From: Desulfomonilia bacterium
Lineage (GTDB): Bacteria; Desulfobacterota; Desulfomonilia; UBA1062
Direction of reading: 5' to 3'
Assembly: GCA_050014195.1 (NCBI GenBank)
Contig: JBEKDT010000003.1
Span: forward strand, 96,001-160,000
DNA: 64,000 nucleotides
The position numbers and the translations under genes were made by a program. The notes beneath the pieces were generated by a model. It was given only the letters and a program-made list of their open reading frames with translations, had not been told where the DNA came from and searched no databases. Below, one piece after another: positions 1 through 64,000 of this stretch (position 1 is its first letter; each line of letters begins with the position of its first letter).

Positions 1-668
1 GCTATTTCTAAAAGCCCGTCTCTCAAGTCCGCAGGGATGGACCTGCCTGTGGGGATGTGCCCTTGGGGCATGGTGTAGAGCATGCGGATGCCTGACTTGT
101 GCAGTTGGTTGAGATCTTCTCTGCTCGAAATATAGGGCATGGGTTTGACAACGGCACCAAGCGATTCAAAGATCCTTACCGCACCCATATAGCCGGGGGC
201 CTCCACCGCAACCACATCACCTTTTTTCAACAGGGCAAGCCCGACCAGGAAGAGGGCTTGCTGTGATCCTGCCGTGATAATCGGGGTATGATCGATGCCC
301 AGCAGGCCCAGCCAATTCCTGGCCTGAATCCTTAAGGGCTCATAGCCCTGCGGGGGGTCGTAGGTATAGAGTCCTTCAAGGGTAATGTTCAGATGAGGGC
401 CCACCCACAACAGAAGCTCTTCAGGCGGGCGGATGGCCGACATGTCGACTATGCCCCCGGCCGATCCATAGGCCACGAAGGTGCCTGACCCCTGACGGCT
501 GACTACCAGGCCTTTTGTGGTGAGATACTGATACACGTTTCTGGCCGTCACCAGGCTTATATTTTCTTGCCCTGCCAATTCCCTTACCCCCGGCAGGCGA
601 TCTCCCGGCCTCTTTCTCTTCAGGATATCTCCGGCAAGTCTCTCGGCCACCTCTTTGTACCTCACCAT
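1..668 (-). CDS. pdxR: MocR/PdxR-family GntR regulator (wHTH + PLP aminotransferase-like domain), 3' end beyond window
   Basis: Manual translation from ATG 668: MVRYKEVAERLAGDILKRKRPGDRLPGVRELA...RQGSGTFV...YDPPQGYEPLR...ITAGSQQAL...VAVEAPGY; AAGGAGGA SD; divergent from pdxST. Confidence 0.85.
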   Translation of the reverse strand, partial: MVRYKEVAERLAGDILKRKRPGDRLPGVRELAGQENISLVTARNVYQYLTTKGLVVSRQGSGTFVAYGSAGGIVDMSAIRPPEELLLWVGPHLNITLEGLYTYDPPQGYEPLRIQARNWLGLLGIDHTPIITAGSQQALFLVGLALLKKGDVVAVEAPGYMGAVRIFESLGAVVKPMPYISSREDLNQLHKSGIRMLYTMPQGHIPTGRSIPADLRDGLLEI

Positions 669-722
669 AATCCTCCTTGACTTTGCTGCCAATTAATATA
701 ACACTAATGGTTTATAGAGTAA

Positions 723-738
723 ATTGTTATATAACAAT
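723..738. promoter_or_regulatory. Perfect 16-bp palindrome ATTGTTATATAACAAT, candidate PdxR operator
   Basis: Seen between the divergent pdxR and pdxS starts; half-site ATATAACA repeated at 696-703. Confidence 0.55.
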
Positions 739-753
739 AAGGAGAAAGAGAAC

Positions 754-1641
754 ATGGCCGGAATATCAGAACGGAATCTTGTGAACATAGGGCTTGCCCA
801 GATGCTCAAGGGCGGCGTGATCATGGACGTAACCACGGCGGATCAGGCCAGGATTGCAGAGGATGCCGGTGCCGTTGCCGTCATGGCCCTGGAAAGGGTG
901 CCTGCAGATATCCGCTCGCAAGGCGGGGTTGCACGCATGAGCGACCCGCTGATCATTAAAGGCATCAAAGAGGCCGTGAGCATCCCGGTCATGGCGAAGG
1001 TGAGGATCGGTCACATCGTCGAGGCCCAGGTGCTGGAGGCACTCGAGATTGACTACATAGACGAGAGCGAGGTATTAACCCCTGCCGATGAGGAGCACCA
1101 CATCAATAAACGGGCCTTCAGGATCCCGTTCGTGTGCGGCTGCAGGGACCTCGGCGAGGCGGCACGCAGGATCGGTGAGGGTGCGAGCATGATCAGGACC
1201 AAGGGAGAGGCAGGGACTGGAAATGTCGTGGAAGCAGTCCGCCATATGCGGACCCTCATGAAGCAGATACGCGACCTGTGCTCCATGAGTGAGGACGAGG
1301 TCTTCAGCTTTGCAAAAGGCCTTGGGGCTCCCCTTGAGGTCATCATAGAGATCAGGGCGCTCAAGACATTGCCGGTGGTGAACTTTGCGGCCGGCGGCAT
1401 CGCCACCCCGGCAGATGCGGCACTCATGATGCAGCTTGGGGCCGATGGCGTGTTTGTGGGCTCGGGCATCTTCAAATCTTCCGATCCTTCGAAAAGGGCC
1501 GTGGCAATCGTCGAAGCTGTAGCCCACTATGAAGATCCCGCATGGATCGCACGGGTTTCCGAAGGCCTCGGAGATGCAATGCCCGGACTTGATGTCAGGA
1601 CCATGCCGGATGAAGAGCGGCTTGCCAAGCGAGGCTGGTAA
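754..1641 (+). CDS. pdxS: Pyridoxal 5'-phosphate synthase lyase subunit
   Basis: [39 protein letters not shown]-terminal RGW; ATG 754 follows AAGGAG. Confidence 0.97.
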
Positions 1642-2231
1642 TGATGATCGGAATCCTGGCGCTTCAGGGTAATGTCCGCGAACACAGATTAAACCTCGAA
1701 CGGCATGGTGTGCACAGCCGGTTCATCAGGAGGCCTGTTGCGCTTGACGGCATTGACGGCCTCATCCTTCCGGGTGGAGAAAGTACGGCCATGAGGAGGC
1801 TCATCGCATCTTCAGGACTCAAAGAGCCGGTTCAAGAGCTGATCCGTCAAGGCCTGCCGGTCTGGGGTACCTGCGCAGGTGTCGTCCTTCTTGCCAAGGG
1901 AGGTATATGGCAGAGCGTTGATATACAAGTGGAGCGGAATGCCTATGGCTCCCAGGTTTATAGCCGCGTGGTAAAGGGCTCCTCGATCATAACGGATCGA
2001 GAGTTCTCCATGGTATTCATCCGGGCGCCTAAGATATGCTCTGTTCCCGAAAATGTTAAGATCCTCGCAGAGCTCGATGGAGACATCGTTGCCGTACGGC
2101 AGCGCAATATCCTGCTCACTACGTTCCACCCCGAGCTTACGGAAGATAGCCCGATGACCGAATATTTCCTCAAGATGGCGAGTAATGAAAACACTCGAAA
2201 CTCTTCTTTTAAAGCAGGGACAGGGTCTTAG
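1641..2231 (+). CDS. pdxT: PLP synthase glutaminase subunit
   Basis: GILALQG, LPGGEST, GTCAG, FIRAP, FHPEL motifs; coupled to pdxS. Confidence 0.96.
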   Translation: MMIGILALQGNVREHRLNLERHGVHSRFIRRPVALDGIDGLILPGGESTAMRRLIASSGLKEPVQELIRQGLPVWGTCAGVVLLAKGGIWQSVDIQVERNAYGSQVYSRVVKGSSIITDREFSMVFIRAPKICSVPENVKILAELDGDIVAVRQRNILLTTFHPELTEDSPMTEYFLKMASNENTRNSSFKAGTGS

Positions 2232-2250
2232 GTAAGTATTTTAGTTTAAA

Positions 2251-3201
2251 TTATTCCTTGCTCTCGGTGAAAAACCGCCAGGCCTCTTCTGCCGTATCCA
2301 TCCCCCGGCTCACCCTGCCCACGATAAATAGGGGTAAATACTGCTTTCCGCCTGGTATCGTATGGCCCCCGCCATGGACCATGTACAGCCGCACCTTGGT
2401 GCCGGGCCAGGTAAGTCGGTCGATATGTGTATCGTCAGTGAGGTCGCGATCATCCATCGGCTCTATTTTGGGTTGTTTCTGGCGGTCTTCGTCTTTAAGC
2501 CAGGCACGCGCGGATTCCAGGGATGACATTACTTCCCCTTTGGAAAACACATAGAAGAGCCTTACCGTGCCTCCTTCAAAGGGGTTAATGGGGTCATCGG
2601 TCCCGTTTACGATCATCACAGGCATACCGGTATGAGGTGTTTTACACTTTGACATACCGGCTGCAGGCATGCTGGCCCCGATTGCAACAATGCCTGCAAC
2701 TTTATCCGGTGCCTCAACGGCGAGCCGGTAGCACATATGCCCGCCGTTGGAAAGGCCGATTGCATAAACCCTCTTGGGGTTTACATGCCACTTTGTGCAG
2801 CAGGTCTCGGTCAGTTTGGTGATAAACCCCACATCATCGATGTTCTGCGTGTGGGCATCATCTTTGGGTACGGTGCGGCAATCGTTCCAGTACTTTTTGT
2901 AACCATCCGGATAGGCCACGATGCACTTTTCCTTTTCGGCAAGACGATCGAACTGACCCCCGCATACATCCTCGCGCATCTTCTTGCCTGTGCCCATGGA
3001 GCCGTGCAGAACGATGATAAGGGCCGGAGAAGAGAGCTCGCCCGTTGGTATGTATGCAAGGAATGTCCGCTCAATACCTCCGTGTGAGATAGTCTCCTGT
3101 GTGATCTTACCCGGCATATCGGGCTCTGCTGCATAGAGAAGCGGGGTGAAAATGATGGCTGAGAAGAAGACAATAAAGGTAAAAAAAGGACGGATGTTCA
3201 T
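2251..3201 (-). CDS. Secreted alpha/beta hydrolase, PHB depolymerase/LpqC family esterase
   Basis: Signal peptide, VLHGS, DDVGF, GLSNGG nucleophile, GGGH. Confidence 0.85.
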   Translation of the reverse strand: MNIRPFFTFIVFFSAIIFTPLLYAAEPDMPGKITQETISHGGIERTFLAYIPTGELSSPALIIVLHGSMGTGKKMREDVCGGQFDRLAEKEKCIVAYPDGYKKYWNDCRTVPKDDAHTQNIDDVGFITKLTETCCTKWHVNPKRVYAIGLSNGGHMCYRLAVEAPDKVAGIVAIGASMPAAGMSKCKTPHTGMPVMIVNGTDDPINPFEGGTVRLFYVFSKGEVMSSLESARAWLKDEDRQKQPKIEPMDDRDLTDDTHIDRLTWPGTKVRLYMVHGGGHTIPGGKQYLPLFIVGRVSRGMDTAEEAWRFFTESKE

Positions 3202-3346
3202 GTGGTCTCCCTAAAATTTGGTTCATTATAATATAAAAAGGTATTTGTTGCGAGATGTTCATCCATTTGAATTTTCCATGTCCTATCTTACATTACCACA
3301 ATCATGCCTGTTGACATAGAAGCCCGGCTATTTCAATACATAGTAT

Positions 3347-3637
3347 ATGAATTCTTTAGTTGTGGGATGCACCTTTTGCGGGAAACGGCATGTCATAAAT
3401 ATTGAAGACCTGGATATCTGGTTTGCTCAATGCGACTGCGGGGCCAACGGGTTCGTTCAGGATGAGGCAGAGCTTGTAGAGAGTGGACACAAGGGTATCG
3501 GCTTCACCGTGCATGAGGTTCCCAACGTGCTCGGAACATTCGTACACCTCGCAGACCCTGTTCCGATCTTTGTGAACGAAAGGGCCTGCTGGGTGTATGT
3601 TTGCTGGTATAAAAAAGATGAGAGACATTATGTGTAA
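3347..3637 (+). CDS. Small hypothetical protein, possible Zn ribbon
   Basis: 96-aa ORF with CTFC and CDC; TTGACA upstream; fills the gap ahead of the nitronate monooxygenase gene. Confidence 0.55.
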   Translation: MNSLVVGCTFCGKRHVINIEDLDIWFAQCDCGANGFVQDEAELVESGHKGIGFTVHEVPNVLGTFVHLADPVPIFVNERACWVYVCWYKKDERHYV

Positions 3638-3659
3638 TTAGTTTTTATGGAGGGGTTTT

Positions 3660-4814
3660 ATGGCAAGAAGAATTCTTAAGACCAAACTGTGCGACATGCT
3701 CGGGATCGAGTATCCCATTGTGTGTGCGGGCATGGGTCCGGTGCTTATCGGAGAGCAGGCAGGCTCACCTGTGGAACTCGTGGTTGCGGTTTCTGAAGCC
3801 GGCGGACTCGGTGTGCTGGGCGGAAGCGGCTTCACCGTGGATGAAATGCGGCAGGCCATCCGCGATATCAGGGCACGTACAAACAGACCCTTTGGGGTTG
3901 ACCTTCTGCTGCCCAAAACCGTGGTTGAAGGTAAGAGCATTGATTATGGCGACATCAAGGAGATACCGCTGAATGCAGTACTGAAAACCCTGCCCAAACC
4001 TCATCAGGATTGGATCAACAAGGTAAGGCAGGAGCTCGGGCTGCCCGGTCAAGATATCATGGTGAGACTCAACACCACTACCATGAGACCCTTTGAAGCC
4101 GTGAAGGTGTGTATCGAGGAGAAGATACCTCTTTTCTGTGCGGGGCTGGGTAACCCGGGTTTCATGGTGGATGAGGCACATGCGAATGGCATCAAGGTGC
4201 TTGCAATCACGGGCAACGTGAAGAACGCTCACCGAATGGCGGACTCCGGAATTGACCTGCTCGTGGCTCAGGGTTTCGAAGGAGGCGGACATACCGGCAG
4301 AGTCGGAACCATGGCTCTGCTTCCGGGAGTGCTGGATGCTGTAGGTAATGTCCCGGTGCTCGCTGCCGGCGGCATTGGCGACGGTCGGGGGCTTGCTGCC
4401 GCCCTTGCCATGGGGTGTGTGGGTGTCTGGGTAGGGACCCGGTTCCTGGCAACGCATGAAGCAGGAGCCCTGGATGTGAACAAGCACCGCATCCTGTCCT
4501 CAACTGAGGAGGACACCAGGGTAAGCACTGCTATCACGGGCAAGACCTCTCGTACGAGCTACAGTAAATTCCATGATTTGTGGAATTCATCGGGTCTTGA
4601 ACCGCTTCCATTCCCCATGCAGGTGCTGGTTTCTTCCGCCCTGTTCGCGGACTTCATTAAGGTCCATATGGACGACTATATGGGGGGCTTTGCAGGCCAG
4701 GTGTCGGGCATCATCCATGATATCAAGCCTGCCCGGCAGGTTGTGGAGGAGATGGTCGAGCAAACAGTGGACATACTTACGGGGAAACTGCCCGCAAACG
4801 TCAGAATTAAGTAA
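3660..4814 (+). CDS. Nitronate monooxygenase/FabK-like flavoprotein
   Basis: LGIEYPIVCAGM, AQGFEGGGHTG, AAGGIGDGRG, GTRFLAT. Confidence 0.9.
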   Translation: MARRILKTKLCDMLGIEYPIVCAGMGPVLIGEQAGSPVELVVAVSEAGGLGVLGGSGFTVDEMRQAIRDIRARTNRPFGVDLLLPKTVVEGKSIDYGDIKEIPLNAVLKTLPKPHQDWINKVRQELGLPGQDIMVRLNTTTMRPFEAVKVCIEEKIPLFCAGLGNPGFMVDEAHANGIKVLAITGNVKNAHRMADSGIDLLVAQGFEGGGHTGRVGTMALLPGVLDAVGNVPVLAAGGIGDGRGLAAALAMGCVGVWVGTRFLATHEAGALDVNKHRILSSTEEDTRVSTAITGKTSRTSYSKFHDLWNSSGLEPLPFPMQVLVSSALFADFIKVHMDDYMGGFAGQVSGIIHDIKPARQVVEEMVEQTVDILTGKLPANVRIK

Positions 4815-4825
4815 TTACCTGAGGA

Positions 4826-6205
4826 TCATGACTTCACGCCGGGCTTCGGCTCCGATGATGGTTGCTGGTTTGCCCCGACCGGCTGCACTGTTGGTAATGG
4901 CGAGACATTCTTTGGAGGGGTTGGCTGTTTAGATTCCTTGGTCTTTGTTCCAACGCCTGCCTCATGAACTTCGGGTTTCGGCTTCGGAAGATTCTGCATG
5001 GCCACATAGGCGTCTGTGTAGTGGTTCCCCGGGCTCCACAGCAGCCATCCCTTCCCACCGGCATCATTGGCCGCCTTGATCTGGGTCTGGATGTATTTCG
5101 GGCCGAACCCTCTTGTCACCCTGAGAGGAAATGACTGGAGCCACGGTCTGATGACCACCTCTTCTCCTACAAGCTCCTTCATCCTTTTTATACCGCTGAA
5201 TACAAAACGGTAAGGGTCATCAGCAGGGTTCTTCACCCCTGCGAACCCGGCGCTGAAATGTGAGGGGTAGAGCATGGGCGAGATGATATCCACATAGGAC
5301 TTTATCTTGGTCACGTCCTGACCTACCACGAGCACATCTTCGTCCTTCTGCCAGATCACGATCCCGAACATGTCCATGGATAAAAGTATGCCTCTGGGCG
5401 CAGTAATTTCATGCACCCTCTTGAGCAATCCGGCGATGACATCGGTCCGCTGGATGCCTTGCTTGCCCGTTGAGGTCTTGCCGTCCGCAAAATACCGGAC
5501 ATAATCGAGCTGGATCTCATCCAGACCGTTATCTGCGAGTTCTCTCACCACGGTAAGGATATATTCCTGTACCTCCGGGTTTTCGGGATTCAGCCATTGC
5601 TTTTCTCTATTGATGCACCATTCCGGTTTGGCCCGCGACATGATCGGGTCCCTGAAGACCACTACCCGGGCCGCCACATGGATACCCATTCGATGCAGGT
5701 ATTCGATCATCTTCGGGAGCTCTTCTATATTCGGGGTATACTTCTCGTTAGGACAGTATTTCGCCCGTATGGCGCTGGGAAACGTTATGGCGCCCGAATC
5801 ATCTTTGGCGTCAAATACGAGGGTATTCCCATTAAATTTTCTGAGCCTGGTGGCAGAATCGAGGATAAACCGTGTACCTGCCGAGGACGGATTCATATAA
5901 AGACCCCTGGCCGTAAAATCCTTCGGCTTCGTTATGGTCTTAGCCTTGAGAGGCTCTTTATAGACAACCGGTATGCTCAAGGATTGCCCGAGTGAGAGGG
6001 CGCCGTTGATCTTATTGATATCCTTGATGTTGGTTATGAGCTCCCTCTTCGTATAGGCAGCGGTATACGGCATGTACCTGGCTGCAATCTTAGAGAGAGT
6101 ATCTCCGCTTTGGACCGTATAGGTGTGTTGGACAGGTCCGTTCGCACCCATGAGAAAGATTGAACATAAGACGATGGCAATGAGCTTAATCTTCATGCTG
6201 CACAT
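4826..6205 (-). CDS. LysM domain + putative glycoside hydrolase (DUF4015-like), secreted; start may be ATG 6196
   Basis: Signal peptide, YTVQSGDTLSKIA LysM, DEIQLDYVRY, SPMLYPSH, RPWLQ. Confidence 0.8.
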   Translation of the reverse strand: MCSMKIKLIAIVLCSIFLMGANGPVQHTYTVQSGDTLSKIAARYMPYTAAYTKRELITNIKDINKINGALSLGQSLSIPVVYKEPLKAKTITKPKDFTARGLYMNPSSAGTRFILDSATRLRKFNGNTLVFDAKDDSGAITFPSAIRAKYCPNEKYTPNIEELPKMIEYLHRMGIHVAARVVVFRDPIMSRAKPEWCINREKQWLNPENPEVQEYILTVVRELADNGLDEIQLDYVRYFADGKTSTGKQGIQRTDVIAGLLKRVHEITAPRGILLSMDMFGIVIWQKDEDVLVVGQDVTKIKSYVDIISPMLYPSHFSAGFAGVKNPADDPYRFVFSGIKRMKELVGEEVVIRPWLQSFPLRVTRGFGPKYIQTQIKAANDAGGKGWLLWSPGNHYTDAYVAMQNLPKPKPEVHEAGVGTKTKESKQPTPPKNVSPLPTVQPVGANQQPSSEPKPGVKS

Positions 6206-6330
6206 CTTAATATATTTCGGAGCTATTACTCAATTACATAACCGGTCATTTTCTTTTTTTTAAGCGTTCAAGGCTGTAGGGAAAATGGTATTTAAGGAAA
6301 AGGCTTGAGGGGTACTTTCCAAAGGGCAAT

Positions 6331-6372
6331 AAGATCCAAGCCCTTAACTCCGAATTGAAGGACTTGGGCTTT
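6331..6372 (-). terminator. Probable terminator after greA
   Basis: Imperfect hairpin CCAAG-CCCTT...AAGG-ACTTGG immediately downstream of the greA stop. Confidence 0.4.
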
Positions 6373-6373
6373 C

Positions 6374-6847
6374 CTAAACCCTGACGATCTCGATGATCTC
6401 GTATTCACGCCTGCCGTTGGGGGTGTCGACGATTATCTCATCCGAGGTCCTCTTGCCGATAAGGGCCTTGGCCATGGGTGACTCCACCGAGATCTTGCCC
6501 TTGTTGATGTCGGACTCGTCCACGCCCACGATCTGGTAACTGATCTCCTCATCAGTATTGACATTACACAGGATGAACTTGGACCCGAAGACAATACGGT
6601 CTGCAGGAAGCTTGTTGGTGTCTATAATCTCCGCGTTGCCGAGCTTATTCTCCAGGTCCTGCATGCGTGCCTCGATGAATGCCTGCCGCTCCTTGGCATA
6701 GATGTATTCGGCATTCTCCGAGAGATCTCCGTGTCCCCTGGCCTCTTCGATGGCGGCAATAATCTTCGGCCGTTCGTGCTTCTTTAACCTCTCAAGCTCC
6801 TCCCTGAGTGCGGCATAACCTTCTTTCGTAATGGGACTTCGCTTCAT
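6374..6847 (-). CDS. greA: Transcription elongation factor GreA
   Basis: EARGHGDLSENAEY, ISVESPMAKALIGK. Confidence 0.97.
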   Translation of the reverse strand: MKRSPITKEGYAALREELERLKKHERPKIIAAIEEARGHGDLSENAEYIYAKERQAFIEARMQDLENKLGNAEIIDTNKLPADRIVFGSKFILCNVNTDEEISYQIVGVDESDINKGKISVESPMAKALIGKRTSDEIIVDTPNGRREYEIIEIVRV

Positions 6848-6868
6848 GGCAGTTCCTTCTCTAAAATG

Positions 6869-6901
6869 AAAAAAGATACCGGTAGTGAAACTACCAGTAT
6901 C
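6869..6901 (-). terminator. Intrinsic terminator-like hairpin in the greA 5' leader
   Basis: Minus strand GATACTGGTAG-TTTCA-CTACCGGTATC-TTTTTT (11-bp stem, one G-U pair, U6). Confidence 0.65.
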
Positions 6902-6912
6902 ATTGAGGCTTC

Positions 6913-6940
6913 ATTATGCCCAAAGGGGTTACGATGTCAA
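6913..6940 (-). promoter_or_regulatory. sigma70-type promoter for greA
   Basis: TTGACA (6940-6935), 16-nt spacer, CATAAT (6918-6913). Confidence 0.55.
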
Positions 6941-7096
6941 GTGGGCAATACGTAATGTGAACAGCGAGAAAGAGTAATACTATGAAAGGGTGTACCCTTG
7001 CATTTTTTTATGTTATGGACTTCCCCATTGACTTGATCCAGGGCTTCCCAGTATAGAGAGTCTCTATTTTACATAGTACAAAGTGGAGGAAATAGT

Positions 7097-7738
7097 ATGG
7101 CGGCAAAACAGAAGCTCACCCTTGAAGTCAGCGAGCGATCACTCAGAAAGAAGAAGGTCGACAAGCTTCGTAGACAGGGCGTCATACCCGGCATCATTCA
7201 CGGGAAAGATTTCGAGCCGGTTCATGTCCAGGTTGATGAGCGGACATTCGAGCAGCTCTATAGAAAGTCCCACGGGACAACCCTGGTGAACCTGAAACTC
7301 GACGGCAAGACTATTCAGGTGCTCATCCATATGGTTCATAGGGATAAACTCAAGGGTGGGGCCATTCATGTTGAATTCTTGAAGATAGACCCCAAGCGGC
7401 AAGTCACGGTGGATGTCCCGCTGGTATTTATCGGTATGTCGCCGGGGGAGAAGGAAGGCAAGGGCAAGGTTGCACACGAGGAGACATCCATCCACCTCAA
7501 GTGCTCACCCGCCGATATCCCTTCCGAGATCGAGGTGGATATCTCCGGTATCCTGGACAAGCATAATATCATCCATGCATCAGACCTGAAGCTTCCCGAA
7601 GGCGTGCATCTTGCCCACGGTGTGAGCGAGAAAAAGGTCATTGCAATGCTTGTCACCACCCGTATTGCAGAGGTCGCCCCGGTAACGGTAGAAGAGGCGG
7701 CTGCAGGTGCCGAAGAGGAGAAACCGGCCGAGGACTGA
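7097..7738 (+). CDS. rplY: 50S ribosomal protein L25 (Ctc type)
   Basis: LRRQGVIPGIIHG, HVEFL, IPSEIEVDIS; acidic tail. Confidence 0.93.
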   Translation: MAAKQKLTLEVSERSLRKKKVDKLRRQGVIPGIIHGKDFEPVHVQVDERTFEQLYRKSHGTTLVNLKLDGKTIQVLIHMVHRDKLKGGAIHVEFLKIDPKRQVTVDVPLVFIGMSPGEKEGKGKVAHEETSIHLKCSPADIPSEIEVDISGILDKHNIIHASDLKLPEGVHLAHGVSEKKVIAMLVTTRIAEVAPVTVEEAAAGAEEEKPAED

Positions 7739-7739
7739 T

Positions 7740-9182
7740 TTAACCCTTGACCATGGCAAAGGGTTTGAGACGGGCTACCGCTTTGGCGATGCCGGCCCCG
7801 GTCATCGTGTCAACTACATCTGAGACATCCTTGTAGGCTTCAGGGATCTCTTCGGCAAGGGTTGCGCGTGAAGCAGCCATGGCGTGAATGTCCTTCCTAC
7901 GCAGTTCTTCAAGGATCTGTCTTCCCTTTGATCGCTTCTTCGCCTCATGCCGGGAAAGCAGTCTTCCCGCGCCGTGGCATGCACTGTAAAAGGTCTCTGA
8001 TGCGCCCTGCGCACCCACCATGATGAATGACGCTCTGCCCATATCGCCGGGTACCAGCACAGGCTGTCCGCATTTTCTGAACCTATGGGGCAGCCTCTTG
8101 TCGCCGGGCGGCAATGCGCGGGTGGCACCTTTGCGGTGGATGCATACCTCCGTTTCCGAGCCTTCCCACATGACTCGCTCCATCTTGGCAATGTTATGGC
8201 AGCAGTCATACAACAGCCGCATGCCAAGCCGTTCAAAGGAACCCCCGAAGACATGTTCAAAGGTCTCCCGAATGAGAAAAACGATGAGTTCCCGGTTGGC
8301 AAAGGCGAAGTTTGCAGCAGAGGCCATTGCCGTAAAATACTCCATCCCTTCTTTGCTCATAACAGGTGCGCATGCGAGCTGCCTGTCGGGCAGGCTGATG
8401 TGGTGGCGCGAGGCCGCAGCCAACATCTCATGCACGTAATCGTCACACACCTGGTGACCGAGACCGCGGGAGCCGGTGTGCACCTGAACCACAACCTGGC
8501 CTTCGGAAATCCCGAAATGATTGGCCGTCTTGCTCTCCAGGACCTTGTCTACCACATCGAGCTCAAGGAAGTGGTTACCCGAGCCCAAGGTTCCGAGCTG
8601 GGGCTGGCCGCGCTCAATGGCCTTTTTTGAGACCGCATCCGGGTCGGCCCCTTCGATGCAACCACCGTCTTCATGGGCATCAAGATCGTCATGAGGTGCA
8701 TAGCCCTTCCTCACGGCCCAGCGTGCACCATTTTCAAGCACACTGCTGAATTCCTTGTTTCCGACGGCAAGATCCTTGTTGCTTGACCCTACCCCCGATG
8801 GCACGTTGTTGAACAGCGATGTGAGGAGCTTGTCCAGAGAAGGCTTCACCTCGTCGAGTTTAAGGCCGGTCAGTATGCAGCAGACCCCGCAGTTTATGTC
8901 ATAGCCCACGCCGCCCGGAGAGATGATGCCGTCTTTCTTTGAGAATGCAGCCACGCCCCCTATGGGGAATCCATAGCCCCAGTGGATGTCCGGCATGGCA
9001 AGCGAGGGCCCGATAATACCGGGCAGCGTGGCTACATTGGCTACCTGCTGAAGCACATTGTCGTGTTCAAGGGTCCGCTCAATGGCATGGTTGGCATAGA
9101 TGAGGCCGGTGGTCCGCATGGGAGGGGCCTTTTCAATCTCGATGCGAAAGGGATCAATGCGTCTTATTTTAAGGGCGATCAT
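7740..9182 (-). CDS. rtcB: RNA 3'-phosphate/5'-OH ligase RtcB (long, archaeal-like type)
   Basis: MPDIHWGYGFPIGG, VGYDINCG, GTLGSGNHF, HTGSRG, HRKGAT, HGAGR. Confidence 0.96.
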   Translation of the reverse strand: MIALKIRRIDPFRIEIEKAPPMRTTGLIYANHAIERTLEHDNVLQQVANVATLPGIIGPSLAMPDIHWGYGFPIGGVAAFSKKDGIISPGGVGYDINCGVCCILTGLKLDEVKPSLDKLLTSLFNNVPSGVGSSNKDLAVGNKEFSSVLENGARWAVRKGYAPHDDLDAHEDGGCIEGADPDAVSKKAIERGQPQLGTLGSGNHFLELDVVDKVLESKTANHFGISEGQVVVQVHTGSRGLGHQVCDDYVHEMLAAASRHHISLPDRQLACAPVMSKEGMEYFTAMASAANFAFANRELIVFLIRETFEHVFGGSFERLGMRLLYDCCHNIAKMERVMWEGSETEVCIHRKGATRALPPGDKRLPHRFRKCGQPVLVPGDMGRASFIMVGAQGASETFYSACHGAGRLLSRHEAKKRSKGRQILEELRRKDIHAMAASRATLAEEIPEAYKDVSDVVDTMTGAGIAKAVARLKPFAMVKG

Positions 9183-9196
9183 GGCTTAATCTTTCT

Positions 9197-9598
9197 TTAC
9201 ATATCGAGAATAATGGTTGCCACAAAGGCGTTGTCAATATGTGCGATATCGAGGTTGTGGTAGGTGACGGCCTTGATTTCGGTTGTCAGCGGCTTACCGG
9301 TATACGCACCTCGAACGACACCTCGTGCCTCTGTATCAGTCAGCCCCCGGATGGCTGCGACTTTAAGCCGTAAGCCTTTTACCTCGATGAGATAGAGGAT
9401 TTCCTGGAGCCACCTCACAAGCAGGTCCACCTGGTCAATACCCTGCGTCTCGATTATGATTTCCTCTTTCCCTTCATCACTTCGACCGCCAAGGATGTCC
9501 GCAAGGGCATGAGCAGCCTCTTCAAACAGGCCTTCAACGCTTTTGGCGTTTACTCTCATCCCGATGTCGGCAGTATGGTCTATGAGGGTGTACGGCAT
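9197..9598 (-). CDS. Archease
   Basis: DHTADIG N-terminus, EIKAVTYH, C-terminal LDM; directly upstream of rtcB. Confidence 0.93.
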   Translation of the reverse strand: MPYTLIDHTADIGMRVNAKSVEGLFEEAAHALADILGGRSDEGKEEIIIETQGIDQVDLLVRWLQEILYLIEVKGLRLKVAAIRGLTDTEARGVVRGAYTGKPLTTEIKAVTYHNLDIAHIDNAFVATIILDM

Positions 9599-9790
9599 GA
9601 TGACCTTCTCCTCTTTAAGGAGACATCCTTTGTACTCCAATGGCTCAAGATTGTCATGAGGGGATCTTTTTACGAGTCACTGCAGCTCCTGTATAGGAAA
9701 GGACTTAAGATTATTACGGGCAGCTCAAGCAGGCATCCTTTCCATATCTCTGTATGGTGATTGTGCAAGGAGAACAGTCGCGGCCCTCGC

Positions 9791-10390
9791 TTACGAACCG
9801 TGGATCAGGCCTTGTTTCTTAAGTTTCTGCTTCAATGCCACAAGGGCCCGGTTCCTGTGACTGTGCGTATTTTTTTCGTCGTTTGTCAGCTGGGCAAAGC
9901 TCTTGCCGGTTTCAGGGTCAAGGAAGATTGGGTCATAGCCGAACCCGCCCTCACCAATGGGCCCATGTAAGATGACGCCGTCGCACCGGCCTGTTGCCGT
10001 AATCACCCTGTCCTTAGATATGGCAAGGGCCACTGCGCACGTGAAGTGGGCCTTCCTGTCTTCTTTACCTTCCATGAGTTTGAGCAAAAGCTCATAATTC
10101 TCCTTGTCAGAGGCCACTACGCCTGCAAACCGTGCAGTATGCACCCCCGGCCTTCCATCAAGTGCGTCCACGCACAGACCGGAATCATCAGCCAAGCTTG
10201 GATATCCGCTGGCACCCTGCCAGGCAAGGGCCTTGAATATTGCATTCTCCTCAAAGGTATTGCCGTTTTCCTCTACGTTAAGCTCAAGGCCTGCCTCTTG
10301 CGGGGTAATGATAGTAATACCGGTATTGGAGAGTATCTGGGAGATTTCGCTGATCTTGCCCCGGTTTGAGGTGGCGACCAGCACCTTCAT
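9791..10390 (-). CDS. rdgB: Non-canonical purine NTP pyrophosphatase (XTP/dITP)
   Basis: [23 protein letters not shown]. Confidence 0.95.
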
Positions 10391-11163
10391 AGGATCCCGA
10401 GGACTTGTGACTGTCTTGTCATAAGCTCACCTATCCCTTTTTGGGCGAGATGGATGAGCATCATCATCTGCTGCAGAGTGAAGGGGGCCTTCTCGGCCGT
10501 GCCTTGTACCTCTATGATCTTGCCGGTCCGAGTCATGACTACGTTCATATCGACAGCAGCGCTCGAATCCTCTTCATAACTCAAGTCAAGGAGGATCTGG
10601 TCGTCGATGATCCCAACCGATACGGCGGCTACCTGTTCCAGCAGTGGGTTTTTTACAATGAACTGATGATCGAGCATAAAATTGACGGCTTCATGGAGTG
10701 CAACATATGAGCCGGTGATGGCTGCGGTGCGGGTCCCTCCGTCGGCCTGAAGCACATCACAGTCAATCCAGACCGTCCGTTCACCCAGATCTGCAAGTGA
10801 GGCCGTAGCCCTGAGTGAACGCCCGATGAGCCTTTGGATCTCGTGGGTCCTGCCCTTGGTCCTTCCCCGGGTGGATTCCCGTGCGGTCCGCACATTGGTG
10901 GATGCAGGCAGCATCCCGTATTCCGCCGTTATCCAGCCGCTCCCGGTATTCTTCAGATGCGGCGGTACCTTGTTCTCAACGCTGGCAGCGCAAATCACCT
11001 TGGTGTCGCCGATCTCGATGAGGCATGAGCCCATTGCATGCTTGCAGTAGCCTCTTATTATCTTTGCTTGTCTTATCTCATCAGGTGCCCGGTTGTCACT
11101 GCGTCGCAAAACCTTTGGCCGTATTATGCCTTTATCTTTCAACAGTTCCTCTATGGATGCCAT
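10387..11163 (-). CDS. rph: Ribonuclease PH
   Basis: [29 protein letters not shown]. Confidence 0.97.
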
Positions 11164-11284
11164 GCAAGACCTTCATGCCCTTTCTACCGGCCAATTCTAC
11201 GGACAGTGATCTGAGAAGTCAACTCCAACAAATGTACAATCTCAAGTCTTGACACTTTCGCGGTGCATCATGTAATCCCTCATA

Positions 11285-12844
11285 GTGGCTGGGAGGCCAA
11301 ACCCTGTGATATCACTGAAATCTGCCGCATCACTTCTCGTCGCGCTGGCGGCAAGCCTTGCCCTGCTCATGCCGTTGGCCTTTTTCACCCCGCCCAGAGA
11401 CAGCGAGGTCTGGCTCTTTCAGACCATTACCGAGATGCAGGGGCAGCATCGCTTTGTGCCGGTGCTCAATAACACACCCCTTACGGGCCACAATCCCCTG
11501 ATCTTAAGCGTGTTGTCATTTCTTCCCATCAGGGATATTTCCAGCCCAAGGTTGGTTTGCTGCGTTTTGGGCTGTATTTTTATCGTGTTTGTTTTTCTCT
11601 ACTCACTCGCGCTCTTCGACCTTTCGAGTGCCTTTGTATCATCTCTTGTGGCAATGACGAGCCTGGGATTTCTCGCCCTGTTCGGGACATTGAACCTTAT
11701 GACATTGCCTGTCACCCTTGGAGCGACGGCCTTTGGTTTTTTCTCGATGGTCTACCTTAAGCGGCTTCATGCTCTTTGGTATATCCCATCGTATGTGCTT
11801 GCTGCGATGGCCGTTGTTACCGGGGGCTACTTCATGCTCATGTTCTTTCTCCTTGGAGCACTGCTGCTTATCCTGCTCGACCTTGCCCCTTCGGAGCTTT
11901 TTTCCATACATCTCATTGCGGGCGCGATGATTATAGCCTGTGCGATGATAGCCTTTTTCGCATCATATAGGATTGCACTGGGACAAGGATTTACGAATCG
12001 GGCATTTTCACAAGGCGAACATCTCGGCTTATTTAAAAGTTTGTATGCCATCATCACCTATGCATCTCCTTGGATATTCCTGATTATCCCTGCATGGCTC
12101 TATGGGGGAGGTCCCTCGGACCAAGAGGCCTGGAGGAAGCTGCTGCCCCTGCGGATCGCCATTATACTGGGAATTTTCATGCTCTGGTTTTCGTCTTCCA
12201 GCCTGCCCCAGTACGCCACGGTCCTTGTGGTTTTTACCGCACCGCTTATCGGGTGCTGGATATCACGAAGTATTTTCCATGGTGAAAATAAAGGCCCTCT
12301 GGGCTTCTGGATGATGGTCCTTTCCGGACTTACCACATTTCTTTGCGCGTTTGTGCTCCTGCTGCTCCCCTGGCGCTCCGGGTTTGCAATACAAACAAAG
12401 CAATTCCTTGCTGCGGCAGGATTTCTCACGGCAACATTGCTCTTCATCATCTTTACTGCAAAGCGCAAGATGTCCGCCCAGTTTATCCTCATTGTGTCCG
12501 CAGTCGCCCTTATTGTTTGGTATATGGCGTTTCTAAGCCCCGAGGACCAGTGGGATCGTAAGATATCCTATATGGAGGGCATTTCCAGGAACAGACCCTT
12601 GGTTGTGTATGAAGATGACCTTATCATGCGGGGATACATGAGCGCAGTAGATGCCGATGCAATGATTGCAGATAGAAATATCGTGCCCTTGAATGACTCG
12701 GCCTTTCTGGCAGTGAGCACATCGGATCTAGGCGGGCTGCTCGAAGGCCTGAAGGGACGTATGGACTCAATGGTTCTGGATTCTTACCGGGCGGAAAACA
12801 CCTATGCACTGGTGATGATCTCGCCCAAACGAAAAGTTGAATAG
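11285..12844 (+). CDS. Polytopic membrane protein, ArnT/PMT-like GT-C glycosyltransferase (divergent)
   Basis: About 13 hydrophobic segments; N-terminal loop (EM...VPVLNN.P...P) resembles ArnT. Confidence 0.6.
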   Translation: MAGRPNPVISLKSAASLLVALAASLALLMPLAFFTPPRDSEVWLFQTITEMQGQHRFVPVLNNTPLTGHNPLILSVLSFLPIRDISSPRLVCCVLGCIFIVFVFLYSLALFDLSSAFVSSLVAMTSLGFLALFGTLNLMTLPVTLGATAFGFFSMVYLKRLHALWYIPSYVLAAMAVVTGGYFMLMFFLLGALLLILLDLAPSELFSIHLIAGAMIIACAMIAFFASYRIALGQGFTNRAFSQGEHLGLFKSLYAIITYASPWIFLIIPAWLYGGGPSDQEAWRKLLPLRIAIILGIFMLWFSSSSLPQYATVLVVFTAPLIGCWISRSIFHGENKGPLGFWMMVLSGLTTFLCAFVLLLLPWRSGFAIQTKQFLAAAGFLTATLLFIIFTAKRKMSAQFILIVSAVALIVWYMAFLSPEDQWDRKISYMEGISRNRPLVVYEDDLIMRGYMSAVDADAMIADRNIVPLNDSAFLAVSTSDLGGLLEGLKGRMDSMVLDSYRAENTYALVMISPKRKVE

Positions 12845-12845
12845 A

Positions 12846-14840
12846 TTACCCCTTAGGCCGCTTCAATCGATCTTCGAGTGCCTTCAGAAGGATGCTTAAT
12901 TTGTTCCGCGCATCACCTTCATTGAGCATGGGGTAGAGTGCACTGTATAGCTCATATGCCTTGTTCATGTCCTGCATGCTCGTATAGGTTCCGGCCAGGT
13001 CACTCAGGAGGAACTTGTCATGGCGCATTCCCGGCTCTGCAAGGGCAAGGTAGTGATAAGCCTCATCCTTCCTACCTATCTTCCATGCGGAAAATCCGAG
13101 CTGGTAGTATGCATTCATCATGTAGTTGGGCGAGCCTGTGACGTTATCATGAAAGAGCCTGGTGTACAGCTCATAGGTGTCTTTATAATCTCTATTCCCG
13201 AAATAAGCGTAAGCAAGGCCCATCCGCGCCTCCGGCAGATCGGGCTTGAGCTTGAGGGCCTGTTTATAGTTGTTTATGGCATTATCATACTGTTTCATCA
13301 TCATCTGGGCCAGGGCCAGATTGCTTATGGCAAGATAGTCATAGGGCAAGGCCTTGATAGCCCTTAAACAGAGTTCCTGGACCTCGGGAAAGCGGCCCTG
13401 GTGAATATAGATTGCAGCAAGATTAACGTTTGCCGGGCTTGAATTCGGATACTTTGCAAGGGTGTCTTCCCACAAGGTCTGACTGTTTCTCCAGATACCT
13501 TCCTGCCTGAAAGTCATGTAGGCATAAAAGAGTGTCACAAAACAGAACAAACCGATGGCAAGGGCCATGGGAAAACGTCTGGAAAGGATGCTGTGATTGA
13601 GCTGCAGATGCCAGAGCTTGGTGAACAAGTATCCGAGCAACATGCACCAGCTCAGAGAAGGGAGCAGGGCATAGCGGTCTGTCATGAATTGGGATATGGG
13701 GAAGATGTGGGATACCGGAAGGAGAAAGATATAATGCCATGCAACAAAAAAGCTGTAGAGATACCATTTCTTCATAAAAGCCGCTCCCGCACTGATGATA
13801 AACAGCACATTGAGTCCTAAAAACACCCATGGTTGCCAGGTGTGCGGGTTGGTGTACAGATGGATGGGATAGTCCGCTGAATAGTTGATGGTAAAGCCAA
13901 TGAGTTCAATGTAGCTGATGAGGATCTGGGATACGGCCAGCAGATTTGTGGAAAATCTTCCACCATGGTAGGGTTTGATTCCGCCGGTGTCTTGCATCAT
14001 GGTGACGAGCCGGACGATCATGGGTATTGCGATACCAATTACAATTAAATAAAATACAAGTCTAATTTTTAAATTATTTGGAAGTTCTCCCCAGAATGAC
14101 CATAAGCTTGACCAGAAGCTTTTGGGATGGTCAGTTTCGTCTTTTTTAAACATTATAGAAATATGTTTAATGATCCTAGATAATAAGGATTTTTCACCTA
14201 ACCTAGCCTGCAAGGCTATGTCAAGTACAAACATGACTCCGGGAATGATGAGCGCCGTGGGCTTGGACATGATGGCCAGTAAGAGTGCTGCAGCGCTTAA
14301 CAGGTAATACTTCCAGGAGTCAAGCCGGGCCTTGATGAAGGCCCACAATGAGATGAAGGTGAAGAGGCCCAGCAGGGGTTCCTTTCTCGCATAAAGCCAC
14401 GCCACGCTTTCCACATGTACAGGATGCACGGCAAAGAGTACGGATGTGAGCGCCGCCCAGATGTAACACTCGTCTGGATCATCATGAAAGACCTTTAAAA
14501 GCTCACGCAAAAAGGCATAACATGCAATTACCATAAGGATATAGAGGATGATGCTCTGAAGATGTATACCAAAGACCACCATATTTTCATCCTTATCACC
14601 CCAGAGGCTGAAGTCGAACATATAGCTCAGGTCCCTCATGGGCTGGTAGGTGGCGGCGCTTCGGTATGTCAGTATTGCCTTGAGGTTATCCCAGGTAACG
14701 CTATGGATTAAGGTATTTTTAAAAAGCGTAGGGTCATCCCAGTTGGTGGCGCTGTTGCCAAAGATATTGAAGTACACGGCAAAGATCATCACACCCAGCA
14801 GTATGCTGATGATCAGAGGTGATCGTATTCTTTCTGTCAT
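12846..14840 (-). CDS. TMTC-like membrane glycosyltransferase with C-terminal TPRs
   Basis: NWDD loop, YQP.R, LFAVHPVHVESVAW, DRY..LP, W.NSQTLW, TPR helices. Confidence 0.85.
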   Translation of the reverse strand: MTERIRSPLIISILLGVMIFAVYFNIFGNSATNWDDPTLFKNTLIHSVTWDNLKAILTYRSAATYQPMRDLSYMFDFSLWGDKDENMVVFGIHLQSIILYILMVIACYAFLRELLKVFHDDPDECYIWAALTSVLFAVHPVHVESVAWLYARKEPLLGLFTFISLWAFIKARLDSWKYYLLSAAALLLAIMSKPTALIIPGVMFVLDIALQARLGEKSLLSRIIKHISIMFKKDETDHPKSFWSSLWSFWGELPNNLKIRLVFYLIVIGIAIPMIVRLVTMMQDTGGIKPYHGGRFSTNLLAVSQILISYIELIGFTINYSADYPIHLYTNPHTWQPWVFLGLNVLFIISAGAAFMKKWYLYSFFVAWHYIFLLPVSHIFPISQFMTDRYALLPSLSWCMLLGYLFTKLWHLQLNHSILSRRFPMALAIGLFCFVTLFYAYMTFRQEGIWRNSQTLWEDTLAKYPNSSPANVNLAAIYIHQGRFPEVQELCLRAIKALPYDYLAISNLALAQMMMKQYDNAINNYKQALKLKPDLPEARMGLAYAYFGNRDYKDTYELYTRLFHDNVTGSPNYMMNAYYQLGFSAWKIGRKDEAYHYLALAEPGMRHDKFLLSDLAGTYTSMQDMNKAYELYSALYPMLNEGDARNKLSILLKALEDRLKRPKG

Positions 14841-15033
14841 GGCCTAAAAAATCCTTTCGTTAATACATGCCGAAACATTCTCCTTCATGCGGAATACGAT
14901 AACATCACTTTTTCCGGTCTACAAGGCTTTAAAACATACCCATTTCATGTCCGGTGCTTTCACTTTTGTTTCACCTGTACATTCCGGACGATGCTTGCTA
15001 TCATCCGCTGTTAAGGGCTTCAAGGGGGTAGTT

Positions 15034-16194
15034 ATGTCTGTTTCGGCTAAAATGCTTCAATTTATGGAAAATGCCTCGTGGATCCGGAAGATGTTCGAGG
15101 AAGGGGCCCGGCTGAAATCCATCCACGGCCCAGACCATGTATTTGATTTCAGCCTTGGCAACCCCGACATTCCCCCCCCCGGTCATGCCCTTGAATCCAT
15201 GGCAACACACGCCAGGACCATGTTCCATGGCTATATGGCCAATGCCGGTTATGCAGATGTCCGTTCATCCATTGCCGTACATCTCTCCGGCATGTATGAA
15301 GTCGCCCTCACGGGAGACGACATCATCATGTCCTGTGGAGCCGGCGGCGGTCTGAATGTAGTCCTGAAGGCCGTTCTCGATCCCGGTGATGAGGTGCTTG
15401 TCCTTGCACCGTACTTTGTGGAGTATGGTTTCTATGCCGACAACCATGGCGGAAGGATTGTTGTTGCCCAGTGCGACGAGCAGTTCCTCCCGAACATGGA
15501 CAAGATCGCAGAGAAAATCACCCCTCGCACCAAGGCCATCATCATAAATACGCCCAATAACCCCACAGGCAGGGTCTATCCGGAGAGCATCTTAAGGGGG
15601 ATCGGTGAGTTGATCAAAAGACATCCCCATGTGGTGGTTATCTCTGATGAGCCCTACCGGGCCATTGTCTATGACAAACGCGAGGTTCCTTCCGTGCTCA
15701 AGCACATCCCTAATTCCGTGGTTGTCACCTCGGCATCCAAGGAGCTTTCGCTGGCAGGAGAACGCATCGGCTACATCGCGGTAAGCCCTGTGCTTGCTCA
15801 GAAGAAAGAGATTGTCGGCGCCATGATCCTTGCCACCCGCATACTCGGCTTTGTCAATGCCCCTGCACTTATGCAGAAGGTTCTGGCCGATTGTCTGGAT
15901 GAGCGTGTCGATGTGGAGATCTACCGAAGACGGCGCGATGTGATGAAGGCGATATTTGATGATGCCGGCCTTCGCTATGCATCGCCCGATGGGGCATTCT
16001 ATCTCTTTGTGCAATCCCCCGTCAAAGACGAGATGACATTCTTAAATGCCCTGGTTGATGAACGCGTCCTGGCTGTCCCCGGAAGGGGTTTCGGCTGCCC
16101 CGGCTATGTGAGATTTGCTTACTGTGTGGATGAGGGAATCATCAAAGGCGCGGCCCGGGGCATTAAGAAAGCGGTGGAGAAAAGCCTTATTTAG
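15034..16194 (+). CDS. Class I/II PLP aminotransferase (aspartate aminotransferase-like)
   Basis: [37 protein letters not shown]. Confidence 0.92.
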
Positions 16195-16619
16195 AACGGC
16201 ACATCATCGAACTCTGGAGAACCCGGCACGCCTTCGCTCGATCCGAGATCGGACCCTTCAACACCCTGACCCCTGTCTCCGCCCTCCACAGGACTTAAGA
16301 TCTGCATGGTATTTGCGACGATCTCGGTGGTGTAGCGCTTATTCCCGTCGCGATCGTCCCACTGCCTGGTCTGGAGCCTGCCTTCTACGTATACCTGCTT
16401 GCCCTTGCTCAGCAGCTTGGCGCAATTCTCAGCAAGCTTGCCCCACGTAACAATGCGGTGCCACTCGGTGCGCTCCTGCCGCTCTCCGCTCTGGTCTGTC
16501 CAGTTTTCATTGGTGGCCAGCGTGAAGTTGGTGACCGCCTTGCCGCTCGGGGTAAACCTCATCTCCGGGTCCTTGCCCAATCGGCCGATCAAGATAACCT
16601 TATTAATAGAACCTGCCAT
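16191..16619 (-). CDS. ssb: Single-stranded DNA-binding protein
   Basis: [23 protein letters not shown]-terminal DDVPF. Confidence 0.97.
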
Positions 16620-16765
16620 GAAAAACCTCCTGAATTATTGGCGCAAAGTATGGGTATCGATTCAAAACGCACCATCAACCAAGAACAGGTCATGTCGCAT
16701 TCTTTTGACTTTACTTATGCAACTTATCTTACTCCAAAGCAATAAGATCCTCAAGGAAACAGGGC

Positions 16766-16799
16766 AAAAAAAGAGGCTGCCAATTCTGACAGCCTCTTT
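16766..16799 (-). terminator. Intrinsic terminator of the fadN-thiolase operon
   Basis: AAAGAGGCTG / CAGCCTCTTT stem with a U-run on the minus strand, just past the thiolase stop. Confidence 0.7.
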
Positions 16800-16818
16800 A
16801 TTATGTACTGATCCGCTC

Positions 16819-18033
16819 CTAATCGCAGAGCTCGAACAGTGCTGCAGCACCCATGCCGCCGCCGATGCACATGGACTCTATGCCGTACTTCTTGCCGCGT
16901 GCCTGCATCTCGGTCATGAGCTGCGCGCAGAGCTTTGCGCCCGTGCATCCGAGCGGGTGGCCCAGCGCGATGGCGCCGCCGTTGACGTTGACGATCCTCT
17001 GATCGCTCTCATGGGAGTAGTACTTCTCGTCGTAGAGGCCGATCTGCTGAAGGCTGTAGATGGCCTGGGATGCGAATGCCTCGTTGATCTCGAAGATGGC
17101 GTTATCTTTGATATCAGTGGCCTTTCCGAGGCCGGCGACCTTGAGGACCTTGGGGATGGCATAGGCAGGGCCCACGCCCATCTCGTCGGAACGGCAGCCG
17201 GCGACCACATATGCCCTGAACTTGGCAATGGGCTTTACGCCGAACTTCTTGACCGCCTCGCCGCTCATGATCAGGGTCGCACCTGAGCCGTCTGTGGTCT
17301 GGGAGGAGTTGCCCGCCGTGACCGAGCCCATGGCCGCGAAGGCCGGGCGCAGCTTGGTGAGTCCTTCCATGGTGGTGGGCCTGACGCCGTCGTCAAAGTC
17401 CTGGATGAAGGTCTCTTTCACGGTGATGCCGTTCTTCTCCTTGAACCTGCATGCCTCCACCGGCACGATCTCCTTGAACTTGCCGTTCTTCTGTGCCTCG
17501 GCCGCCTTTGCCTGGGAGCCGAATGCGAACTTGTCCTGCATCTCGCGGGTGATCTTGTAGCGGTTGGCAACGTTCTCTGCGGTCATGCCCATGGATATGT
17601 AGGCATCCGGGTATGTTTTTGCCAGCTCGGGGTGCGGCCGCGGCATGTTGCCGCCCATAGGCACTATGGACATGGACTCAAGTCCGGCGCCGATGGCCAC
17701 ATCGCACATGCCGCCCATAATCCTCATGGCCTGGAGGCAGATGGCCTCAAGACCGGAGGCACAGAACCGGTTGACCGTGGCGCCGCAGGTATCATCCGGG
17801 AACCCGGCCATCTGCGCAATGATGCGGCCGATGTTGAGACCCTGCTCTGCCTCGGGGAATGCACAACCGACCAATATATCTTCCACATCCTTCTTTTCTA
17901 CTCCCTTGGCCCTCTCCATGAGCCCGTTGAGTGCGGCCTTCAAGAGATCTTCAGGGCGAGTTAAGGCTAAGGCGCCTCTGCCTCTCCTGCATCCGGGAGT
18001 CCTTACTGCCTGTACGATATATGCTTCTCTCAT
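16819..18033 (-). CDS. fadA: Acetyl-CoA C-acyltransferase (thiolase)
   Basis: NRFCASG, NEAFA, GHPLGCTG, MCIGGGMG. Confidence 0.93.
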   Translation of the reverse strand: MREAYIVQAVRTPGCRRGRGALALTRPEDLLKAALNGLMERAKGVEKKDVEDILVGCAFPEAEQGLNIGRIIAQMAGFPDDTCGATVNRFCASGLEAICLQAMRIMGGMCDVAIGAGLESMSIVPMGGNMPRPHPELAKTYPDAYISMGMTAENVANRYKITREMQDKFAFGSQAKAAEAQKNGKFKEIVPVEACRFKEKNGITVKETFIQDFDDGVRPTTMEGLTKLRPAFAAMGSVTAGNSSQTTDGSGATLIMSGEAVKKFGVKPIAKFRAYVVAGCRSDEMGVGPAYAIPKVLKVAGLGKATDIKDNAIFEINEAFASQAIYSLQQIGLYDEKYYSHESDQRIVNVNGGAIALGHPLGCTGAKLCAQLMTEMQARGKKYGIESMCIGGGMGAAALFELCD

Positions 18034-18067
18034 TGGTTTTCTCCTCGTTCTTTATCGTAGTATCCGA

Positions 18068-20470
18068 TTACAGGAACAACGGCTTGCCCGTGGCCATGAT
18101 GTTCTCGGCCATCTTCTGGGTGTTTTCCGTCTTCCAGAGATCAACAAAGGCCTCGCGCTCGAGCGTCATAAGGTGCTCTTCGCTCACGAGCGTACCGGTG
18201 GGGACATCGCCGCCGGACATACATACACAGATCTTCTTGGCGATGAATTCCATGTGAGGCGTGATGTATCCGCCGCCCTTCATGTTGTTCATCTCGGCCC
18301 AGATCATACCCTGGGCCTCGCGTCCGAACACCGGGATCTTGGTCTTGAGCGGCGGGGCATACCCGTCATCCACCATCTTGAGGACTTCCTTCTTGGCCTC
18401 GCCGATGAGGTTGTCTCGGTTCATGACGATGCGGTCTGCGGCGCCGAGGAATCCCCTGGTGCGTGCCTGCTCGGCAGAGTTGGAAACCTTGGCCTGGGCC
18501 ACTGCCATGAACGCGTTGATGAAGAATCCACCGTAATCGGTGACCTTGGCATCTTCGGGCTTGGAGGTGATGATCTTCCTCCAGAGGTTGATCATGCCGC
18601 AGCCGCCAGGGACCAGACCTGCGCCGATCTCCACCAGACCCATGAACAGGTCGGTGTGTGCCACGATCCTGTCGGCTGACAGGCAGGTCTCACAGCCGCC
18701 GCCCAGGGTGAGACCGTAGGGTGCTGCCACCACGGGGTAGTTTGTGTACCTGGTCGCCATGATCCCTTTGTGGACGTTCCTGATGAATCCGTCGATCTCA
18801 TCAAACTTGCCGGCCTTGGCAAGCCCCAGCATGAATGCCAGGTCGCCGCCTGCGGAGAATGCCCCCGGCATGCCTCCGGCCTGGTTGCCGATGACCATGC
18901 CCACGCCGTTGACCCCGACATACTCGCCGGCCTTGGCCATGAAGTCCACCATCTCCTTGTTGATGGCGTTCATCTTGGAGTGGAATTCGAGGCAGAACAC
19001 GCCGTCGCCGATGTCGATGAGCGAGCAGGAACCCGATGTGAGGGCCGTCTTTTTCTCGGCCTTGAAGTTGTTGAGGTCCAGGGCCTTGTCGCTGACCTTC
19101 ACGGGCTTGTAGCTCTCCGAGGCTAAGTCGTAGAACATCTTCTTGCCCTTTTCGAGCTTATAGAACGAAGAGTTCTTCTTGAGCATCTTCTTGACTTTCT
19201 CGGGAACCTTGAGGCCTTCTTTCTCCATCTTCTCAACGGATTCCTTCACGCCGATGGCGTCCCATGTCTCGAATGGGCCCATCTCGAAGTTGTAGCCCCA
19301 CTTCATGGCGTTGTCGATCTCGACCACCGTGTCTGAGATCTCGGGGATGCGGTTGGCCGCATAGATGAACTGTGGAGCCGTGGCCTTCCAGGCAAACTTG
19401 GCTGCCTTGTCGTCGCCGTAGAGGACCGCCTTGAGCTTCTCAGGAAGGGTCTTGGCCTTCTTTGCTGCATCGATGCAGGGGAAGCTGACCTTGTCGAAGG
19501 TCTCGTATTCGCCAGTCTTGGGGTTGATGGCCTTCTTGATCTTCTTCCACTCGGGGGTTATCTCTTTCTTATAGAAGCCAGCCTTGGTCTTGTTGCCAAG
19601 CAGCTTCTTATCAAGCATTGCCTGGAGGAATTCGGGCAGCTTGAATACATCTCTGGCCTCGTCATTGGGGCAGAGATCATAGGTGTTCTTCATGACGTGG
19701 GTCATGGTGTCAAGGCCGACCAAGTCGCCGGTGCCGAAGATGGCGGTCTTGGGGCGGCCCAGCGGTGCGCCGAAGATGGCGTCCACCTCGGGGATGGTGA
19801 ACCCATCCTCGAGCATGGTCTTCAGGACTGCGCCGGTCCCGTGGATACCGATGCGGTTGCCGATGAAGTTCGGTGTATCCTTTGCCCAGACGATGCCTTT
19901 TCCAAGCCTGCTCCCGCCGAACTCTGCCACGAAGTCCAGGATCTCTTTCTTGGTGTTCTCACCAGGGATGATCTCCAAGAGATGCATGTAGCGGACAGGG
20001 TTGAAAAAGTGTGTGCCCAAGAAGTGCTCTTTGAAGCCCTTGCTTAAGCCCTCTGACATGGCCTTGAGGGGAATGCCTGAAGTGTTGGAGGATACGATGG
20101 CGTCCGCCTTGCGCACCTTGTCGATGCGGGCGAACAGCTGCTGCTTGATCTTGAGGTTCTCGACGACCACCTCGATGATCCAGTCGCACTCTGAGAGCTT
20201 GTCGAAATCGTCTTCCAGGTTGCCGGTGGTAATGCGCATTGCATGGTCCTTGTTGTAGAATAACGGCGGCTTCGCCTTCATGGCGCCTTCCAGACCCATA
20301 GTGACAATCCGGTTCCTGGCCTTTTTATCCTTCTTCTCTTCTTCTTTCAGGTCGAATGGAACGATGTCGAGCAGGAGCATTTCCACGCCTGCTGCGGCGA
20401 GGAGCGCAGCAATGCCGCCTCCCATTATCCCAGACCCGATAACCGCGGCCTTATTGATTCTCCTGACCAT
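18068..20470 (-). CDS. fadN: 3-hydroxyacyl-CoA dehydrogenase/enoyl-CoA hydratase (FadN type)
   Basis: GSGIMG, SSNTSG, HFFNP, C-terminal crotonase domain (LGGGCE, GLVEIGAGL). Confidence 0.92.
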   Translation of the reverse strand: MVRRINKAAVIGSGIMGGGIAALLAAAGVEMLLLDIVPFDLKEEEKKDKKARNRIVTMGLEGAMKAKPPLFYNKDHAMRITTGNLEDDFDKLSECDWIIEVVVENLKIKQQLFARIDKVRKADAIVSSNTSGIPLKAMSEGLSKGFKEHFLGTHFFNPVRYMHLLEIIPGENTKKEILDFVAEFGGSRLGKGIVWAKDTPNFIGNRIGIHGTGAVLKTMLEDGFTIPEVDAIFGAPLGRPKTAIFGTGDLVGLDTMTHVMKNTYDLCPNDEARDVFKLPEFLQAMLDKKLLGNKTKAGFYKKEITPEWKKIKKAINPKTGEYETFDKVSFPCIDAAKKAKTLPEKLKAVLYGDDKAAKFAWKATAPQFIYAANRIPEISDTVVEIDNAMKWGYNFEMGPFETWDAIGVKESVEKMEKEGLKVPEKVKKMLKKNSSFYKLEKGKKMFYDLASESYKPVKVSDKALDLNNFKAEKKTALTSGSCSLIDIGDGVFCLEFHSKMNAINKEMVDFMAKAGEYVGVNGVGMVIGNQAGGMPGAFSAGGDLAFMLGLAKAGKFDEIDGFIRNVHKGIMATRYTNYPVVAAPYGLTLGGGCETCLSADRIVAHTDLFMGLVEIGAGLVPGGCGMINLWRKIITSKPEDAKVTDYGGFFINAFMAVAQAKVSNSAEQARTRGFLGAADRIVMNRDNLIGEAKKEVLKMVDDGYAPPLKTKIPVFGREAQGMIWAEMNNMKGGGYITPHMEFIAKKICVCMSGGDVPTGTLVSEEHLMTLEREAFVDLWKTENTQKMAENIMATGKPLFL

Positions 20471-20520
20471 TATACCCTCCTCTGTTTTGTGTTTGTTGTT
20501 TATCTTCAGCTAGTGAAATC

Positions 20521-20562
20521 TGAATCAAAATTCAATTTACACCGGAAATATGTTTTAGTCAA
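20521..20562 (-). promoter_or_regulatory. fadN promoter with palindromic operator TGAAT-N4-ATTCA
   Basis: TTGACT (20562-20557), 17 nt, TAAATT (20539-20534); palindrome at 20521-20534 spans the predicted start site. Confidence 0.55.
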
Positions 20563-20699
20563 CAAGACTGATGCAGGTATTCAAAGATTTTTCCGGTCTT
20601 TGAAGAGACGCTTTTGTTTTAATCATAATCGGACTGGATATTCATTCCTCATTGTTCTATAGCATAATTCCCCTCCGGGCTAAAGCTGATTTAAGGGAT

Positions 20700-21083
20700 C
20701 TTGAGATAGACCTCTTCAGCCAGGTATGCGCAGAATCCGCAGGCATTGCACAGATCTCCGGCACCGGGGGACAATTCGACTTCATATTTGGTGCGTTCTA
20801 TTCCCGCGGGGGCAAAGGGATCATCGGAATCAGCTCCACATTCACCGACAGGGAAGGCGCTGTGCATTCACGGATCGTTCCCACGCTTAGGCCCGGATCT
20901 ATCGTAACGGTGCCTCGTTCCATCGTGCAATACGTGGCCACCGAATACGGGATCGTGCAGCTCAAGGGCAAGTCCACCTGGGAACGGGCAGAAGCGCTCA
21001 TCGGGATTGCGCATCCCATGTTCCGCGACGAGCTCACCAGACAGGCCCGGGAGATGAAGATCTGGCTCAACAGGGATCGGTGA
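20700..21083 (+). pseudogene. C-terminal remnant of an acetyl-CoA hydrolase/4-hydroxybutyrate CoA-transferase gene
   Basis: [42 protein letters not shown]; N-terminal ~290 aa absent; no good start or SD. Confidence 0.7.
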
Positions 21084-21172
21084 GTTAGTGACCAGTTGTG
21101 AGTGAACCGTGATCAGCGAACAGACATTGAATGGGCTTGCCCTTGAGATGTGGCAAAACCCGCAGAAATGGA

Positions 21173-21196
21173 TGTAGGAGCTGCTTTAGCCGCGAT
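21173..21196 (+). repeat. Single GTAG-family REP-like element
   Basis: TGTAGGAGCTGCTTTAGCCGCGAT: GTAG tetranucleotide followed by an imperfect GC hairpin. Confidence 0.5.
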
Positions 21197-21229
21197 TTGA
21201 ATCATCGAATGCCGTGAGCATCATGCCTA

Positions 21230-22078
21230 TTACCCGGGTTTTATCGTCTTCTTCATCCACGCCGGGGCTTCCTTGCGTCCGGCCAACCTCTGAAAACCAA
21301 CCGGGAACAGTCGTTTGAGCCAGTCCAGCACATATGCATCAGGGCCCACCATGATACGTTGCTTGTCTTTTTTGATGCCGGAGATGATTATCTTTGCTGC
21401 CTTGTCCGCCGTTGTTTTGGCCATGAAGCGATCGAAAATGGCAACGGCCTCATCTCTGCTCAAAGAAGCGTCCGAGGCCTTGTAGAAGCGTGCATTGCGG
21501 GCAATGTTCGTCTTGATACCTCCGGGATGGACACAGGAGACTTTGATCTGGGTTCCTGAAAGCTCCTGAGAGAGGGTCTCGGTGAAACCCCGCACCGCAA
21601 ACTTCGCAGTACAGTAAGGTCCATTATTCGGGTTGGTGTAGATTCCGTTTACGCTACTGATATTGACGATGTGGGCCTCCTTATGCTGCTTGAGATAAGG
21701 AAGAAACTCCTTACAGCCGTAAACCACACCCCACAGGTTAATCCCCATGAGCCATTCAAAATCTTCATAACGAATGTCTTCCAGGGTTTCTGTCACAACC
21801 ACACCGGCATTATTGATAAGGAGGTGCACCCCGCTATGTTTCTCCACTGTCTCTTCGGCATAACGCTTGACCCGATCTCGATCTGCTACATCTACAACAT
21901 GGGTAGTGACTCTGATATTTCGGTTGCCGATCATGTCGGCCGTCTCTTTGAGTCCTTCCTCGTCAACATCCGAGATGGCAACATGGCAGCCTTCATCGAC
22001 CAGGTTCACGGCCAGCGCCCTCCCAATACCGGACGCGGCGCCGGTTATGGCCGCTACCTTGTCTCTTAGCTCCTTCAT
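21230..22078 (-). CDS. Short-chain dehydrogenase/reductase
   Basis: TGAASGIG, NNAG, YCTAK, PGGIKT. Confidence 0.93.
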   Translation of the reverse strand: MKELRDKVAAITGAASGIGRALAVNLVDEGCHVAISDVDEEGLKETADMIGNRNIRVTTHVVDVADRDRVKRYAEETVEKHSGVHLLINNAGVVVTETLEDIRYEDFEWLMGINLWGVVYGCKEFLPYLKQHKEAHIVNISSVNGIYTNPNNGPYCTAKFAVRGFTETLSQELSGTQIKVSCVHPGGIKTNIARNARFYKASDASLSRDEAVAIFDRFMAKTTADKAAKIIISGIKKDKQRIMVGPDAYVLDWLKRLFPVGFQRLAGRKEAPAWMKKTIKPG

Positions 22079-22183
22079 GGATATATCCTCTCAGGTATGG
22101 TTGATAGGTAAAATCGCGCAGGCCATATCCATGGTCTTGGCCCGATGCCGGGAGATATGCCTGCCCTGGTGACGGAGCGGATA

Positions 22184-23218
22184 TTATCCGGCAGAACCTG
22201 CCTGCGCCGCCATATGCGCCCTAATCTTTTTGGCCGTCCATCCCATGGCCATGTAAGAGCCAAGGTACACTGCGATGAAAACACATACGACCTTTGATAT
22301 CATGGCAGCTGCAAACGGGATGTTTTCAAATCCGGCTACACCAAGAGCAAGTCCATACAGAATACCCACTACTATCCCCATAAAGAGCATGATGAGGAAG
22401 TAAAGAAATCCATGGATGCCCTTTCCCTTGCCTAAACCATCCAGGGTGATTATGCCCAGGTAAAAGCCCGAAATGGTGTACATGATGGCAGCCAGGAAGG
22501 TGAAGTTGCACACGAACATAAAGGTGATGACATGGTCAGCCACGACCGCCTTTACCGGAAGAAGACCTTGCAGATTGGGGAATTCCCGGGAGAGTTTGAG
22601 CATTTCCTGATGGAACCCCCTGTTCGCGATCGGACAGTTTATGATGAGTTGGAATATGAAGTTGGGCAGTATGTATGTTTTCCAGAAATACCCCTTCTTC
22701 GTTATGACCCCGGCATAGGCACCTAGTCCTTTGGCTGCGAGGCTAGTAAGGTCACGTCCGATGAATCGGCTGGTAATGAGGTAGTGCGGTATGACATAGA
22801 GCAACGAGAGCACTAAGGTTATGCGGGGGCGCGGTGTCCACCCGGTTCCATAGATGATACCCATGATGATCGCCGTGCATAACAAGGCGATGGGAAACGA
22901 TACAGGAAGAGTCATGAGCCAGGGGTTCCCCACAGGCCTATCCGCCCCTGCATCTCCCCCTGTTGGAAGCTCCACCTTTCCTTCGATGAGTTCCTTGCGT
23001 GCCGCAAACAGGGTGCCTGCGGGCTGGAACGTAATGAATGCCATGTATACCGTCGCAATGAACCCCGCCACGGTGAACTGAGTGTATTCAGCCCCCATGA
23101 CACGGAAGATAAGTAATCCCCCTACCACGATCAAAACGGCGATGACAACGAAGCTCACCACTACCTGGACTGCAAGAACCTGATTGACCCCGAGTTTCTT
23201 TTTCTTTGAATCTGCCAT
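22184..23218 (-). CDS. Hypothetical membrane protein (about 8 TM)
   Basis: 344-aa hydrophobic ORF with GAGGGGAGG SD. Confidence 0.75.
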   Translation of the reverse strand: MADSKKKKLGVNQVLAVQVVVSFVVIAVLIVVGGLLIFRVMGAEYTQFTVAGFIATVYMAFITFQPAGTLFAARKELIEGKVELPTGGDAGADRPVGNPWLMTLPVSFPIALLCTAIIMGIIYGTGWTPRPRITLVLSLLYVIPHYLITSRFIGRDLTSLAAKGLGAYAGVITKKGYFWKTYILPNFIFQLIINCPIANRGFHQEMLKLSREFPNLQGLLPVKAVVADHVITFMFVCNFTFLAAIMYTISGFYLGIITLDGLGKGKGIHGFLYFLIMLFMGIVVGILYGLALGVAGFENIPFAAAMISKVVCVFIAVYLGSYMAMGWTAKKIRAHMAAQAGSAG

Positions 23219-23589
23219 AGAACCTCCCCTCAGAAATATAGGACCCCTTCAATACTTATTATAGCCCGGCATTATCATTCCTGTTGTGGAATCACACTCC
23301 CTACAGCAGATATGTATCTAAGAGCTTGATGATTTTCCTCCTCAACACACAGGTGTGGAGAGGTCTACAAACAGTATCATCTCAACATGCAATTTATCAT
23401 GAATTAATTAATACTCTCACTAATCACTAGAATAAATAGGAATCTTATTGAGTAACGGTTAAATTCGAACGGTAGATTATGAACTCTTAACCTGAAATTA
23501 ACGTGCCCCGTGGGAAGGGGCATTACTTGTTCAGAGGGAAATGCCCTGCTGGGGCAGGGTTTCATGGAGGACACGCACTGACCTGACCA

Positions 23590-23790
23590 CTATACTCCCG
23601 ACTCTTCGGTCCGCGGCTGGGGACCAGGGATGATGCCCGCAATATCAGGGTCTTCATCGTTTAACAGAGGATCCTTGTTTTCCTTCAGGTCCTTCCGTTC
23701 GAGCTTCTTGGCCTCCTTGGCGAGTCTTTTGCGCCTCTTTGCCTCTTCACGTTCCTTCTTTTTAAAGGTATTCGTTGATCTGTTAGCCAT
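23590..23790 (-). CDS. Small basic hypothetical protein downstream of csp
   Basis: GGAGG SD; TFKKKEREEAKRRKR...DPDIAGIIPGPQP. Confidence 0.7.
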   Translation of the reverse strand: MANRSTNTFKKKEREEAKRRKRLAKEAKKLERKDLKENKDPLLNDEDPDIAGIIPGPQPRTEESGV

Positions 23791-23892
23791 ATTTACCTCC
23801 CGGCTTGAAGCCTACGAGACCTTTTGAGGTCGAACAATACTTGCGAGGCTTGTTGCTGGGAACAAATTCCTCTGATTCCCAGATGGATTCAA

Positions 23893-23919
23893 GGGCGGGT
23901 CATGCCCCGCCCGTTTTTT
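23893..23919. terminator. GC hairpin after the csp gene
   Basis: GGGCGGG-TCATGC-CCCGCCC stem-loop next to the csp stop. Confidence 0.5.
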
Positions 23920-23926
23920 CACTATT

Positions 23927-24127
23927 TTAAGATGTTGTTACGTTGGATGCCTGCATCCCCTTCTGACCTTTGACGATCTCAAAGGTAACCCTCTGGCCCT
24001 CTTCGAGTGCCCTGAACCCCTGCTGGTTGATGGACGTATGGTGTACGAATACATCCTGGCCGTCATCAGCGGTGATGAAACCATACCCTTTTTCTCTGTT
24101 AAACCACTTTACTGTTCCTTGCGCCAT
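23927..24127 (-). CDS. cspA: Cold-shock protein
   Basis: GTVKWFN, KGYGFI (RNP1), DVFVH (RNP2). Confidence 0.95.
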
Positions 24128-24414
24128 GTTCAATACCTTTCTTGCATTCTTCCCCTGCCTTGCCTGGCAGGAGACACTGCGGATGAATTTCTGAAATCTG
24201 AAGATATCGTCGATGAAATGTTGACTTGGGGGAGCCGTACAGAAGGTGTTCTTCGCAGGTCAAAACTCAAGTCGGATATATTCTTTTTCAGATGTAAGTT
24301 ACACGTAGTGCACAACAAAGCCGGTGTCAAGAGTTAAATCAGGTGATTATGTATTAAAAATAAGGGAGAACTGCGAATACGTCTCCTGTTTATTCTTTTT
24401 TCTCGTTCACCTCT

Positions 24415-25476
24415 TCATGGCCGAATCTTCTCGGTGCTCATGAGGTTAAATGTCTCAAAAACCGTCTCCGGCGGGGTGTAGAATTTTTCATCAGGCTTTT
24501 TTAGGAGGCTTAGGGCCTCAGTGGGGCAGGTGGTGACACACAAGCCGCAGCCGATGCAACGCTCAGCCCTGAATTGGATCTTATCTTCCTTGAGTTTCAA
24601 TGCTCCGACAGGGCAACGTTTCAAGCATACGCCACAAGCAGTGCAGAGTGATTCATCCAAGGAGCAGACATAGTTGCTCTTTGCTTCTCGGGCCGGTGCC
24701 GGGAAGAGCTTGAGTGAGATGAGCATGCCGCAGCAGCAGGAACAGCAGGCGCACATGGCCTCAACATTGACCGAATTCAGGATATGGATGACCAACCCCT
24801 CGGCTTCATTGCGCTTCAATATCGTTAACGCCTCATCCGTACTGATGTAACGGGCCATGCCGTTGTCCACATAGTAGTCTGCAAAGGAATCAAACTGGAT
24901 ACAGGTCTCTAACGGATGCGAGCAACCCTTGCCGTACATGCGCACCGCCTTGCGGCAAAAGCAATCGGCAACGGCAATACGGGATTTGCCCTTGATGATG
25001 GCAGCGGCATCGTCGTAGGGGGCAATGGGACCATCCGGGGTTATCCGGGTGTTGATGGGGATAGATCTCAGGTGAGGCGTCTTCAGCCCATGAAATGTGG
25101 CGCCCAGGCCGGTAAGGTAGTACTCGGAGATATCCTTTAAAAGTTGGGGGCTCAAATTGTTCAACTGAAACTCGTAGATGCCTACGATAAAGGGGATAGG
25201 GAAATATCGGGTGGTTTCACCTTCTCTCAGCCGGAAGATGAGTCCCTTCCCGGCCATTTCTTCCAACTGCGTTACCATGGCAGCAGGTTCTGACCGGACA
25301 TGAGAGGCCACCTCTTGGGCGGTTTGAGGCTGTGGATTCATGGCCAGGAATAGTTCGGCATCTTCCTCGCTGAAGAGCTGTTTCAAGATCCTAATCTCCA
25401 CCCCGCCCTGGGTGGCCGGGTAACCGGTTGCCATTTCATCGAGCCTGGCGCGCAATCTCTCATATACATCGGGCAT
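24415..25476 (-). CDS. 4Fe-4S dicluster protein with N-terminal HTH-like region
   Basis: CFCR, CACCSCCC and two CxxCxxCxxxCP motifs. Confidence 0.88.
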   Translation of the reverse strand: MPDVYERLRARLDEMATGYPATQGGVEIRILKQLFSEEDAELFLAMNPQPQTAQEVASHVRSEPAAMVTQLEEMAGKGLIFRLREGETTRYFPIPFIVGIYEFQLNNLSPQLLKDISEYYLTGLGATFHGLKTPHLRSIPINTRITPDGPIAPYDDAAAIIKGKSRIAVADCFCRKAVRMYGKGCSHPLETCIQFDSFADYYVDNGMARYISTDEALTILKRNEAEGLVIHILNSVNVEAMCACCSCCCGMLISLKLFPAPAREAKSNYVCSLDESLCTACGVCLKRCPVGALKLKEDKIQFRAERCIGCGLCVTTCPTEALSLLKKPDEKFYTPPETVFETFNLMSTEKIRP

Positions 25477-25686
25477 GACTGCATGATCCTCGTGTCTTAA
25501 GTTTTAACATGGATCATAGCGGATTCTAAAAGTCCTTACTACGAAAAATAGACATCTGTTTTCACCATTGGTTTGAATCACCCCTTTAAGTAAGAGAAGA
25601 AGCTTCTTCTCTCTTGATCTTTTCAACTCATGGAATATATTATTAAAGAGTACTACATATTGTAATCAAGTGAAGGGAGAAACTGC

Positions 25687-27177
25687 ATGGGGACTTTCCC
25701 GGAATATGACCGGTATGACGCACTCGGCCTGGCCGAGCTTATCAGGAGGAAAGAAGTTACACCAGAGGAACTCTGCGAAGAGGCCATCAGCCGCATAGAG
25801 AGAATCAACCCGAAGATCAACGCAGTAATCTACAATATGTTCGACATAGCCCGGAATACTCTCAAGGGCAAGCTGCCTCAAGGCCCGTTTACCGGCGTTC
25901 CATTCCTCATTAAAGACCTGCTCGCCTCCTATGCAGGCGTCCCTCTGACCATGGGGAGCAAGGCCTACAAAAACTACATTCCCGCTCAGGACAGCGAGTT
26001 GATGAAGCGCTACAAGGCTGCCGGCGTGGTGATCGTCGGTAAGACCAACACCCCCGAGTTCGGCCTCATGGGCATAACCGAGCCGGAACTGCATGGACCG
26101 ACCCGCAACCCATGGAATCCGGAACACACGCCGGGCGGATCGAGCGGCGGATCAGGTGCGGCTGTTGCAAGCGGCATGGTGCCCTTTGCCTCCGGCGGCG
26201 ATGGCGGTGGCTCCATACGCATTCCCTCTTCTTACTGCGGACTCTTCGGGATGAAGCCCACAAGGGGACGGAATCCTACAGGCCCGGAGTACGGCCAGAT
26301 ATGGCAGGGTGCTGCAGTGGAGCATGTGATCACACGCTCAGTGAGGGACAGCGCAGCCATGATGGATGCCGTAAACGGGCCCGATGCCGGTGCCCCGTAT
26401 ATCATACCGAACCCTGAGAGGCCGTATCTCGATGAATTAAACCGCGAACCAGGCCCCCTGAAAATCGCCTTCACAAAAAAATCACCCCTGAATGCAGGGG
26501 TACATCCTGAATGTCAAAAGGCAGTGGAAAATGCTGCAGCCCTCCTGACAAGTCTGGGGCATCGGGTGGAGGAAGCAGAACCGGATATCGACGGTATTGC
26601 CCTGGCCAAGAGTTATTTTACCATGTACTTCGGGGAGATTGCGGCCGATATGAAAGACCTCAAAACGGTACTGGGGAGAAAGGCGAAACCTTCGGATGTG
26701 GAAGGCCCCACCTGGGCGCTCAAGCTGCTCGGGGATGCATTCACAGCGGGGGAGTTCGTGTATGCAATAAGGCAGTGGAATACCTTTTCCCGGCAGATGG
26801 GCCTCTTCCATCAGAAATATGATCTCTATCTCACTCCTACCACGGCTTACCCCCCGGTGAGGATCGGGGAACTGAAACCAAAACCTATAGAAGAATGGCT
26901 CATGAAAATCACCAATTCGCTGAACCTGGGCAAACTGATACGCCTTTCAGGTATTGCCGACAAGCTCGCCATTGAAAGCCTGGCCAAGACGCCATACACA
27001 CAGCTTGCTAATCTTACCGGCCTGCCCGCCATGTCGGTGCCGTTGCACTGGACCGGGGACGGCCTGCCCTGCGGGGTTCAGTTCATAGCACGCTTCGGGG
27101 ATGAGGCAACACTCTTCAGACTCGCAGCCCAGCTCGAAAAGGCCCAGCCCTGGTTCGACAGGAGACCAAAACTATAG
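25687..27177 (+). CDS. Amidase-signature family protein
   Basis: [24 protein letters not shown]. Confidence 0.93.
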
Positions 27178-27281
27178 GCTCCTGCCGCACATCGATTATC
27201 ATACTCTTTGCATAATATTTTATGGTAATCTTAATGTTGTGGTATGTGTTGAATTAATACAAACAAGAGGAGGTCCCATCA

Positions 27282-28952
27282 ATGGAAAAACCCTGGCACA
27301 GGCACTATGACTACAACGTCCCCACCAGCATCCGCTACCCGAGGATCCCGGCCCAGAGCCTTTTCCAGCTCTCTGTCGGCACATTCCCTGACAAGCCTTG
27401 TATAAACTTCTACGGGACCGAGTACACATTCTGGCAGATCAGGGAACGGATGCTCCGCATGACCAATGCCCTTGGGAAGCTCGGCGTGAAGAAGGGAGAC
27501 CGGGTGGGCATCCATCTGCCCAACTGCCCCCAGTTTCCCATCTCCTATCTCGCCGTCCTTTCCCTCGGGGCCATCGTAGTGAACATGAATCCGCTCTATA
27601 CCATAAGCGAGCTTAAGCACATCATGGAGATCACCGGGATGGAGACAGCGATCTCCTTTGACATAGGGCTTCCCAATATCCGGACACTGTCTAAGGATGT
27701 CGGGCTCAAGCGGATAGTGGTGACCAGGGTGACGGACTACATCAACGGGTTCGGCGTGAGTACTGCCAAAGACCTGGACTTGAACAAGGATGAGGGATTC
27801 TACCACTTCTCCGAACTCATCGAAGGTACCCCGGAAACCCGCCTGCCCCGCTTCCCGTTCAGCCCGGATGACCCGGCCATGATCCAGTTCACCGGCGGCA
27901 CAACAGGCGTGCCCAAGGGCGCGCTGCTTACGCATGCGAATATCCTGGCAGCCACCTTCCAGGCAGCCATGTGGGGCAACCCCGTCAACTTGCCGGTACC
28001 TGCTGAAAGGCGGACTGTCTTGAGCGTGCTTCCCTATTTCCATGTATATGGCAACATCGTTGCAATGAACTGGGCTTTCTTTACCAACGCCACCCAGATC
28101 CTGGTGCCGCGATTCGATATCGAGGAGCTCATGGGCATTATCGCCAACTTCGAGGACATCTCATTCTTCCCCGCAGTGCCCACCATGATCACCGCCATCA
28201 TCAACCACAAAAAGGCACTTGAGCTTAACCTTGCCAAACGATTGAAGGTGCTCAACTCCGGTGCCGCGCCCATGCCGGTCGAGCTCATCGAGAAAGTACA
28301 GGATATGGGCATTTATTTCAGCGAGGGATACGGATTGAGCGAATCTACATCCCTTGGCATCAGCAATCCCATCTTTGGCATGAAGAAGGTGGGCAGCATC
28401 GGCATCCCCTTCCCGGACAACGATGTCCGCCTGGTGGACGTGGGAAACGGGACCGATGATGTGAAACCGGGCGACCCGGGGGAGATCATCATGAAAGGCC
28501 CGCTCATCATGAAGGAATACTGGAACAACCCCGAAGAGACCAAGGGCCAGCTTGTTGATGGCTGGCTGCACACCGGCGATATTGCCCAGATGGACGAGGA
28601 CGGCTACCTCTTCATCGTAGACCGGAAAAAGGACATGATCATTGCAGGCGGGTTCAATATCTACCCGCGCGAGATCGACGAGATCCTCTACCAGCACCCC
28701 AAGGTCGCCGAGGCTGTAACGGTCGGCATACCGGATAAGTACCGGGGCGAAACGGTGAAGGCCTTTGTCGTCCTCAAACCCGGACAGACAGCCACGGATA
28801 AGGAGATCATGGACTTCTGCAAGGCCAAGCTCACGGCCTACAAGGTGCCGAAGCTCATCGAGTTCAGAGACTCGCTTCCCAAATCCACTGTAGGCAAGAT
28901 CCTTCGCAAGATCCTCAAGCAGGAGGAGGCGGAAAAGGCAAAGAAATCTTGA
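27282..28952 (+). CDS. Long-chain-fatty-acid--CoA ligase
   Basis: QFTGGTTGVPKG, EGYGLSE, LHTGD, DRKKDMI. Confidence 0.93.
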   Translation: MEKPWHRHYDYNVPTSIRYPRIPAQSLFQLSVGTFPDKPCINFYGTEYTFWQIRERMLRMTNALGKLGVKKGDRVGIHLPNCPQFPISYLAVLSLGAIVVNMNPLYTISELKHIMEITGMETAISFDIGLPNIRTLSKDVGLKRIVVTRVTDYINGFGVSTAKDLDLNKDEGFYHFSELIEGTPETRLPRFPFSPDDPAMIQFTGGTTGVPKGALLTHANILAATFQAAMWGNPVNLPVPAERRTVLSVLPYFHVYGNIVAMNWAFFTNATQILVPRFDIEELMGIIANFEDISFFPAVPTMITAIINHKKALELNLAKRLKVLNSGAAPMPVELIEKVQDMGIYFSEGYGLSESTSLGISNPIFGMKKVGSIGIPFPDNDVRLVDVGNGTDDVKPGDPGEIIMKGPLIMKEYWNNPEETKGQLVDGWLHTGDIAQMDEDGYLFIVDRKKDMIIAGGFNIYPREIDEILYQHPKVAEAVTVGIPDKYRGETVKAFVVLKPGQTATDKEIMDFCKAKLTAYKVPKLIEFRDSLPKSTVGKILRKILKQEEAEKAKKS

Positions 28953-28967
28953 TCTCTTTTGAATTAC

Positions 28968-29018
28968 ACCCCTCATCCCCTCTCCCTGCGGATTGGGGAG
29001 AAGGCCGGGGTGAGGGGT
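28968..29018. repeat. REP-like palindrome (CCCCTCA...TGAGGGG type); likely bidirectional terminator
   Basis: ACCCCTCATCCC...CTCCC / GGGAG...GGGGTGAGGGGT between convergent genes. Confidence 0.55.
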
Positions 29019-29032
29019 CCATTGAGTTCTTT

Positions 29033-30016
29033 TTAAGAGTAATTCTTCCGATAGAGCCGCTGATAATCCCTGGGAAGAAGCCCTGTCTGCCGGAGAAAAA
29101 TCCTGCGGAATGAGGCCGGGTCTTCGTATCCTACCATTGAGGTGACCTCTTCAAATGACCTGTTTCCGGTCTCGAGCAGATCACGTGCCGCTTCGATCCG
29201 TACCTTTTGGAGAAAGTTCACCGGGGTGTCCCCGGTGGCCTTATTGAACCTGCGCTGAAAGGTCCGCTCGCTCATATTGGCCTTTCGGGCCAACATCTTA
29301 ATGCTGAGCTTTTGGGAATAGTGCTCCTCGATCCAGTTCTGGGCATCATGAATCATGCCGTCCCTGTGTGACCTCTTTGCAATCAGGGCTGAATAAGGCG
29401 CCTGAGTGGATCTTCCAAGGTCATACACAAAAGCCTTTGCACATTGAATAGCCGCTGCCCTACCGCAAAGCTTCTCCACGAGATACAGCGAAAGATCGAT
29501 GCACGAGTTGGAACCGCCTGAGCAGTACAGATCGCCCTCATCCGTGATGAGTTCATCGGCTCTGCACTCCACCTTGGGGTACCTTTTCCTGAACTGCCTG
29601 ACAAAACCCCAATGGGTTGTAGCCGTCTTCCCGTCCAGCAGGCCGGTCTCAGCCAGGACAAAGGCCCCTGTGCAGACGCTGGCGATCCAGGCGCCATTTT
29701 TATATATTTCCTTCAACCATGATACGACCTCCCTGTTCGCATCGAGCGCACCTGAGATATTGCCGGTAATGGCGCTGACCATGACCAGGTCTGTCTTATG
29801 TATGTCATGCATGGAACAATGCGGTGTCAGGATGATCCCATTCAGGCACTTTACCGGTTTTCCGTCTTTCGTTACTATACGGACCGTAAAGTCCGGTGCA
29901 GCGGATCTGCCGCTGATCCCGTTCCACAACACGCCCGAGAGGGAAAATACATCCATGGGCCCGGTAAAGGTGGATGCCACACCGGCGTCTAATGCCACAA
30001 TGGTAATGTCTTTCAT
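29033..30016 (-). CDS. GlxA-family AraC regulator (DJ-1/GATase + HTH)
   Basis: SVCTGAFVLA.TGLLDGK.ATTHW, MSERTFQRRF, VGYEDPASFRRIF. Confidence 0.92.
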   Translation of the reverse strand: MKDITIVALDAGVASTFTGPMDVFSLSGVLWNGISGRSAAPDFTVRIVTKDGKPVKCLNGIILTPHCSMHDIHKTDLVMVSAITGNISGALDANREVVSWLKEIYKNGAWIASVCTGAFVLAETGLLDGKTATTHWGFVRQFRKRYPKVECRADELITDEGDLYCSGGSNSCIDLSLYLVEKLCGRAAAIQCAKAFVYDLGRSTQAPYSALIAKRSHRDGMIHDAQNWIEEHYSQKLSIKMLARKANMSERTFQRRFNKATGDTPVNFLQKVRIEAARDLLETGNRSFEEVTSMVGYEDPASFRRIFLRQTGLLPRDYQRLYRKNYS

Positions 30017-30162
30017 TTCACTCCTGCCGAAGAATGTCGTTTTTCACCTTATAAATGTCATTTATGCCACTGGGCAGGGGCAAACGCAAGGGATACTATC
30101 TTGATGCATCAAGGCTCTTTTTATTACAAGTAGCCTTGAGAGCTCATGCACGGGAGGATGAC

Positions 30163-30510
30163 ATGGAAAAGATGGTGGCCTTTTGCGGGATCGTGTGCTC
30201 GGAATGCCCGGTATTTCTTGCTACGAAGAACGATGATGACAATGCGAGAAAAGAAGTGGCAGAACTCTGGTCAAAACGGTTCGGGTTTGACATGAAACCG
30301 GATGATGCCAACTGCGACGGATGCCAGTCAAAGGACGGCAGGCTCTTCAACCACTGCCGGACCTGCAATATAAGGCTCTGCGGTATAGACAAACAGCTCG
30401 GCAACTGTGCCTCTTGTCCCGAGTATGCATGCCAGAAGCTACAGGATTTCCATGCACTCGTCCCTTATGCAAGAAAGAAGCTCGATAAGTTACGGCAGCA
30501 AGAAAGATGA
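30163..30510 (+). CDS. DUF3795-like Cys-rich protein
   Basis: CGIVCSEC, CDGC, C..C.I..C, C..C.EY.C..L; GGAGG SD. Confidence 0.82.
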   Translation: MEKMVAFCGIVCSECPVFLATKNDDDNARKEVAELWSKRFGFDMKPDDANCDGCQSKDGRLFNHCRTCNIRLCGIDKQLGNCASCPEYACQKLQDFHALVPYARKKLDKLRQQER

Positions 30511-30557
30511 GATCATCACCATGGAAGAGGTTTTAGGAGGTGCGCCCAAGGCACATA

Positions 30558-31772
30558 TTACATCCTCTCAATTATGGCTTTCCCGAACTCGGAGCACTTG
30601 AGCAGGGTGGCGCCTTGCATCTGGCGCTCCAGGTCATAGGTGACCTGCTTGTCCGATATGGCCTTGGCGATACCCTTGCGAATAAGATCACCTGCCTCAG
30701 TCCAGCCTATGTGGTCGAGCATCATGGCGCCCGATAAGATAAGCGAGCCGGGGTTGATCTTGTCCTGACCTGCATACTTTGGCGCAGTGCCGTGGGTGGC
30801 CTCAAACACGGCAAAAGGGATACCGATGTTGGCGCCGGGCGCCATGCCGAGCCCGCCCACCTGGGCCGCAAGGGCGTCCGAGATGAAGTCACCGATAAGG
30901 TTAGGCACGGCCAGCACTTCGTACTCTTTAGGACGCAAAAGTACCTGCTGGAACATGGAGTCGGCGATGCGGTCGTTGATGAGGATCTTTCCCTCGGGGA
31001 GCATCCCTCCGTACTTCTTTGCAAGATCTGCTTCAGCAATAGCGACATCACTGAACTCATCACGGGCGAGCTCATAGCCCCAGTCCCTGAAGGCCCCTTC
31101 GGTGAACTTCATGATGTTGCCCTTGTGCACGAGTGTCACGGTCTTCTTGTGATGTTTGACGGCATACTCGATGGCCATGCGCACCAGACGCTTGGTACCA
31201 TGGACGGATATGGGCTTGATGCCGATGCCGGAATCCTCCCTGATGTGGGTGCCCATCTGCTCGTTGAGGAACCTGATCACCTTGGTCGCGTCAACACTGC
31301 CCTTGGACCACTCGATGCCTGCATAGAGGTCCTCGGTGTTCTCGCGAAACACCGTGATATCTACAAGCTCGGGCTGCTTCACCGGGGCTGGCGTCCCCTG
31401 GTAGTACTTCACGGGCCTGATGCACGCAAAAAGGTCCAGGATTTGGCGCAAGGCCACATTCAGGCTGCGGATGCCGCCGCCCACAGGCGTGGTAAGCGGG
31501 CCCTTTATGCCCACGAGGTATTCCTTCAAGGCCGTGATGGTCTCTTCGGGCAGGTAGGTGCCGAACTTCGTATTGGCCTTTTCGCCCGCATAGATCTCTT
31601 TCCATATGATCCGGCGGTTTGACCCGTATGCCTTCTTCACCGCCGCATCGAAGACCGCCTGCGAGGCGGCCCAGATATCGGGCCCAACGCCGTCCCCCTC
31701 GATGAATGGGATGATGGGGTCATCGGGAACATCCAGCTTGCCGCCTTCAAACGTTATCTTGGTCCCTTCCAT
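30558..31772 (-). CDS. icd: NADP-dependent isocitrate dehydrogenase
   Basis: [51 protein letters not shown]. Confidence 0.96.
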
Positions 31773-31921
31773 TTTCCCTATTCTCCATAGAAACAAATCT
31801 CCCCTGTATCCTTGTTAGAAAGGAAGAAAACTCGTTAACCAAGGCATGGGGCTGATTCACGATCTTACAAGTTTCTTTCATAGATAACAGCGAGCATCAT
31901 GCATGCGAGGTGCTCCTCACC

Positions 31922-33835
31922 TTAGACCAAGTCCCGGTGGAGCTCATCCCAGAGCAGCCGCTGGTAGCGCTGGACATCCTTGGGGCTCATGCTCATGCCC
32001 CAGGCCTCGTACATGCTCTGTATGGCCTTGACCACATCTTCGAACCTGATGTCCAGGCCCAGCACGCCCACCATGTCTTCCTTTTCATTCAGGACAGGTG
32101 CGGAGACCGTAATGATCAATGCGCCGGTGATGCGGGAGGTGGCAACCCCGCTCACATGCAGCTTGCCGGTCTCTACGGCCTTGATGAACCACTCTCGATC
32201 GGAGCAGTCCTCATCTTCTTTCATCTTGTGCATGAACTGTCCGCGGTACTCGGGCTGGGTGATGTTCTTGGTGATCTTTATCCCGTCCATGCCCGTGACA
32301 TAGGCGAACTGGATGAACGGATACTCCTTGATGAACTCGGTGATGACCGGTTCCTGCTTCTTAGGTTTCATGCTCTTCATGTCTTCATTTTCAAGAAGCT
32401 TCTCTATGAGCTGGCTTGCATACTCCTGGGCCTCGTACTTGATAAGGTCGAAGCCCGACAGGAAGATGTGGGGAATGAAACGCAAGGTGAGCTTTTCCAG
32501 CTCCTCATCCGTCATGGAGGTGTTGCGACCATCCTCGAAATCCTTGACGATCTGCTGGTACATCCTGGTAATGCCCGGATGGCGCTTATCGATCTTATTG
32601 GAATCCTCGATCTTGAAGTGGGAGTTGACCCAGTGCGCAATGCCGGCCTTGCCAGACTTGTCCGTGATGGCTATCTCGATGGGCCGGTTCAGGAACTTAC
32701 CCGTGTTGAAGATATTATAGATCTCCTCGTTCTTCACCAGTCCGTCTGCGTGGATGCCCGCCCTGGTCACGTTGAAGTTCCTGCCCACAAAGGGGTAATT
32801 ACCTGGGATGTGGTAGTTGATCTCCGTGTTCACATATTCGGCCAACTCGGTGATGGCCTTGGTGTCGATGCTCCCATCGTGGCCTCTCAGCGACAGATAC
32901 TCAAAGACCATGGCCTCGATGGGTGTATTGCCGGTGCGCTCGCCGAACCCGAAGATAGCACAGTTGACCGCGCTGCACCCGTATAGCCAGGCCGTAGAGG
33001 CGTTTACCACCACCTTATGGAAATCATTGTGCCCGTGCCATTCCAGCAGGTGCCCGGGGACACCGGCATCGTCGATGAAGGCTCGAACCAGTTTGTCCAC
33101 GGACCTGGGCAGCGCAGCCCCTGGGAATGACACGCCGTAGCCCATAGTGTCGCAGAGCCTGATCTTCACGTCGACACCCGATTCTTCCCTGAGCTTCATG
33201 AGCTCCCGGGCAAAGGGGATGCAGAATCCATAGATGTCGGCTCTGGTTACGTCCTCGAAGTGGCACCGGGGGATGATGTCCTGGCTTAAGGCATCCTTGA
33301 CTATCCCGAGGTAGTTGTTCAGGGCCTTGCGCCTTGACCACCCGAGCTTGAGATAGATGTGGTAGTCGGACACGGAAGTGAGAATGCCGGTCTCATCGAT
33401 GCCGAATTCACGGACCAGTTTCAGGTCATCCTTGTGGGCGCGGATCCAGGAGGTCACCTTGGGGTAGTTATATCCCCTGGCGAGGCAGGACTCCACAGCG
33501 GCCTTGTCCTTTTTCGAGTAGAGGAAGAACTCGCTCACCCTGATGAGACCGGTGTCTCCGCTGATGCGGTGAAGAAAATCGTAGATGCATTCTATATGAT
33601 CCACCGAGAACGGGGTCATGGACTGCTGCCCGTCCCGGAAGGTCGTGTCGGTGATAAAGATGTCTTCCGGGGGCTGAATGGGGATCATCCGCATATCGAA
33701 GTCCACTTTCGGAACCTCGTCATAGTTGAATATGGAGCGGTAGTAGTTCCCGCGCTCGATCTCCTGGATACCGGATTCAAAATTCTTGCCCGGGGTATAA
33801 TAGAACACCTTCTTTTCTGGGTCCCATCTGGCCAT
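31922..33835 (-). CDS. Re-citrate synthase-like DRE-TIM enzyme with C-terminal Cache-like domain
   Basis: ITDTTFRDGQQ, WHGHNDF, GERTGN, TRAGIHADG; upstream of icd; tail DCSDREWF...ITVSAPV...GVLGLDI. Confidence 0.82.
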   Translation of the reverse strand: MARWDPEKKVFYYTPGKNFESGIQEIERGNYYRSIFNYDEVPKVDFDMRMIPIQPPEDIFITDTTFRDGQQSMTPFSVDHIECIYDFLHRISGDTGLIRVSEFFLYSKKDKAAVESCLARGYNYPKVTSWIRAHKDDLKLVREFGIDETGILTSVSDYHIYLKLGWSRRKALNNYLGIVKDALSQDIIPRCHFEDVTRADIYGFCIPFARELMKLREESGVDVKIRLCDTMGYGVSFPGAALPRSVDKLVRAFIDDAGVPGHLLEWHGHNDFHKVVVNASTAWLYGCSAVNCAIFGFGERTGNTPIEAMVFEYLSLRGHDGSIDTKAITELAEYVNTEINYHIPGNYPFVGRNFNVTRAGIHADGLVKNEEIYNIFNTGKFLNRPIEIAITDKSGKAGIAHWVNSHFKIEDSNKIDKRHPGITRMYQQIVKDFEDGRNTSMTDEELEKLTLRFIPHIFLSGFDLIKYEAQEYASQLIEKLLENEDMKSMKPKKQEPVITEFIKEYPFIQFAYVTGMDGIKITKNITQPEYRGQFMHKMKEDEDCSDREWFIKAVETGKLHVSGVATSRITGALIITVSAPVLNEKEDMVGVLGLDIRFEDVVKAIQSMYEAWGMSMSPKDVQRYQRLLWDELHRDLV

Positions 33836-33836
33836 A

Positions 33837-34637
33837 TTATTTCTTCTTCCCTTTGGGTACGTATGCGTCCTTGGGTATCTTTTCCGGCTCAGGTGCGCCG
33901 GCCTCGCGACGGGCCTCGATGATCTCCTCGGTGGTCATATCCCTGGGGACCTTCAGATCCTGGCCTGCATAGAGTACCTTGGGGTCTTTGATCTGGTCAC
34001 GGTTCGCCTTGTAGATGAGCGGCCACATGAAGGAATCATTGAATATCTCATGGCGCGCGGCAATACTCGGCAGGGTGTCTCCCTTTTTCACCACATAGAT
34101 CGCAGGATAGGCCTCAAGTAGCGCCGGTTCCGAACTCTTCTGTATCTCCTCACGCTTCTGGGTTATTTCAGTCCCGAGCTCTTCGAGGTGCTTCTGCTTT
34201 TCTTCCGCCGTCTTCTGCTGGACATCCTGATAGGTGGTTTTGAATGTAACGGCCATCGATTGCAGGGTGCGTGCATCATTATCCGTGTATGCCTTGAGCA
34301 TATCGAGGTAAAGCATGAGCAGTGAGAAGGATTCCTTCTTTGCATATTCAAAGCCCGAGATCTCAACAACCTTCTTGAGCTGGTCCGCTGCGGCGGACAT
34401 GAGTGCCCTGTCTTCCTCGTCAGCAGTCCTAAGCTGCCTGAATGCCTGGACGAATTTCTCTGCAGCCTTCACATCATCCTTATGGTCAAGGGCATACATG
34501 CCCTGCCTGATGCTCTGAGCAAACACCTTCATGGCCTCTTTCCTGGGGTCCGTCTGGGCGCCTTCCTGCGCAGTCTTTGTCGTTGCACAGCCGAAAAGCA
34601 ACAGCACCATGAAAAGGTAGTAAAAAAATCGCCTCAT
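33837..34637 (-). CDS. LysM-domain lipoprotein
   Basis: Lipobox LFGC; YVVKKGDTL...[15 protein letters not shown]. Confidence 0.85.
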
Positions 34638-36421
34638 CTCTCTCCCTCTATCATCTTCAGGCCGAGCTCGGCAAGCTGCTTGGGGTCGACATCCGAAGGG
34701 GCCTCGGTCATGGTGCAGAACGCCTTCTGGGTCTTGGGGAAGGCAATGACATCGCGGATGCTCGTGGTGCCTGCGAGCAGCATGATGAGCCTGTCGAACC
34801 CGAAGGCAATCCCGCCATGCGGCGGTGCCCCATACCTGAGTGCCTCCAGCAGATACCCGAATTTGACCTTGGCCTGATCTTCGGTCAACCCGATGACCTT
34901 GAAGACCTTCTGCTGGATATCTTGCGTGTGGATTCTTATACTGCCTCCGCCCACCTCGCTGCCGTTGATCACCATATCGTAGGCCTGGCTCTTGACCTTG
35001 GCAGGATCAGAATCCAACAGGGTTATGTCTTCCGGGACCGGGGCGGTGAAGGGATGATGGACCGAGACCAGCCTGTCTTGCTCCTGGCTCCATTCGAACA
35101 GTGGGAAGTCCGTGACCCATAGGGCCCCGAAGGAACCTTCCGGTATCAGCTTCAACCGCTCTGCCAAGTGAAGTCTCAGGGCTGAAAGGCTTGCATTCAC
35201 TACACTCTTCTTGTCAGCAATAAACAACGCTACATCTCCCGGCACCATATCAAGCCGCTGGGAAATGCCGGCAAACTGGCTTTCCTTGAAGAATTTTGTA
35301 AGCGTAGACTTCCACCCGTCCTCATCGAGGCGGGCCCAGAGCACGCCCTTGGCTCCATAGTCCGCAATGATTGACTGCAAAGAGTCCAGGTCCTTCCTGC
35401 TGAGGTTGTGCGGGGCCTTGACGGCAATGGCCTTGACCGCGCCGCCCTCGGAAACCGCGGCGGTAAAAACACGGAAGTCAGAGGTGGCGGCGATATCAGA
35501 TACATCGACAAGCTTCATACCGAAGCGGGTGTCAGGCCTGTCATTGCCATACTCGGACAAGGCCTGTTCGTAGCTCATCTTCGGGAAGGGTTGAGGAAGC
35601 TCCACACCGATAGTCTCCCAAAAGAGATCGGCAATGGCCCCTTCGTTGATCCTAAGGACGTCATCCATAGTCACGAACGACATCTCGATATCGATCTGTG
35701 TGAATTCCGGTTGGCGGTCGGCCCTTAAGTCTTCATCGCGGAAGCACTTCACGATCTGGTAGTAGCGGTCGAGGCCTGAGACCATGAGGAGCTGCTTGAA
35801 GAGCTGGGGCGACTGTGGCAGGGCATAAAATTTTCCCGGGAAGATCCTGCTCGGGACCAGATAGTCGCGGGCCCCTTCAGGTGTGCTCTTGGCCAATACA
35901 GGGGTCTCCACTTCGATGAAGCGGTTTGCGTCATAGTACTTTCTAATGCTCTGCGCCGCCTTATGCCTCAGGAGTATGTTCCTCTGGAGGCTTGGCCTCC
36001 TCAGATCGAGGTACCGATACTTGAGCCTTAAGGTGTCGTTGATGTCTGCACCGTCTTCGATGACAAAGGGCGGGGTTAAGGCCTCGTTGAACACCACCAC
36101 CTCGTGGGCTGTAACCTCGACGTCGCCTGTTGCCATGGAAGGATTTCGCATCTCTTCCGGCCGTTTCAGCAGCTCGCCCGTGATGGCGATGCAGTACTCG
36201 GGCCTTAACGTATGGGCCACTGCATGGGCCTTGGGCTGGTCTTCAGGGCTGCAGACCACCTGGGCAATGCCGGTGCGGTCGCGTATATCGATGAATATGA
36301 GCCCGCCAAGGTCCCTCCTGCGCTGGACCCAGCCGAAGAGCGTCACTGTTGTCCCCTCAGGGATATGGTTGATCTCGCCGCAGTAGTGTGTGCGTTTCAG
36401 TCCTTGCTTACCGCTCGTCAC
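34634..36421 (-). CDS. aspS: Aspartate--tRNA ligase
   Basis: [40 protein letters not shown]. Confidence 0.97.
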
Positions 36422-37686
36422 GCATTCTCTCCTTTATTCATAAGCATGGATTTGATTTCATAAAGGACAGCCTTTCGCTCGATAGTACGCTGAGGCACAT
36501 GGCCCGACATGTCCTTGACGCTCAGGGTGGATGAATTTATCTCATCTTCGCCCATGATGACGCAGATGGGGTAGCCGGCCTTGTCGGCGCGGCGCATCTG
36601 GGCCTTGAAGCTCTTGCCGAAGGCGGCCTCGGCCCGGATGCCTGCAGACCTGAGCTCGGAGATAAGGCCTAAGGCCTCCTGCTCTACCCGGGGCTCGGCC
36701 TGGGCCACCACAAAGCACCCCGCGAGCTTCTCCCGGGGTTCACCCATGAGCATGATCATACGCTCCATGCCGAAGGCGAAGCCGATACCCCCCACCGCCG
36801 GCCCGTCCAGTATGCTCAGGAGGTCGTCATACCTGCCGCCGCCCACTATCGCATTCTGGGAGCCCAAGCCCGCGGCCGCAATCTCGAAGGTGGTCCTGGT
36901 GTAGTAGTCAAGCCCGCGGACCAGCCTGGGGTTTTTCTCATACCGCACGCCAAAGGTGCTCAACCCGGTAAGGACCTTCCCATAGTGGGTCCTGCAGTCA
37001 TCGCAGAGATGATCTTCGATGAAGGGTGCCCCCTCCACAGCCTCCTTGCAGGTCGGCACCTTGCAGTCCAAGACCCGTAGAGGGTTCGTATGCATCCGCC
37101 TCCTGCAATCTTCGCAGAGGCTGTCCTGCCGGGACGCCAGGAACTGCTGCAATGCCTCTTTGAATACAGGCCTGCAGGCCTTGCAGCCCAGAGAGTTCAC
37201 CTCCATGACCAGCGCTTCTTTGCCCAATAGTGAGCTCGCCAGGTCATAGGCCATGGCAAGGGTCTCGGCGTCTGCCAGGGGGCCGTCCTCGCCAAGGCGC
37301 TCTGCATTGATCTGGTGGAACTGGCGGTATCTCCCCTTCTGGGGCCGCTCATAACGGAACATGGGGCCGATGCTGTAAAGCTTGACAATGGGGTCCTTGT
37401 TCAACAGGCCGTGCTCGATGACCGCGCGGAGCACGCATGCCGTGGCCTCGGGCCTTAAGCTCACCAAATCGCCGGACTTGTCCGTGAAGGTGTACATCTG
37501 TTTTTCCACCACATCGGTGTCATCCCCTATGCCCCGCAGGAAGAGCTCGGTCCGTTCCATTACGGGCGGACGCAGCTCGGAGAAGCCATAGAGCGAGAAA
37601 ATCCTGCGTGTAGTGTCCTCAACGAAACGCCACTTGGCCGCTTCATCGGGCAGGATATCGTTCATGCCGCGTATTGCATTGATCAC
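36418..37686 (-). CDS. hisS: Histidine--tRNA ligase
   Basis: [34 protein letters not shown]. Confidence 0.97.
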
Positions 37687-37729
37687 ACATATTCTCCTTA
37701 AGCTCGTGAAGTGTTCAGTCTATGGAGCA

Positions 37730-38608
37730 TCAGAGCCCGCGTGCCCATTCGGGCCGGATCATCTTCGAGGAGGTGTCGGCAAGTGCCTGGTCGATGAGCC
37801 GCAGGATCTCCTCCTTGTCCCGGGGCAGGGTCCCGCTGATGGGCAGGTAGTTGGATGCGTGTTCCGAGCCGAACTTGCAGTTTGTGAGCGTGAGGTCCTC
37901 TACAAACCACCTGAGCTCCTGAAGAGACTGCTTCTTGTCGATCAGCTTGAACCCGTCGCCCATGATCTTCTCTTCATAGACCTTCTCGTATGGTCCCAGC
38001 ATGAGAGTGAGCGTGGCCAGGAAGTGCGGGTCGATGGCATTGGCAACACGGGCCGAGTCCTTGGCATGGGCATGGCTGTCGTCCACGCCGCCGAGGCCCA
38101 GGATGATGAAGGTGGACATGCGCAGACCCGCATCAATTGCCTTTCTGCTCACCTCGATGATCTGCTTTGAGGTCGCACCCTTCTTGATTTTTTTCAGGAG
38201 TGCGTCGTTGCCCGTCTCGATGCCGAGATAAAGGACATCGAGCTTGCGTGCCTTGAACTCCTTGAGCTCTTCTTTTGTCTTGGCTTTCAGGTTGGTGGGC
38301 CCAGCATAGGTGCTGATGCGTTCCAGCTTGGGGAACCTCTGATTCATGAGGTCGAGGACCTTGATGATAAAGTCCGCTGGTGCAGCCAGGGGATCTCCAT
38401 CGGCCAAAAAGATCTTCCTGGTGTTCGGGTATTGCCACGACATCTCAATGACATCCTTTTCAACCTCTTCAAAAGGACGCACCAGGAATTTCTTGGTCTT
38501 GTACATGGCGCAGAACAGACACCTGTTCCACGAGCAGCCCAAAGTTACCTGGAAGATGAGCGACCTCGCCTCGGAGGGCGGCCTGAATAGGGGCATATCG
38601 TATTCCAT
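37730..38608 (-). CDS. Radical SAM protein (RPPSEA-type, uncharacterised)
   Basis: RPPSEA, CSWNRCLFC. Confidence 0.9.
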   Translation of the reverse strand: MEYDMPLFRPPSEARSLIFQVTLGCSWNRCLFCAMYKTKKFLVRPFEEVEKDVIEMSWQYPNTRKIFLADGDPLAAPADFIIKVLDLMNQRFPKLERISTYAGPTNLKAKTKEELKEFKARKLDVLYLGIETGNDALLKKIKKGATSKQIIEVSRKAIDAGLRMSTFIILGLGGVDDSHAHAKDSARVANAIDPHFLATLTLMLGPYEKVYEEKIMGDGFKLIDKKQSLQELRWFVEDLTLTNCKFGSEHASNYLPISGTLPRDKEEILRLIDQALADTSSKMIRPEWARGL

Positions 38609-38884
38609 CGGCTATCTCCTTGATACTCTTCTCATGATGTATGTTTTCATTACCGGATGGTGCGTGGGCCCTGACAGGAGGCTATCTGTCCTGATAATAC
38701 TTCAGATGTGCTTTTCATGAGCGCACCTCTCGCCTCGTTTCCATCTCCAAGTGTAATACAAAACCATAACAGGGGAAAAAATTCAATCCCAAGCTATGTT
38801 ACCATTCAATATGCCTGCCATGACACCCCATTTTATAAAGAGGAAGAAGGACTTCCCAACTATGGCGCCTAAGATGAGCCTCTG

Positions 38885-39292
38885 TTATTCCCCCTTTGGG
38901 TAATCATGTGATTTATAGGGCTTGATGTCCAGAATGGGTGTGCCGTCCAGCAGGTCTACATTATCCACAAAGAGCGTATTGCCCTCAACCCTTATCAGCC
39001 GCAGGATCGACATGCCAAGGGCATTAGGCCGGTTCGGCGAGCACAGGCTGAATACCCCCTTAAGCTCTCCCTCTCCCCTGCGTTTCTGCATAAGCGTGAA
39101 GCCTTCTGCGCGATGGAAGTGGAAGAGGACCACTATGTGATCATACTCTTCCAACCCTGCAAGGCCTTCCGCATATGGCTCTAACATCTCGATGGTACCT
39201 CTGATTTCTGAGGCGGTATAGAACTTGGGCGCCATATCAGAATTAACAAGCTCGCAGTGCATGAAGCCGATCGGCCTGTAGCAGATATCCAT
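38885..39292 (-). CDS. tsaA: tRNA m6t6A37 methyltransferase TrmO/TsaA-like
   Basis: PIG, GVFSLCSPNRPN, DLLDGTPILDIKPY; start may be 39310. Confidence 0.85.
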   Translation of the reverse strand: MDICYRPIGFMHCELVNSDMAPKFYTASEIRGTIEMLEPYAEGLAGLEEYDHIVVLFHFHRAEGFTLMQKRRGEGELKGVFSLCSPNRPNALGMSILRLIRVEGNTLFVDNVDLLDGTPILDIKPYKSHDYPKGE

Positions 39293-39371
39293 AAAGATCT
39301 TGTACCTCATTCCGGCAACGATGGGAACAGAGGAACACTATCCTTCATCGAGCAAAAGACCTGTCACTGTT

Positions 39372-40643
39372 TTATACGAGGGGAATTCCTGTACGTCGTG
39401 CAATATGCTTCAGGTAAAAATGAGACAGTCTGGTTGCAGGCTTTTTCATCTCTCTCATGTGCTCCATTATAGCCCTTTCCATCCTCTCCGACTCTATGAA
39501 CGCCTTGTGGGAGGTCTCTCTAAAGTAATCTTCACTGCTATCCCACAGATGGGCCGGAAAGCGTTCAGACCATTGTGTCTCAAGATCCATGATACTTCCC
39601 TGAACCAAGGGTCTCACGGAATCATATCGAAGGACGGCATGGATATGATACGCCTCATGCCGCCACCAGAATGAATCTTCGGAATAAACACTGCCCCCCT
39701 TGGACGTATCCGTGAAAGGTGCTGCAGGCATGAACGGTTTGAATGGTGTAAGGCACGGGGCGGAACCCGCAGTAACAAATATCCTGATCTTATCGTCCTG
39801 GTGCAGTTCCACTGCCATGGACCCTGTTGTCTGGGACCTCCTGATCAATGGATCTGATGCATGCATACAAACATCACGGTTGAAGCCTTCGGATGGTGTA
39901 GTTCCATAGTGGCTTCTCAGCATGCTAAAAACATCGGTTATTCCGATACTGCCCTTTCCCTTCAGTATGGCGGCATCATTTTGCCTTTTCCTGAAAACAC
40001 TGCCGGCAAAATAAGTAGTAATGGGGTTGGTTAAGATACTCAAATCGGTACCCTTGGCAAAGGAAGACCGGTCCCAATCTGCCGTGATGGTAATCCCATT
40101 TGAGATAACGGCAAAATCGTTATGGAGTTTGATGGCATAGTCCCTGCCGGCAGTCTCCAGGATCATGATGCCGTCCCGATCCATAATAATAAACGAGTTC
40201 ATATAACTGAACTTCTTGTCACGGTAACCGCATGGACCGGCCTGTCCATATTTACTCAAGAGATCGATAATGACACCCGCCGCCTCTTCGGCTGTGCCAG
40301 ACCTTTCAAGCGCAAGCCGCAAGAGATCCATCCCGATGAGCCCCGGCTCCTTCTCGGGTTTGATCTTTGTGAACAGGGCCTCATTCCCGATGACTACGCC
40401 CTTCTCATTCACACCCATCTCCGCTCCCCAGATCCAGAAGGGCTTACTTATAACAATAGCGTGCGTATAACTTACCTGGGGAATCGCAGTATGGGTGCAT
40501 TGCAGGACTTCCCTTTCAGGATGGCTTTTCCGGGGGATCGAAAGGACAAGCTGCGCTTCGTCAGCCTCCCTGTCCGAGTTCTTTCCGAAAGTGCTTATAC
40601 CGGAACTGGTAAATTTTGGTCCAATTCCAATAGTATCGCACAT
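39372..40643 (-). CDS. C69 dipeptidase/secernin-like Ntn hydrolase
   Basis: MCDT N-terminal Cys, GKNSDR, WGAEMGVNE, GMDLLRLALER; GGAGG SD. Confidence 0.88.
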   Translation of the reverse strand: MCDTIGIGPKFTSSGISTFGKNSDREADEAQLVLSIPRKSHPEREVLQCTHTAIPQVSYTHAIVISKPFWIWGAEMGVNEKGVVIGNEALFTKIKPEKEPGLIGMDLLRLALERSGTAEEAAGVIIDLLSKYGQAGPCGYRDKKFSYMNSFIIMDRDGIMILETAGRDYAIKLHNDFAVISNGITITADWDRSSFAKGTDLSILTNPITTYFAGSVFRKRQNDAAILKGKGSIGITDVFSMLRSHYGTTPSEGFNRDVCMHASDPLIRRSQTTGSMAVELHQDDKIRIFVTAGSAPCLTPFKPFMPAAPFTDTSKGGSVYSEDSFWWRHEAYHIHAVLRYDSVRPLVQGSIMDLETQWSERFPAHLWDSSEDYFRETSHKAFIESERMERAIMEHMREMKKPATRLSHFYLKHIARRTGIPLV

Positions 40644-40845
40644 AGAATCTCCTCCTCTTGTAAAGATGGGTTCGTGAAAGAACAAATTTATACATTTCAT
40701 ACTATACGTAAGTCTCCCTTGAGAAAACACGAAACTGTGCTTCTCGTAACAAGATTCCTGTGAACTCCCTTCTAAGGAGGTGCACCGGTTGATGATCATT
40801 TTCCCTGCTTAAGTACCGGCTTTTTGTTTCCGGATCCTCTCATCC

Positions 40846-40874
40846 TTGACCAACCCAATTTTCCACCCTATAAC
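40846..40874 (+). promoter_or_regulatory. sigma70 promoter predicting a leaderless transcript
   Basis: TTGACC-17-TATAAC, then 6 nt to ATG 40881. Confidence 0.55.
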
Positions 40875-40880
40875 AGCCTC

Positions 40881-41774
40881 ATGCATGTCCCCGAACATCT
40901 CGTCATCCGGCCTCCCAGCGAGGCCAAGAGCCTTCTGATAAGGACCGTGAGAGGTTGTAACTGGAACCGGTGTCTGTTCTGCGGCATCTATGACTATTTC
41001 GACACACCCTATTCTGAGCGAGGCCTCGCTGAGGTTATCAAGGACATCGATTCGCTCTCAGACATGTACGGCGACATATTCAAGACCGCATTTTTAGGTG
41101 ATGCGAACCCCCTTGCCCTGCCCACGGATTTCCTGGTTGCGGTGCTGACGCATCTCCGGAAAAAGTTCCCTTCCCTGACGCGGGTCACCTCATATGCAAG
41201 GGCATCGAGCCTGGCCAAGAAGTCAGTCGAAGAGCTCAGGGCCATCCATGATGCCGGCCTCGACCGGGCGCACGTGGGCATGGAGAGCGGGTCGGATGCA
41301 GTGCTCAAGCTCCAGAAAAAGGGTACGAGCCAGGTCCAGCTCATCGATGCCGGTAAAAAGACCATGTCCTCGGGCATGGAGCTGTCCTATTACTTCCTTT
41401 TGGGATTGGGCGGGCAAGCACTCTGGGAGGATCACATAAAGGGTACCGCCTTGGTCATCAATGAGGTGAAGCCCCATTTCGTCCGTGTGCGTCGGCTGTG
41501 GATCCACCCCATGTCGCGACTGATGGAAAAGATCAATGCCGGAGAGTTCATGGAGCAGACCCCGGAAGGCACGGTCATAGAGCTGAGGGATCTCGTCAAG
41601 GCCCTCGACCCCTCGTCTACCGTGCTCGCCTGCGATCATGCAAACAACTACATCCAGGTCTTCGGCAGGCTTGATGAGGACAAGCAAGAGATGCTGCGCC
41701 TCATCAACACGTTTCTCGAACTACCTGTACAACAGCGGCAGAACCATTATCGTTCGATACCGTCGGTTATTTAA
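40881..41774 (+). CDS. Radical SAM protein (RPPSEA-type, paralog of 37730-38608)
   Basis: RPPSEA, CNWNRCLFC, DHANNY. Confidence 0.9.
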   Translation: MHVPEHLVIRPPSEAKSLLIRTVRGCNWNRCLFCGIYDYFDTPYSERGLAEVIKDIDSLSDMYGDIFKTAFLGDANPLALPTDFLVAVLTHLRKKFPSLTRVTSYARASSLAKKSVEELRAIHDAGLDRAHVGMESGSDAVLKLQKKGTSQVQLIDAGKKTMSSGMELSYYFLLGLGGQALWEDHIKGTALVINEVKPHFVRVRRLWIHPMSRLMEKINAGEFMEQTPEGTVIELRDLVKALDPSSTVLACDHANNYIQVFGRLDEDKQEMLRLINTFLELPVQQRQNHYRSIPSVI

Positions 41775-41874
41775 TATGAGCTATTAAGCCTGTACTCCAC
41801 ACGTCTCTTTCCAGTTTTTCCTTGACTTCTCGGTGCGTTTTCTTTAAAGCCCCTAGTCTATGGCAACTGTGATC

Positions 41875-41913
41875 ATGGCAAAAAAAACGTTCGGGTTCTT
41901 CTTTTTTGATTAG
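41875..41913 (+). CDS. Phe-rich attenuator leader peptide MAKKTFGFFFFD* (in-frame upstream ATG 41860 gives MATVI-MAKKTFGFFFFD*)
   Basis: ATG GCA AAA AAA ACG TTC GGG TTC TTC TTT TTT GAT TAG: 5 Phe in 6 consecutive codons; stop abuts the antiterminator arm. Confidence 0.8.
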   Translation: MAKKTFGFFFFD

Positions 41914-41968
41914 GTCTGCCTGCGTTTAAGCTTTTTTAGATCTAGTCAAAAAAAGCCGTAGGTAGACC
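41913..41968 (+). promoter_or_regulatory. Antiterminator hairpin of the Phe attenuator
   Basis: GGTCTGCCTGCG (41913-41924) pairs with CGTAGGTAGACC (41957-41968); GCTTTTTT (41930-41937) pairs with AAAAAAGC (41949-41956). Confidence 0.75.
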
Positions 41969-41994
41969 GGTTTTGTCTACCTGCGGCTTTTTTT
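41955..41994 (+). terminator. Attenuator terminator
   Basis: GCCGTAGGTAGAC / GTCTACCTGCGGC 13-bp stem, 7-nt loop, U7 tail, about 70 nt upstream of the operon start. Confidence 0.88.
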
Positions 41995-42063
41995 ATTTTA
42001 GGGATATGAAGATCCCATCACAGGTGTGGTGGACAGTAAAATAAAGATAGGGGAGGAATTGAA

Positions 42064-43272
42064 ATGAAGAGGAGAATGAGAAATGCATTGATCATGGGAG
42101 GTATGCTGCTTGTTACCTGTATGCTTACAGCACCGGTAATCTATGCCAAGGACATCAAGGTGGGCGCTGCCATCAACCTCACCGGCCCGGCATCCACCTG
42201 GGGCCAGTACCATGCCAAGGGACAGCAGGACTACTTCAAGTATGTCAACGAGGTCAAGGGTGGGGTCAAGGGCAACAAGATCCAGATGATCACGGTTGAT
42301 ACCGCATATAAGGCGCCCGAGGCCGTAGCTGCGGTAAGGAAGTTCGCCATGCAGGACAAAGTGGACATGATCGCCACCTGGAGCGCAGGAGAAGGCATCC
42401 AGGCAAAGCCTCTGCTCCAGCAGTTCAAGATCCCAGCCATCAACTACTCCACGGCCTGGGAGATCCTCCAGCCGCCTGTTGACTATATGTACCTGCCTTT
42501 CGGCAACTACAAGCTCGACTGCCAGGTGGTCATGGAATATATTGCTGCCGTGCATAAAGGCCCCGGTGCACCGAAGGTCGGCCTGCTTACTTACAACAAC
42601 CCCTACGGCCGCTCCATTCACGAGCCGAGCAGGGAATACGCCAAGGGTAAGAACATAGACTTGGTCACCATCGAGGAGTTCCCGCCACAGACGGTGGACC
42701 TCACCACCGAGCTCTTGCGGCTCAAGCAGAAAGGCGCTCAGTATGTGTTCATACAGATGCTGCCTGCTGCCATTATCAGCACGCTCAAGAGCGCAGACCG
42801 CATCGGTTACAACCCCGTCTTCATCGGCACCTGGACTTCAACCGACCCCGATTTTTTTAAAAACGGCAAAGGCCTCATCCGCGATCGCGTGAAGATGCAG
42901 TTCTGCGGCGGCCTGCCATCGGACAAGGCCCCGGGCATGAAGATCATGGAGGAGCTCTGGAAGCGATATAAGAGCGTCGAGTCCTTTGATACCGCCTACT
43001 GGGAGGGCGTGGTCGTGGGCATGATCATGGAGAAGGCCTTCATCAGGGCCCAGGAGAAGTTCGGACAAATCACACCCGAGAACATCAACAAGGCCCTCGA
43101 GACATTCAATAACGAGGACTTCGGCGGTCTGGTCCCCAATATTACCTATACCAAGGAAGACCACGGTGCATCCTTCACGGGCCGTATCGTCCAGATACAT
43201 GAGAACGGCACATTCACCCCGTTGACCAACTTCTTCACACCCGGCAAGGACAAGATCCAGATACTGAAGTAG
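42064..43272 (+). CDS. Liv/HAAT-family ABC substrate-binding protein
   Basis: Signal peptide, IKVGA..NLTGP, YVNEVKGGV.G.KI, D..Y; periplasmic binding protein type 1. Confidence 0.9.
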   Translation: MKRRMRNALIMGGMLLVTCMLTAPVIYAKDIKVGAAINLTGPASTWGQYHAKGQQDYFKYVNEVKGGVKGNKIQMITVDTAYKAPEAVAAVRKFAMQDKVDMIATWSAGEGIQAKPLLQQFKIPAINYSTAWEILQPPVDYMYLPFGNYKLDCQVVMEYIAAVHKGPGAPKVGLLTYNNPYGRSIHEPSREYAKGKNIDLVTIEEFPPQTVDLTTELLRLKQKGAQYVFIQMLPAAIISTLKSADRIGYNPVFIGTWTSTDPDFFKNGKGLIRDRVKMQFCGGLPSDKAPGMKIMEELWKRYKSVESFDTAYWEGVVVGMIMEKAFIRAQEKFGQITPENINKALETFNNEDFGGLVPNITYTKEDHGASFTGRIVQIHENGTFTPLTNFFTPGKDKIQILK

Positions 43273-43285
43273 CAAAGGATAACGA

Positions 43286-44137
43286 GTGAGGGCATTTCGA
43301 GGGCATCCACGAATATTCTCCACCGAACTGATGGCGCTCAGGCAGGCCGAGCTGGAAGTCAAAGGCCTGTCTCTCGCCTTCGGCGGCATCCAGGCCGTCA
43401 AGAATGTGGACCTGTCCGTCCACACCGGCGAACTCGTGGCCGTCATCGGGCCCAACGGCGCAGGTAAGACCAGCCTTCTGAACTGCATCACCGGATACTA
43501 CAAGGCAACCTCAGGTGACATCATCTTCAATGGCCGAAGCATCGTGCGCATGCATACACACAAGCTCACCTCGCTGGGCATCGGCAGGACCTTCCAGAAC
43601 ATCGAGCTCTTCCCGGGCATGACCGTTCTCCAGAACATGCTGCTGGCCCGCCACACCCGCTCCTCCTATAACTTCGGCCTGGCGTGCCTGTATTCCCCTT
43701 CAGTCAAAAAAGAAGAGATCGCTCACCATGAGATATTGGAAGAGATCATCGATTTCCTTGAGATGCAGTCCATACGCAAGGAGCTCGTAGGATCACTGCC
43801 CTATGGCCTTCGCAAGCGGGTGGAGCTCGGCAGGGCCCTTGCCTCGGAGCCCAGCCTGCTCGTGCTGGACGAACCCTTTGCCGGCATGACCCTGGAAGAA
43901 AAGGAAGACATGGTACGCTTCCTGCTGGAACTGCACGACGGCTGGGGCCAGACCATGATCCTGGTGGAGCACGACATGTCCATCGTCATGAGCATATCCG
44001 AGCGGGTCATTGTGCTCAACTTCGGGGAGAAGCTTGCCGAGGGCCTGCCGGAGGAAATCCAGGACCACCCCGAGGTCATCAAGGCCTACCTCGGAGACAC
44101 CACGGACCTTGGCTTGAGCATACAGGAAAGGGCATAG
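43286..44137 (+). CDS. ABC ATP-binding protein (LivG-like); start may be ATG 43331
   Basis: GPNGAGKT, RTFQN, LPYG, LDEP, VEHDM, AYLG. Confidence 0.92.
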   Translation: MRAFRGHPRIFSTELMALRQAELEVKGLSLAFGGIQAVKNVDLSVHTGELVAVIGPNGAGKTSLLNCITGYYKATSGDIIFNGRSIVRMHTHKLTSLGIGRTFQNIELFPGMTVLQNMLLARHTRSSYNFGLACLYSPSVKKEEIAHHEILEEIIDFLEMQSIRKELVGSLPYGLRKRVELGRALASEPSLLVLDEPFAGMTLEEKEDMVRFLLELHDGWGQTMILVEHDMSIVMSISERVIVLNFGEKLAEGLPEEIQDHPEVIKAYLGDTTDLGLSIQERA

Positions 44138-44146
44138 GGGTAGAGC

Positions 44147-46096
44147 ATGGGCGAAGGAAACTCTTCCAGGAAGGTCAGCACCGAGCATCTCGAAGAATTG
44201 GCCGAGGGCACCCTGCCCCAGGCCCTTGCAAAGCAGGCCGAGCTTTTTGGTAACAAGCATCTCGCCATCCGAGAGAAGGCCTACGGCATCTGGCAGACCT
44301 ACACGTGGGAAGACTACCTGTCGTATGTGAAATACACCGGGCTTGGGCTCAAGGCCTTGGGGCTTGGCCGTCACGACCACGTGGGCATCATCATGAACAA
44401 CCACCCCGAGTGGCTGTTCACCCAGCTTGGCTCCCAGGCCTTCGGCGCTGTTACATTAAACCTATTCACCTCGGCCATTGCAAACGAATTGGCCTCTGCC
44501 CTGAACCGCATCCAGGCGAGCTTCGTCATCGTGCAGGACCAAGAACAGGTGGACAAGCTCCTGGAGCAGATGGGCAAACTCACCCACCTTAAGTTCATCA
44601 TCTACGTGGACCCCACGGGTATGAGGGGTTATGCGAGCAACAAGATCCTCATGAGCTATAAAGACCTGCTGGACCTCGGCAGGAAGCATGAGGCCAGGCA
44701 CCCGGGTCTTTTTGCCGAGGAACTTTCCAAGGGCAAGGTGGGGGATGTTGCCCATATGATCCTGACATCGGGCACCACGGGCATATCCAAGCTCGCCATG
44801 CTCAGCCACAAGAACTATGCGGACATGGGAACGAAGTGGACCTTGTCTTCTCCGGTCTATATCGGGGCCAACTGGCTTTCCATGACCCCTCCAGCCTGGA
44901 TCGTGGACCAGATGTGGGGTTTCGGCGTGGCGCTCTTAGGCGGCATGACCATGAACTTCCCCGAGACGCCCGAGACCGTGACCGCCGACTTCCGCGAGAT
45001 CGGGCCGAGTCTGCTCATTTCTTCCTCACGCTTCTGGGAGGACCTAGCCTCAAAGATCAGGGTCAAGATAGATGATGCAGGGCCCATCAACCGGGCCTTC
45101 TTTGCGTTTGCCGAGCGTATCGGCTTTGCCTCTATCGACCGGAAATCATCCAAAAAGCCCATCCCTTTTGGCCTACGGCTCCTGCATGGCCTGGCCAAGA
45201 CTTTTGTGTTCAATCACCTGATGGACCGTGTGGGCTGCTCACAGTTCATCAGCGCATACACCGGGGGCCATCCCATCAGTCCAGATGTAATCCGTTTTTT
45301 CAGGGCCTGCGGATTGAACCTCAAGCAGTGCTACGGCCTTACAGAGACCTGCGGAATCTTCCAGGTGCAGCCCGATGACGAGGTGAAGCCCGAGACCGTA
45401 GGCAAGCCGCTGCCCGGCACCCAAGTGAAACTGTCCAAGGACCAGGAGGTCATGGTTCTCTCCGGCTCGATCTTTGAAGGATACTACAATGACTATGAAT
45501 CCACCCAAAAGGCCTTTGAAGACGGGTGGTTTTTGACCGGCGATGCAGGCTACTTCGACGATGACGGACACCTCATCATCATCGGGAGAAAGCAGGACAT
45601 CATCCGCGACAAGGAAGGCAACGCATTCTCCCCTGACTTCATTGAGACCAGGCTTAAATTCTCTTTATATATAAAGGAAGCGGTCATCTTCGGTGAAGGC
45701 CGCCCCTTCATTACGGCGCTCATCAACATCGATATGGGTAACGTGGGCAACTGGGCCGAGGACCGCATGATCCCCTATACGACGTATACCGATCTCTCTC
45801 AAAGGCCCGAAGTGGAACAACTGATCCTTGAAGAGGTGAAAAAGGTCAACACCGAGCTGCCGGGGCCCATGAAGATCAAGCGGTTCATCCTGCTCTACAA
45901 GCTGCTGGATGCCGACGATGAGGAGCTCACCCGAACGGGTAAGGTGAGGAGGCGTTTCGTCTATGGCCTTTATCTACCCATGATCGAGGCCATGTACTCG
46001 GAACTCAAGGAGCTCCCGGTAAAGGGCAAGGTCCGCTACCGTGACGGCCAGGTGGGCATGATCGAAACTATAGCCCACGTGATTACCCTTAGCTGA
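44147..46096 (+). CDS. AMP-binding acyl-CoA synthetase (long-chain ligase-like) embedded in the ABC operon
   Basis: TSGTTG..K, YGLTE, TGDAG, ELTRTGKVRR. Confidence 0.9.
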   Translation: MGEGNSSRKVSTEHLEELAEGTLPQALAKQAELFGNKHLAIREKAYGIWQTYTWEDYLSYVKYTGLGLKALGLGRHDHVGIIMNNHPEWLFTQLGSQAFGAVTLNLFTSAIANELASALNRIQASFVIVQDQEQVDKLLEQMGKLTHLKFIIYVDPTGMRGYASNKILMSYKDLLDLGRKHEARHPGLFAEELSKGKVGDVAHMILTSGTTGISKLAMLSHKNYADMGTKWTLSSPVYIGANWLSMTPPAWIVDQMWGFGVALLGGMTMNFPETPETVTADFREIGPSLLISSSRFWEDLASKIRVKIDDAGPINRAFFAFAERIGFASIDRKSSKKPIPFGLRLLHGLAKTFVFNHLMDRVGCSQFISAYTGGHPISPDVIRFFRACGLNLKQCYGLTETCGIFQVQPDDEVKPETVGKPLPGTQVKLSKDQEVMVLSGSIFEGYYNDYESTQKAFEDGWFLTGDAGYFDDDGHLIIIGRKQDIIRDKEGNAFSPDFIETRLKFSLYIKEAVIFGEGRPFITALINIDMGNVGNWAEDRMIPYTTYTDLSQRPEVEQLILEEVKKVNTELPGPMKIKRFILLYKLLDADDEELTRTGKVRRRFVYGLYLPMIEAMYSELKELPVKGKVRYRDGQVGMIETIAHVITLS

Positions 46097-46113
46097 GGTA
46101 TTGGAGATACGGC

Positions 46114-46992
46114 ATGGAATTTTTCTTTCAGCTTCTCATCAACGGCTTAAGCATCGGTCTTCTCTACGGACTGTCCGCCCTGGGCTTTGTCATGATCTTC
46201 AAGTCGTCATCCGTGCTGAATTTTGCCCATGGCCAACTGCTTGCCATAGGGGCCTTCATGTTCCTGGTCCTGGTATCCTGGGCCAAGGTCCCGGTGATCC
46301 TTGCCTTCCTCCTCACGCTGGCCCTCAGCTTTGTGCTCGGTTTTGTAGTGGAGCGTATCTTCCTCAGGCCTTTGATCGGGGAGTCCCTCATCTTTGTCAT
46401 CATGCTCACCGTAGGCCTGGCATCCATGTTCAAGGGCCTGCTCCTGTTCTTCTTCGGCGGCAACCTCCAGACATACCCCGACTTTCTGCCGCAGGGCCTT
46501 GCCATTACCCTAGGCAACATCTATATCCCGCCGGTATATGTGGCATCCTCGCTCCTGGGGGGTGTCTTCCTGTTACTCTTCGGGCTCTTCTTCAAGTACT
46601 CTTCCCAGGGCATCTACATGCGCTCGGTGGCCGACAATCAGACGGCAGCCCTGTCGCTGGGGGTCCACGTGAAGAAGGTCTTTGCCCTTTCCTGGGCCAT
46701 TGCCGCAATGGTGGCAGGCATGAGCGGCATCGTGCTGGGGATCATCAACGGCATTAATGTTCATGAAATAAGCTCGATCGGTCTAAAGGTCTTCCCGGTG
46801 GTGATCCTGGGCGGGCTGGACAGCATCGGCGGGGCCATCATCGGCGGCATCATCATCGGACTGCTGGAGACCTTCACCTCCGGGTACATCTCTCCATCAC
46901 TACGCGATGTGATCCCGTATATCGTCCTGGTGTTCATCCTGCTCGTGAAGCCGTACGGCCTCTTCGGGCTTGTTGAGATCGAGAGGGTGTAG
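46114..46992 (+). CDS. ABC permease (LivH-like)
   Basis: NGLSIG..Y.L.ALGF, NFAHG, ILGGLDS, KPYGLFG. Confidence 0.92.
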   Translation: MEFFFQLLINGLSIGLLYGLSALGFVMIFKSSSVLNFAHGQLLAIGAFMFLVLVSWAKVPVILAFLLTLALSFVLGFVVERIFLRPLIGESLIFVIMLTVGLASMFKGLLLFFFGGNLQTYPDFLPQGLAITLGNIYIPPVYVASSLLGGVFLLLFGLFFKYSSQGIYMRSVADNQTAALSLGVHVKKVFALSWAIAAMVAGMSGIVLGIINGINVHEISSIGLKVFPVVILGGLDSIGGAIIGGIIIGLLETFTSGYISPSLRDVIPYIVLVFILLVKPYGLFGLVEIERV

Positions 46993-47005
46993 GAGAGAAT
47001 CGACG

Positions 47006-48076
47006 ATGAAACGGCTGCAATTTCACCCCTGCGGGAACTACAAGGAACACTACGGGGCAGAACTCACCATCTTTGAGACCGACTTCGGAAGGATGTGGGC
47101 CTGCATCTCTCTGGTATTCCTCTTTGGCGTGGCTCCCTTCATCTGCAGCCCATACCTCCTCTATGTCCTGAACATCACCGGCATCACGGCCATCGCCGCC
47201 CTGGGCCTGAACATCCTTGTCGGGTTTACCGGCCAGATATCGCTGGGCCACGGGGCATTCTTCGGGGTCGGTGCATATGCCGGCGCCATCCTGGCCACCA
47301 CCGTGGGGCTGCCCTTCTGGGTGGCCGTGCCGGCTGCCGGGCTGGTCACGGCATTTGTGGGCATGATCTTCGGCATCCCATCAGGCAGGCTCAAGGGTCT
47401 ATACCTGACCATCGCAACCCTGGCGGGCCAGTTCATCATCGAATATATCCTGGTGCACTGGGACAGCCTCACCAAAGGGACCATGGGAATCATGCTGCCT
47501 ACAGCCTCGTTATTCGGCCTTGCCATTAACTCGGACATGCGATTTTTCTATGTGATTTCCATATGCCTGGTTTGTACCACCCTGGTTGCATCAAACCTCA
47601 TGCGCACACGGTACGGCAGGGCCTTCATCGCCATCAGGGACAATGACCGGGCGGCCGAGGGCATGGGTATACCCATCTTTTTCTACAAGCTCCTCTCCTT
47701 TGCCGTCAGCTCATTCTATGCAGGTTTTGCAGGCGCCCTCTGGGCATTCTACATGAAGAGTATCTCCACCGAACCCTTCACGCTGGGGTTGTCTGTCGAA
47801 TACCTTGCCATGGTCATCATCGGGGGGCTGGGCAGCATTCCCGGCTCCATCTTCGGTGCGGTGTTCATCACAGGCCTCAATGAGATCCTGCGCTTTGCCA
47901 CGGATGCCATGATGAACATCGGGGCTTTCCACGGCTTCGGATTAAACATGGCATCATTGCGCGAATTCGCCTTCGGGCTGGCCATTGTTCTGTTCATCCT
48001 CTTCGAGCCCAAGGGACTTGCCGAACTGTGGAGGATAGTGCGTTCCTCCTTCAGATTATGGCCGTTCTCATACTGA
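47006..48076 (+). CDS. ABC permease (LivM-like)
   Basis: GLNILVGFTGQISLGH, LKGLYLTIATL, IIGGLGS, EPKGL. Confidence 0.92.
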   Translation: MKRLQFHPCGNYKEHYGAELTIFETDFGRMWACISLVFLFGVAPFICSPYLLYVLNITGITAIAALGLNILVGFTGQISLGHGAFFGVGAYAGAILATTVGLPFWVAVPAAGLVTAFVGMIFGIPSGRLKGLYLTIATLAGQFIIEYILVHWDSLTKGTMGIMLPTASLFGLAINSDMRFFYVISICLVCTTLVASNLMRTRYGRAFIAIRDNDRAAEGMGIPIFFYKLLSFAVSSFYAGFAGALWAFYMKSISTEPFTLGLSVEYLAMVIIGGLGSIPGSIFGAVFITGLNEILRFATDAMMNIGAFHGFGLNMASLREFAFGLAIVLFILFEPKGLAELWRIVRSSFRLWPFSY

Positions 48077-48085
48077 GGTGACGAC

Positions 48086-48898
48086 ATGGAAGCCCTGAAC
48101 GCCGATACCCTGCTCCAGCTCAACAACATCAGCGTAGTCTATTCGGATGTCATCCAGGTCCTCAAGGGCGTATCCCTGCAGGTGCCGAGGGGCCGCATCA
48201 TCTCTCTCCTGGGCAGCAACGGCGCAGGCAAGACCACGACGCTCAAGGCCATCTCAGGTCTGCTCAAACCGGAAAACGGCAAGGTCACGGACGGCAATAT
48301 TATCTATGATGGCAAACATGTCCAGAATCTCTCACCCGAAGAGATCACCAGGCTCGGCATCATCCAGGTCCTCGAGGGCAGGCAGCCCTTCAAATACCTC
48401 ACTATCGAAGAAAACCTGAGGGTCGGTACAGCCACGCGCTGGACCAAGCCTTATAAAAAGGACCTAGAAATGGTCTACAATTATTTCCCGACCCTGGTGA
48501 AGCGCAGGAAGACTTTGGCCGGATACTGCAGCGGCGGCGAGCTTCAAATGGTTGTCATGGGCAGGGCCCTCATGGCCCACCCCAAGCTTCTCCTGCTGGA
48601 TGAGCCGTCACTCGGTCTTGCACCGCTGATTGTGAAAGAGATCTTCCGGATCATCAAGCGGATCAACGAGGAGCAGGGGACCACCATTATCCTGGTAGAG
48701 CAGAATGCCAATATGGCCCTGCAGATCGCCCATTTCGGATACGTCCTGGAAAACGGCCGTGTCGTGATGGAGGGCGAGGCGGGGCAGCTGAAGGAAAACC
48801 CGGATGTAAAGGAGTTCTACCTGGGTGTGAGCGCAGGCGGTGCAGCACGGTCGTATCGGGACGTAAAGTCATACAAGCGAAGGAAGAGGTGGTTGTAA
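48086..48898 (+). CDS. ABC ATP-binding protein (LivF-like)
   Basis: GSNGAGKTT, SGGE.QM, LDEPSLGLAP, VEQNA. Confidence 0.92.
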   Translation: MEALNADTLLQLNNISVVYSDVIQVLKGVSLQVPRGRIISLLGSNGAGKTTTLKAISGLLKPENGKVTDGNIIYDGKHVQNLSPEEITRLGIIQVLEGRQPFKYLTIEENLRVGTATRWTKPYKKDLEMVYNYFPTLVKRRKTLAGYCSGGELQMVVMGRALMAHPKLLLLDEPSLGLAPLIVKEIFRIIKRINEEQGTTIILVEQNANMALQIAHFGYVLENGRVVMEGEAGQLKENPDVKEFYLGVSAGGAARSYRDVKSYKRRKRWL

Positions 48899-49003
48899 AA
48901 CGCGGCTGGACGCTGGCCTGTTGGTTAAGGAAGAGAGATATATTCTCTTAACCTCGCACCTAACACCAAAAAGCACCATGCCTATTTTTTTAAGGAGGAT
49001 GTT

Positions 49004-50260
49004 GTGAGCAAGTATCTTGATGATCTCGAAACCATGTCCCGATCAGAGCGTCAGTCATATCAGGACAAGCGGCTGGCCGAAATGGTACGTACCGGCTTTG
49101 AGAGGTCTCCCAAGCTCAGGTCCGTCTTACAGGATCGCGGTTTGAAACCTGTAGATATCCAGACTGTACAGGACCTAGAGAAGCTCCCCATTATTTCGCG
49201 GGAACAGATTGTAGGTATCGAGGCTCAGAATCCTCCCTATGGCGGTCTTGCTGATCCTGATGCGCACATCGAGCGTATCTTCATCTCCCCTGGGCCGGTC
49301 TATGAACCTCATCTTGGCTCTGATGACCCGCTGTGGGCCAGGGCTTACAAGGCAGCCGGATTTACTAAAGGCGACACTGTCCTGAACGCCTTCTCTTACC
49401 ATATGGTGGCAGCCGGGCTCACATTTCATGGAGGACTCAACATGGTGGGCGCAACAGTGGTCCCCTCAGGCACCTCAACCTCCCAGCAGCAGGTGCAGCT
49501 CATCAAAGATTTGAATATCACCGGTTATACCGGAACGCCGAGCTTCCTCATGTCCATCATCGACAAAGCGCGAGAAATGGGGTTTGATTTCTCAAAAGAT
49601 TTCAAAGTCAAGCGTGCCAGCTTTGCTGCCGAACCGCTCCAGCCGTCCCTAAGGCAGCGGTTCGAGACCGAGTATGGCATTGACACCTTCCAGATGTACG
49701 GCGCCACAGAGGTCGGTGATGTGGCGTATGAGTGCTCTGAGAAAAAGGGCTGGCACCTGTGCGAGGAAGTGATTGTTGAGATCGTGGACCCTGCAACGGG
49801 TATGCATGTAAATCCTGGTGAACTGGGCGAAGTTGTTGTAACACGTCTGAATCACATATTTTTCTTGTTGCGCTTCGGCACCGGCGACCTTTCAAGCATC
49901 ATCGAAGAGCCCTGCCCCTGCGGCAGGACATCATTACGGCTCGCAGGTATTGCAGGAAGGGTGGGCGATGCCGTTAAGGTGCGGGGCATGTTCGTCGCCC
50001 CAAGCCAGGTGAAAAGGGTCTGTGAGGGCTTCGAAGGGATTGGGGTCCAACTCGTCATCACCCGCTCCGGCCACCGGGACATCCTGACCGCAAGGCTCGA
50101 CACCAGGGGTGTTGACAGAGACCGCCCTGCACTCCAGTTGCAGTTCGAAAAGGTCTTTCAGGAAATCTGCACTGTCAAGGTCGATGCTGTTGAGTTCCTT
50201 GAACCAAGAAGCCTTAAGGATGACGCCAAACTGTTGGTTGATGAGAGGACGTGGAACTAA
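49004..50260 (+). CDS. paaK: Phenylacetate--CoA ligase family protein
   Basis: DLEKLP, YTGTPS, YGATEVG, EIVDP, RFGTGD, CPCGR, GR..D.VKVRG; AAGGAGG SD before GTG. Confidence 0.8.
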   Translation: MSKYLDDLETMSRSERQSYQDKRLAEMVRTGFERSPKLRSVLQDRGLKPVDIQTVQDLEKLPIISREQIVGIEAQNPPYGGLADPDAHIERIFISPGPVYEPHLGSDDPLWARAYKAAGFTKGDTVLNAFSYHMVAAGLTFHGGLNMVGATVVPSGTSTSQQQVQLIKDLNITGYTGTPSFLMSIIDKAREMGFDFSKDFKVKRASFAAEPLQPSLRQRFETEYGIDTFQMYGATEVGDVAYECSEKKGWHLCEEVIVEIVDPATGMHVNPGELGEVVVTRLNHIFFLLRFGTGDLSSIIEEPCPCGRTSLRLAGIAGRVGDAVKVRGMFVAPSQVKRVCEGFEGIGVQLVITRSGHRDILTARLDTRGVDRDRPALQLQFEKVFQEICTVKVDAVEFLEPRSLKDDAKLLVDERTWN

Positions 50261-50312
50261 TCCATTGTACGAGAGATACTAATATCTGGTTTACCATGTA
50301 CTCATTTTCTTA

Positions 50313-50573
50313 TCATTGTTTAATTTGTGCATTCATTTCCATTGTTGTTGGACTAGTGAGATGAAAATCCTTTGATATTGTGTAGTAATGAAGGACGCTA
50401 TTTTGCAGGAGGATCAAATTACATTTATTATATAAATCGTCCATAATCAGCACAGACATCTTTTTCCCTGCCTGTTTCGCTTCTTCTCGGAAATCAGCAA
50501 TCAATTCCATCATCTCAAGGATGGTTATTTCCTGATATTCACATAATCTGTTCCAGAATTTTTTCTCTTTCAT
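50313..50573 (-). CDS. Hypothetical protein in AT-rich islet
   Basis: 86-aa ORF, low GC, no recognisable motif. Confidence 0.5.
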   Translation of the reverse strand: MKEKKFWNRLCEYQEITILEMMELIADFREEAKQAGKKMSVLIMDDLYNKCNLILLQNSVLHYYTISKDFHLTSPTTMEMNAQIKQ

Positions 50574-50650
50574 GAAGCATCCTTGGCTATGCAATTAAAG
50601 ATAATAATGTAATAGAAGGAAACAACTGTCGATAATGAAAGATGGGTTAT

Positions 50651-50677
50651 ATATTAGTGATCTATTATCACTAATAT
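50651..50677. repeat. Perfect 11-bp inverted repeat with 5-nt spacer
   Basis: ATATTAGTGAT-CTATT-ATCACTAATAT. Confidence 0.7.
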
Positions 50678-50702
50678 TGAGAAGGCCTCTCCTATCCTAA
50701 TG

Positions 50703-50942
50703 TTAATCTTCTTTCTTAATCGCTTTCAATTTGAGAAGGTCGATATCCGTCATGGGTTGATACTTTTTAATTAAGCCGCCGATTGCCTCATTCACAAGGA
50801 GTGACAGTTCTTTTCCCGTCAAAGCAGAAAGGACTGTAAGGGCCTTCGCGTATCGCTCCTCGATGTAGTAGTTTCTCTTAATGAGCTTAACATTTTTATC
50901 ACCACTTCTCAGTTCTAGCGGTTTCCTTCCTCTTACACTCAT
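50703..50942 (-). CDS. Small ribbon-helix-helix-like DNA-binding protein
   Basis: KRNYYI (strand)-EERYAKALTVLSALTG (helix)-KELSLLVNEAI (helix); GAGGG SD. Confidence 0.6.
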   Translation of the reverse strand: MSVRGRKPLELRSGDKNVKLIKRNYYIEERYAKALTVLSALTGKELSLLVNEAIGGLIKKYQPMTDIDLLKLKAIKKED

Positions 50943-51195
50943 ATTTCCCTCACTATTTAATTTGTGTATTCATTTCTATTATGATTGTGCTTCTTCCTGG
51001 ATATTTTCAATCGGTTTGATCGTCTAAACTATATCAATTTATTAACATAAACATATTTGTTCCAGAGTTTTTCTACTACAACTAATCCTTATTTTCACAT
51101 ATTATGCCTAAATATACTTGCATTCAATATACAGCAAGTTTTTTTCTTCAGGATCATTAAGAATATTGGTTTCTATTTATATCTAAACTCCTTTT

Positions 51196-52275
51196 TTATA
51201 AAACCCTTGGCACAAACAGCTCTGTGAAGAGTCGCAGGAAAGCGGAATCAGTCAACCCTGCGATGAAATCCCTCACCATCTCGAAAGGATTATGGGTGTG
51301 GAGGTACCGCTCGCCAAGCCTGTTCAGGAAGTTTATGAAGACCGGTGAAGATTGATCTTTTTCTATAACGTCTTCCACGAGGCGGGAGAATACAAGCGAA
51401 TACATGGCCTTGATCTTAGTCGACTCCACCTTGACCAAAGGGTTGGTGTAGATCTTCACGTAGTTGAATTCCTTTAAGGCCATAAGTGCCTTGAAAATCC
51501 GTAGGGAATATACAATAACCTCTCCTGTAGAATGCCTGGCAAGGTCTTCCACCAGGGTATAGACGATCTTACCATTGGTATCGCCCAGCACGCGTACCAC
51601 AGCATCCGGAAGCTCATTTCTTGAGATGATGCCGAGCGATATGGCGTCTTCGATGTCTCTGCCGATGTAGCTCACCGTGTCCGCCACTCGTACCAGGCAA
51701 CCCTCCATGGTCATGGGCAAGGGGCTTTCACCCTTGAGGGCAGCGTACATCTTCCGGTCCAAATCCTCGAAGGTCACCCCTTTCTCGGGCGAGACGGACT
51801 GCTCGGTCATCTCGCCATTGTGGCACAGGATTCCATCAAGAACCTGTAATGTGAGATTCAGGCCTAAACCCGCCTTCTCGATGCGCTCAAGGGCTTGGAT
51901 AGCCTGGAGGTTGTGGCGGAATGGCCCGATGCCGGCATCTATGCAGAGTTCGTCCAAGTAATGCTCGCCGTCATGGCCGAAGGGCGGATGTCCGATGTCA
52001 TGGCCGATGGCGACGGCCTCGATGAGGTCATCATTGAGTCCCAGCTTTCTGCCGATGGTCCTGGCGATGCGGGACAGCAGCTGCACATGGATTACCCGGT
52101 GGGATATGCCCTGGTGCCCCACAAGGTAGAACACCTGGGTCTTGTCGATGTAGGATGTATAGGCCTGGGAGTGAAGAATGCGATCTACATCAATGGAGAA
52201 GGCATCCCTCATATCGGCCTTGCTCGACGCCTCAGGCCGCCTCCTGATACCATCTGCGGGATGGGACTTTTTCAT
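51196..52275 (-). CDS. HD-domain dGTP triphosphohydrolase-like protein
   Basis: DVDRILHS, KTQVF, GHDIGHPPFGHDGE, DFIAGLTD. Confidence 0.9.
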   Translation of the reverse strand: MKKSHPADGIRRRPEASSKADMRDAFSIDVDRILHSQAYTSYIDKTQVFYLVGHQGISHRVIHVQLLSRIARTIGRKLGLNDDLIEAVAIGHDIGHPPFGHDGEHYLDELCIDAGIGPFRHNLQAIQALERIEKAGLGLNLTLQVLDGILCHNGEMTEQSVSPEKGVTFEDLDRKMYAALKGESPLPMTMEGCLVRVADTVSYIGRDIEDAISLGIISRNELPDAVVRVLGDTNGKIVYTLVEDLARHSTGEVIVYSLRIFKALMALKEFNYVKIYTNPLVKVESTKIKAMYSLVFSRLVEDVIEKDQSSPVFINFLNRLGERYLHTHNPFEMVRDFIAGLTDSAFLRLFTELFVPRVL

Positions 52276-52280
52276 GATTA

Positions 52281-54352
52281 CTACTGCGTAGAAATCTTTG
52301 AGAACTTTGCCACCTTATCGAACAGCAGGACAAGCCCCTTCAGTAATGCAATGCGGTTCTCTCGGACCGCCACATCTTCGCTCATGACGAGCACCTTATC
52401 GAAGAAGCTGTCAATGGGCTCTTTGAGGCCTGCAAGCAGCTTCAAGGCATCTGTGTACTCGCCCTTCTGCGTATGGGCGGTAAATGTACCCTCCATGGTC
52501 CGGAAGGCCTTATGGAGGGCCTTCTCTTCGTCCTGAGCCAAGAGGTCAGGATTCACCTTAGCATCTGTGGCTGCCTTCTTGAGGATATTTTCCACCCGCT
52601 TGCTTGCCGCGCAGATGGACTCGAACCACGGTTCCTTGCGCATGGTTGCCAAGGCCTGCGCCCGCTGATAGGTGTCCACCGGGTCATCAAAGGTCCCGAT
52701 AACGGACTCGATCACATCACCGGGGATGCCCTTTCCCTGAAGAAGAGATACGAAGCGGTTTGCAAAAAATGCGATTGTATCATTCCTTGCCTCTTGGACC
52801 GGCCTTTTCAGTTTGGCATTGAGCTGCTTAAGCGACTCCTCAACAAGCCACGAAATGGAAATGCGGTAGCCCTTACCCAGCACGATGTTCTCAATGGCAA
52901 TAGTCTGCCTGCGCAGGGCATACGGGTCAGAGGTGCCGGAAGGGACCATGCCGATGCCGAAGCAGCCGCAGATAGTATCGATCCGGTCGGCAATGCCGAT
53001 TATGTCTCCCACTACATCCGAAGGCAGTTTGTCTTCAGCGGATGCGGGCAGATAGTGCTCTCGGATGGCAACGGCAACCTCCGGATCGATGCCCTGCCGG
53101 AGGGCGTATTCCCTTCCCATGATCCCCTGGAGCTCGGGCAGCTCGCCCACCATGAGGCTGTTGAGGTCTCCCTTGCAAAGATATGCCGCCTCTTTAACCT
53201 TATCCTTCTTGTCCGGTGCGATCCTGTCAGCCAGTGAAAGTGCTACCTGGCTGAATCGCTCTACCTTTTCATAGGAGGTCCCCAGGTCTTTATGGAAGAT
53301 CACGTCCTTGAGTCTGTCGGCATAGACCTTCAAGGGCACTTTGAGGTCCTCGTCAAAGAAGTACTTCGCATCATCCAGCCGTGCCTTGAGGACCCGTTCA
53401 TTACCCGTCCTCACCACTGAGTCGTCCTTGGGCACGATATTGCTGAAGGCGCCGAATGAGGCCTTGAGTTTGGAGCCGTCGCCGGCAGCATACATGGGGA
53501 AGTATCTCTGGTGGTGCTTCATCACCGTAACGAGGACCTCTATGGGAAGGTTGAGGAACGCCTCATCAAAGATGCCGATGATGGGATGGGGGTATTCCAG
53601 CAGGTTCACCACCTCATCGAGCAGGTCCTTGTCCAGGACCTCGGCGCCGATCTTTTTGGCTTGGTCACCCACGGCCTTCCAGATGGCTGTTTTTCGCTTT
53701 TCCAGGTCAGGGATGACATAGGCCTTCTCCAGGAGCCGCTCATAGTCAGAAGGATCTTTGACTTCGATCGGTCCCTTGGCCATAAACCTGTTGCCATAGG
53801 TGAACCTGCCTGCATGTATGTTGCCGAACTTCACGCTCAGGACATCCTTGCCGAACAGTGAGAGGATCCAGTGTACAGGCCGGGCAAACCTTACATCCGG
53901 ATTCGACCAGCGCATGGTTTTGGTAAACGGGATCTTCCCGATCATTTCTTCAAATATCCCCGGCAGTACCTCAATCATGGGTTTCCCGGGTATGGTCTTG
54001 GTGACTGAAAGGTACTCTCCCTTGGGTGTCTTGGCAATGCTGACCTCGGAGATGTCCACCCCGCAGGTCTGCGCAAATCCAAGGCCTGCCTTGGTGGGGT
54101 TGCCATCCTTGTCGTATGCAATGCCCTTGGGCGGACCCATCTTGGTTTCCACCGCATCAGGCAGGGTCTCAACCAGACCCGATATCCTCATGGCCAGCCG
54201 CCTGGGTGTAGAGAACATCTGTACCGTATCATGTTCAAGCTTGAGGGCAGAGAATTTCTCCGTGATGGAGGCCTTCATGAAGTTCAATGCAGGGACGATA
54301 AAACCCGAGGGGATCTCTTCGGTGCCGATCTCAAAAAGGAGTGTCCTCGCCA

Positions 54353-54353
<1 letters not shown>
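52281..54353 (-). CDS. glyS: Glycine--tRNA ligase beta subunit
   Basis: LFEIGTEEIP, TPRRL, GNERVLKARL, PELQG.MG, DPYALRR. Confidence 0.96.
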
Positions 54354-55213
<860 letters not shown>

Positions 55214-55224
55214 GCTCACCCCAT

Positions 55225-55935
55225 CTAGCATTGGTTCATATCCAGGTCAAGCAGCTTTGCCAGGAACATTGCGGTCTTAAGCGGCCTCTCGGATACCTTT
55301 GAGCACAGGCGCAGCAGGTATGAGGTGATCTCCCTCCTGGCCTGTGAGCTCACACTTACTCTGGAAAGAACATCCTTATCCAAACAGGATCCCTTCTCAA
55401 GGAACATACAGGCCTCTGTAGAAAGGCGCACTCGCTGTGTGCCATTGCCCGAACGGTCCATGCCCTGTGCCAGGGAATCAAAATCAATGCCGTAACCAAG
55501 GGAACGCAGAATATTCACCATGGAGATGCTCCACAACGGAAACCACTGCCTGCTGGGGTCCATGGCCGAAAGGGCGTTACGCAGGCATTCATAGGTAGTA
55601 GGCGATGGGTCATAGGGCCCGAGGTTCTGCTTGACCACCTCCAGAAGCACCGCCGAATGGCCAAGCAGCGAGAGGTCCTCGCGTATACCCAGATTCGCAT
55701 TGATCAGTATCGCCGACTCAATGCGCTGCAAATCAGAGCCGCGCCCGCGGTGGACCTCTAACGTCACCTCGCAGAAGGGTTCCAGTGTACCTGGAAATCT
55801 CTTCTTGCTCCGGTGTGCCCCTTTGGCGATGGCGGTGATGAGCCCTTGGTCCCTGGTCAGGGCATGAACGATCTTGTCCGACTCAAGGAAATCATTGGTG
55901 TGCAGTATGATGGCTTCAGTAGAGTAACGCGGCAT
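55225..55935 (-). CDS. recO: DNA repair protein RecO
   Basis: EAIIL...ESDKIV..LT...G...AIAKGA.RSKKRF...LEPF; upstream of glyQ. Confidence 0.85.
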
Positions 55936-55978
55936 TTATGGCCTGCTTTTAGATAATATCAGTAAGGTTTACAGCGCT

Positions 55979-56446
55979 TCATGAAGGGGAGATGTCGGCT
56001 TCCTCCAGGCACGTAGAGACATAGCCCTGAGACAGATTACTGGTCTTCAGGTCTCCCTGAGGCGCCTGTCCGCACCTCCTTAACGAGACGGCGAAGATAA
56101 CAATGGCGATCAGGATGGCTGCAATAATGATCAGCATCAGGGGCATTACCGGTTTGTTTCGATAGGACTCAATCTTTGCCTGCTTGTTCTTTTGCTCATG
56201 AGATGCCAGGGTCTCTTCCAGATGCGCCAGGAGTTCCTCTTCATCAAAATGAAATTCCTTGCTGATAACGCGGAGGAACCCTCTCAGAAACGTCCTGGGC
56301 GGGAGCATATCAAGCTGGTCTTCCTCAAGAAATATGAGGGTCTGTGCCGAGATCTTGGTCCTCTCCTCGATCTCTTTGAGATCGATTCCTTTTCTTTCCC
56401 TCTCCCTTTTGAAATATTCTCCCAAGGTAAGCTTCTCTTCCGACAT
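55979..56446 (-). CDS. RodZ-like HTH membrane protein
   Basis: LGEYFKRERE..GI.L.EI...TKI....L..LE, FLRGFLR, one TM segment. Confidence 0.8.
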   Translation of the reverse strand: MSEEKLTLGEYFKRERERKGIDLKEIEERTKISAQTLIFLEEDQLDMLPPRTFLRGFLRVISKEFHFDEEELLAHLEETLASHEQKNKQAKIESYRNKPVMPLMLIIIAAILIAIVIFAVSLRRCGQAPQGDLKTSNLSQGYVSTCLEEADISPS

Positions 56447-56573
56447 ACCCTTCTCCTGTATCCCCCAATATCACGACCTGTCCGACCAGGCAAGGATGAA
56501 TGCGCTGTCTTGATGCAGGATTGACTCTTGAGAACATCTGTGTCTACCCTAGGAAACTTAAAAATGGGGGAAC

Positions 56574-58964
56574 ATGAACATTCACGATCTGCTTGAATCC
56601 ATCACCAAACCTTCCCGGTACATAGGCGGCGAAGTAAACCAGATAATCAAGCCGGATGATGAGGTGAAGGTGCGTTTTGCACTCGCCTTTCCTGATATCT
56701 ATGAGATCGGGATGTCTCATGCAGGTATCAAGATCCTTTATAACATCCTCAATTGCATGCCCGGCGTCTGGGCACAGAGAGTCTTCGCGCCTTGGCCTGA
56801 CTTGGCGGAACAACTTTCCCGCAAGAACATCGCCCTTACGAGCCTCGAAGAAGGCCGACCCCTCTCACAGTTTGATATCGTAGGATTTTCACTCCTGTAT
56901 GAACTCTCCTATACCAGTATGCTCGGCATGTTGAAGATGTCCGGCATCCCTCTTTTAGCAGCACAACGAACCGATATTGATCCCATTGTAATCGCCGGCG
57001 GCACATTCTGTGCGAACCCCGCCCCGGTAATGGGTTTCCTTGACCTTGTGGTGATCGGCGACGGCGAGGAGATCGTACAGGAGATGGCAAAGATATGTAT
57101 GGCCACGAAAGACAGGTCTGAGCGTGTCAAGGCCTTTTCAGAGATTCGGGGGGTATACCGTCCTGGTGATACTGCAAAACCCAAAAGGAGGGTGCTGCCT
57201 GACCTTGACCTCTTCCCTTTCCCTGGTTCTCCCGTCTTACCCCATATAGGAATCGTCCACGACCGCATCGGCGTGGAGGTGGCCAGGGGATGCACGCGAG
57301 GGTGCCGTTTTTGCCAGGCAGGCATGATCTACCGTCCCTATCGTGAGCGCTCATACCAATCGGTGATGGACTCCTACCGGCAGGGTCTCGCTGCAACAGG
57401 TTATGACATCGTTGCCATGATGGCCCTTTCCATGACCGACTTGAGTTATTTAAACGAACTCATTGAATCGGTCCATTGCCCGTCCCGAGAGATCTCGGTG
57501 AGCATCCCATCATTGCGGGTGGAAGGTATCACCCGCAGGGTGGCCGACCTCATTGCCTCGGTCAAGAAACCTGGATTCACCATGGCACCCGAGGCTGCCA
57601 CAGAGAGGTTGAGGGCCGTGATCAACAAAGGCAACACCGAAGACGACTTGTTCAGGAGCGCATCGCTGATCAAGGAACTTGGATGGCGATCATTGAAGCT
57701 CTACTTCATGGTAGGACTCCCCTCAGAGGAAGATGCGGATATCGAAGCCATCTGCACGCTGTCCCGTAAGCTCGCTAAGGCCTTTCGAGGCAATCTCACC
57801 ATCAGCATCTCCTGCTTCATCCCTAAGGCATTTACCCCGTTCCAGTGGGAAGAACAGGCCTCCGCCACCCGCTACCAAGAGTTGTTGAACCGCCTTCAGA
57901 AACACCTGCGCCACCGGAGCATCACCCTCAAATGGCACGACCCGAGGCTGTCTTTCTTGGAAGGGGTTTTCGCACGTGGCGATGAGCGACTCTCACAGGT
58001 CCTTATGGAAGCACATCGCCGTGGCGCCTATCTGGACGGATGGAGTGATACCCTCCATGAGCATGCCTGGGACGAGGCCTTTGAGGCAACGGGGATCGAT
58101 CCTTCATCATATCTTGCACAAAGGAGAAGGGAGCAAGTGCTCCCCTGGGACTTCATCGATATGGGCATTAAAAAGGGCTTCCTGCTCTCGGAGCGCATGC
58201 GCGCCCATGGTGCGAAGCCTACCGTTGACTGTAGGGATGGGGAATGCAGCGGTTGCGGCGTTTGCTCTGAAGGACTTATGAATATCCTTCGCCCTAAGCA
58301 GGAACCCATTCACCTTTTTCAGGAGCCATCAGCCCATGGTGTATATCCCTATGTAATCGGCATCACCAAGGAGCAGGGGTTGAGGTTCCTATCCCCAAGG
58401 GAATTCCAGGAGATGATCAGAAGGGCCATCAGGAGAGCCGGCCTTGAAGCAATCTACTCCCAGGGCTTCAGTCCTATCATGAGGCTCAGCACCACACCTC
58501 CCACCTCCTACGGTATCGCCTCCAAATGCGAATATATCCAGATAGAAATCAAGCACCCACTAATTCCCCTGGAGATCTCCTCGCGCATCAATACCCACCT
58601 GCCGCCGGGCGCATCTGTCATCGCCTGCACTGAGGGCCGCCTGAGACAGGTGAAAGCCTTTACCTACAAGACCCTCAGACCTTTTTCTCTCACCCTCCCT
58701 CCCGATGCATGTGTTATTAAGGAAGGCACGTCTTTGCTTGTGGCAGATTATCTCGAATATTCAGACCCCCATACCCTAAGAATCGCATTTAGAAAGGGCA
58801 GGACTATTTCACCGGTGCTGCTCCTGGAAACCTATTCGCAAGACAAGCTCAGACTGGAAGAGATCATCAAAACCGAGACCCGGTTTGTTGAGGATAAGCC
58901 CAGAGAGATGTCTCCTGAGGTCGATGCACAAGATAGTGCTTCATCCAGAGACAATCAGGAATAA
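56574..58964 (+). CDS. B12-binding radical SAM protein (TIGR03960-like) fused to a TIGR03936-like domain
   Basis: KPSRYIGGE, FPDIYEIGMS, RGCTRGCRFC, C-terminal RFLS...RAIRRAG...YSQGFSP. Confidence 0.88.
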   Translation: MNIHDLLESITKPSRYIGGEVNQIIKPDDEVKVRFALAFPDIYEIGMSHAGIKILYNILNCMPGVWAQRVFAPWPDLAEQLSRKNIALTSLEEGRPLSQFDIVGFSLLYELSYTSMLGMLKMSGIPLLAAQRTDIDPIVIAGGTFCANPAPVMGFLDLVVIGDGEEIVQEMAKICMATKDRSERVKAFSEIRGVYRPGDTAKPKRRVLPDLDLFPFPGSPVLPHIGIVHDRIGVEVARGCTRGCRFCQAGMIYRPYRERSYQSVMDSYRQGLAATGYDIVAMMALSMTDLSYLNELIESVHCPSREISVSIPSLRVEGITRRVADLIASVKKPGFTMAPEAATERLRAVINKGNTEDDLFRSASLIKELGWRSLKLYFMVGLPSEEDADIEAICTLSRKLAKAFRGNLTISISCFIPKAFTPFQWEEQASATRYQELLNRLQKHLRHRSITLKWHDPRLSFLEGVFARGDERLSQVLMEAHRRGAYLDGWSDTLHEHAWDEAFEATGIDPSSYLAQRRREQVLPWDFIDMGIKKGFLLSERMRAHGAKPTVDCRDGECSGCGVCSEGLMNILRPKQEPIHLFQEPSAHGVYPYVIGITKEQGLRFLSPREFQEMIRRAIRRAGLEAIYSQGFSPIMRLSTTPPTSYGIASKCEYIQIEIKHPLIPLEISSRINTHLPPGASVIACTEGRLRQVKAFTYKTLRPFSLTLPPDACVIKEGTSLLVADYLEYSDPHTLRIAFRKGRTISPVLLLETYSQDKLRLEEIIKTETRFVEDKPREMSPEVDAQDSASSRDNQE

Positions 58965-59114
58965 GCGCTCTTTTCCCGGTAAACAACGGCAACAAAATGG
59001 GGCTCCCTTACGATATGTATGAATCATGACGTTATAAGGCCTTGATGTCCTTTATCTCGGGCTTTATGTAAGATCAACAAGCCCTATGTGTAAAACCCGG
59101 TCAGGAGGCATGAA

Positions 59115-61538
59115 GTGGACAATCCGTCAGACAAGCCCAAAGGTATCCTGGAAAAAGGAATTCAGATTCAGACTTCTCGCAAGGGATGCCCTCATTGCTC
59201 CCCCGCATCAGGACAACTTGAGTACATTGATCCTGTGTGCATGATGCGCACAACAGACAAAGATGCTTACATTCCCTATGAATATAAGGGGTCAACATAT
59301 TACTTCTGCAATCCCAAATGCCTGGAGAAGTTCAAGAATGACCCTCAAACATATATTGCCAAGCTCTCTGGTCCGAACCTCTCCATGACACAACCACCAA
59401 CCATGATGCAGGGAGATGCCCCGGGGAAATACACCTGCCCGATGGACCCGGAGGTCATCACCGATGGACCGGGCATCTGCCCCAAGTGCGGCATGGCTCT
59501 CGAGCCTTTGGCCCCTTCTTTGGAAGAAACCGAAAACCCTGAATATATCGACATGAAGAGGCGGTTTTTCTTTGGGCTCGTATTGACCATCCCTCTTATG
59601 GTTATTGCCATGCGTCATATGCTGCCCGGCCATCCCTTTGAAGGCATCGCATCCGAAAAGACCTTTATATGGACGGAGCTTCTCTTGGCGACTCCTGTGG
59701 TACTCTGGGCAGGATGGCCTTTCTTTGTTCGTGCTTGGATGTCTTTGAAGACAAGGAACCTCAACATGTTTACCCTCATCGGCATCGGCGTAGCCGTGTC
59801 TTTTGGCTACAGCCTTGTCGCAAGTCTTCTCCCGAATATCTTTCCGGCAACGCTGAAGGGCAAAGAGGGGACTGTGGGTGTTTATTTCGAGGCTTCTGCC
59901 ATGATCGTCACCCTTGTCCTTTTGGGCCAAGTACTTGAGCTCAAAGCGAGAGCCCGCACGGGTGAGGCTATCAGGTCCCTCTTGAGGCTTGCGCCAAAGA
60001 CAGCCCGGATCATCAGGGAAGACGGGGGGGAAGAAGATATCGCACTCGATATGATCCATCACGGTGACAACTTGAGGGTGAGGCCCGGGGAAAAGGTCCC
60101 CGTAGATGGAATCATCCTGGAGGGCGCAAGCGCTCTTGATGAATCCATGATCACGGGCGAGCCCATACCTGTGGAAAAATCAAAGGGTGACAAGGTTGTG
60201 GGGGCCACGGTGAATGGGAACGGCTCTTTTATTATGAAAGCCGAGAAGGTCGGCAGCGAGACGCTTCTGGCACAGATCGTTCGCCTCACCATCGAGGCAA
60301 GCAGGAGCAGGGCACCTATCCAACAACTTGCCGATATGGTGGCTTCGTATTTTGTCCCTGCGGTTTTTGCCGTCTCTCTTATCTCTTTTATATTATGGAT
60401 GATTATAGGGCCGGAGCCCAGGCTGCCCTATGCCATCGTATCAGCAGTATCGGTCCTTATCATAGCCTGCCCATGCGCTTTAGGCCTCGCTACACCCATG
60501 TCCATCCTCGTAGCCACAGGCATGGGGGCGCGTCTCGGTGTTCTTTTCCGTGATGCCGAGGCCATCCAGTCCCTTGAAAAAGTCGACACTATGGTAATAG
60601 ACAAGACCGGGACGCTCACTGAAGGCAAACCTACACTCCACACGATTATTCCAAGTGGTACATTTGACGAGACCAAACTCCTCTATCTGGCCTCAAGCAT
60701 CGAAAAGGGCAGCGAGCATCCCTTGTCTCAGGCCATCGTGCAGGCTGCCATTTTGCGTGGGATCCAACCGACTTCCCATACGGAATTCACCGCCCATATC
60801 GGTAAAGGTATTACCGGTATTGTGGATGGTTATAGGGTTGCATTAGGAAACGAGCGTCTGTTAGAAGACCTCCACATAGAGCCCGGATGGTTACATCCCC
60901 AGGCAGAGCAGCTCTCAAGCCAGGGTGCTACCGTGATGTACATTGCCGTTGATCTCAAGGCGCAAGGGGTCATTGCGGTCTCCGATACCATAAAGGAAAC
61001 ATCTACGTCTGCAGTACATATGCTTGTCCAAGATGGCCTTCACCTGGTCATGCTCACGGGCGATAGAAAAACCTCTGCAGAAGTAATCGCCAAGAAACTG
61101 GGTATCCACCATGTCATTCCGGAGGTATTACCTACAGAAAAGGCTGCCGTGATCAAAGCTTTTCAAGAACAAGGCCGCCTGGTCGCCATGGCAGGAGACG
61201 GCATCAATGACGCCCCGGCCCTTGCTCAGGCGAACGTGGGGATTGCTATGGGAGGAGGAACGGATATTGCCATCCAGAGCGCACATGTTACGCTCATTAA
61301 GGGAGATCTAAGGGCCATTGCCAGGGCGCGGCTCCTGAGCAAGGCAACAATGCGCAATATCAAGCAGAACCTCTTTTTCGCCTTTTTCTACAACATCGCC
61401 TGTGTGCCCATTGCAGCAGGGATACTGTATCCCTTCTTCGGGATCATCCTGTCACCCATGATCGCGGCTGCCGCCATGAGCTTAAGCTCCGTGTCCGTCA
61501 TCACCAATGCCATGAGATTGAGAAATTCCGACATCTAA
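59115..61538 (+). CDS. copA: Cu(I)-transporting P1B ATPase with YHS and heavy-metal-binding domains
   Basis: DPVC...YYFC (YHS), YTCPM.P...[24 protein letters not shown] and MxxSS. Confidence 0.92.
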
Positions 61539-61650
61539 GATGCTCATACTCGGAAATGCTTGTATATTGGCATTGCCAGGCATATAATCTGGCTCGTCTC
61601 ATCTTGAGCGGAGGAGATTTTCCGCTTTAGAAAAGGCCTTACATATTGAA

Positions 61651-64000
61651 ATGGTGAAGCCGGTGGCGAATACAGTGGATCAGAACAGATTTGTACGTTT
61701 TTTACGCGGATATCTTCCTTGGTATACGGCAGCCTTTGTCGTACTCTGGGCCGGTGTCTTCTTCTGGAATATTTCCCACGTGCCCGGTATTCTTTTCACA
61801 CATACATCCCCATTCTCCCGCTTTTGGTTAGCCTTTATAGAGAGCATCTTCGTCCTATTACTGGGATGCGTTGGGCTCGTCATCATTCTAAAGGCCATTT
61901 ATAAACAAGGAGTTAACCGGCAGGACACATCATTGGAAGAGGCCTTTTCCCAGGCATTCATTAAGACCTCGACTTCTTTTTCCGTGGCCATAGATAAAGA
62001 CGGCCACACACGAATGATGAACGAGGCCATGCTCACTGAGCTTGGCTATACAAAGGAGGAAATCCTTTACACCGACTATCTGAATACCTTCGTTCCGGAG
62101 CGGGAAAGAACCAAGGTAGCATCGGTGTTCAAGGCCATCATGGAAAAAGATGCGCCCGTGGTATCACAGAATTACATTGTGGCAAAGGACGGTCATGAGG
62201 TTCTTGTCCACTGGAACGGCAGACCTTTTTATAAGGAAACCGGAGAGCTCGATTTCTTTTTCGGTACCGGCATCGACATCACCGAATGGAAGAAGACCGA
62301 AGAGGCCCTTGCCGCCAGCAAAAGTCGGTACCGTCTTTATGCGGAAAATATGCGCGATGTCCTTTGGGTATTGGACAATAACCTTCACTTTGTCTACATC
62401 AGCCCATCAGTGGAGTCGAGCTCGGGATATTCGGTGCAGGAAGCCTCCCATGTACCGCTCGAAAAGCTCTTCACACCCAAGTCATATCGGAGAGTTATCA
62501 GAATCATCGAAGATATCAAAGGGCGTCTCGCGAGGGGAGAGCATATCGATCCCCAAACATCCCTTACCATAGAGCTGGAGGAGGTCTGCAAGGATGGGTC
62601 TACCCGATGGACAGAGGTTATAGCAAGTCTTCTCAGGGACGATTATGGCAATCATGTGGGGTATCTCGGTATTGTCCGCGACATCAAACAGCGCAAACAA
62701 ACCGAAGAGGCCTTGCGTCAAAGTGAGGAAAAGTACCGCAATATCCTTGAAAACATTGAGGAGGGTTATTATGAGGTGGGTCTTGATGGGATCTTCATCT
62801 TTTTCAATGATTCCCTGTGCCGTATCTTGGGAAGTACCAGGGAAGAACTTTTAGGGATGAACTATGGCAGTTTCGTGAATGAGGAGCATGCACGTGAGAT
62901 CTATAAAACCTTTAACTCGGTCTTAAAAACTGGCATGGATTTGGAGTCGGCCGAGTGGGAGTTCACCAGGAAGAGTGACGGGCGTAAGATCTTTATCGAG
63001 AGCTCCGTCTCCCGCATCCTTTCCAAAAACGGAGTGTGCACTGGTTTTCGCGGCATCGTCCGGGATGTCACAACCCGTGTGAAGTCTGAGAAAGCCCTCA
63101 TGGAAAGTGAGCAGCGGTACCGCCTGCTTGCAGAGCACGCCAATGACATCATCTGGACCGCGGATCTTAACTACAATTTCACCTATGTCAGCCCATGGGT
63201 GAAGCATGTAGCCCGCACGACGGTTGAAGATATGATGAAGTTCACCATCAGGCACGTCATGAACCAGGAGACTTTCGAGAAGATTCATAACGATTACAAA
63301 GAGATTTTAATACGTATTCGCCGGGGAGAGCAATCGGTGGATACGGTTAGGAGATATGAATTCGAACACCTCCGCGGGGACGGCACCATATTCTGGGCGG
63401 ATACCATTGCATCGATCCTTTTCGATAATAACGGGAACCCCATTGGTTTTGTGGGGATAACAAGAGACATTACCGAACGGATCAAGGCCGAGGAAGAGAT
63501 CAAAAAGAACGAGGCCAAGTATCGAACCATCCTCGAGAGTATCCAGGAAGGGTATTATGAAGTGGATCTCAATGGAAATTTCACTTTCTTCAATGATTCC
63601 GTATGCAGGATCTCGGGATATTCCCCTGCAGAGATCATCGGCTCAAATTACTGCACCTGTACGAACGAGGATACGGCACGAAAGATCTACCAGCTGTTTC
63701 ACAAGGTATTTCTCACCGGTAACCCGGATAAGGGCTTTGATTGGCAGGTTTTAAGCAAAGATGGTTCAAAAATAGATATTGAGAGCTCAGTTACCCTCAT
63801 GCAGGATGCACAGGGAAATCCCATAGGATTCAGAGGGTTGATACGCGATATTACCGAACGCAAACAGGCAGAAGAACACCTGAGACTCTCCCGGGAACAA
63901 CTCAGGAATCTCCACATACATACCCAGGAGCTTCGTGAGCAGGAACGCGCACGAGTGGCCCGGGAGATCCACGACGAGCTGGGGCAGGTGCTCACTGCCC
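61651..64000 (+). CDS. Membrane-anchored multi-PAS sensor histidine kinase (HisKA_3, NarX/UhpB type), runs off the window
   Basis: Manual translation from ATG 61651: two TM helices, repeated PAS/PAC units (..RDITERK.AEEAL), ending EQERARVAREIHDELGQVLTA. Confidence 0.88.
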   Translation, partial: MVKPVANTVDQNRFVRFLRGYLPWYTAAFVVLWAGVFFWNISHVPGILFTHTSPFSRFWLAFIESIFVLLLGCVGLVIILKAIYKQGVNRQDTSLEEAFSQAFIKTSTSFSVAIDKDGHTRMMNEAMLTELGYTKEEILYTDYLNTFVPERERTKVASVFKAIMEKDAPVVSQNYIVAKDGHEVLVHWNGRPFYKETGELDFFFGTGIDITEWKKTEEALAASKSRYRLYAENMRDVLWVLDNNLHFVYISPSVESSSGYSVQEASHVPLEKLFTPKSYRRVIRIIEDIKGRLARGEHIDPQTSLTIELEEVCKDGSTRWTEVIASLLRDDYGNHVGYLGIVRDIKQRKQTEEALRQSEEKYRNILENIEEGYYEVGLDGIFIFFNDSLCRILGSTREELLGMNYGSFVNEEHAREIYKTFNSVLKTGMDLESAEWEFTRKSDGRKIFIESSVSRILSKNGVCTGFRGIVRDVTTRVKSEKALMESEQRYRLLAEHANDIIWTADLNYNFTYVSPWVKHVARTTVEDMMKFTIRHVMNQETFEKIHNDYKEILIRIRRGEQSVDTVRRYEFEHLRGDGTIFWADTIASILFDNNGNPIGFVGITRDITERIKAEEEIKKNEAKYRTILESIQEGYYEVDLNGNFTFFNDSVCRISGYSPAEIIGSNYCTCTNEDTARKIYQLFHKVFLTGNPDKGFDWQVLSKDGSKIDIESSVTLMQDAQGNPIGFRGLIRDITERKQAEEHLRLSREQLRNLHIHTQELREQERARVAREIHDELGQVLTA

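Follow-up and report, generated by a model that had tools for sequence, protein, structure and literature searches.

A candidate phenylalanine-sensing attenuator upstream of a Liv-type transporter and CoA ligase operon in uncultured Desulfomonilia

Genes and features at the locus

The window, i.e. the whole stretch of 64,000 nucleotides analysed here (contig JBEKDT010000003.1 of a Desulfomonilia bacterium, assembly GCA_050014195.1, positions 96,001 to 160,000 of the forward strand), includes a seven-gene operon that combines an ABC transporter with two CoA ligases:

42064..43272, + strand: substrate-binding protein, Peripla_BP_6 (Liv/HAAT type), with a Shine-Dalgarno sequence GGGGAGGA at 42050-42057
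43286..44137, + strand: LivG-like ABC ATPase
44147..46096, + strand: AMP-binding acyl-CoA ligase (FadD-like), 649 aa
46114-46992 and 46970-48076, + strand: LivH-like and LivM-like permeases
48086..48898, + strand: LivF-like ABC ATPase
49004..50260, + strand: PaaK-family adenylate-forming ligase, 418 aa

The presence of a Peripla_BP_6 protein, two BPD_transp_2 permeases, and both a LivG-like and a LivF-like ATPase identifies a Liv/HAAT-type ABC importer, for which all named NCBIfam equivalogs score below their own cut-offs. In a sequence search against the PDB, the closest match to the binding protein was 3lkb, a probable branched-chain amino acid binding protein (E 7e-36), along with 13 weaker hits; as a sequence match, this is compatible with either Phe or an aryl acid as the ligand. 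The 418-aa ligase falls far below the cut-offs of both PaaK equivalog models (234 bits vs 700, and 197 vs 646), and is 33% identical to a near-cut-off PaaK encoded in the same genome. It is a member of the PaaK family that, judged by these cut-offs, is not assignable as a phenylacetate-CoA ligase. On the other side of the leader described below, a radical-SAM gene is found at 40824-41774, and the leader hairpin lies 180 nt past its stop codon.

Leader ORF and putative promoter

Immediately upstream of the operon, the sequence displays the following promoter-like and coding features:

41822..41827, + strand: -35-like box TTGACT; TTGAC is kept at the same place in all class A leaders
41843..41850, + strand: -10-like region TTTAAAGC, part of the conserved block TTTCTTTAAAG, with some uncertainty as to the hexamer
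41860..41913, + strand: leader ORF, 17 codons plus TAG, encoding MATVIMAKKTFGFFFFD; frame open in 22/22 distinct relatives
41890..41907, + strand: regulatory Phe codons, TTC at 41890, then TTC TTC TTT TTT at 41896-41907; the run is kept in relatives

Translated from the in-frame ATG at 41860, the leader peptide ends in FGFFFFD before the TAG, with five Phe among the last seven of its 17 codons. An earlier note on this DNA had described a 12-codon ORF at 41875-41913, i.e. from the ATG at 41875 to the TAG at 41911-41913, encoding MAKKTFGFFFFD. The stop codon, the Phe run, and the position of this ORF all held, but not its start, as the start codon kept in relatives is the ATG at 41860 rather than the one at 41875.

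The distance from TTGAC to the conserved ATG, measured from the start of TTGAC, is 37-39 nt in 19 of the 22 distinct sequences. The block TTTCTTTAAAG is likewise conserved among relatives, one of which has TATAAA at the -10-like place. The -10-like box of the window itself is weak, and the promoter at 41822 is absent from the output of a simple consensus promoter and terminator scan. Transcription is predicted to start only a few bases 5' of the ATG at 41860. No Shine-Dalgarno sequence precedes this ATG, and the 14-nt stretches before the ATG in the 22 distinct sequences hold no GGAGG-type motif at the usual distance. Because the start codon lies only a few bases from the predicted transcription start, the leader mRNA is probably leaderless or nearly so; given the weak -10 box and the missing Shine-Dalgarno sequence, translation of the leader rests on this predicted leaderless start.

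Alternative RNA structures of the leader

The end of the leader ORF overlaps a set of arms that can form three helices, namely an antiterminator, an intrinsic terminator, and a helix named P1:

41902..41918, + strand: 5' arm of helix P1 (anti-antiterminator), covering Phe codons 4-5, Asp, TAG, and GGTCTG
41937..41953, + strand: 3' arm of helix P1
41913..41924, + strand: antiterminator 5' arm GGTCTGCCTGCG, whose first base is the G of the stop codon
41930..41937, + strand: antiterminator extension GCTTTTTT, which pairs with 41949-41956 in the fold of 41913-41968
41949..41956, + strand: antiterminator extension AAAAAAGC, the partner of 41930-41937
41957..41968, + strand: shared segment, i.e. antiterminator 3' arm and most of the terminator 5' arm
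41955..41987, + strand: terminator hairpin with a 13-bp stem (41955-41967 with 41975-41987), one G-U pair, and a 7-nt loop
41988..41994, + strand: terminator U7 tract (T7 in the DNA)

The fold of 41860-42000 reaches -46.7 kcal/mol (z = -5.3), a stability matched by 0 of 200 dinucleotide shuffles, and the structure of this region is more than chance. Segment 41913-41924 can form 12 pairs with 41957-41968 (10 Watson-Crick and 2 G-U), and since 41957-41968 is common to both helices, antiterminator and terminator are mutually exclusive. The earlier note had already proposed this 12-bp pairing and the exclusivity, both of which are borne out by the shared segment, and a check of the sequence located TTGACT, the TAG, GGTCTGCCTGCG, GCTTTTTT/AAAAAAGC, and the 13-bp stem with its T7 at the coordinates it had given. 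Its account with two structures was right in that both helices exist but incomplete, as it had missed the third one, P1, which is present in the minimum-energy fold and coexists with the terminator there.

From the leader ORF, P1 captures Phe codons 4 and 5 along with Asp and the stop codon, and it extends 6 bases into the antiterminator arm. Within it, UUUUUU at 41902-41907 pairs with AAAAAA, and the Phe codons at 41890 and 41896-41901 are located outside the helix. Folded as isolated elements, P1 reaches -19.1, the antiterminator (41913-41968) -27.5, and the terminator -24.6 kcal/mol. P1 is also complete 4 nt before the shared segment begins. An A7 and a T7 tract border the terminator stem. 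In the simple scan, the hairpin is listed on the minus strand only.

A search of 41000-42600 against Rfam at E up to 10 yielded 18 matches, all of them at chance level (the best with 24.2 bits against a gathering score of 74). None of these was to the Phe leader family of gammaproteobacterial pheL, and none was to a T-box or a riboswitch.

A kinetic model of attenuation

The effect of ribosome position was modelled in an RNA cut at 41970 with a mask that ended 12 nt 3' of the A-site codon's first base, a general value for the ribosome footprint. With the mask at the stop codon, 0 of the 12 antiterminator pairs form, compared to all 12 when the A site is at Phe 2 or 3, 10 when it is at Phe 4, and 7 when it is at Phe 5. 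The contrast between 0/12 at the stop and 12/12 at Phe 2-3 agrees with the proposal, made before P1 was recognized, that a ribosome at the stop codon blocks the antiterminator while one stalled at the Phe codons frees it. If the ribosome stalls at either of the last two Phe codons, its footprint overlaps the antiterminator arm in part.

Whatever the mask, the full-length RNA has its energy minimum with the terminator formed, and hence the switch must be kinetic, as it is in known attenuators. When the RNA is cut at 41970 and carries no ribosome, the minimum-energy fold is the antiterminator and not P1, so that default termination depends on P1 forming first and resisting displacement, as it would have to do in our model. 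P1 is conserved (95.0% paired) and belongs to the consensus ground state, yet it is less stable than the antiterminator in the RNA cut at 41970, so that its part in default termination would hinge on kinetics.

In the proposed model, transcription would start a few bases 5' of the ATG at 41860, and a ribosome would translate the 17-codon leader. With plentiful Phe-tRNA, the ribosome would reach the TAG at 41911-41913 and cover the arm 41913-41924, and after its release P1 would sequester the start of this arm. Segment 41957-41968 would then be free for 41975-41987, the terminator would form, and the polymerase would stop at the U7 tract at 41988-41994. With scarce Phe-tRNA, the ribosome would instead stall at the Phe codons at 41896-41904, leaving P1 broken and 41913-41924 free to pair with 41957-41968 before the terminator 3' arm exists, which would allow read-through into the operon. 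We infer both the stalling and the kinetic competition between helices. Overall, the leader is very probably a ribosome-mediated transcription attenuator that senses charged tRNA-Phe and controls the seven-gene operon.

Conservation of the leader with the operon

The binding protein was searched for in 40 relatives, which revealed orthologs with 69-100% identity in one family (f1) and about 61% identity in two genomes of another (f2). A full leader unit was found upstream of the orthologous binding-protein gene in 18 of the 18 f1 loci whose sequence extends to the gene's 5' end (L001-L016, L020, L021), where it consists of the TTGAC box, the ATG, a variable N-terminal part, the FFFF run, the TAG, a GGTCT arm, and the terminator. 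Neither of the two f2 loci (L017, L018) has a leader unit. The same leader was present in 13 further named MAG loci. The closest relatives are MAGs labelled Desulfomonilia, “delta proteobacterium”, Syntrophaceae, and Thermodesulfobacteriota.

An IUPAC pattern made of the Phe run, the stop codon, and the arm was then scanned against 185,579 species genomes, where it matched 35 stretches: 33 with the full architecture, one cut by a contig end, and one chance match (L113), which was dropped as it belongs to an unrelated taxon and has no binding-protein gene downstream. Among the 34 new pattern loci examined, 31 had enough downstream sequence, and in all 31 an ortholog of the binding protein starts 125-240 nt past the stop codon. 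Gene order was kept in 5/5 loci with at least 6 kb of downstream sequence, and L135 agrees as far as its sequence reaches, with weaker and partial hits. Other orthologous loci do not have this leader: none was seen by eye in L046, L055, and L058-L060, and no Phe-run ORF was identified by script in L057 and L061-L065, with only 55 nt available upstream in L057.

The sequence or gene upstream of the unit differs in five of the f1 loci (L003, L013-L016), and in four others (L004-L006, L009) a separate long hairpin is located between the radical-SAM stop codon and the TTGAC box. For these two reasons, the leader unit is taken to belong to the transporter operon.

Coding signature and conserved pairing

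In the 22 distinct sequences, frame 0 is open from ATG to TAG in every case, compared to 6/22 and 3/22 for the other two frames. Not counting additional upstream ATGs in two loci, the leader ORF has 16-18 codons, and the N-terminal part of the peptide diverges between relatives, with indels. Peptide conservation is limited to the Phe run and the last residue, the remainder varying freely, and the stop codon is TAG in all 18 homology-collected loci. As anticipated by the suggestion to align orthologous leaders, a run of at least four Phe codons was found in all 30 distinct leader sequences, and in this alignment the only variable columns within the four-codon run are 3, 9, and 12, all of them third codon positions.

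Pairing was evaluated in two sets, one of 19 sequences collected purely by protein homology (A1) and one of 30 sequences (A2), 11 of which were gathered with a pattern that fixes part of the antiterminator arm. In A1, pairing amounts to 98.0% for the terminator (2 of whose pairs have changed on both sides), 97.4% for the antiterminator, and 92.3% for P1. In A2, the values are 96.7% for the terminator, where 3 pairs show compensatory double changes, 95.0% for the P1 core of 11 pairs, with 1 compensatory and 7 one-sided pair changes, and 95.6% for the antiterminator, whose 12 pairs include 0 compensatory and 6 one-sided changes. Slid controls were only 27-44% paired. The compensatory stem changes that had been predicted are thus seen in the terminator and in the P1 core and not in the antiterminator.

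The two antiterminator measures were equalled by 41 and 27 of 500 shuffles, and its pairing conservation is therefore inseparable from sequence conservation combined with wobble-tolerant drift. The predicted antiterminator helix is supported by kept pairing, not by proven covariation, and its twelfth pair holds in only 15/30 sequences. Triples formed by the arm, the shared segment, and the 3' arm read G-U-G, G-C-G, G-U-A, or A-U-A at one column and U-A-U or U-G-C at another, and combinations that would break a helix, e.g. A27 with C92 or C92 with A119, are absent from the most variable columns. RNAalifold alone predicts P1 and the terminator as the consensus structure.

Variant leaders in Smithellaceae and Syntrophaceae

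A longer leader rich in both Phe and Tyr, and equipped with a Shine-Dalgarno sequence, precedes the same gene in Smithella, Smithellaceae, and Syntrophaceae MAGs. In all of these, its ORF continues past the conserved GGTCTGCCTG arm and ends at a TGA stop. A second pattern built from the arm and stop context only, i.e. without the Phe and Tyr codons, gave 77 matches, of which 69 have the ortholog downstream and 8 were chance hits. These eight (L148, L159, L175, L195, L196, L201, L203, L207) come from unrelated taxa without a binding-protein gene downstream and were dropped.

A 27-36-codon ORF was found in 62 of the 69 loci, with 4-8 Phe, 0-4 Tyr, and at least 6 Phe and Tyr combined (median 8); these 62 ORFs encode 60 distinct peptides with 20.5% Phe overall. 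In the Smithellaceae variant, an upstream CAGGCAG pairs with CUGCCUG, the Phe and Tyr codons sit in the loop, and the helices follow a 1:2, 2:3, 3:4 order. Since these codons pair with nothing and yet stay enriched, they argue for selection at the codon level. In a further variant (L150, L164, L197), a Phe-rich ORF ends inside the arm. Altogether, the leader class and its variants span about a hundred species-level genomes of uncultured anaerobes.

Sister leaders in the same genome

The genome was scanned for other leaders of this kind. A strict scan (at least 4 identical residues in 6) returned 19 rows, among which only the window leader and one before iorA were credible; most other rows were the C-terminal ends of longer genes. 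A relaxed scan with 16 hits recovered two leaders that the strict one had missed, before trp genes and before a DAHP synthase gene. The iorA leader, on contig C4, is rich in Tyr and Phe, ends in CP before its stop codon, and precedes iorA-iorB-paaK-ACT-liv-paaK, with IorA scoring 745 bits against a cut-off of 651. It is conserved in 18/21 f1 loci, with one locus judged by eye, and in 0/8 f2 loci. The DAHP synthase (502 bits vs a cut-off of 335) is preceded by a leader rich in Phe, Tyr, and Trp, and trpE-G-D...B by one containing WWW. All three sister leaders place their stop codon within the antiterminator arm and give mask folds like those of the window leader. The same genome also encodes pheA and chorismate synthase, and no leader was seen by eye in about 500 nt 5' of pheA.

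Alternative explanations

The choice between terminator and antiterminator could be set by a factor other than the ribosome, e.g. a small-molecule riboswitch, an RNA-binding protein, or uncharged tRNA, with the Phe ORF a mere by-product of the U-run required for P1. Such a reading would account for the pairing of UUUUUU at 41902-41907 with AAAAAA in P1 and for an ATG that has no Shine-Dalgarno sequence upstream, yet it does not fit a frame that is open in 22/22 sequences (vs 6 and 3 of 22 for the others) despite N-terminal indels, nor a Phe run that varies at third codon positions only. It also leaves aside the Phe codons at 41890 and 41896-41901, which P1 does not include, and the unpaired loop codons of Smithellaceae, which are nonetheless rich in Phe and Tyr across 62 ORFs. 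Combined with codons that fit the respective operons in the three other leaders of the genome, and with no riboswitch or T-box match at E up to 10, this makes control by a non-ribosome factor very improbable. The hairpin might alternatively be the intrinsic, bidirectional-looking terminator of the radical-SAM gene (40824-41774), in which case the operon promoter would be unregulated and both the ORF and the complementarity would be due to chance. The stem flanked by A7 and T7, its minus-strand entry in the scan, and its location 180 nt after the radical-SAM stop codon are all compatible with this. However, the TTGAC box is located after the upstream gene and before the hairpin, L003 and L013-L016 retain the unit next to the binding-protein gene although their upstream sequence differs, a separate long hairpin precedes the TTGAC box in L004-L006 and L009, and 31/31 pattern-found copies with enough downstream sequence precede the binding-protein gene, so that we regard this explanation as scarcely credible.

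Finally, the products of the leader may act in trans, besides or instead of in cis, either as a 17-aa hydrophobic peptide or as a terminated leader RNA of about 135 nt. The leader RNA would be abundantly made, and there is a precedent in the Sinorhizobium trpL attenuator, from which a small RNA reported to act in trans derives (PMC6614838). For the peptide, conservation of only the Phe run and the last residue speaks against such a role, and a role in trans would in any case be compatible with control in cis; we give it very little weight.

Possible role in aromatic amino acid supply

Attenuation through Phe codons raises expression when charged tRNA-Phe is scarce, and an operon controlled in this way should therefore serve Phe supply. 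One possibility, left open by the 3lkb annotation, is that the transporter imports Phe itself. Alternatively, it may import an aryl acid such as phenylacetate, which the ligases would convert to a CoA ester and the separately attenuated indolepyruvate:ferredoxin oxidoreductase (IOR) would reductively carboxylate to phenylpyruvate. The aryl-acid route is known from rumen bacteria and methanogens. The pair of CoA ligases encoded in the operon and the Tyr/Phe leader before iorAB-paaK favour this second possibility, which we hold tentatively and with slightly less than even confidence.

More broadly, the Phe leader may be one of a set of four attenuated aromatic operons in uncultured Desulfomonilia- and Syntrophales-like bacteria, in which the clusters would be anabolic rather than catabolic and the operon of the window would be a Phe-specific module for uptake and activation, with a leader translated from a leaderless mRNA; we consider this reading possible, with somewhat less than even confidence. 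The anabolic direction of the clusters of indolepyruvate:ferredoxin oxidoreductase, PaaK, and ABC transporter is implied by the logic of attenuation, which switches genes on when the amino acid is scarce. If this is true, codon content would be tuned to each target, with WWW for trp, Phe, Tyr, and Trp for DAHP synthase, Tyr and Phe for iorAB-paaK-ACT-liv, and Phe alone for the operon described here. The hosts of the window leader, uncultured peat bacteria, would then import aryl acids, e.g. phenylacetate, from peat, convert them to CoA esters, and reductively carboxylate these to Phe and Tyr.

Although well established, leader-peptide attenuation has to our knowledge been described almost exclusively for biosynthetic and tRNA-synthetase operons, in cultured Proteobacteria and Actinobacteria. 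Here, the regulatory codon would name the physiological signal, and thereby provide a functional label of a rare kind, Phe supply, for the PaaK-like ligase and for an ABC system whose annotation as “branched-chain amino acid” is poor, as well as a testable argument on the direction of the aryl-acid/IOR pathway in peat and digester syntrophs. The attenuator is also compact, as its stop codon falls within the antiterminator arm and its start is probably leaderless, and it might be usable as a Phe-responsive part.

Comparison with known systems

From its sequence, the leader appears to be a new example of a known control principle, set apart by the lack of an Rfam family, by a target made of uptake and activation genes, and by a decoy partner located inside the antiterminator loop. 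A full-text literature search of main texts retrieved no leader peptide described on an ABC/paaK or iorAB operon, in line with the earlier note, which knew of no Phe leader on a Liv-type/paaK operon in this lineage. In Firmicutes, amino-acid transporters can be controlled by T-boxes, which sense uncharged tRNA directly and without a leader peptide. The logic is alike in that scarce charged tRNA turns on an uptake system via antitermination, whereas the window leader includes a peptide ORF and has no T-box match.

Among Phe attenuators, which also include the pheM leader of pheST, the closest comparison is with pheL-pheA of gammaproteobacteria. According to PMC3082878, termination is promoted there when the ribosome has reached the stop codon, and the antiterminator when it stalls on the Phe codons. 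The window leader shares with it a short ORF with a Phe run, alternative helices, and an intrinsic terminator, and has 5 Phe codons compared to the run of 7 cited for E. coli (PMC3082878). Outside Proteobacteria, the same paper names only Bacteroides and Desulfobacterium autotrophicum as possibly using pheL for pheA (PMC3082878). Unlike pheL, the window leader matches no Rfam leader family, and its target is a transporter with two CoA ligases instead of pheA or pheST. It further differs in that its anti-antiterminator partner is placed downstream, inside the antiterminator loop, and not in a 1-2-3-4 order, and in being probably leaderless, as are some amino-acid leaders of Corynebacterium glutamicum.

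In the latter species, leader peptides before aroF, trpE, leuA, and ilvB were found by RNA-seq (PMC3890552), aroF being an aromatic gene. Our genome likewise has a Phe/Tyr/Trp leader before DAHP synthase, although the C. glutamicum leaders belong to another phylum, display no homology, and have biosynthetic targets only.

With trpL-type attenuators, the window leader has in common a three-helix logic, and the same genome carries a WWW leader before trpE. It departs from trpL in sharing the first, not the second, segment between decoy helix and antiterminator, and in an ORF that ends at the first base of the antiterminator arm, whereas the Smithellaceae variant retains exactly the 1:2, 2:3, 3:4 order of trpL.

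Stop codon and surroundings of the window leader

The leader ORF in the window, a predicted Phe leader peptide upstream of a Liv-type operon, ends in TAG (41911-41913), a stop codon found in all 18 of the homology-collected loci that carry a leader of this type. The antiterminator arm of these leaders has the G of the TAG as its first paired base, and RNA structure thus seems to dictate which stop codon is used.

Some relatives (loci L004, L005, L006, L009, and L020) carry an inverted repeat upstream of the TTGAC box, between this box and the stop codon of the radical-SAM gene, which is long and near-perfect, with arms of about 20 bp each; the equivalent stretch of the window (about 41775-41820) is without it. 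Downstream, one further ORF overlaps the binding-protein gene, and is most likely spurious:

Window 41998-42621, minus strand: 207-aa ORF antisense to the binding-protein gene

Window positions 41700-42500 were nearly complete (shares of 0.85-0.96) in contigs from 6 metagenome runs on peat or wetland; these runs belong to 6 studies, none marked as a possible origin of the sequence, and no RNA run was listed as containing this region.

Further predicted leaders in the same genome

Leader peptides were also predicted on other contigs of this genome (C4, C10, and C23):

C4, plus coordinates 11819-11887, minus strand: second predicted leader-peptide attenuator (L074)
C4, down to about 1453, minus strand: operon following the L074 leader
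C10:132505-132585, plus strand: predicted aromatic leader peptide containing IFFGYYFWF, then a terminator (L217)
C23, about 38835-38918, minus strand: predicted Trp leader peptide with WWW (L218)

The L074 ORF is Tyr/Phe-rich and 22 codons long (...PYYYGFYF...CP*), with its TAG contained in the antiterminator arm, and precedes an iorA-iorB-paaK-ACT-livKHMGF-paaK operon closed by a 149-aa ORF for which no NCBIfam match was found. This leader is kept in 18 of 21 loci of one family of relatives (f1) and in none of the 8 loci of another (f2). The L217 leader and terminator are followed by a DAHP synthase gene, and folding with the bases under a ribosome at the stop codon blocked abolished the antiterminator. 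At L218, the leader and a terminator precede trpE-trpG-trpD...trpB; because its start codon lies 6 nt past a TATAGA box, this leader, too, looks leaderless.

A longer leader in Smithella and relatives

Upstream of the orthologous operon in Smithella, Smithellaceae, and Syntrophaceae MAGs (L044-L056, L066, L071, L073, and L141-L216) lies a longer Phe/Tyr-rich leader of 27-36 codons, equipped with a Shine-Dalgarno sequence. At L044, L045, L150, L164, and L197, two tandem hairpin-plus-T-run terminators separate leader and binding-protein gene. The ORF stop falls inside the arm in a sub-variant (L150, L164, and L197), and the helix layout of the longer leader is the classical one of 1:2, 2:3, and 3:4 pairings.

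Follow-up and report, generated by a model that had tools for sequence, protein, structure and literature searches.

A phenylalanine-codon leader ahead of a Liv-type transporter operon suggests scavenging of a phenylalanine precursor

Why would a bacterium place a transporter of the branched-chain amino-acid type, together with two ligase-like genes, behind a switch that appears to respond to phenylalanine (Phe) supply? The question is raised by a locus in a 64,000-nt stretch of Desulfomonilia DNA (GCA_050014195.1 JBEKDT010000003.1:96001-160000), and the window here means the whole of that stretch. An earlier note had described seven co-oriented genes encoding, in order, a binding protein, LivG, an acyl-CoA ligase, LivH, LivM, LivF, and a PaaK-like protein, and had read them as a phenylacetate salvage operon that serves Phe biosynthesis. 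All seven ORFs are present as described on the plus strand, with unchanged boundaries, between 42064 and 50260 (Table 1). They include a complete importer set of the HAAT/LivJHMGF type, in which one Peripla_BP_6 protein is joined by a pair each of BPD_transp_2 permeases and ABC ATPases. None of the seven genes reaches an equivalog cut-off, and thus the names used here are family-level only. The best explanation is that the seven genes constitute a single operon, the transcription of which depends on an attenuator that acts through the ribosome and is specific for Phe; its place behind this conserved switch suggests that the operon scavenges a Phe precursor such as phenylacetate, and not branched-chain amino acids.

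Table 1. Features of the operon and its leader region, in window coordinates
Feature	Position	Strand	Basis
Tentative sigma-70-like promoter (TTGACT, 17-nt spacer, TAAAGC)	41822-41850	+	Read from sequence; tentative
Leader ORF, 17 codons, MATVIMAKKTFGFFFFD then stop	41860-41913	+	Translation
Antiterminator 5′ strand, GGTCTGCCTGCG	41913-41924	+	Predicted pairing with 41957-41968
Intrinsic terminator	41955-41994	+	5′ arm 41955-41967, loop 41968-41974, 3′ arm 41975-41987, seven T 41988-41994
Substrate-binding protein, periplasmic, HAAT/LivJ superfamily	42064-43272	+	Pfam Peripla_BP_6, E = 1.9e-47; N-terminus signal-peptide-like
LivG-like ABC ATPase	43286-44137	+	ABC_tran and BCA_ABC_TP_C; NF008449 253 bits, cut-off 362
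FadD11/ACSL-type acyl-CoA synthetase, 649 aa, amid transporter genes	44147-46096	+	AMP-binding and AMP-binding_C_3
LivH-like permease	46114-46992	+	BPD_transp_2, E = 2.2e-32
LivM-like permease	46970-48076	+	BPD_transp_2, E = 2.1e-48
LivF-like ABC ATPase	48086-48898	+	ABC_tran; NF008626 224.9 bits, cut-off 441
PaaK-like protein, distinct subfamily	49004-50260	+	TIGR02155 197 bits, cut-off 646.3

The leader-peptide switch

Five of the six codons at 41890-41907 in the leader ORF specify Phe, and five Phe codons fall among its last seven. The 5′ strand of the antiterminator begins on the final base of the leader stop codon, and, with the terminator 3′ arm left out of the fold, the predicted antiterminator has a free energy of −28.9 kcal/mol (z = −6.0 relative to shuffled versions of the upstream part). 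The terminator hairpin (−23.2 kcal/mol) lies past the leader and ahead of the first structural gene, and the leader/terminator region as a whole has a folding z of −5.98 against shuffles. The scan used for promoters reports this hairpin on the minus strand. The candidate promoter would put the transcript start 2-3 nt 5′ of the leader ATG; this placement is tentative, the promoter scan does not list the candidate, and its −10 hexamer matches at only three of six positions. A search of Rfam returned no family match anywhere in the window.

A strict genome-wide scan for leaders (4.2 Mb, 22 residue classes) yielded 23 candidates, and the sole leader to pass the Phe criterion of at least four Phe in eight residues is that of the operon. 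Related loci were compared where upstream DNA was available (37 loci, with binding-protein identities of 60%-97%), and a Phe/Tyr-rich leader precedes the orthologous operon in 28 of them; the Phe/Tyr run persists, whereas the leader residues around it differ from locus to locus. Such a leader is found in all 16 family-f1 loci, counting that of the window, and in neither of the two f2 loci, and leaders of the Smithella type mix Phe and Tyr codons. The antiterminator pairing is predicted in 28/28 related loci analysed and in all 29 sequences altogether. The Phe attenuator that the earlier note placed upstream of the operon is therefore real, with a leader ORF, a terminator, a predicted antiterminator, and a conserved Phe/Tyr run all in place, and we can assign this function to the leader with high confidence.

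When Phe-tRNA is plentiful, a ribosome at the leader stop codon would cover GGTCTGCCTGCG, and the terminator would form. When Phe-tRNA is scarce, a ribosome stalled at the Phe codons 10-25 nt upstream would leave GGTCTGCCTGCG free to pair with the terminator 5′ arm, allowing RNA polymerase to enter the operon. A leader-peptide attenuator is described for pheL-pheA in E. coli and other gamma-proteobacteria (PMC3082878). The predicted switch of the operon resembles pheL-pheA in the string of Phe codons within its short leader ORF, its competing terminator and antiterminator, and its control by ribosome stalling, but it stands ahead of a transporter/ligase operon instead of pheA, its antiterminator strand abuts the stop codon, and its host is an uncultured Desulfobacterota-like organism.

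The importer and its two ligase-like proteins

Gene order is conserved among the related loci: wherever the sequence extends far enough, the FadD-like gene separates livG from livH. At least 1.3 kb past livF is available in 27 loci, of which 23 have the PaaK-like gene after livF and four lack it there.

The AF2 model of the binding protein (pLDDT 86.7) is best matched by 3lkb (Z 42.8, 26% identity) and then by 4n03 (Z 40.5), which were crystallised with valine and a fatty acid, respectively; phenylpyruvate and aromatic-acid binders rank lower in the structure search, at Z about 36. Assignment as a LivJ/LivK high-affinity branched-chain amino-acid binder was rejected: the protein scores 49.8 bits with NF011933 against a cut-off of 477, and the alignment pairs Ser79, Tyr202, and Glu226 of LivJ, residues that we take to hold the amino and carboxyl groups of the ligand, with Ala, Leu, and Trp. 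The operon shares all five component families with the E. coli LIV-I system (LivJ/LivK-HMGF), which is annotated as carrying Phe too; however, its binding protein is only 18%-19% identical to LivJ and LivK, and it contains two extra ligase-like genes.

LivJ-like proteins of COG0683 are described as often binding aromatic, fatty, or dicarboxylic acids, and not branched-chain amino acids (PMC3223731). The same source describes HAAT-family ABC systems of R. palustris that take up aromatic, fatty, and dicarboxylic acids, with the RPA1789 system adjoining a p-coumarate-CoA ligase. The operon has in common with these a LivJ-fold binding protein, LivHMGF-type parts, and a link to CoA ligation, and the carriage of acids instead of branched-chain amino acids is likewise proposed for it. 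Identity to the R. palustris proteins (4jb0, 4f8j, 4dqd) is only 15%-16%, however, and those systems are catabolic. The ligase gene of the operon also lies inside the transporter block, and its switch is predicted to sense Phe-tRNA, whereas the R. palustris systems are substrate-induced.

The FadD-like protein has FadD11 as its best NCBIfam match (243.8 bits, cut-off 950, and so not an equivalog) and matches PF00501 (E = 1.5e-54) together with a C-terminal PF23562. Its P-loop, TSGTTGISK, is intact, and YGLTE and TGD motifs can be read; the P-loop pattern TSGTTGxxK is present in 37/37 orthologues. With an AMP-binding N-domain, an intact P-loop, the core motifs, and the C-terminal domain, it is a member of the FadD/ACSL type within the ANL superfamily, and it resembles long-chain ACSL/FadD11 enzymes, unlike known aryl-acetate ligases.

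In the PaaK-like protein, SPGPVYEP and an eight-residue deletion stand in place of the ATP-binding P-loop, with the later ANL motifs kept. This variant loop occurs in all 23 PaaK-like orthologues and in 119 of the 120 database homologues listed. The best solved relatives of the protein are PaaK1/PaaK2 of Burkholderia cenocepacia (2y27, 2y4n, 2y4o) and the Bacteroides PaaK 4r1l (E = 5e-50 to 1.5e-46 over residues 5-385), but their P-loop, ssgttgkp, aligns to spgpvyep plus the deletion; the SSGTTGKP phosphate-binding loop is found in the solved PaaKs and in the C4 PaaK of the genome. By sequence the protein does not qualify as a PaaK phenylacetate-CoA ligase, the phosphate-binding loop being replaced and the score falling below the cut-offs of both TIGR02155 (Table 1) and NF041878 (234.2 bits against 700). 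What had been called a PaaK-like ligase thus belongs to the PaaK-like family, but to judge from its sequence it may be no ligase at all. Given the missing P-loop in this protein and the intact one in the FadD-like enzyme, the latter is the likelier activating ligase.

Aromatic amino-acid genes elsewhere in the genome

The earlier note had stated that the window contains neither iorAB nor paa catabolic genes, and this was borne out across the 50 long ORFs listed, seven in the operon and 43 outside it; in the window the iorAB-type profile search gave a ferredoxin-domain match alone. IorA and IorB are nevertheless encoded in the genome, on another contig than the operon: iorA reaches 745 bits (cut-off 650.9), and the iorB models give 227.7, just below a cut-off of 237. 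The locus has the order iorA-iorB-PaaK-ACT-binding protein-LivHMFG-PaaK and is preceded by a leader of its own, MFEKTATLPYYYGFYFRRGGCP followed by a stop (Tyr/Phe), together with its own terminator and antiterminator. Leaders in which five or more of eight residues are aromatic recur at 16 of the 20 family-f1 loci. An ior-like pair lies near the operon in only one of 41 related loci (L035). IorA had no match in two same-genus genomes that carry the operon (G003 and G012); contig ends explain the missing match in G012, while in G003 the whole 20-kb region is either unassembled or absent, and these two states are indistinguishable.

The genome encodes de novo Phe synthesis, with pheA and the shikimate genes intact, and therefore salvage would be dispensable and facultative. 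No leader was found upstream of pheA in the source genome. One DAHP synthase gene is preceded by a Phe/Tyr/Trp leader, which recurs at 21 of the 23 orthologous loci. As regards catabolism, the genome (rated 100% complete) gave no match to PaaA/PaaC of the aerobic paa oxygenase, and BamA, a marker of anaerobic ring cleavage, was not found in it (best match 69.9 bits, cut-off 464).

Aryl-acid salvage and its alternatives

An anabolic, Phe-supplying role for the operon, induced by Phe starvation, is well supported, since its Phe attenuator is conserved, iorAB lies behind a Tyr/Phe leader, a DAHP synthase gene has the same kind of switch, and neither PaaA/C nor BamA was found. The Phe leader at the operon and the Tyr/Phe leader at iorAB together fit end-product control of the kind expected for biosynthesis. 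For aryl-acid salvage toward Phe as the specific function, we estimate a probability of about 0.55. The original salvage proposal is partly supported: it gains from the attenuator, the genomic iorAB, and the lack of catabolic markers, and loses by the PaaK-like ligase and by the nearest solved binding proteins, which hold valine or a fatty acid. Ligand, ligase specificity, and flux to Phe are the parts of the salvage model that we infer.

In the salvage model, the Liv-type ABC system would bring in from outside a carboxylic acid that serves as a Phe precursor; phenylacetate, or a phenyl-substituted acid related to it, is the most probable candidate. Conversion to a CoA thioester would then trap the acid, a step most likely carried out by the embedded FadD-like ligase, with the P-loop-less PaaK-like protein playing some accessory role. 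Phenylacetyl-CoA would subsequently undergo reductive carboxylation by IorAB, produced from the other contig under its own Tyr/Phe attenuator, and transamination of the product would yield Phe. That the operon is not adjacent to iorAB counts against salvage. An aryl-acid/IOR route to aromatic amino acids is described for Methanococcus maripaludis (Porat et al. 2004, via PMC4162585). The genome resembles that case in having IorAB with neighbouring PaaK genes, and the direction proposed is also anabolic; however, the bacterial host here keeps an intact shikimate pathway and regulates by leader peptides, and the operon, on a contig separate from iorAB, combines a FadD-like ligase with a PaaK-like protein that lacks the P-loop.

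The attenuator would suit direct scavenging of Phe equally well: starvation for Phe might switch on an importer of that amino acid itself (or of Phe and Tyr), with the two ligase-like genes carried along as passengers or needed for some unrelated activation. In E. coli, the Liv system carries the annotation branched-chain amino acid/phenylalanine transporter; the ligand in 3lkb, the closest solved binding protein, is an amino acid; and the mixed Phe and Tyr codons of the Smithella-type leaders point the same way. An amino-acid importer is nonetheless unlikely: a FadD-like gene that lies within the transporter block in all loci reaching it, and retains its P-loop throughout, is hard to explain on these terms, and both the low NF011933 score and the replacement of the three LivJ residues (with the roles assumed above) argue against it. 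Very improbable is a catabolic or general uptake of fatty or aromatic acids, in which the small ORF and hairpin merely terminate the preceding radical-SAM gene. The terminator does lie 180 nt past that co-oriented gene (40824-41774), and related transporter-plus-ligase clusters in R. palustris are described as serving catabolism (PMC3223731), but the leader and antiterminator persist in Smithella-/Syntrophales-type loci that have no upstream radical-SAM gene, the codon run is conserved as the remaining leader peptide changes, and searches of the genome for PaaA/C and BamA found neither marker.

Aryl-acid salvage as favoured here has a close variant, in which other phenyl-substituted acids (phenylpropionate, phenyllactate, or longer phenylalkanoates) are taken up, activated by the ACSL-type enzyme, and then, once shortened or converted, supply phenylacetyl-CoA or phenylpyruvate for Phe; the anabolic logic is kept and the entry substrate differs. 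We consider this variant rather improbable, as no particular substrate is singled out and the operon is without dedicated conversion enzymes, and we know of no organism in which a route from such acids to Phe is established. It would, on the other hand, accord with the long-chain ACSL/FadD11 type of the ligase, with the fatty acid in 4n03, which ranks second among the structural matches to the binding protein, and with the beta-oxidation genes of the genome, including thiolase and 3HCDH/ECH genes in the window (16819-20470). It would also accord with provenance, as all 24 listed sequencing runs that hold this DNA, none of them an RNA run, are peat or wetland metagenomes.

The Phe leader attenuator and its conservation

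The Phe attenuator proposed in the earlier note was recovered in full: a leader ORF, a terminator, and a predicted antiterminator are present ahead of the operon, and the leader is conserved in related loci. The predicted fold of the region 41850–42010 has an energy of −57.2 kcal/mol, with z = −5.98 relative to 200 shuffles. The antiterminator strand is a near-duplicate of the terminator 3′ arm, and when that arm is left out of the fold and a ribosome footprint covers the first Phe codon, the strand is predicted to pair with 41957–41968. The predicted antiterminator reaches −28.9 kcal/mol versus −23.2 kcal/mol for the terminator (z = −6.0 in shuffles of the upstream part). A ribosome at the leader stop codon would mask the antiterminator strand, and one held up at the Phe codons would leave it unmasked; the attenuator predicted from sequence follows classical leader-peptide logic. 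Rfam gave no matches at gathering thresholds across the whole window.

Coordinates of the leaders, attenuator elements, and operon genes (asterisk, stop codon; C4 and C10 are contigs of the genome that contains the window)
Feature	Position	Strand	Remark
Leader ORF MATVIMAKKTFGFFFFD*	41860–41913	+	Between radical-SAM gene end (41774) and binding-protein gene
Antiterminator 5′ strand (predicted), twelve bases, GGTCTGCCTGCG	41913–41924	+	First base is the last base of the leader stop codon
Terminator, 13-bp hairpin and seven T	41955–41994	+	3′ of leader ORF
Peripla_BP_6 binding protein	42064–43272	+	Family match
LivG-like ATPase	43286–44137	+	Family match
649-aa AMP-binding enzyme	44147–46096	+	Best curated match FadD11
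LivH-like permease	46114–46992	+	Family match
LivM-like permease	46970–48076	+	Family match
LivF-like ATPase	48086–48898	+	Family match
PaaK-like protein	49004–50260	+	Family match
iorAB leader MFEKTATLPYYYGFYFRRGGCP*, Tyr/Phe-rich, with terminator and antiterminator	C4:11887–11740 (locus L051)	−	
DAHP synthase leader MITASAHIFFGYYFWFRKWPPVG*, Phe/Tyr/Trp-rich, with terminator and antiterminator	C10:132514–132700 (loci L090/L092)		

A strict scan of the whole genome (4.2 Mb) for small intergenic ORFs carrying a residue run and followed by a strong terminator superseded two earlier and more permissive scans, which had returned hundreds of chance ORFs. It yielded 23 candidates over 22 residue classes, with the window leader the only one found for Phe. 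Two other candidates were dropped: a Thr-rich ORF on contig C2, which is followed by purM/purN-like genes, and a Trp-containing ORF on contig C19, which has no suitable downstream gene on the same strand.

Scanning species-representative genomes identified 41 related loci with binding-protein identities of 60%–97%, all from uncultured MAGs labelled Syntrophales, Smithella, or Desulfomonilia. Leaders were compared at the 37 loci with upstream DNA, L021, L036, L038, and L049 being excluded because the match begins at a contig end. In 28 of the 37, the leader ORF directly upstream has four or more Phe/Tyr per seven residues, five have weaker candidates (L035, L041–L043, and L045), and no candidate was found in the remaining four (L037, L039, L040, and L044). 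The peptides—of the types ..SFGFFFFD*, ..FFFFFV*, ..FYFYFFSF.GFKVCLKVS* in Smithella, and ..RFFSFFSFFGEVCLL.S* in Syntrophales—vary freely beyond the Phe/Tyr run. A GGTCTGCC.. segment at or near the leader end is conserved and is predicted, in the 28 loci and the window, to pair with the terminator 5′ arm, with between 6/9 and 14/15 of the arm bases paired in the predicted antiterminator. The terminator arms themselves are group-specific (GCCGTAGGTAGAC versus CCGTGGGCAGA), and their complementarity is preserved.

In a second genome sampling, which overlaps the 41-locus set and is thus not independent of it, a binding-protein orthologue occurred in 14/14 same-genus genomes, 4/10 other genomes of family f1, and 2/16 genomes of family f2, and the F-run leader was present at all 16 f1 loci (own locus included) and neither of the two f2 loci. 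The upstream radical-SAM gene has the same orientation as the operon; the leader is retained in loci that lack this gene, and it is therefore the leader of the operon rather than of the preceding gene.

Several smaller features accompany the leader. Past the terminator and ahead of the ribosome-binding site, two small hairpins overlap at 42001–42032; the second (CCATCAC..TGTGGTGG) is found again in close relatives, where it shows apparent compensating changes. The leader ATG stands approximately 6–9 nt past a −10-like hexamer and has no Shine–Dalgarno sequence, both in the window (41845–41860) and at the iorAB operon (C4:11900–11885), and both peptides may be made from leaderless transcripts. 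Close ahead of the operon, a weak C45/peptidase_C69-like proenzyme (39372–40799, minus strand) is flanked by radical-SAM genes at 37730–38608 (minus) and 40824–41774 (plus), the latter being kept with the operon in the closest relatives only. Further upstream, 31922–33835 (minus) encodes a 637-aa fusion of unusual architecture, joining an HMGL-like domain of the pyruvate carboxyltransferase type to a Cache/PDC sensor domain.

The operon and its two ligase-like proteins

All seven ORFs previously called in the operon are present on the plus strand with unchanged coordinates. All seven proteins fall short of the NCBIfam equivalog cut-offs (for example, 49.8 bits against 477 for the binding protein, and 197 bits against 646.3 on TIGR02155 for the PaaK-like protein), and hence the gene names apply at family level only. 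The order binding protein–LivG–FadD-like–LivH–LivM–LivF is kept in every related locus that is long enough, and a PaaK-like gene follows livF in 23 of the 27 loci with at least 1.3 kb beyond livF, being missing in L024, L031, L037, and L045. In the window, livF and the PaaK-like gene are 105 nt apart, and the space between them holds an imperfect hairpin without a T-run (48923–48952), perhaps an element for processing or stability.

The FadD-like enzyme possesses an intact ATP-binding P-loop (TSGTTGISK) as well as the later ANL motifs, and a P-loop is present in 37/37 orthologues. The PaaK-like protein aligns with solved PaaKs over residues 5–385 (E = 5e-50 to 1.5e-46) and carries SPGPVYEP together with an 8-residue deletion where these have the P-loop ssgttgkp. 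The variant is found in 23/23 orthologues and, among the 120 best database homologues listed, in all (119) but a 285-residue fragment; all the listed homologues with the variant are of uncultured Desulfobacterota-like origin. So strict a conservation of the loop speaks for a protein that still functions, with its chemistry altered. We do not class it as a phenylacetate-CoA ligase.

Aromatic leaders at iorAB and DAHP synthase

The earlier note had described the window as free of iorAB and paa catabolic genes, and annotation of the other long ORFs agrees with this, the search giving only a ferredoxin-domain match inside the window. The IorAB step is encoded elsewhere in the genome (rated 100% complete, 2.26% contamination), contig C4 carrying two IorA genes that score 745 and 591 bits (cut-off 650.9). 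The first of these opens a minus-strand operon in the order iorA, iorB, PaaK, ACT-pair protein, LivJ-like binding protein, LivH, LivM, LivF, LivG, and second PaaK, in which the first PaaK scores 639.7 versus 646.3 bits. Upstream of iorA there is a TTGACA-type promoter, and the predicted antiterminator strand overlaps the leader stop codon (−24.3 versus −14.8 kcal/mol). In 16 of 20 f1 loci with upstream DNA, the iorA leader contains five or more aromatic residues per eight; a further, Tyr-rich leader contains four, two loci are doubtful, and the last is without a leader. None of eight f2 loci has an iorA leader with five.

The DAHP synthase on contig C10, which has a ferredoxin-like domain at its N terminus, likewise follows an aromatic leader, and leaders with six or more aromatic residues per eight precede 21/23 orthologous loci across f1 and f2. 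Neither of two loci of a DAHP synthase paralogue has an aromatic leader, the C21 paralogue being without one. The search gave no leader rich in aromatic residues ahead of pheA, of three other PaaK paralogues, or of the second copies of DAHP synthase and iorAB. The lineage so appears to gate DAHP synthase (F/Y/W), the iorAB operon (Y/F), and the window operon (F) by one device.

The window operon is physically unlinked to iorAB, and an ior-like pair lies nearby in only 1/41 loci. No IorA match was found in two same-genus genomes that have the operon, G003 and G012; no part of the 20-kb iorAB region is in the G003 assembly and a contig end falls within paaK of the iorAB operon in G012, and the absence is uninformative. 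Comparison of G012:C49 with C4:13900–18050 shows the second iorAB locus and an FrhB-like gene gone between conserved flanking genes, and this paralogue is thus dispensable.

Proposed function and alternatives

Induction by uncharged tRNA-Phe is a signature of supply rather than breakdown. The genome search gave no matches to the aerobic PaaA/PaaC family, and a best match of 69.9 bits against a cut-off of 464 for the anaerobic ring-cleavage hydrolase BamA. A chorismate mutase–prephenate dehydratase gene, the pheA/chorismate mutase sought alongside iorAB, is present, as are chorismate synthase and DAHP synthases. Since a ligase lies within the importer block, the substrate is expected to be a carboxylic acid trapped as its CoA thioester. 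We read the window operon as one of aryl-acid salvage, with a probability of roughly 0.55: an external acid would be imported and trapped by this ligase, the co-regulated C4 iorAB operon would provide the step after the CoA thioester, and phenylacetate would pass through phenylacetyl-CoA, IOR carboxylation, and transamination to Phe. To our knowledge, this is the sole established CoA-dependent path from an external acid to Phe, and it operates in rumen bacteria. PMC4162585 cites the aryl-acid/IOR route for M. maripaludis.

The binding protein shares 18%–19% identity with E. coli LivJ/LivK. In the alignment (numbering counted by hand), LivJ Ser79, Tyr202, and Glu226, which we take to hold the carboxylate and ammonium groups of the ligand, are replaced by Ala108, Leu233, and Trp257, and the LivJ positions Thr102, Tyr150, and Tyr/Trp18 are kept. 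The structure closest to its AF2 model (pLDDT 86.7) is 3lkb, a Thermus protein with valine bound (Z 42.8, 26% identity), which in a pairwise alignment likewise lacks equivalents of Tyr202 and Glu226. Direct import of Phe or Tyr, with which the valine ligand of 3lkb would be in keeping and the enclosed ligase less so, we judge unlikely. The same search returned the fatty-acid binder 4n03 (Z 40.5), then R. palustris phenylpyruvate/aromatic-acid binders at Z of about 36. In the thermal-shift screen of R. palustris in PMC3223731, the ligands of most COG0683 proteins were aromatic, fatty, or dicarboxylic acids and not Leu/Ile/Val. Entry of other phenyl-substituted acids would suit the ACSL-type ligase and the 4n03 match alike, albeit the established route starts from phenylacetate, and we hold it to be rather improbable. 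An acid-uptake role unrelated to Phe, against which the conserved Phe/Tyr leader speaks, seems very improbable.

Beyond aryl-acid salvage by the window operon, a broader reading is offered tentatively, as somewhat short of an even chance: an aromatic 'attenuon' of an uncultured peat Desulfobacterota family, in which residue-specific leaders coordinate de novo synthesis through DAHP synthase (F/Y/W), reductive carboxylation by IOR along with the transporter and PaaKs of that operon (Y/F), and a Phe-only, hitherto undescribed aryl-acid scavenging module comprising an ACSL-type ligase that traps the acid inside a Liv-type importer and the non-adenylating, PaaK-derived SPGPVYEP protein. The latter would then act in another capacity, for example by sensing or by partnering the ligase or the transporter. 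If this holds, the leaders would serve as built-in functional labels for widespread, misannotated 'branched-chain amino acid' transporters.

Anaerobes commonly carry Liv-type ABC systems linked with acyl-CoA ligases. The anabolic IOR route, Liv-type importers of acids that come with ligases, and attenuators with a Phe leader are already known singly; full-text literature searches turned up no account of their combination. The search found no published link of leader peptides or attenuators to PaaK, IOR, or such transporters, and PMC11304471 and PMC6167468 held nothing relevant on regulation of the aryl-acid/IOR pathway. New are a set of residue-specific leaders, which in uncultured peat Desulfobacterota tie both iorAB and a transporter/ligase operon to the supply of aromatic amino acids, and a P-loop-less PaaK subfamily, which is hereby picked out for biochemistry. 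The conserved leader marks the window operon as answering Phe shortage, as those of iorAB and DAHP synthase mark Tyr/Phe and Phe/Tyr/Trp, and such labels give a testable assignment, aryl-acid cross-feeding in peat, sparing the costly shikimate route. Ribosome-mediated attenuation would also reach, in a phylum that has had little study, to operons for transport and salvage. No RNA runs were among the listed sequencing runs containing window positions 41700–50300; the 24 DNA runs listed, from 23 studies, are all peat/wetland metagenomes, 15 of them flagged as possible sources.
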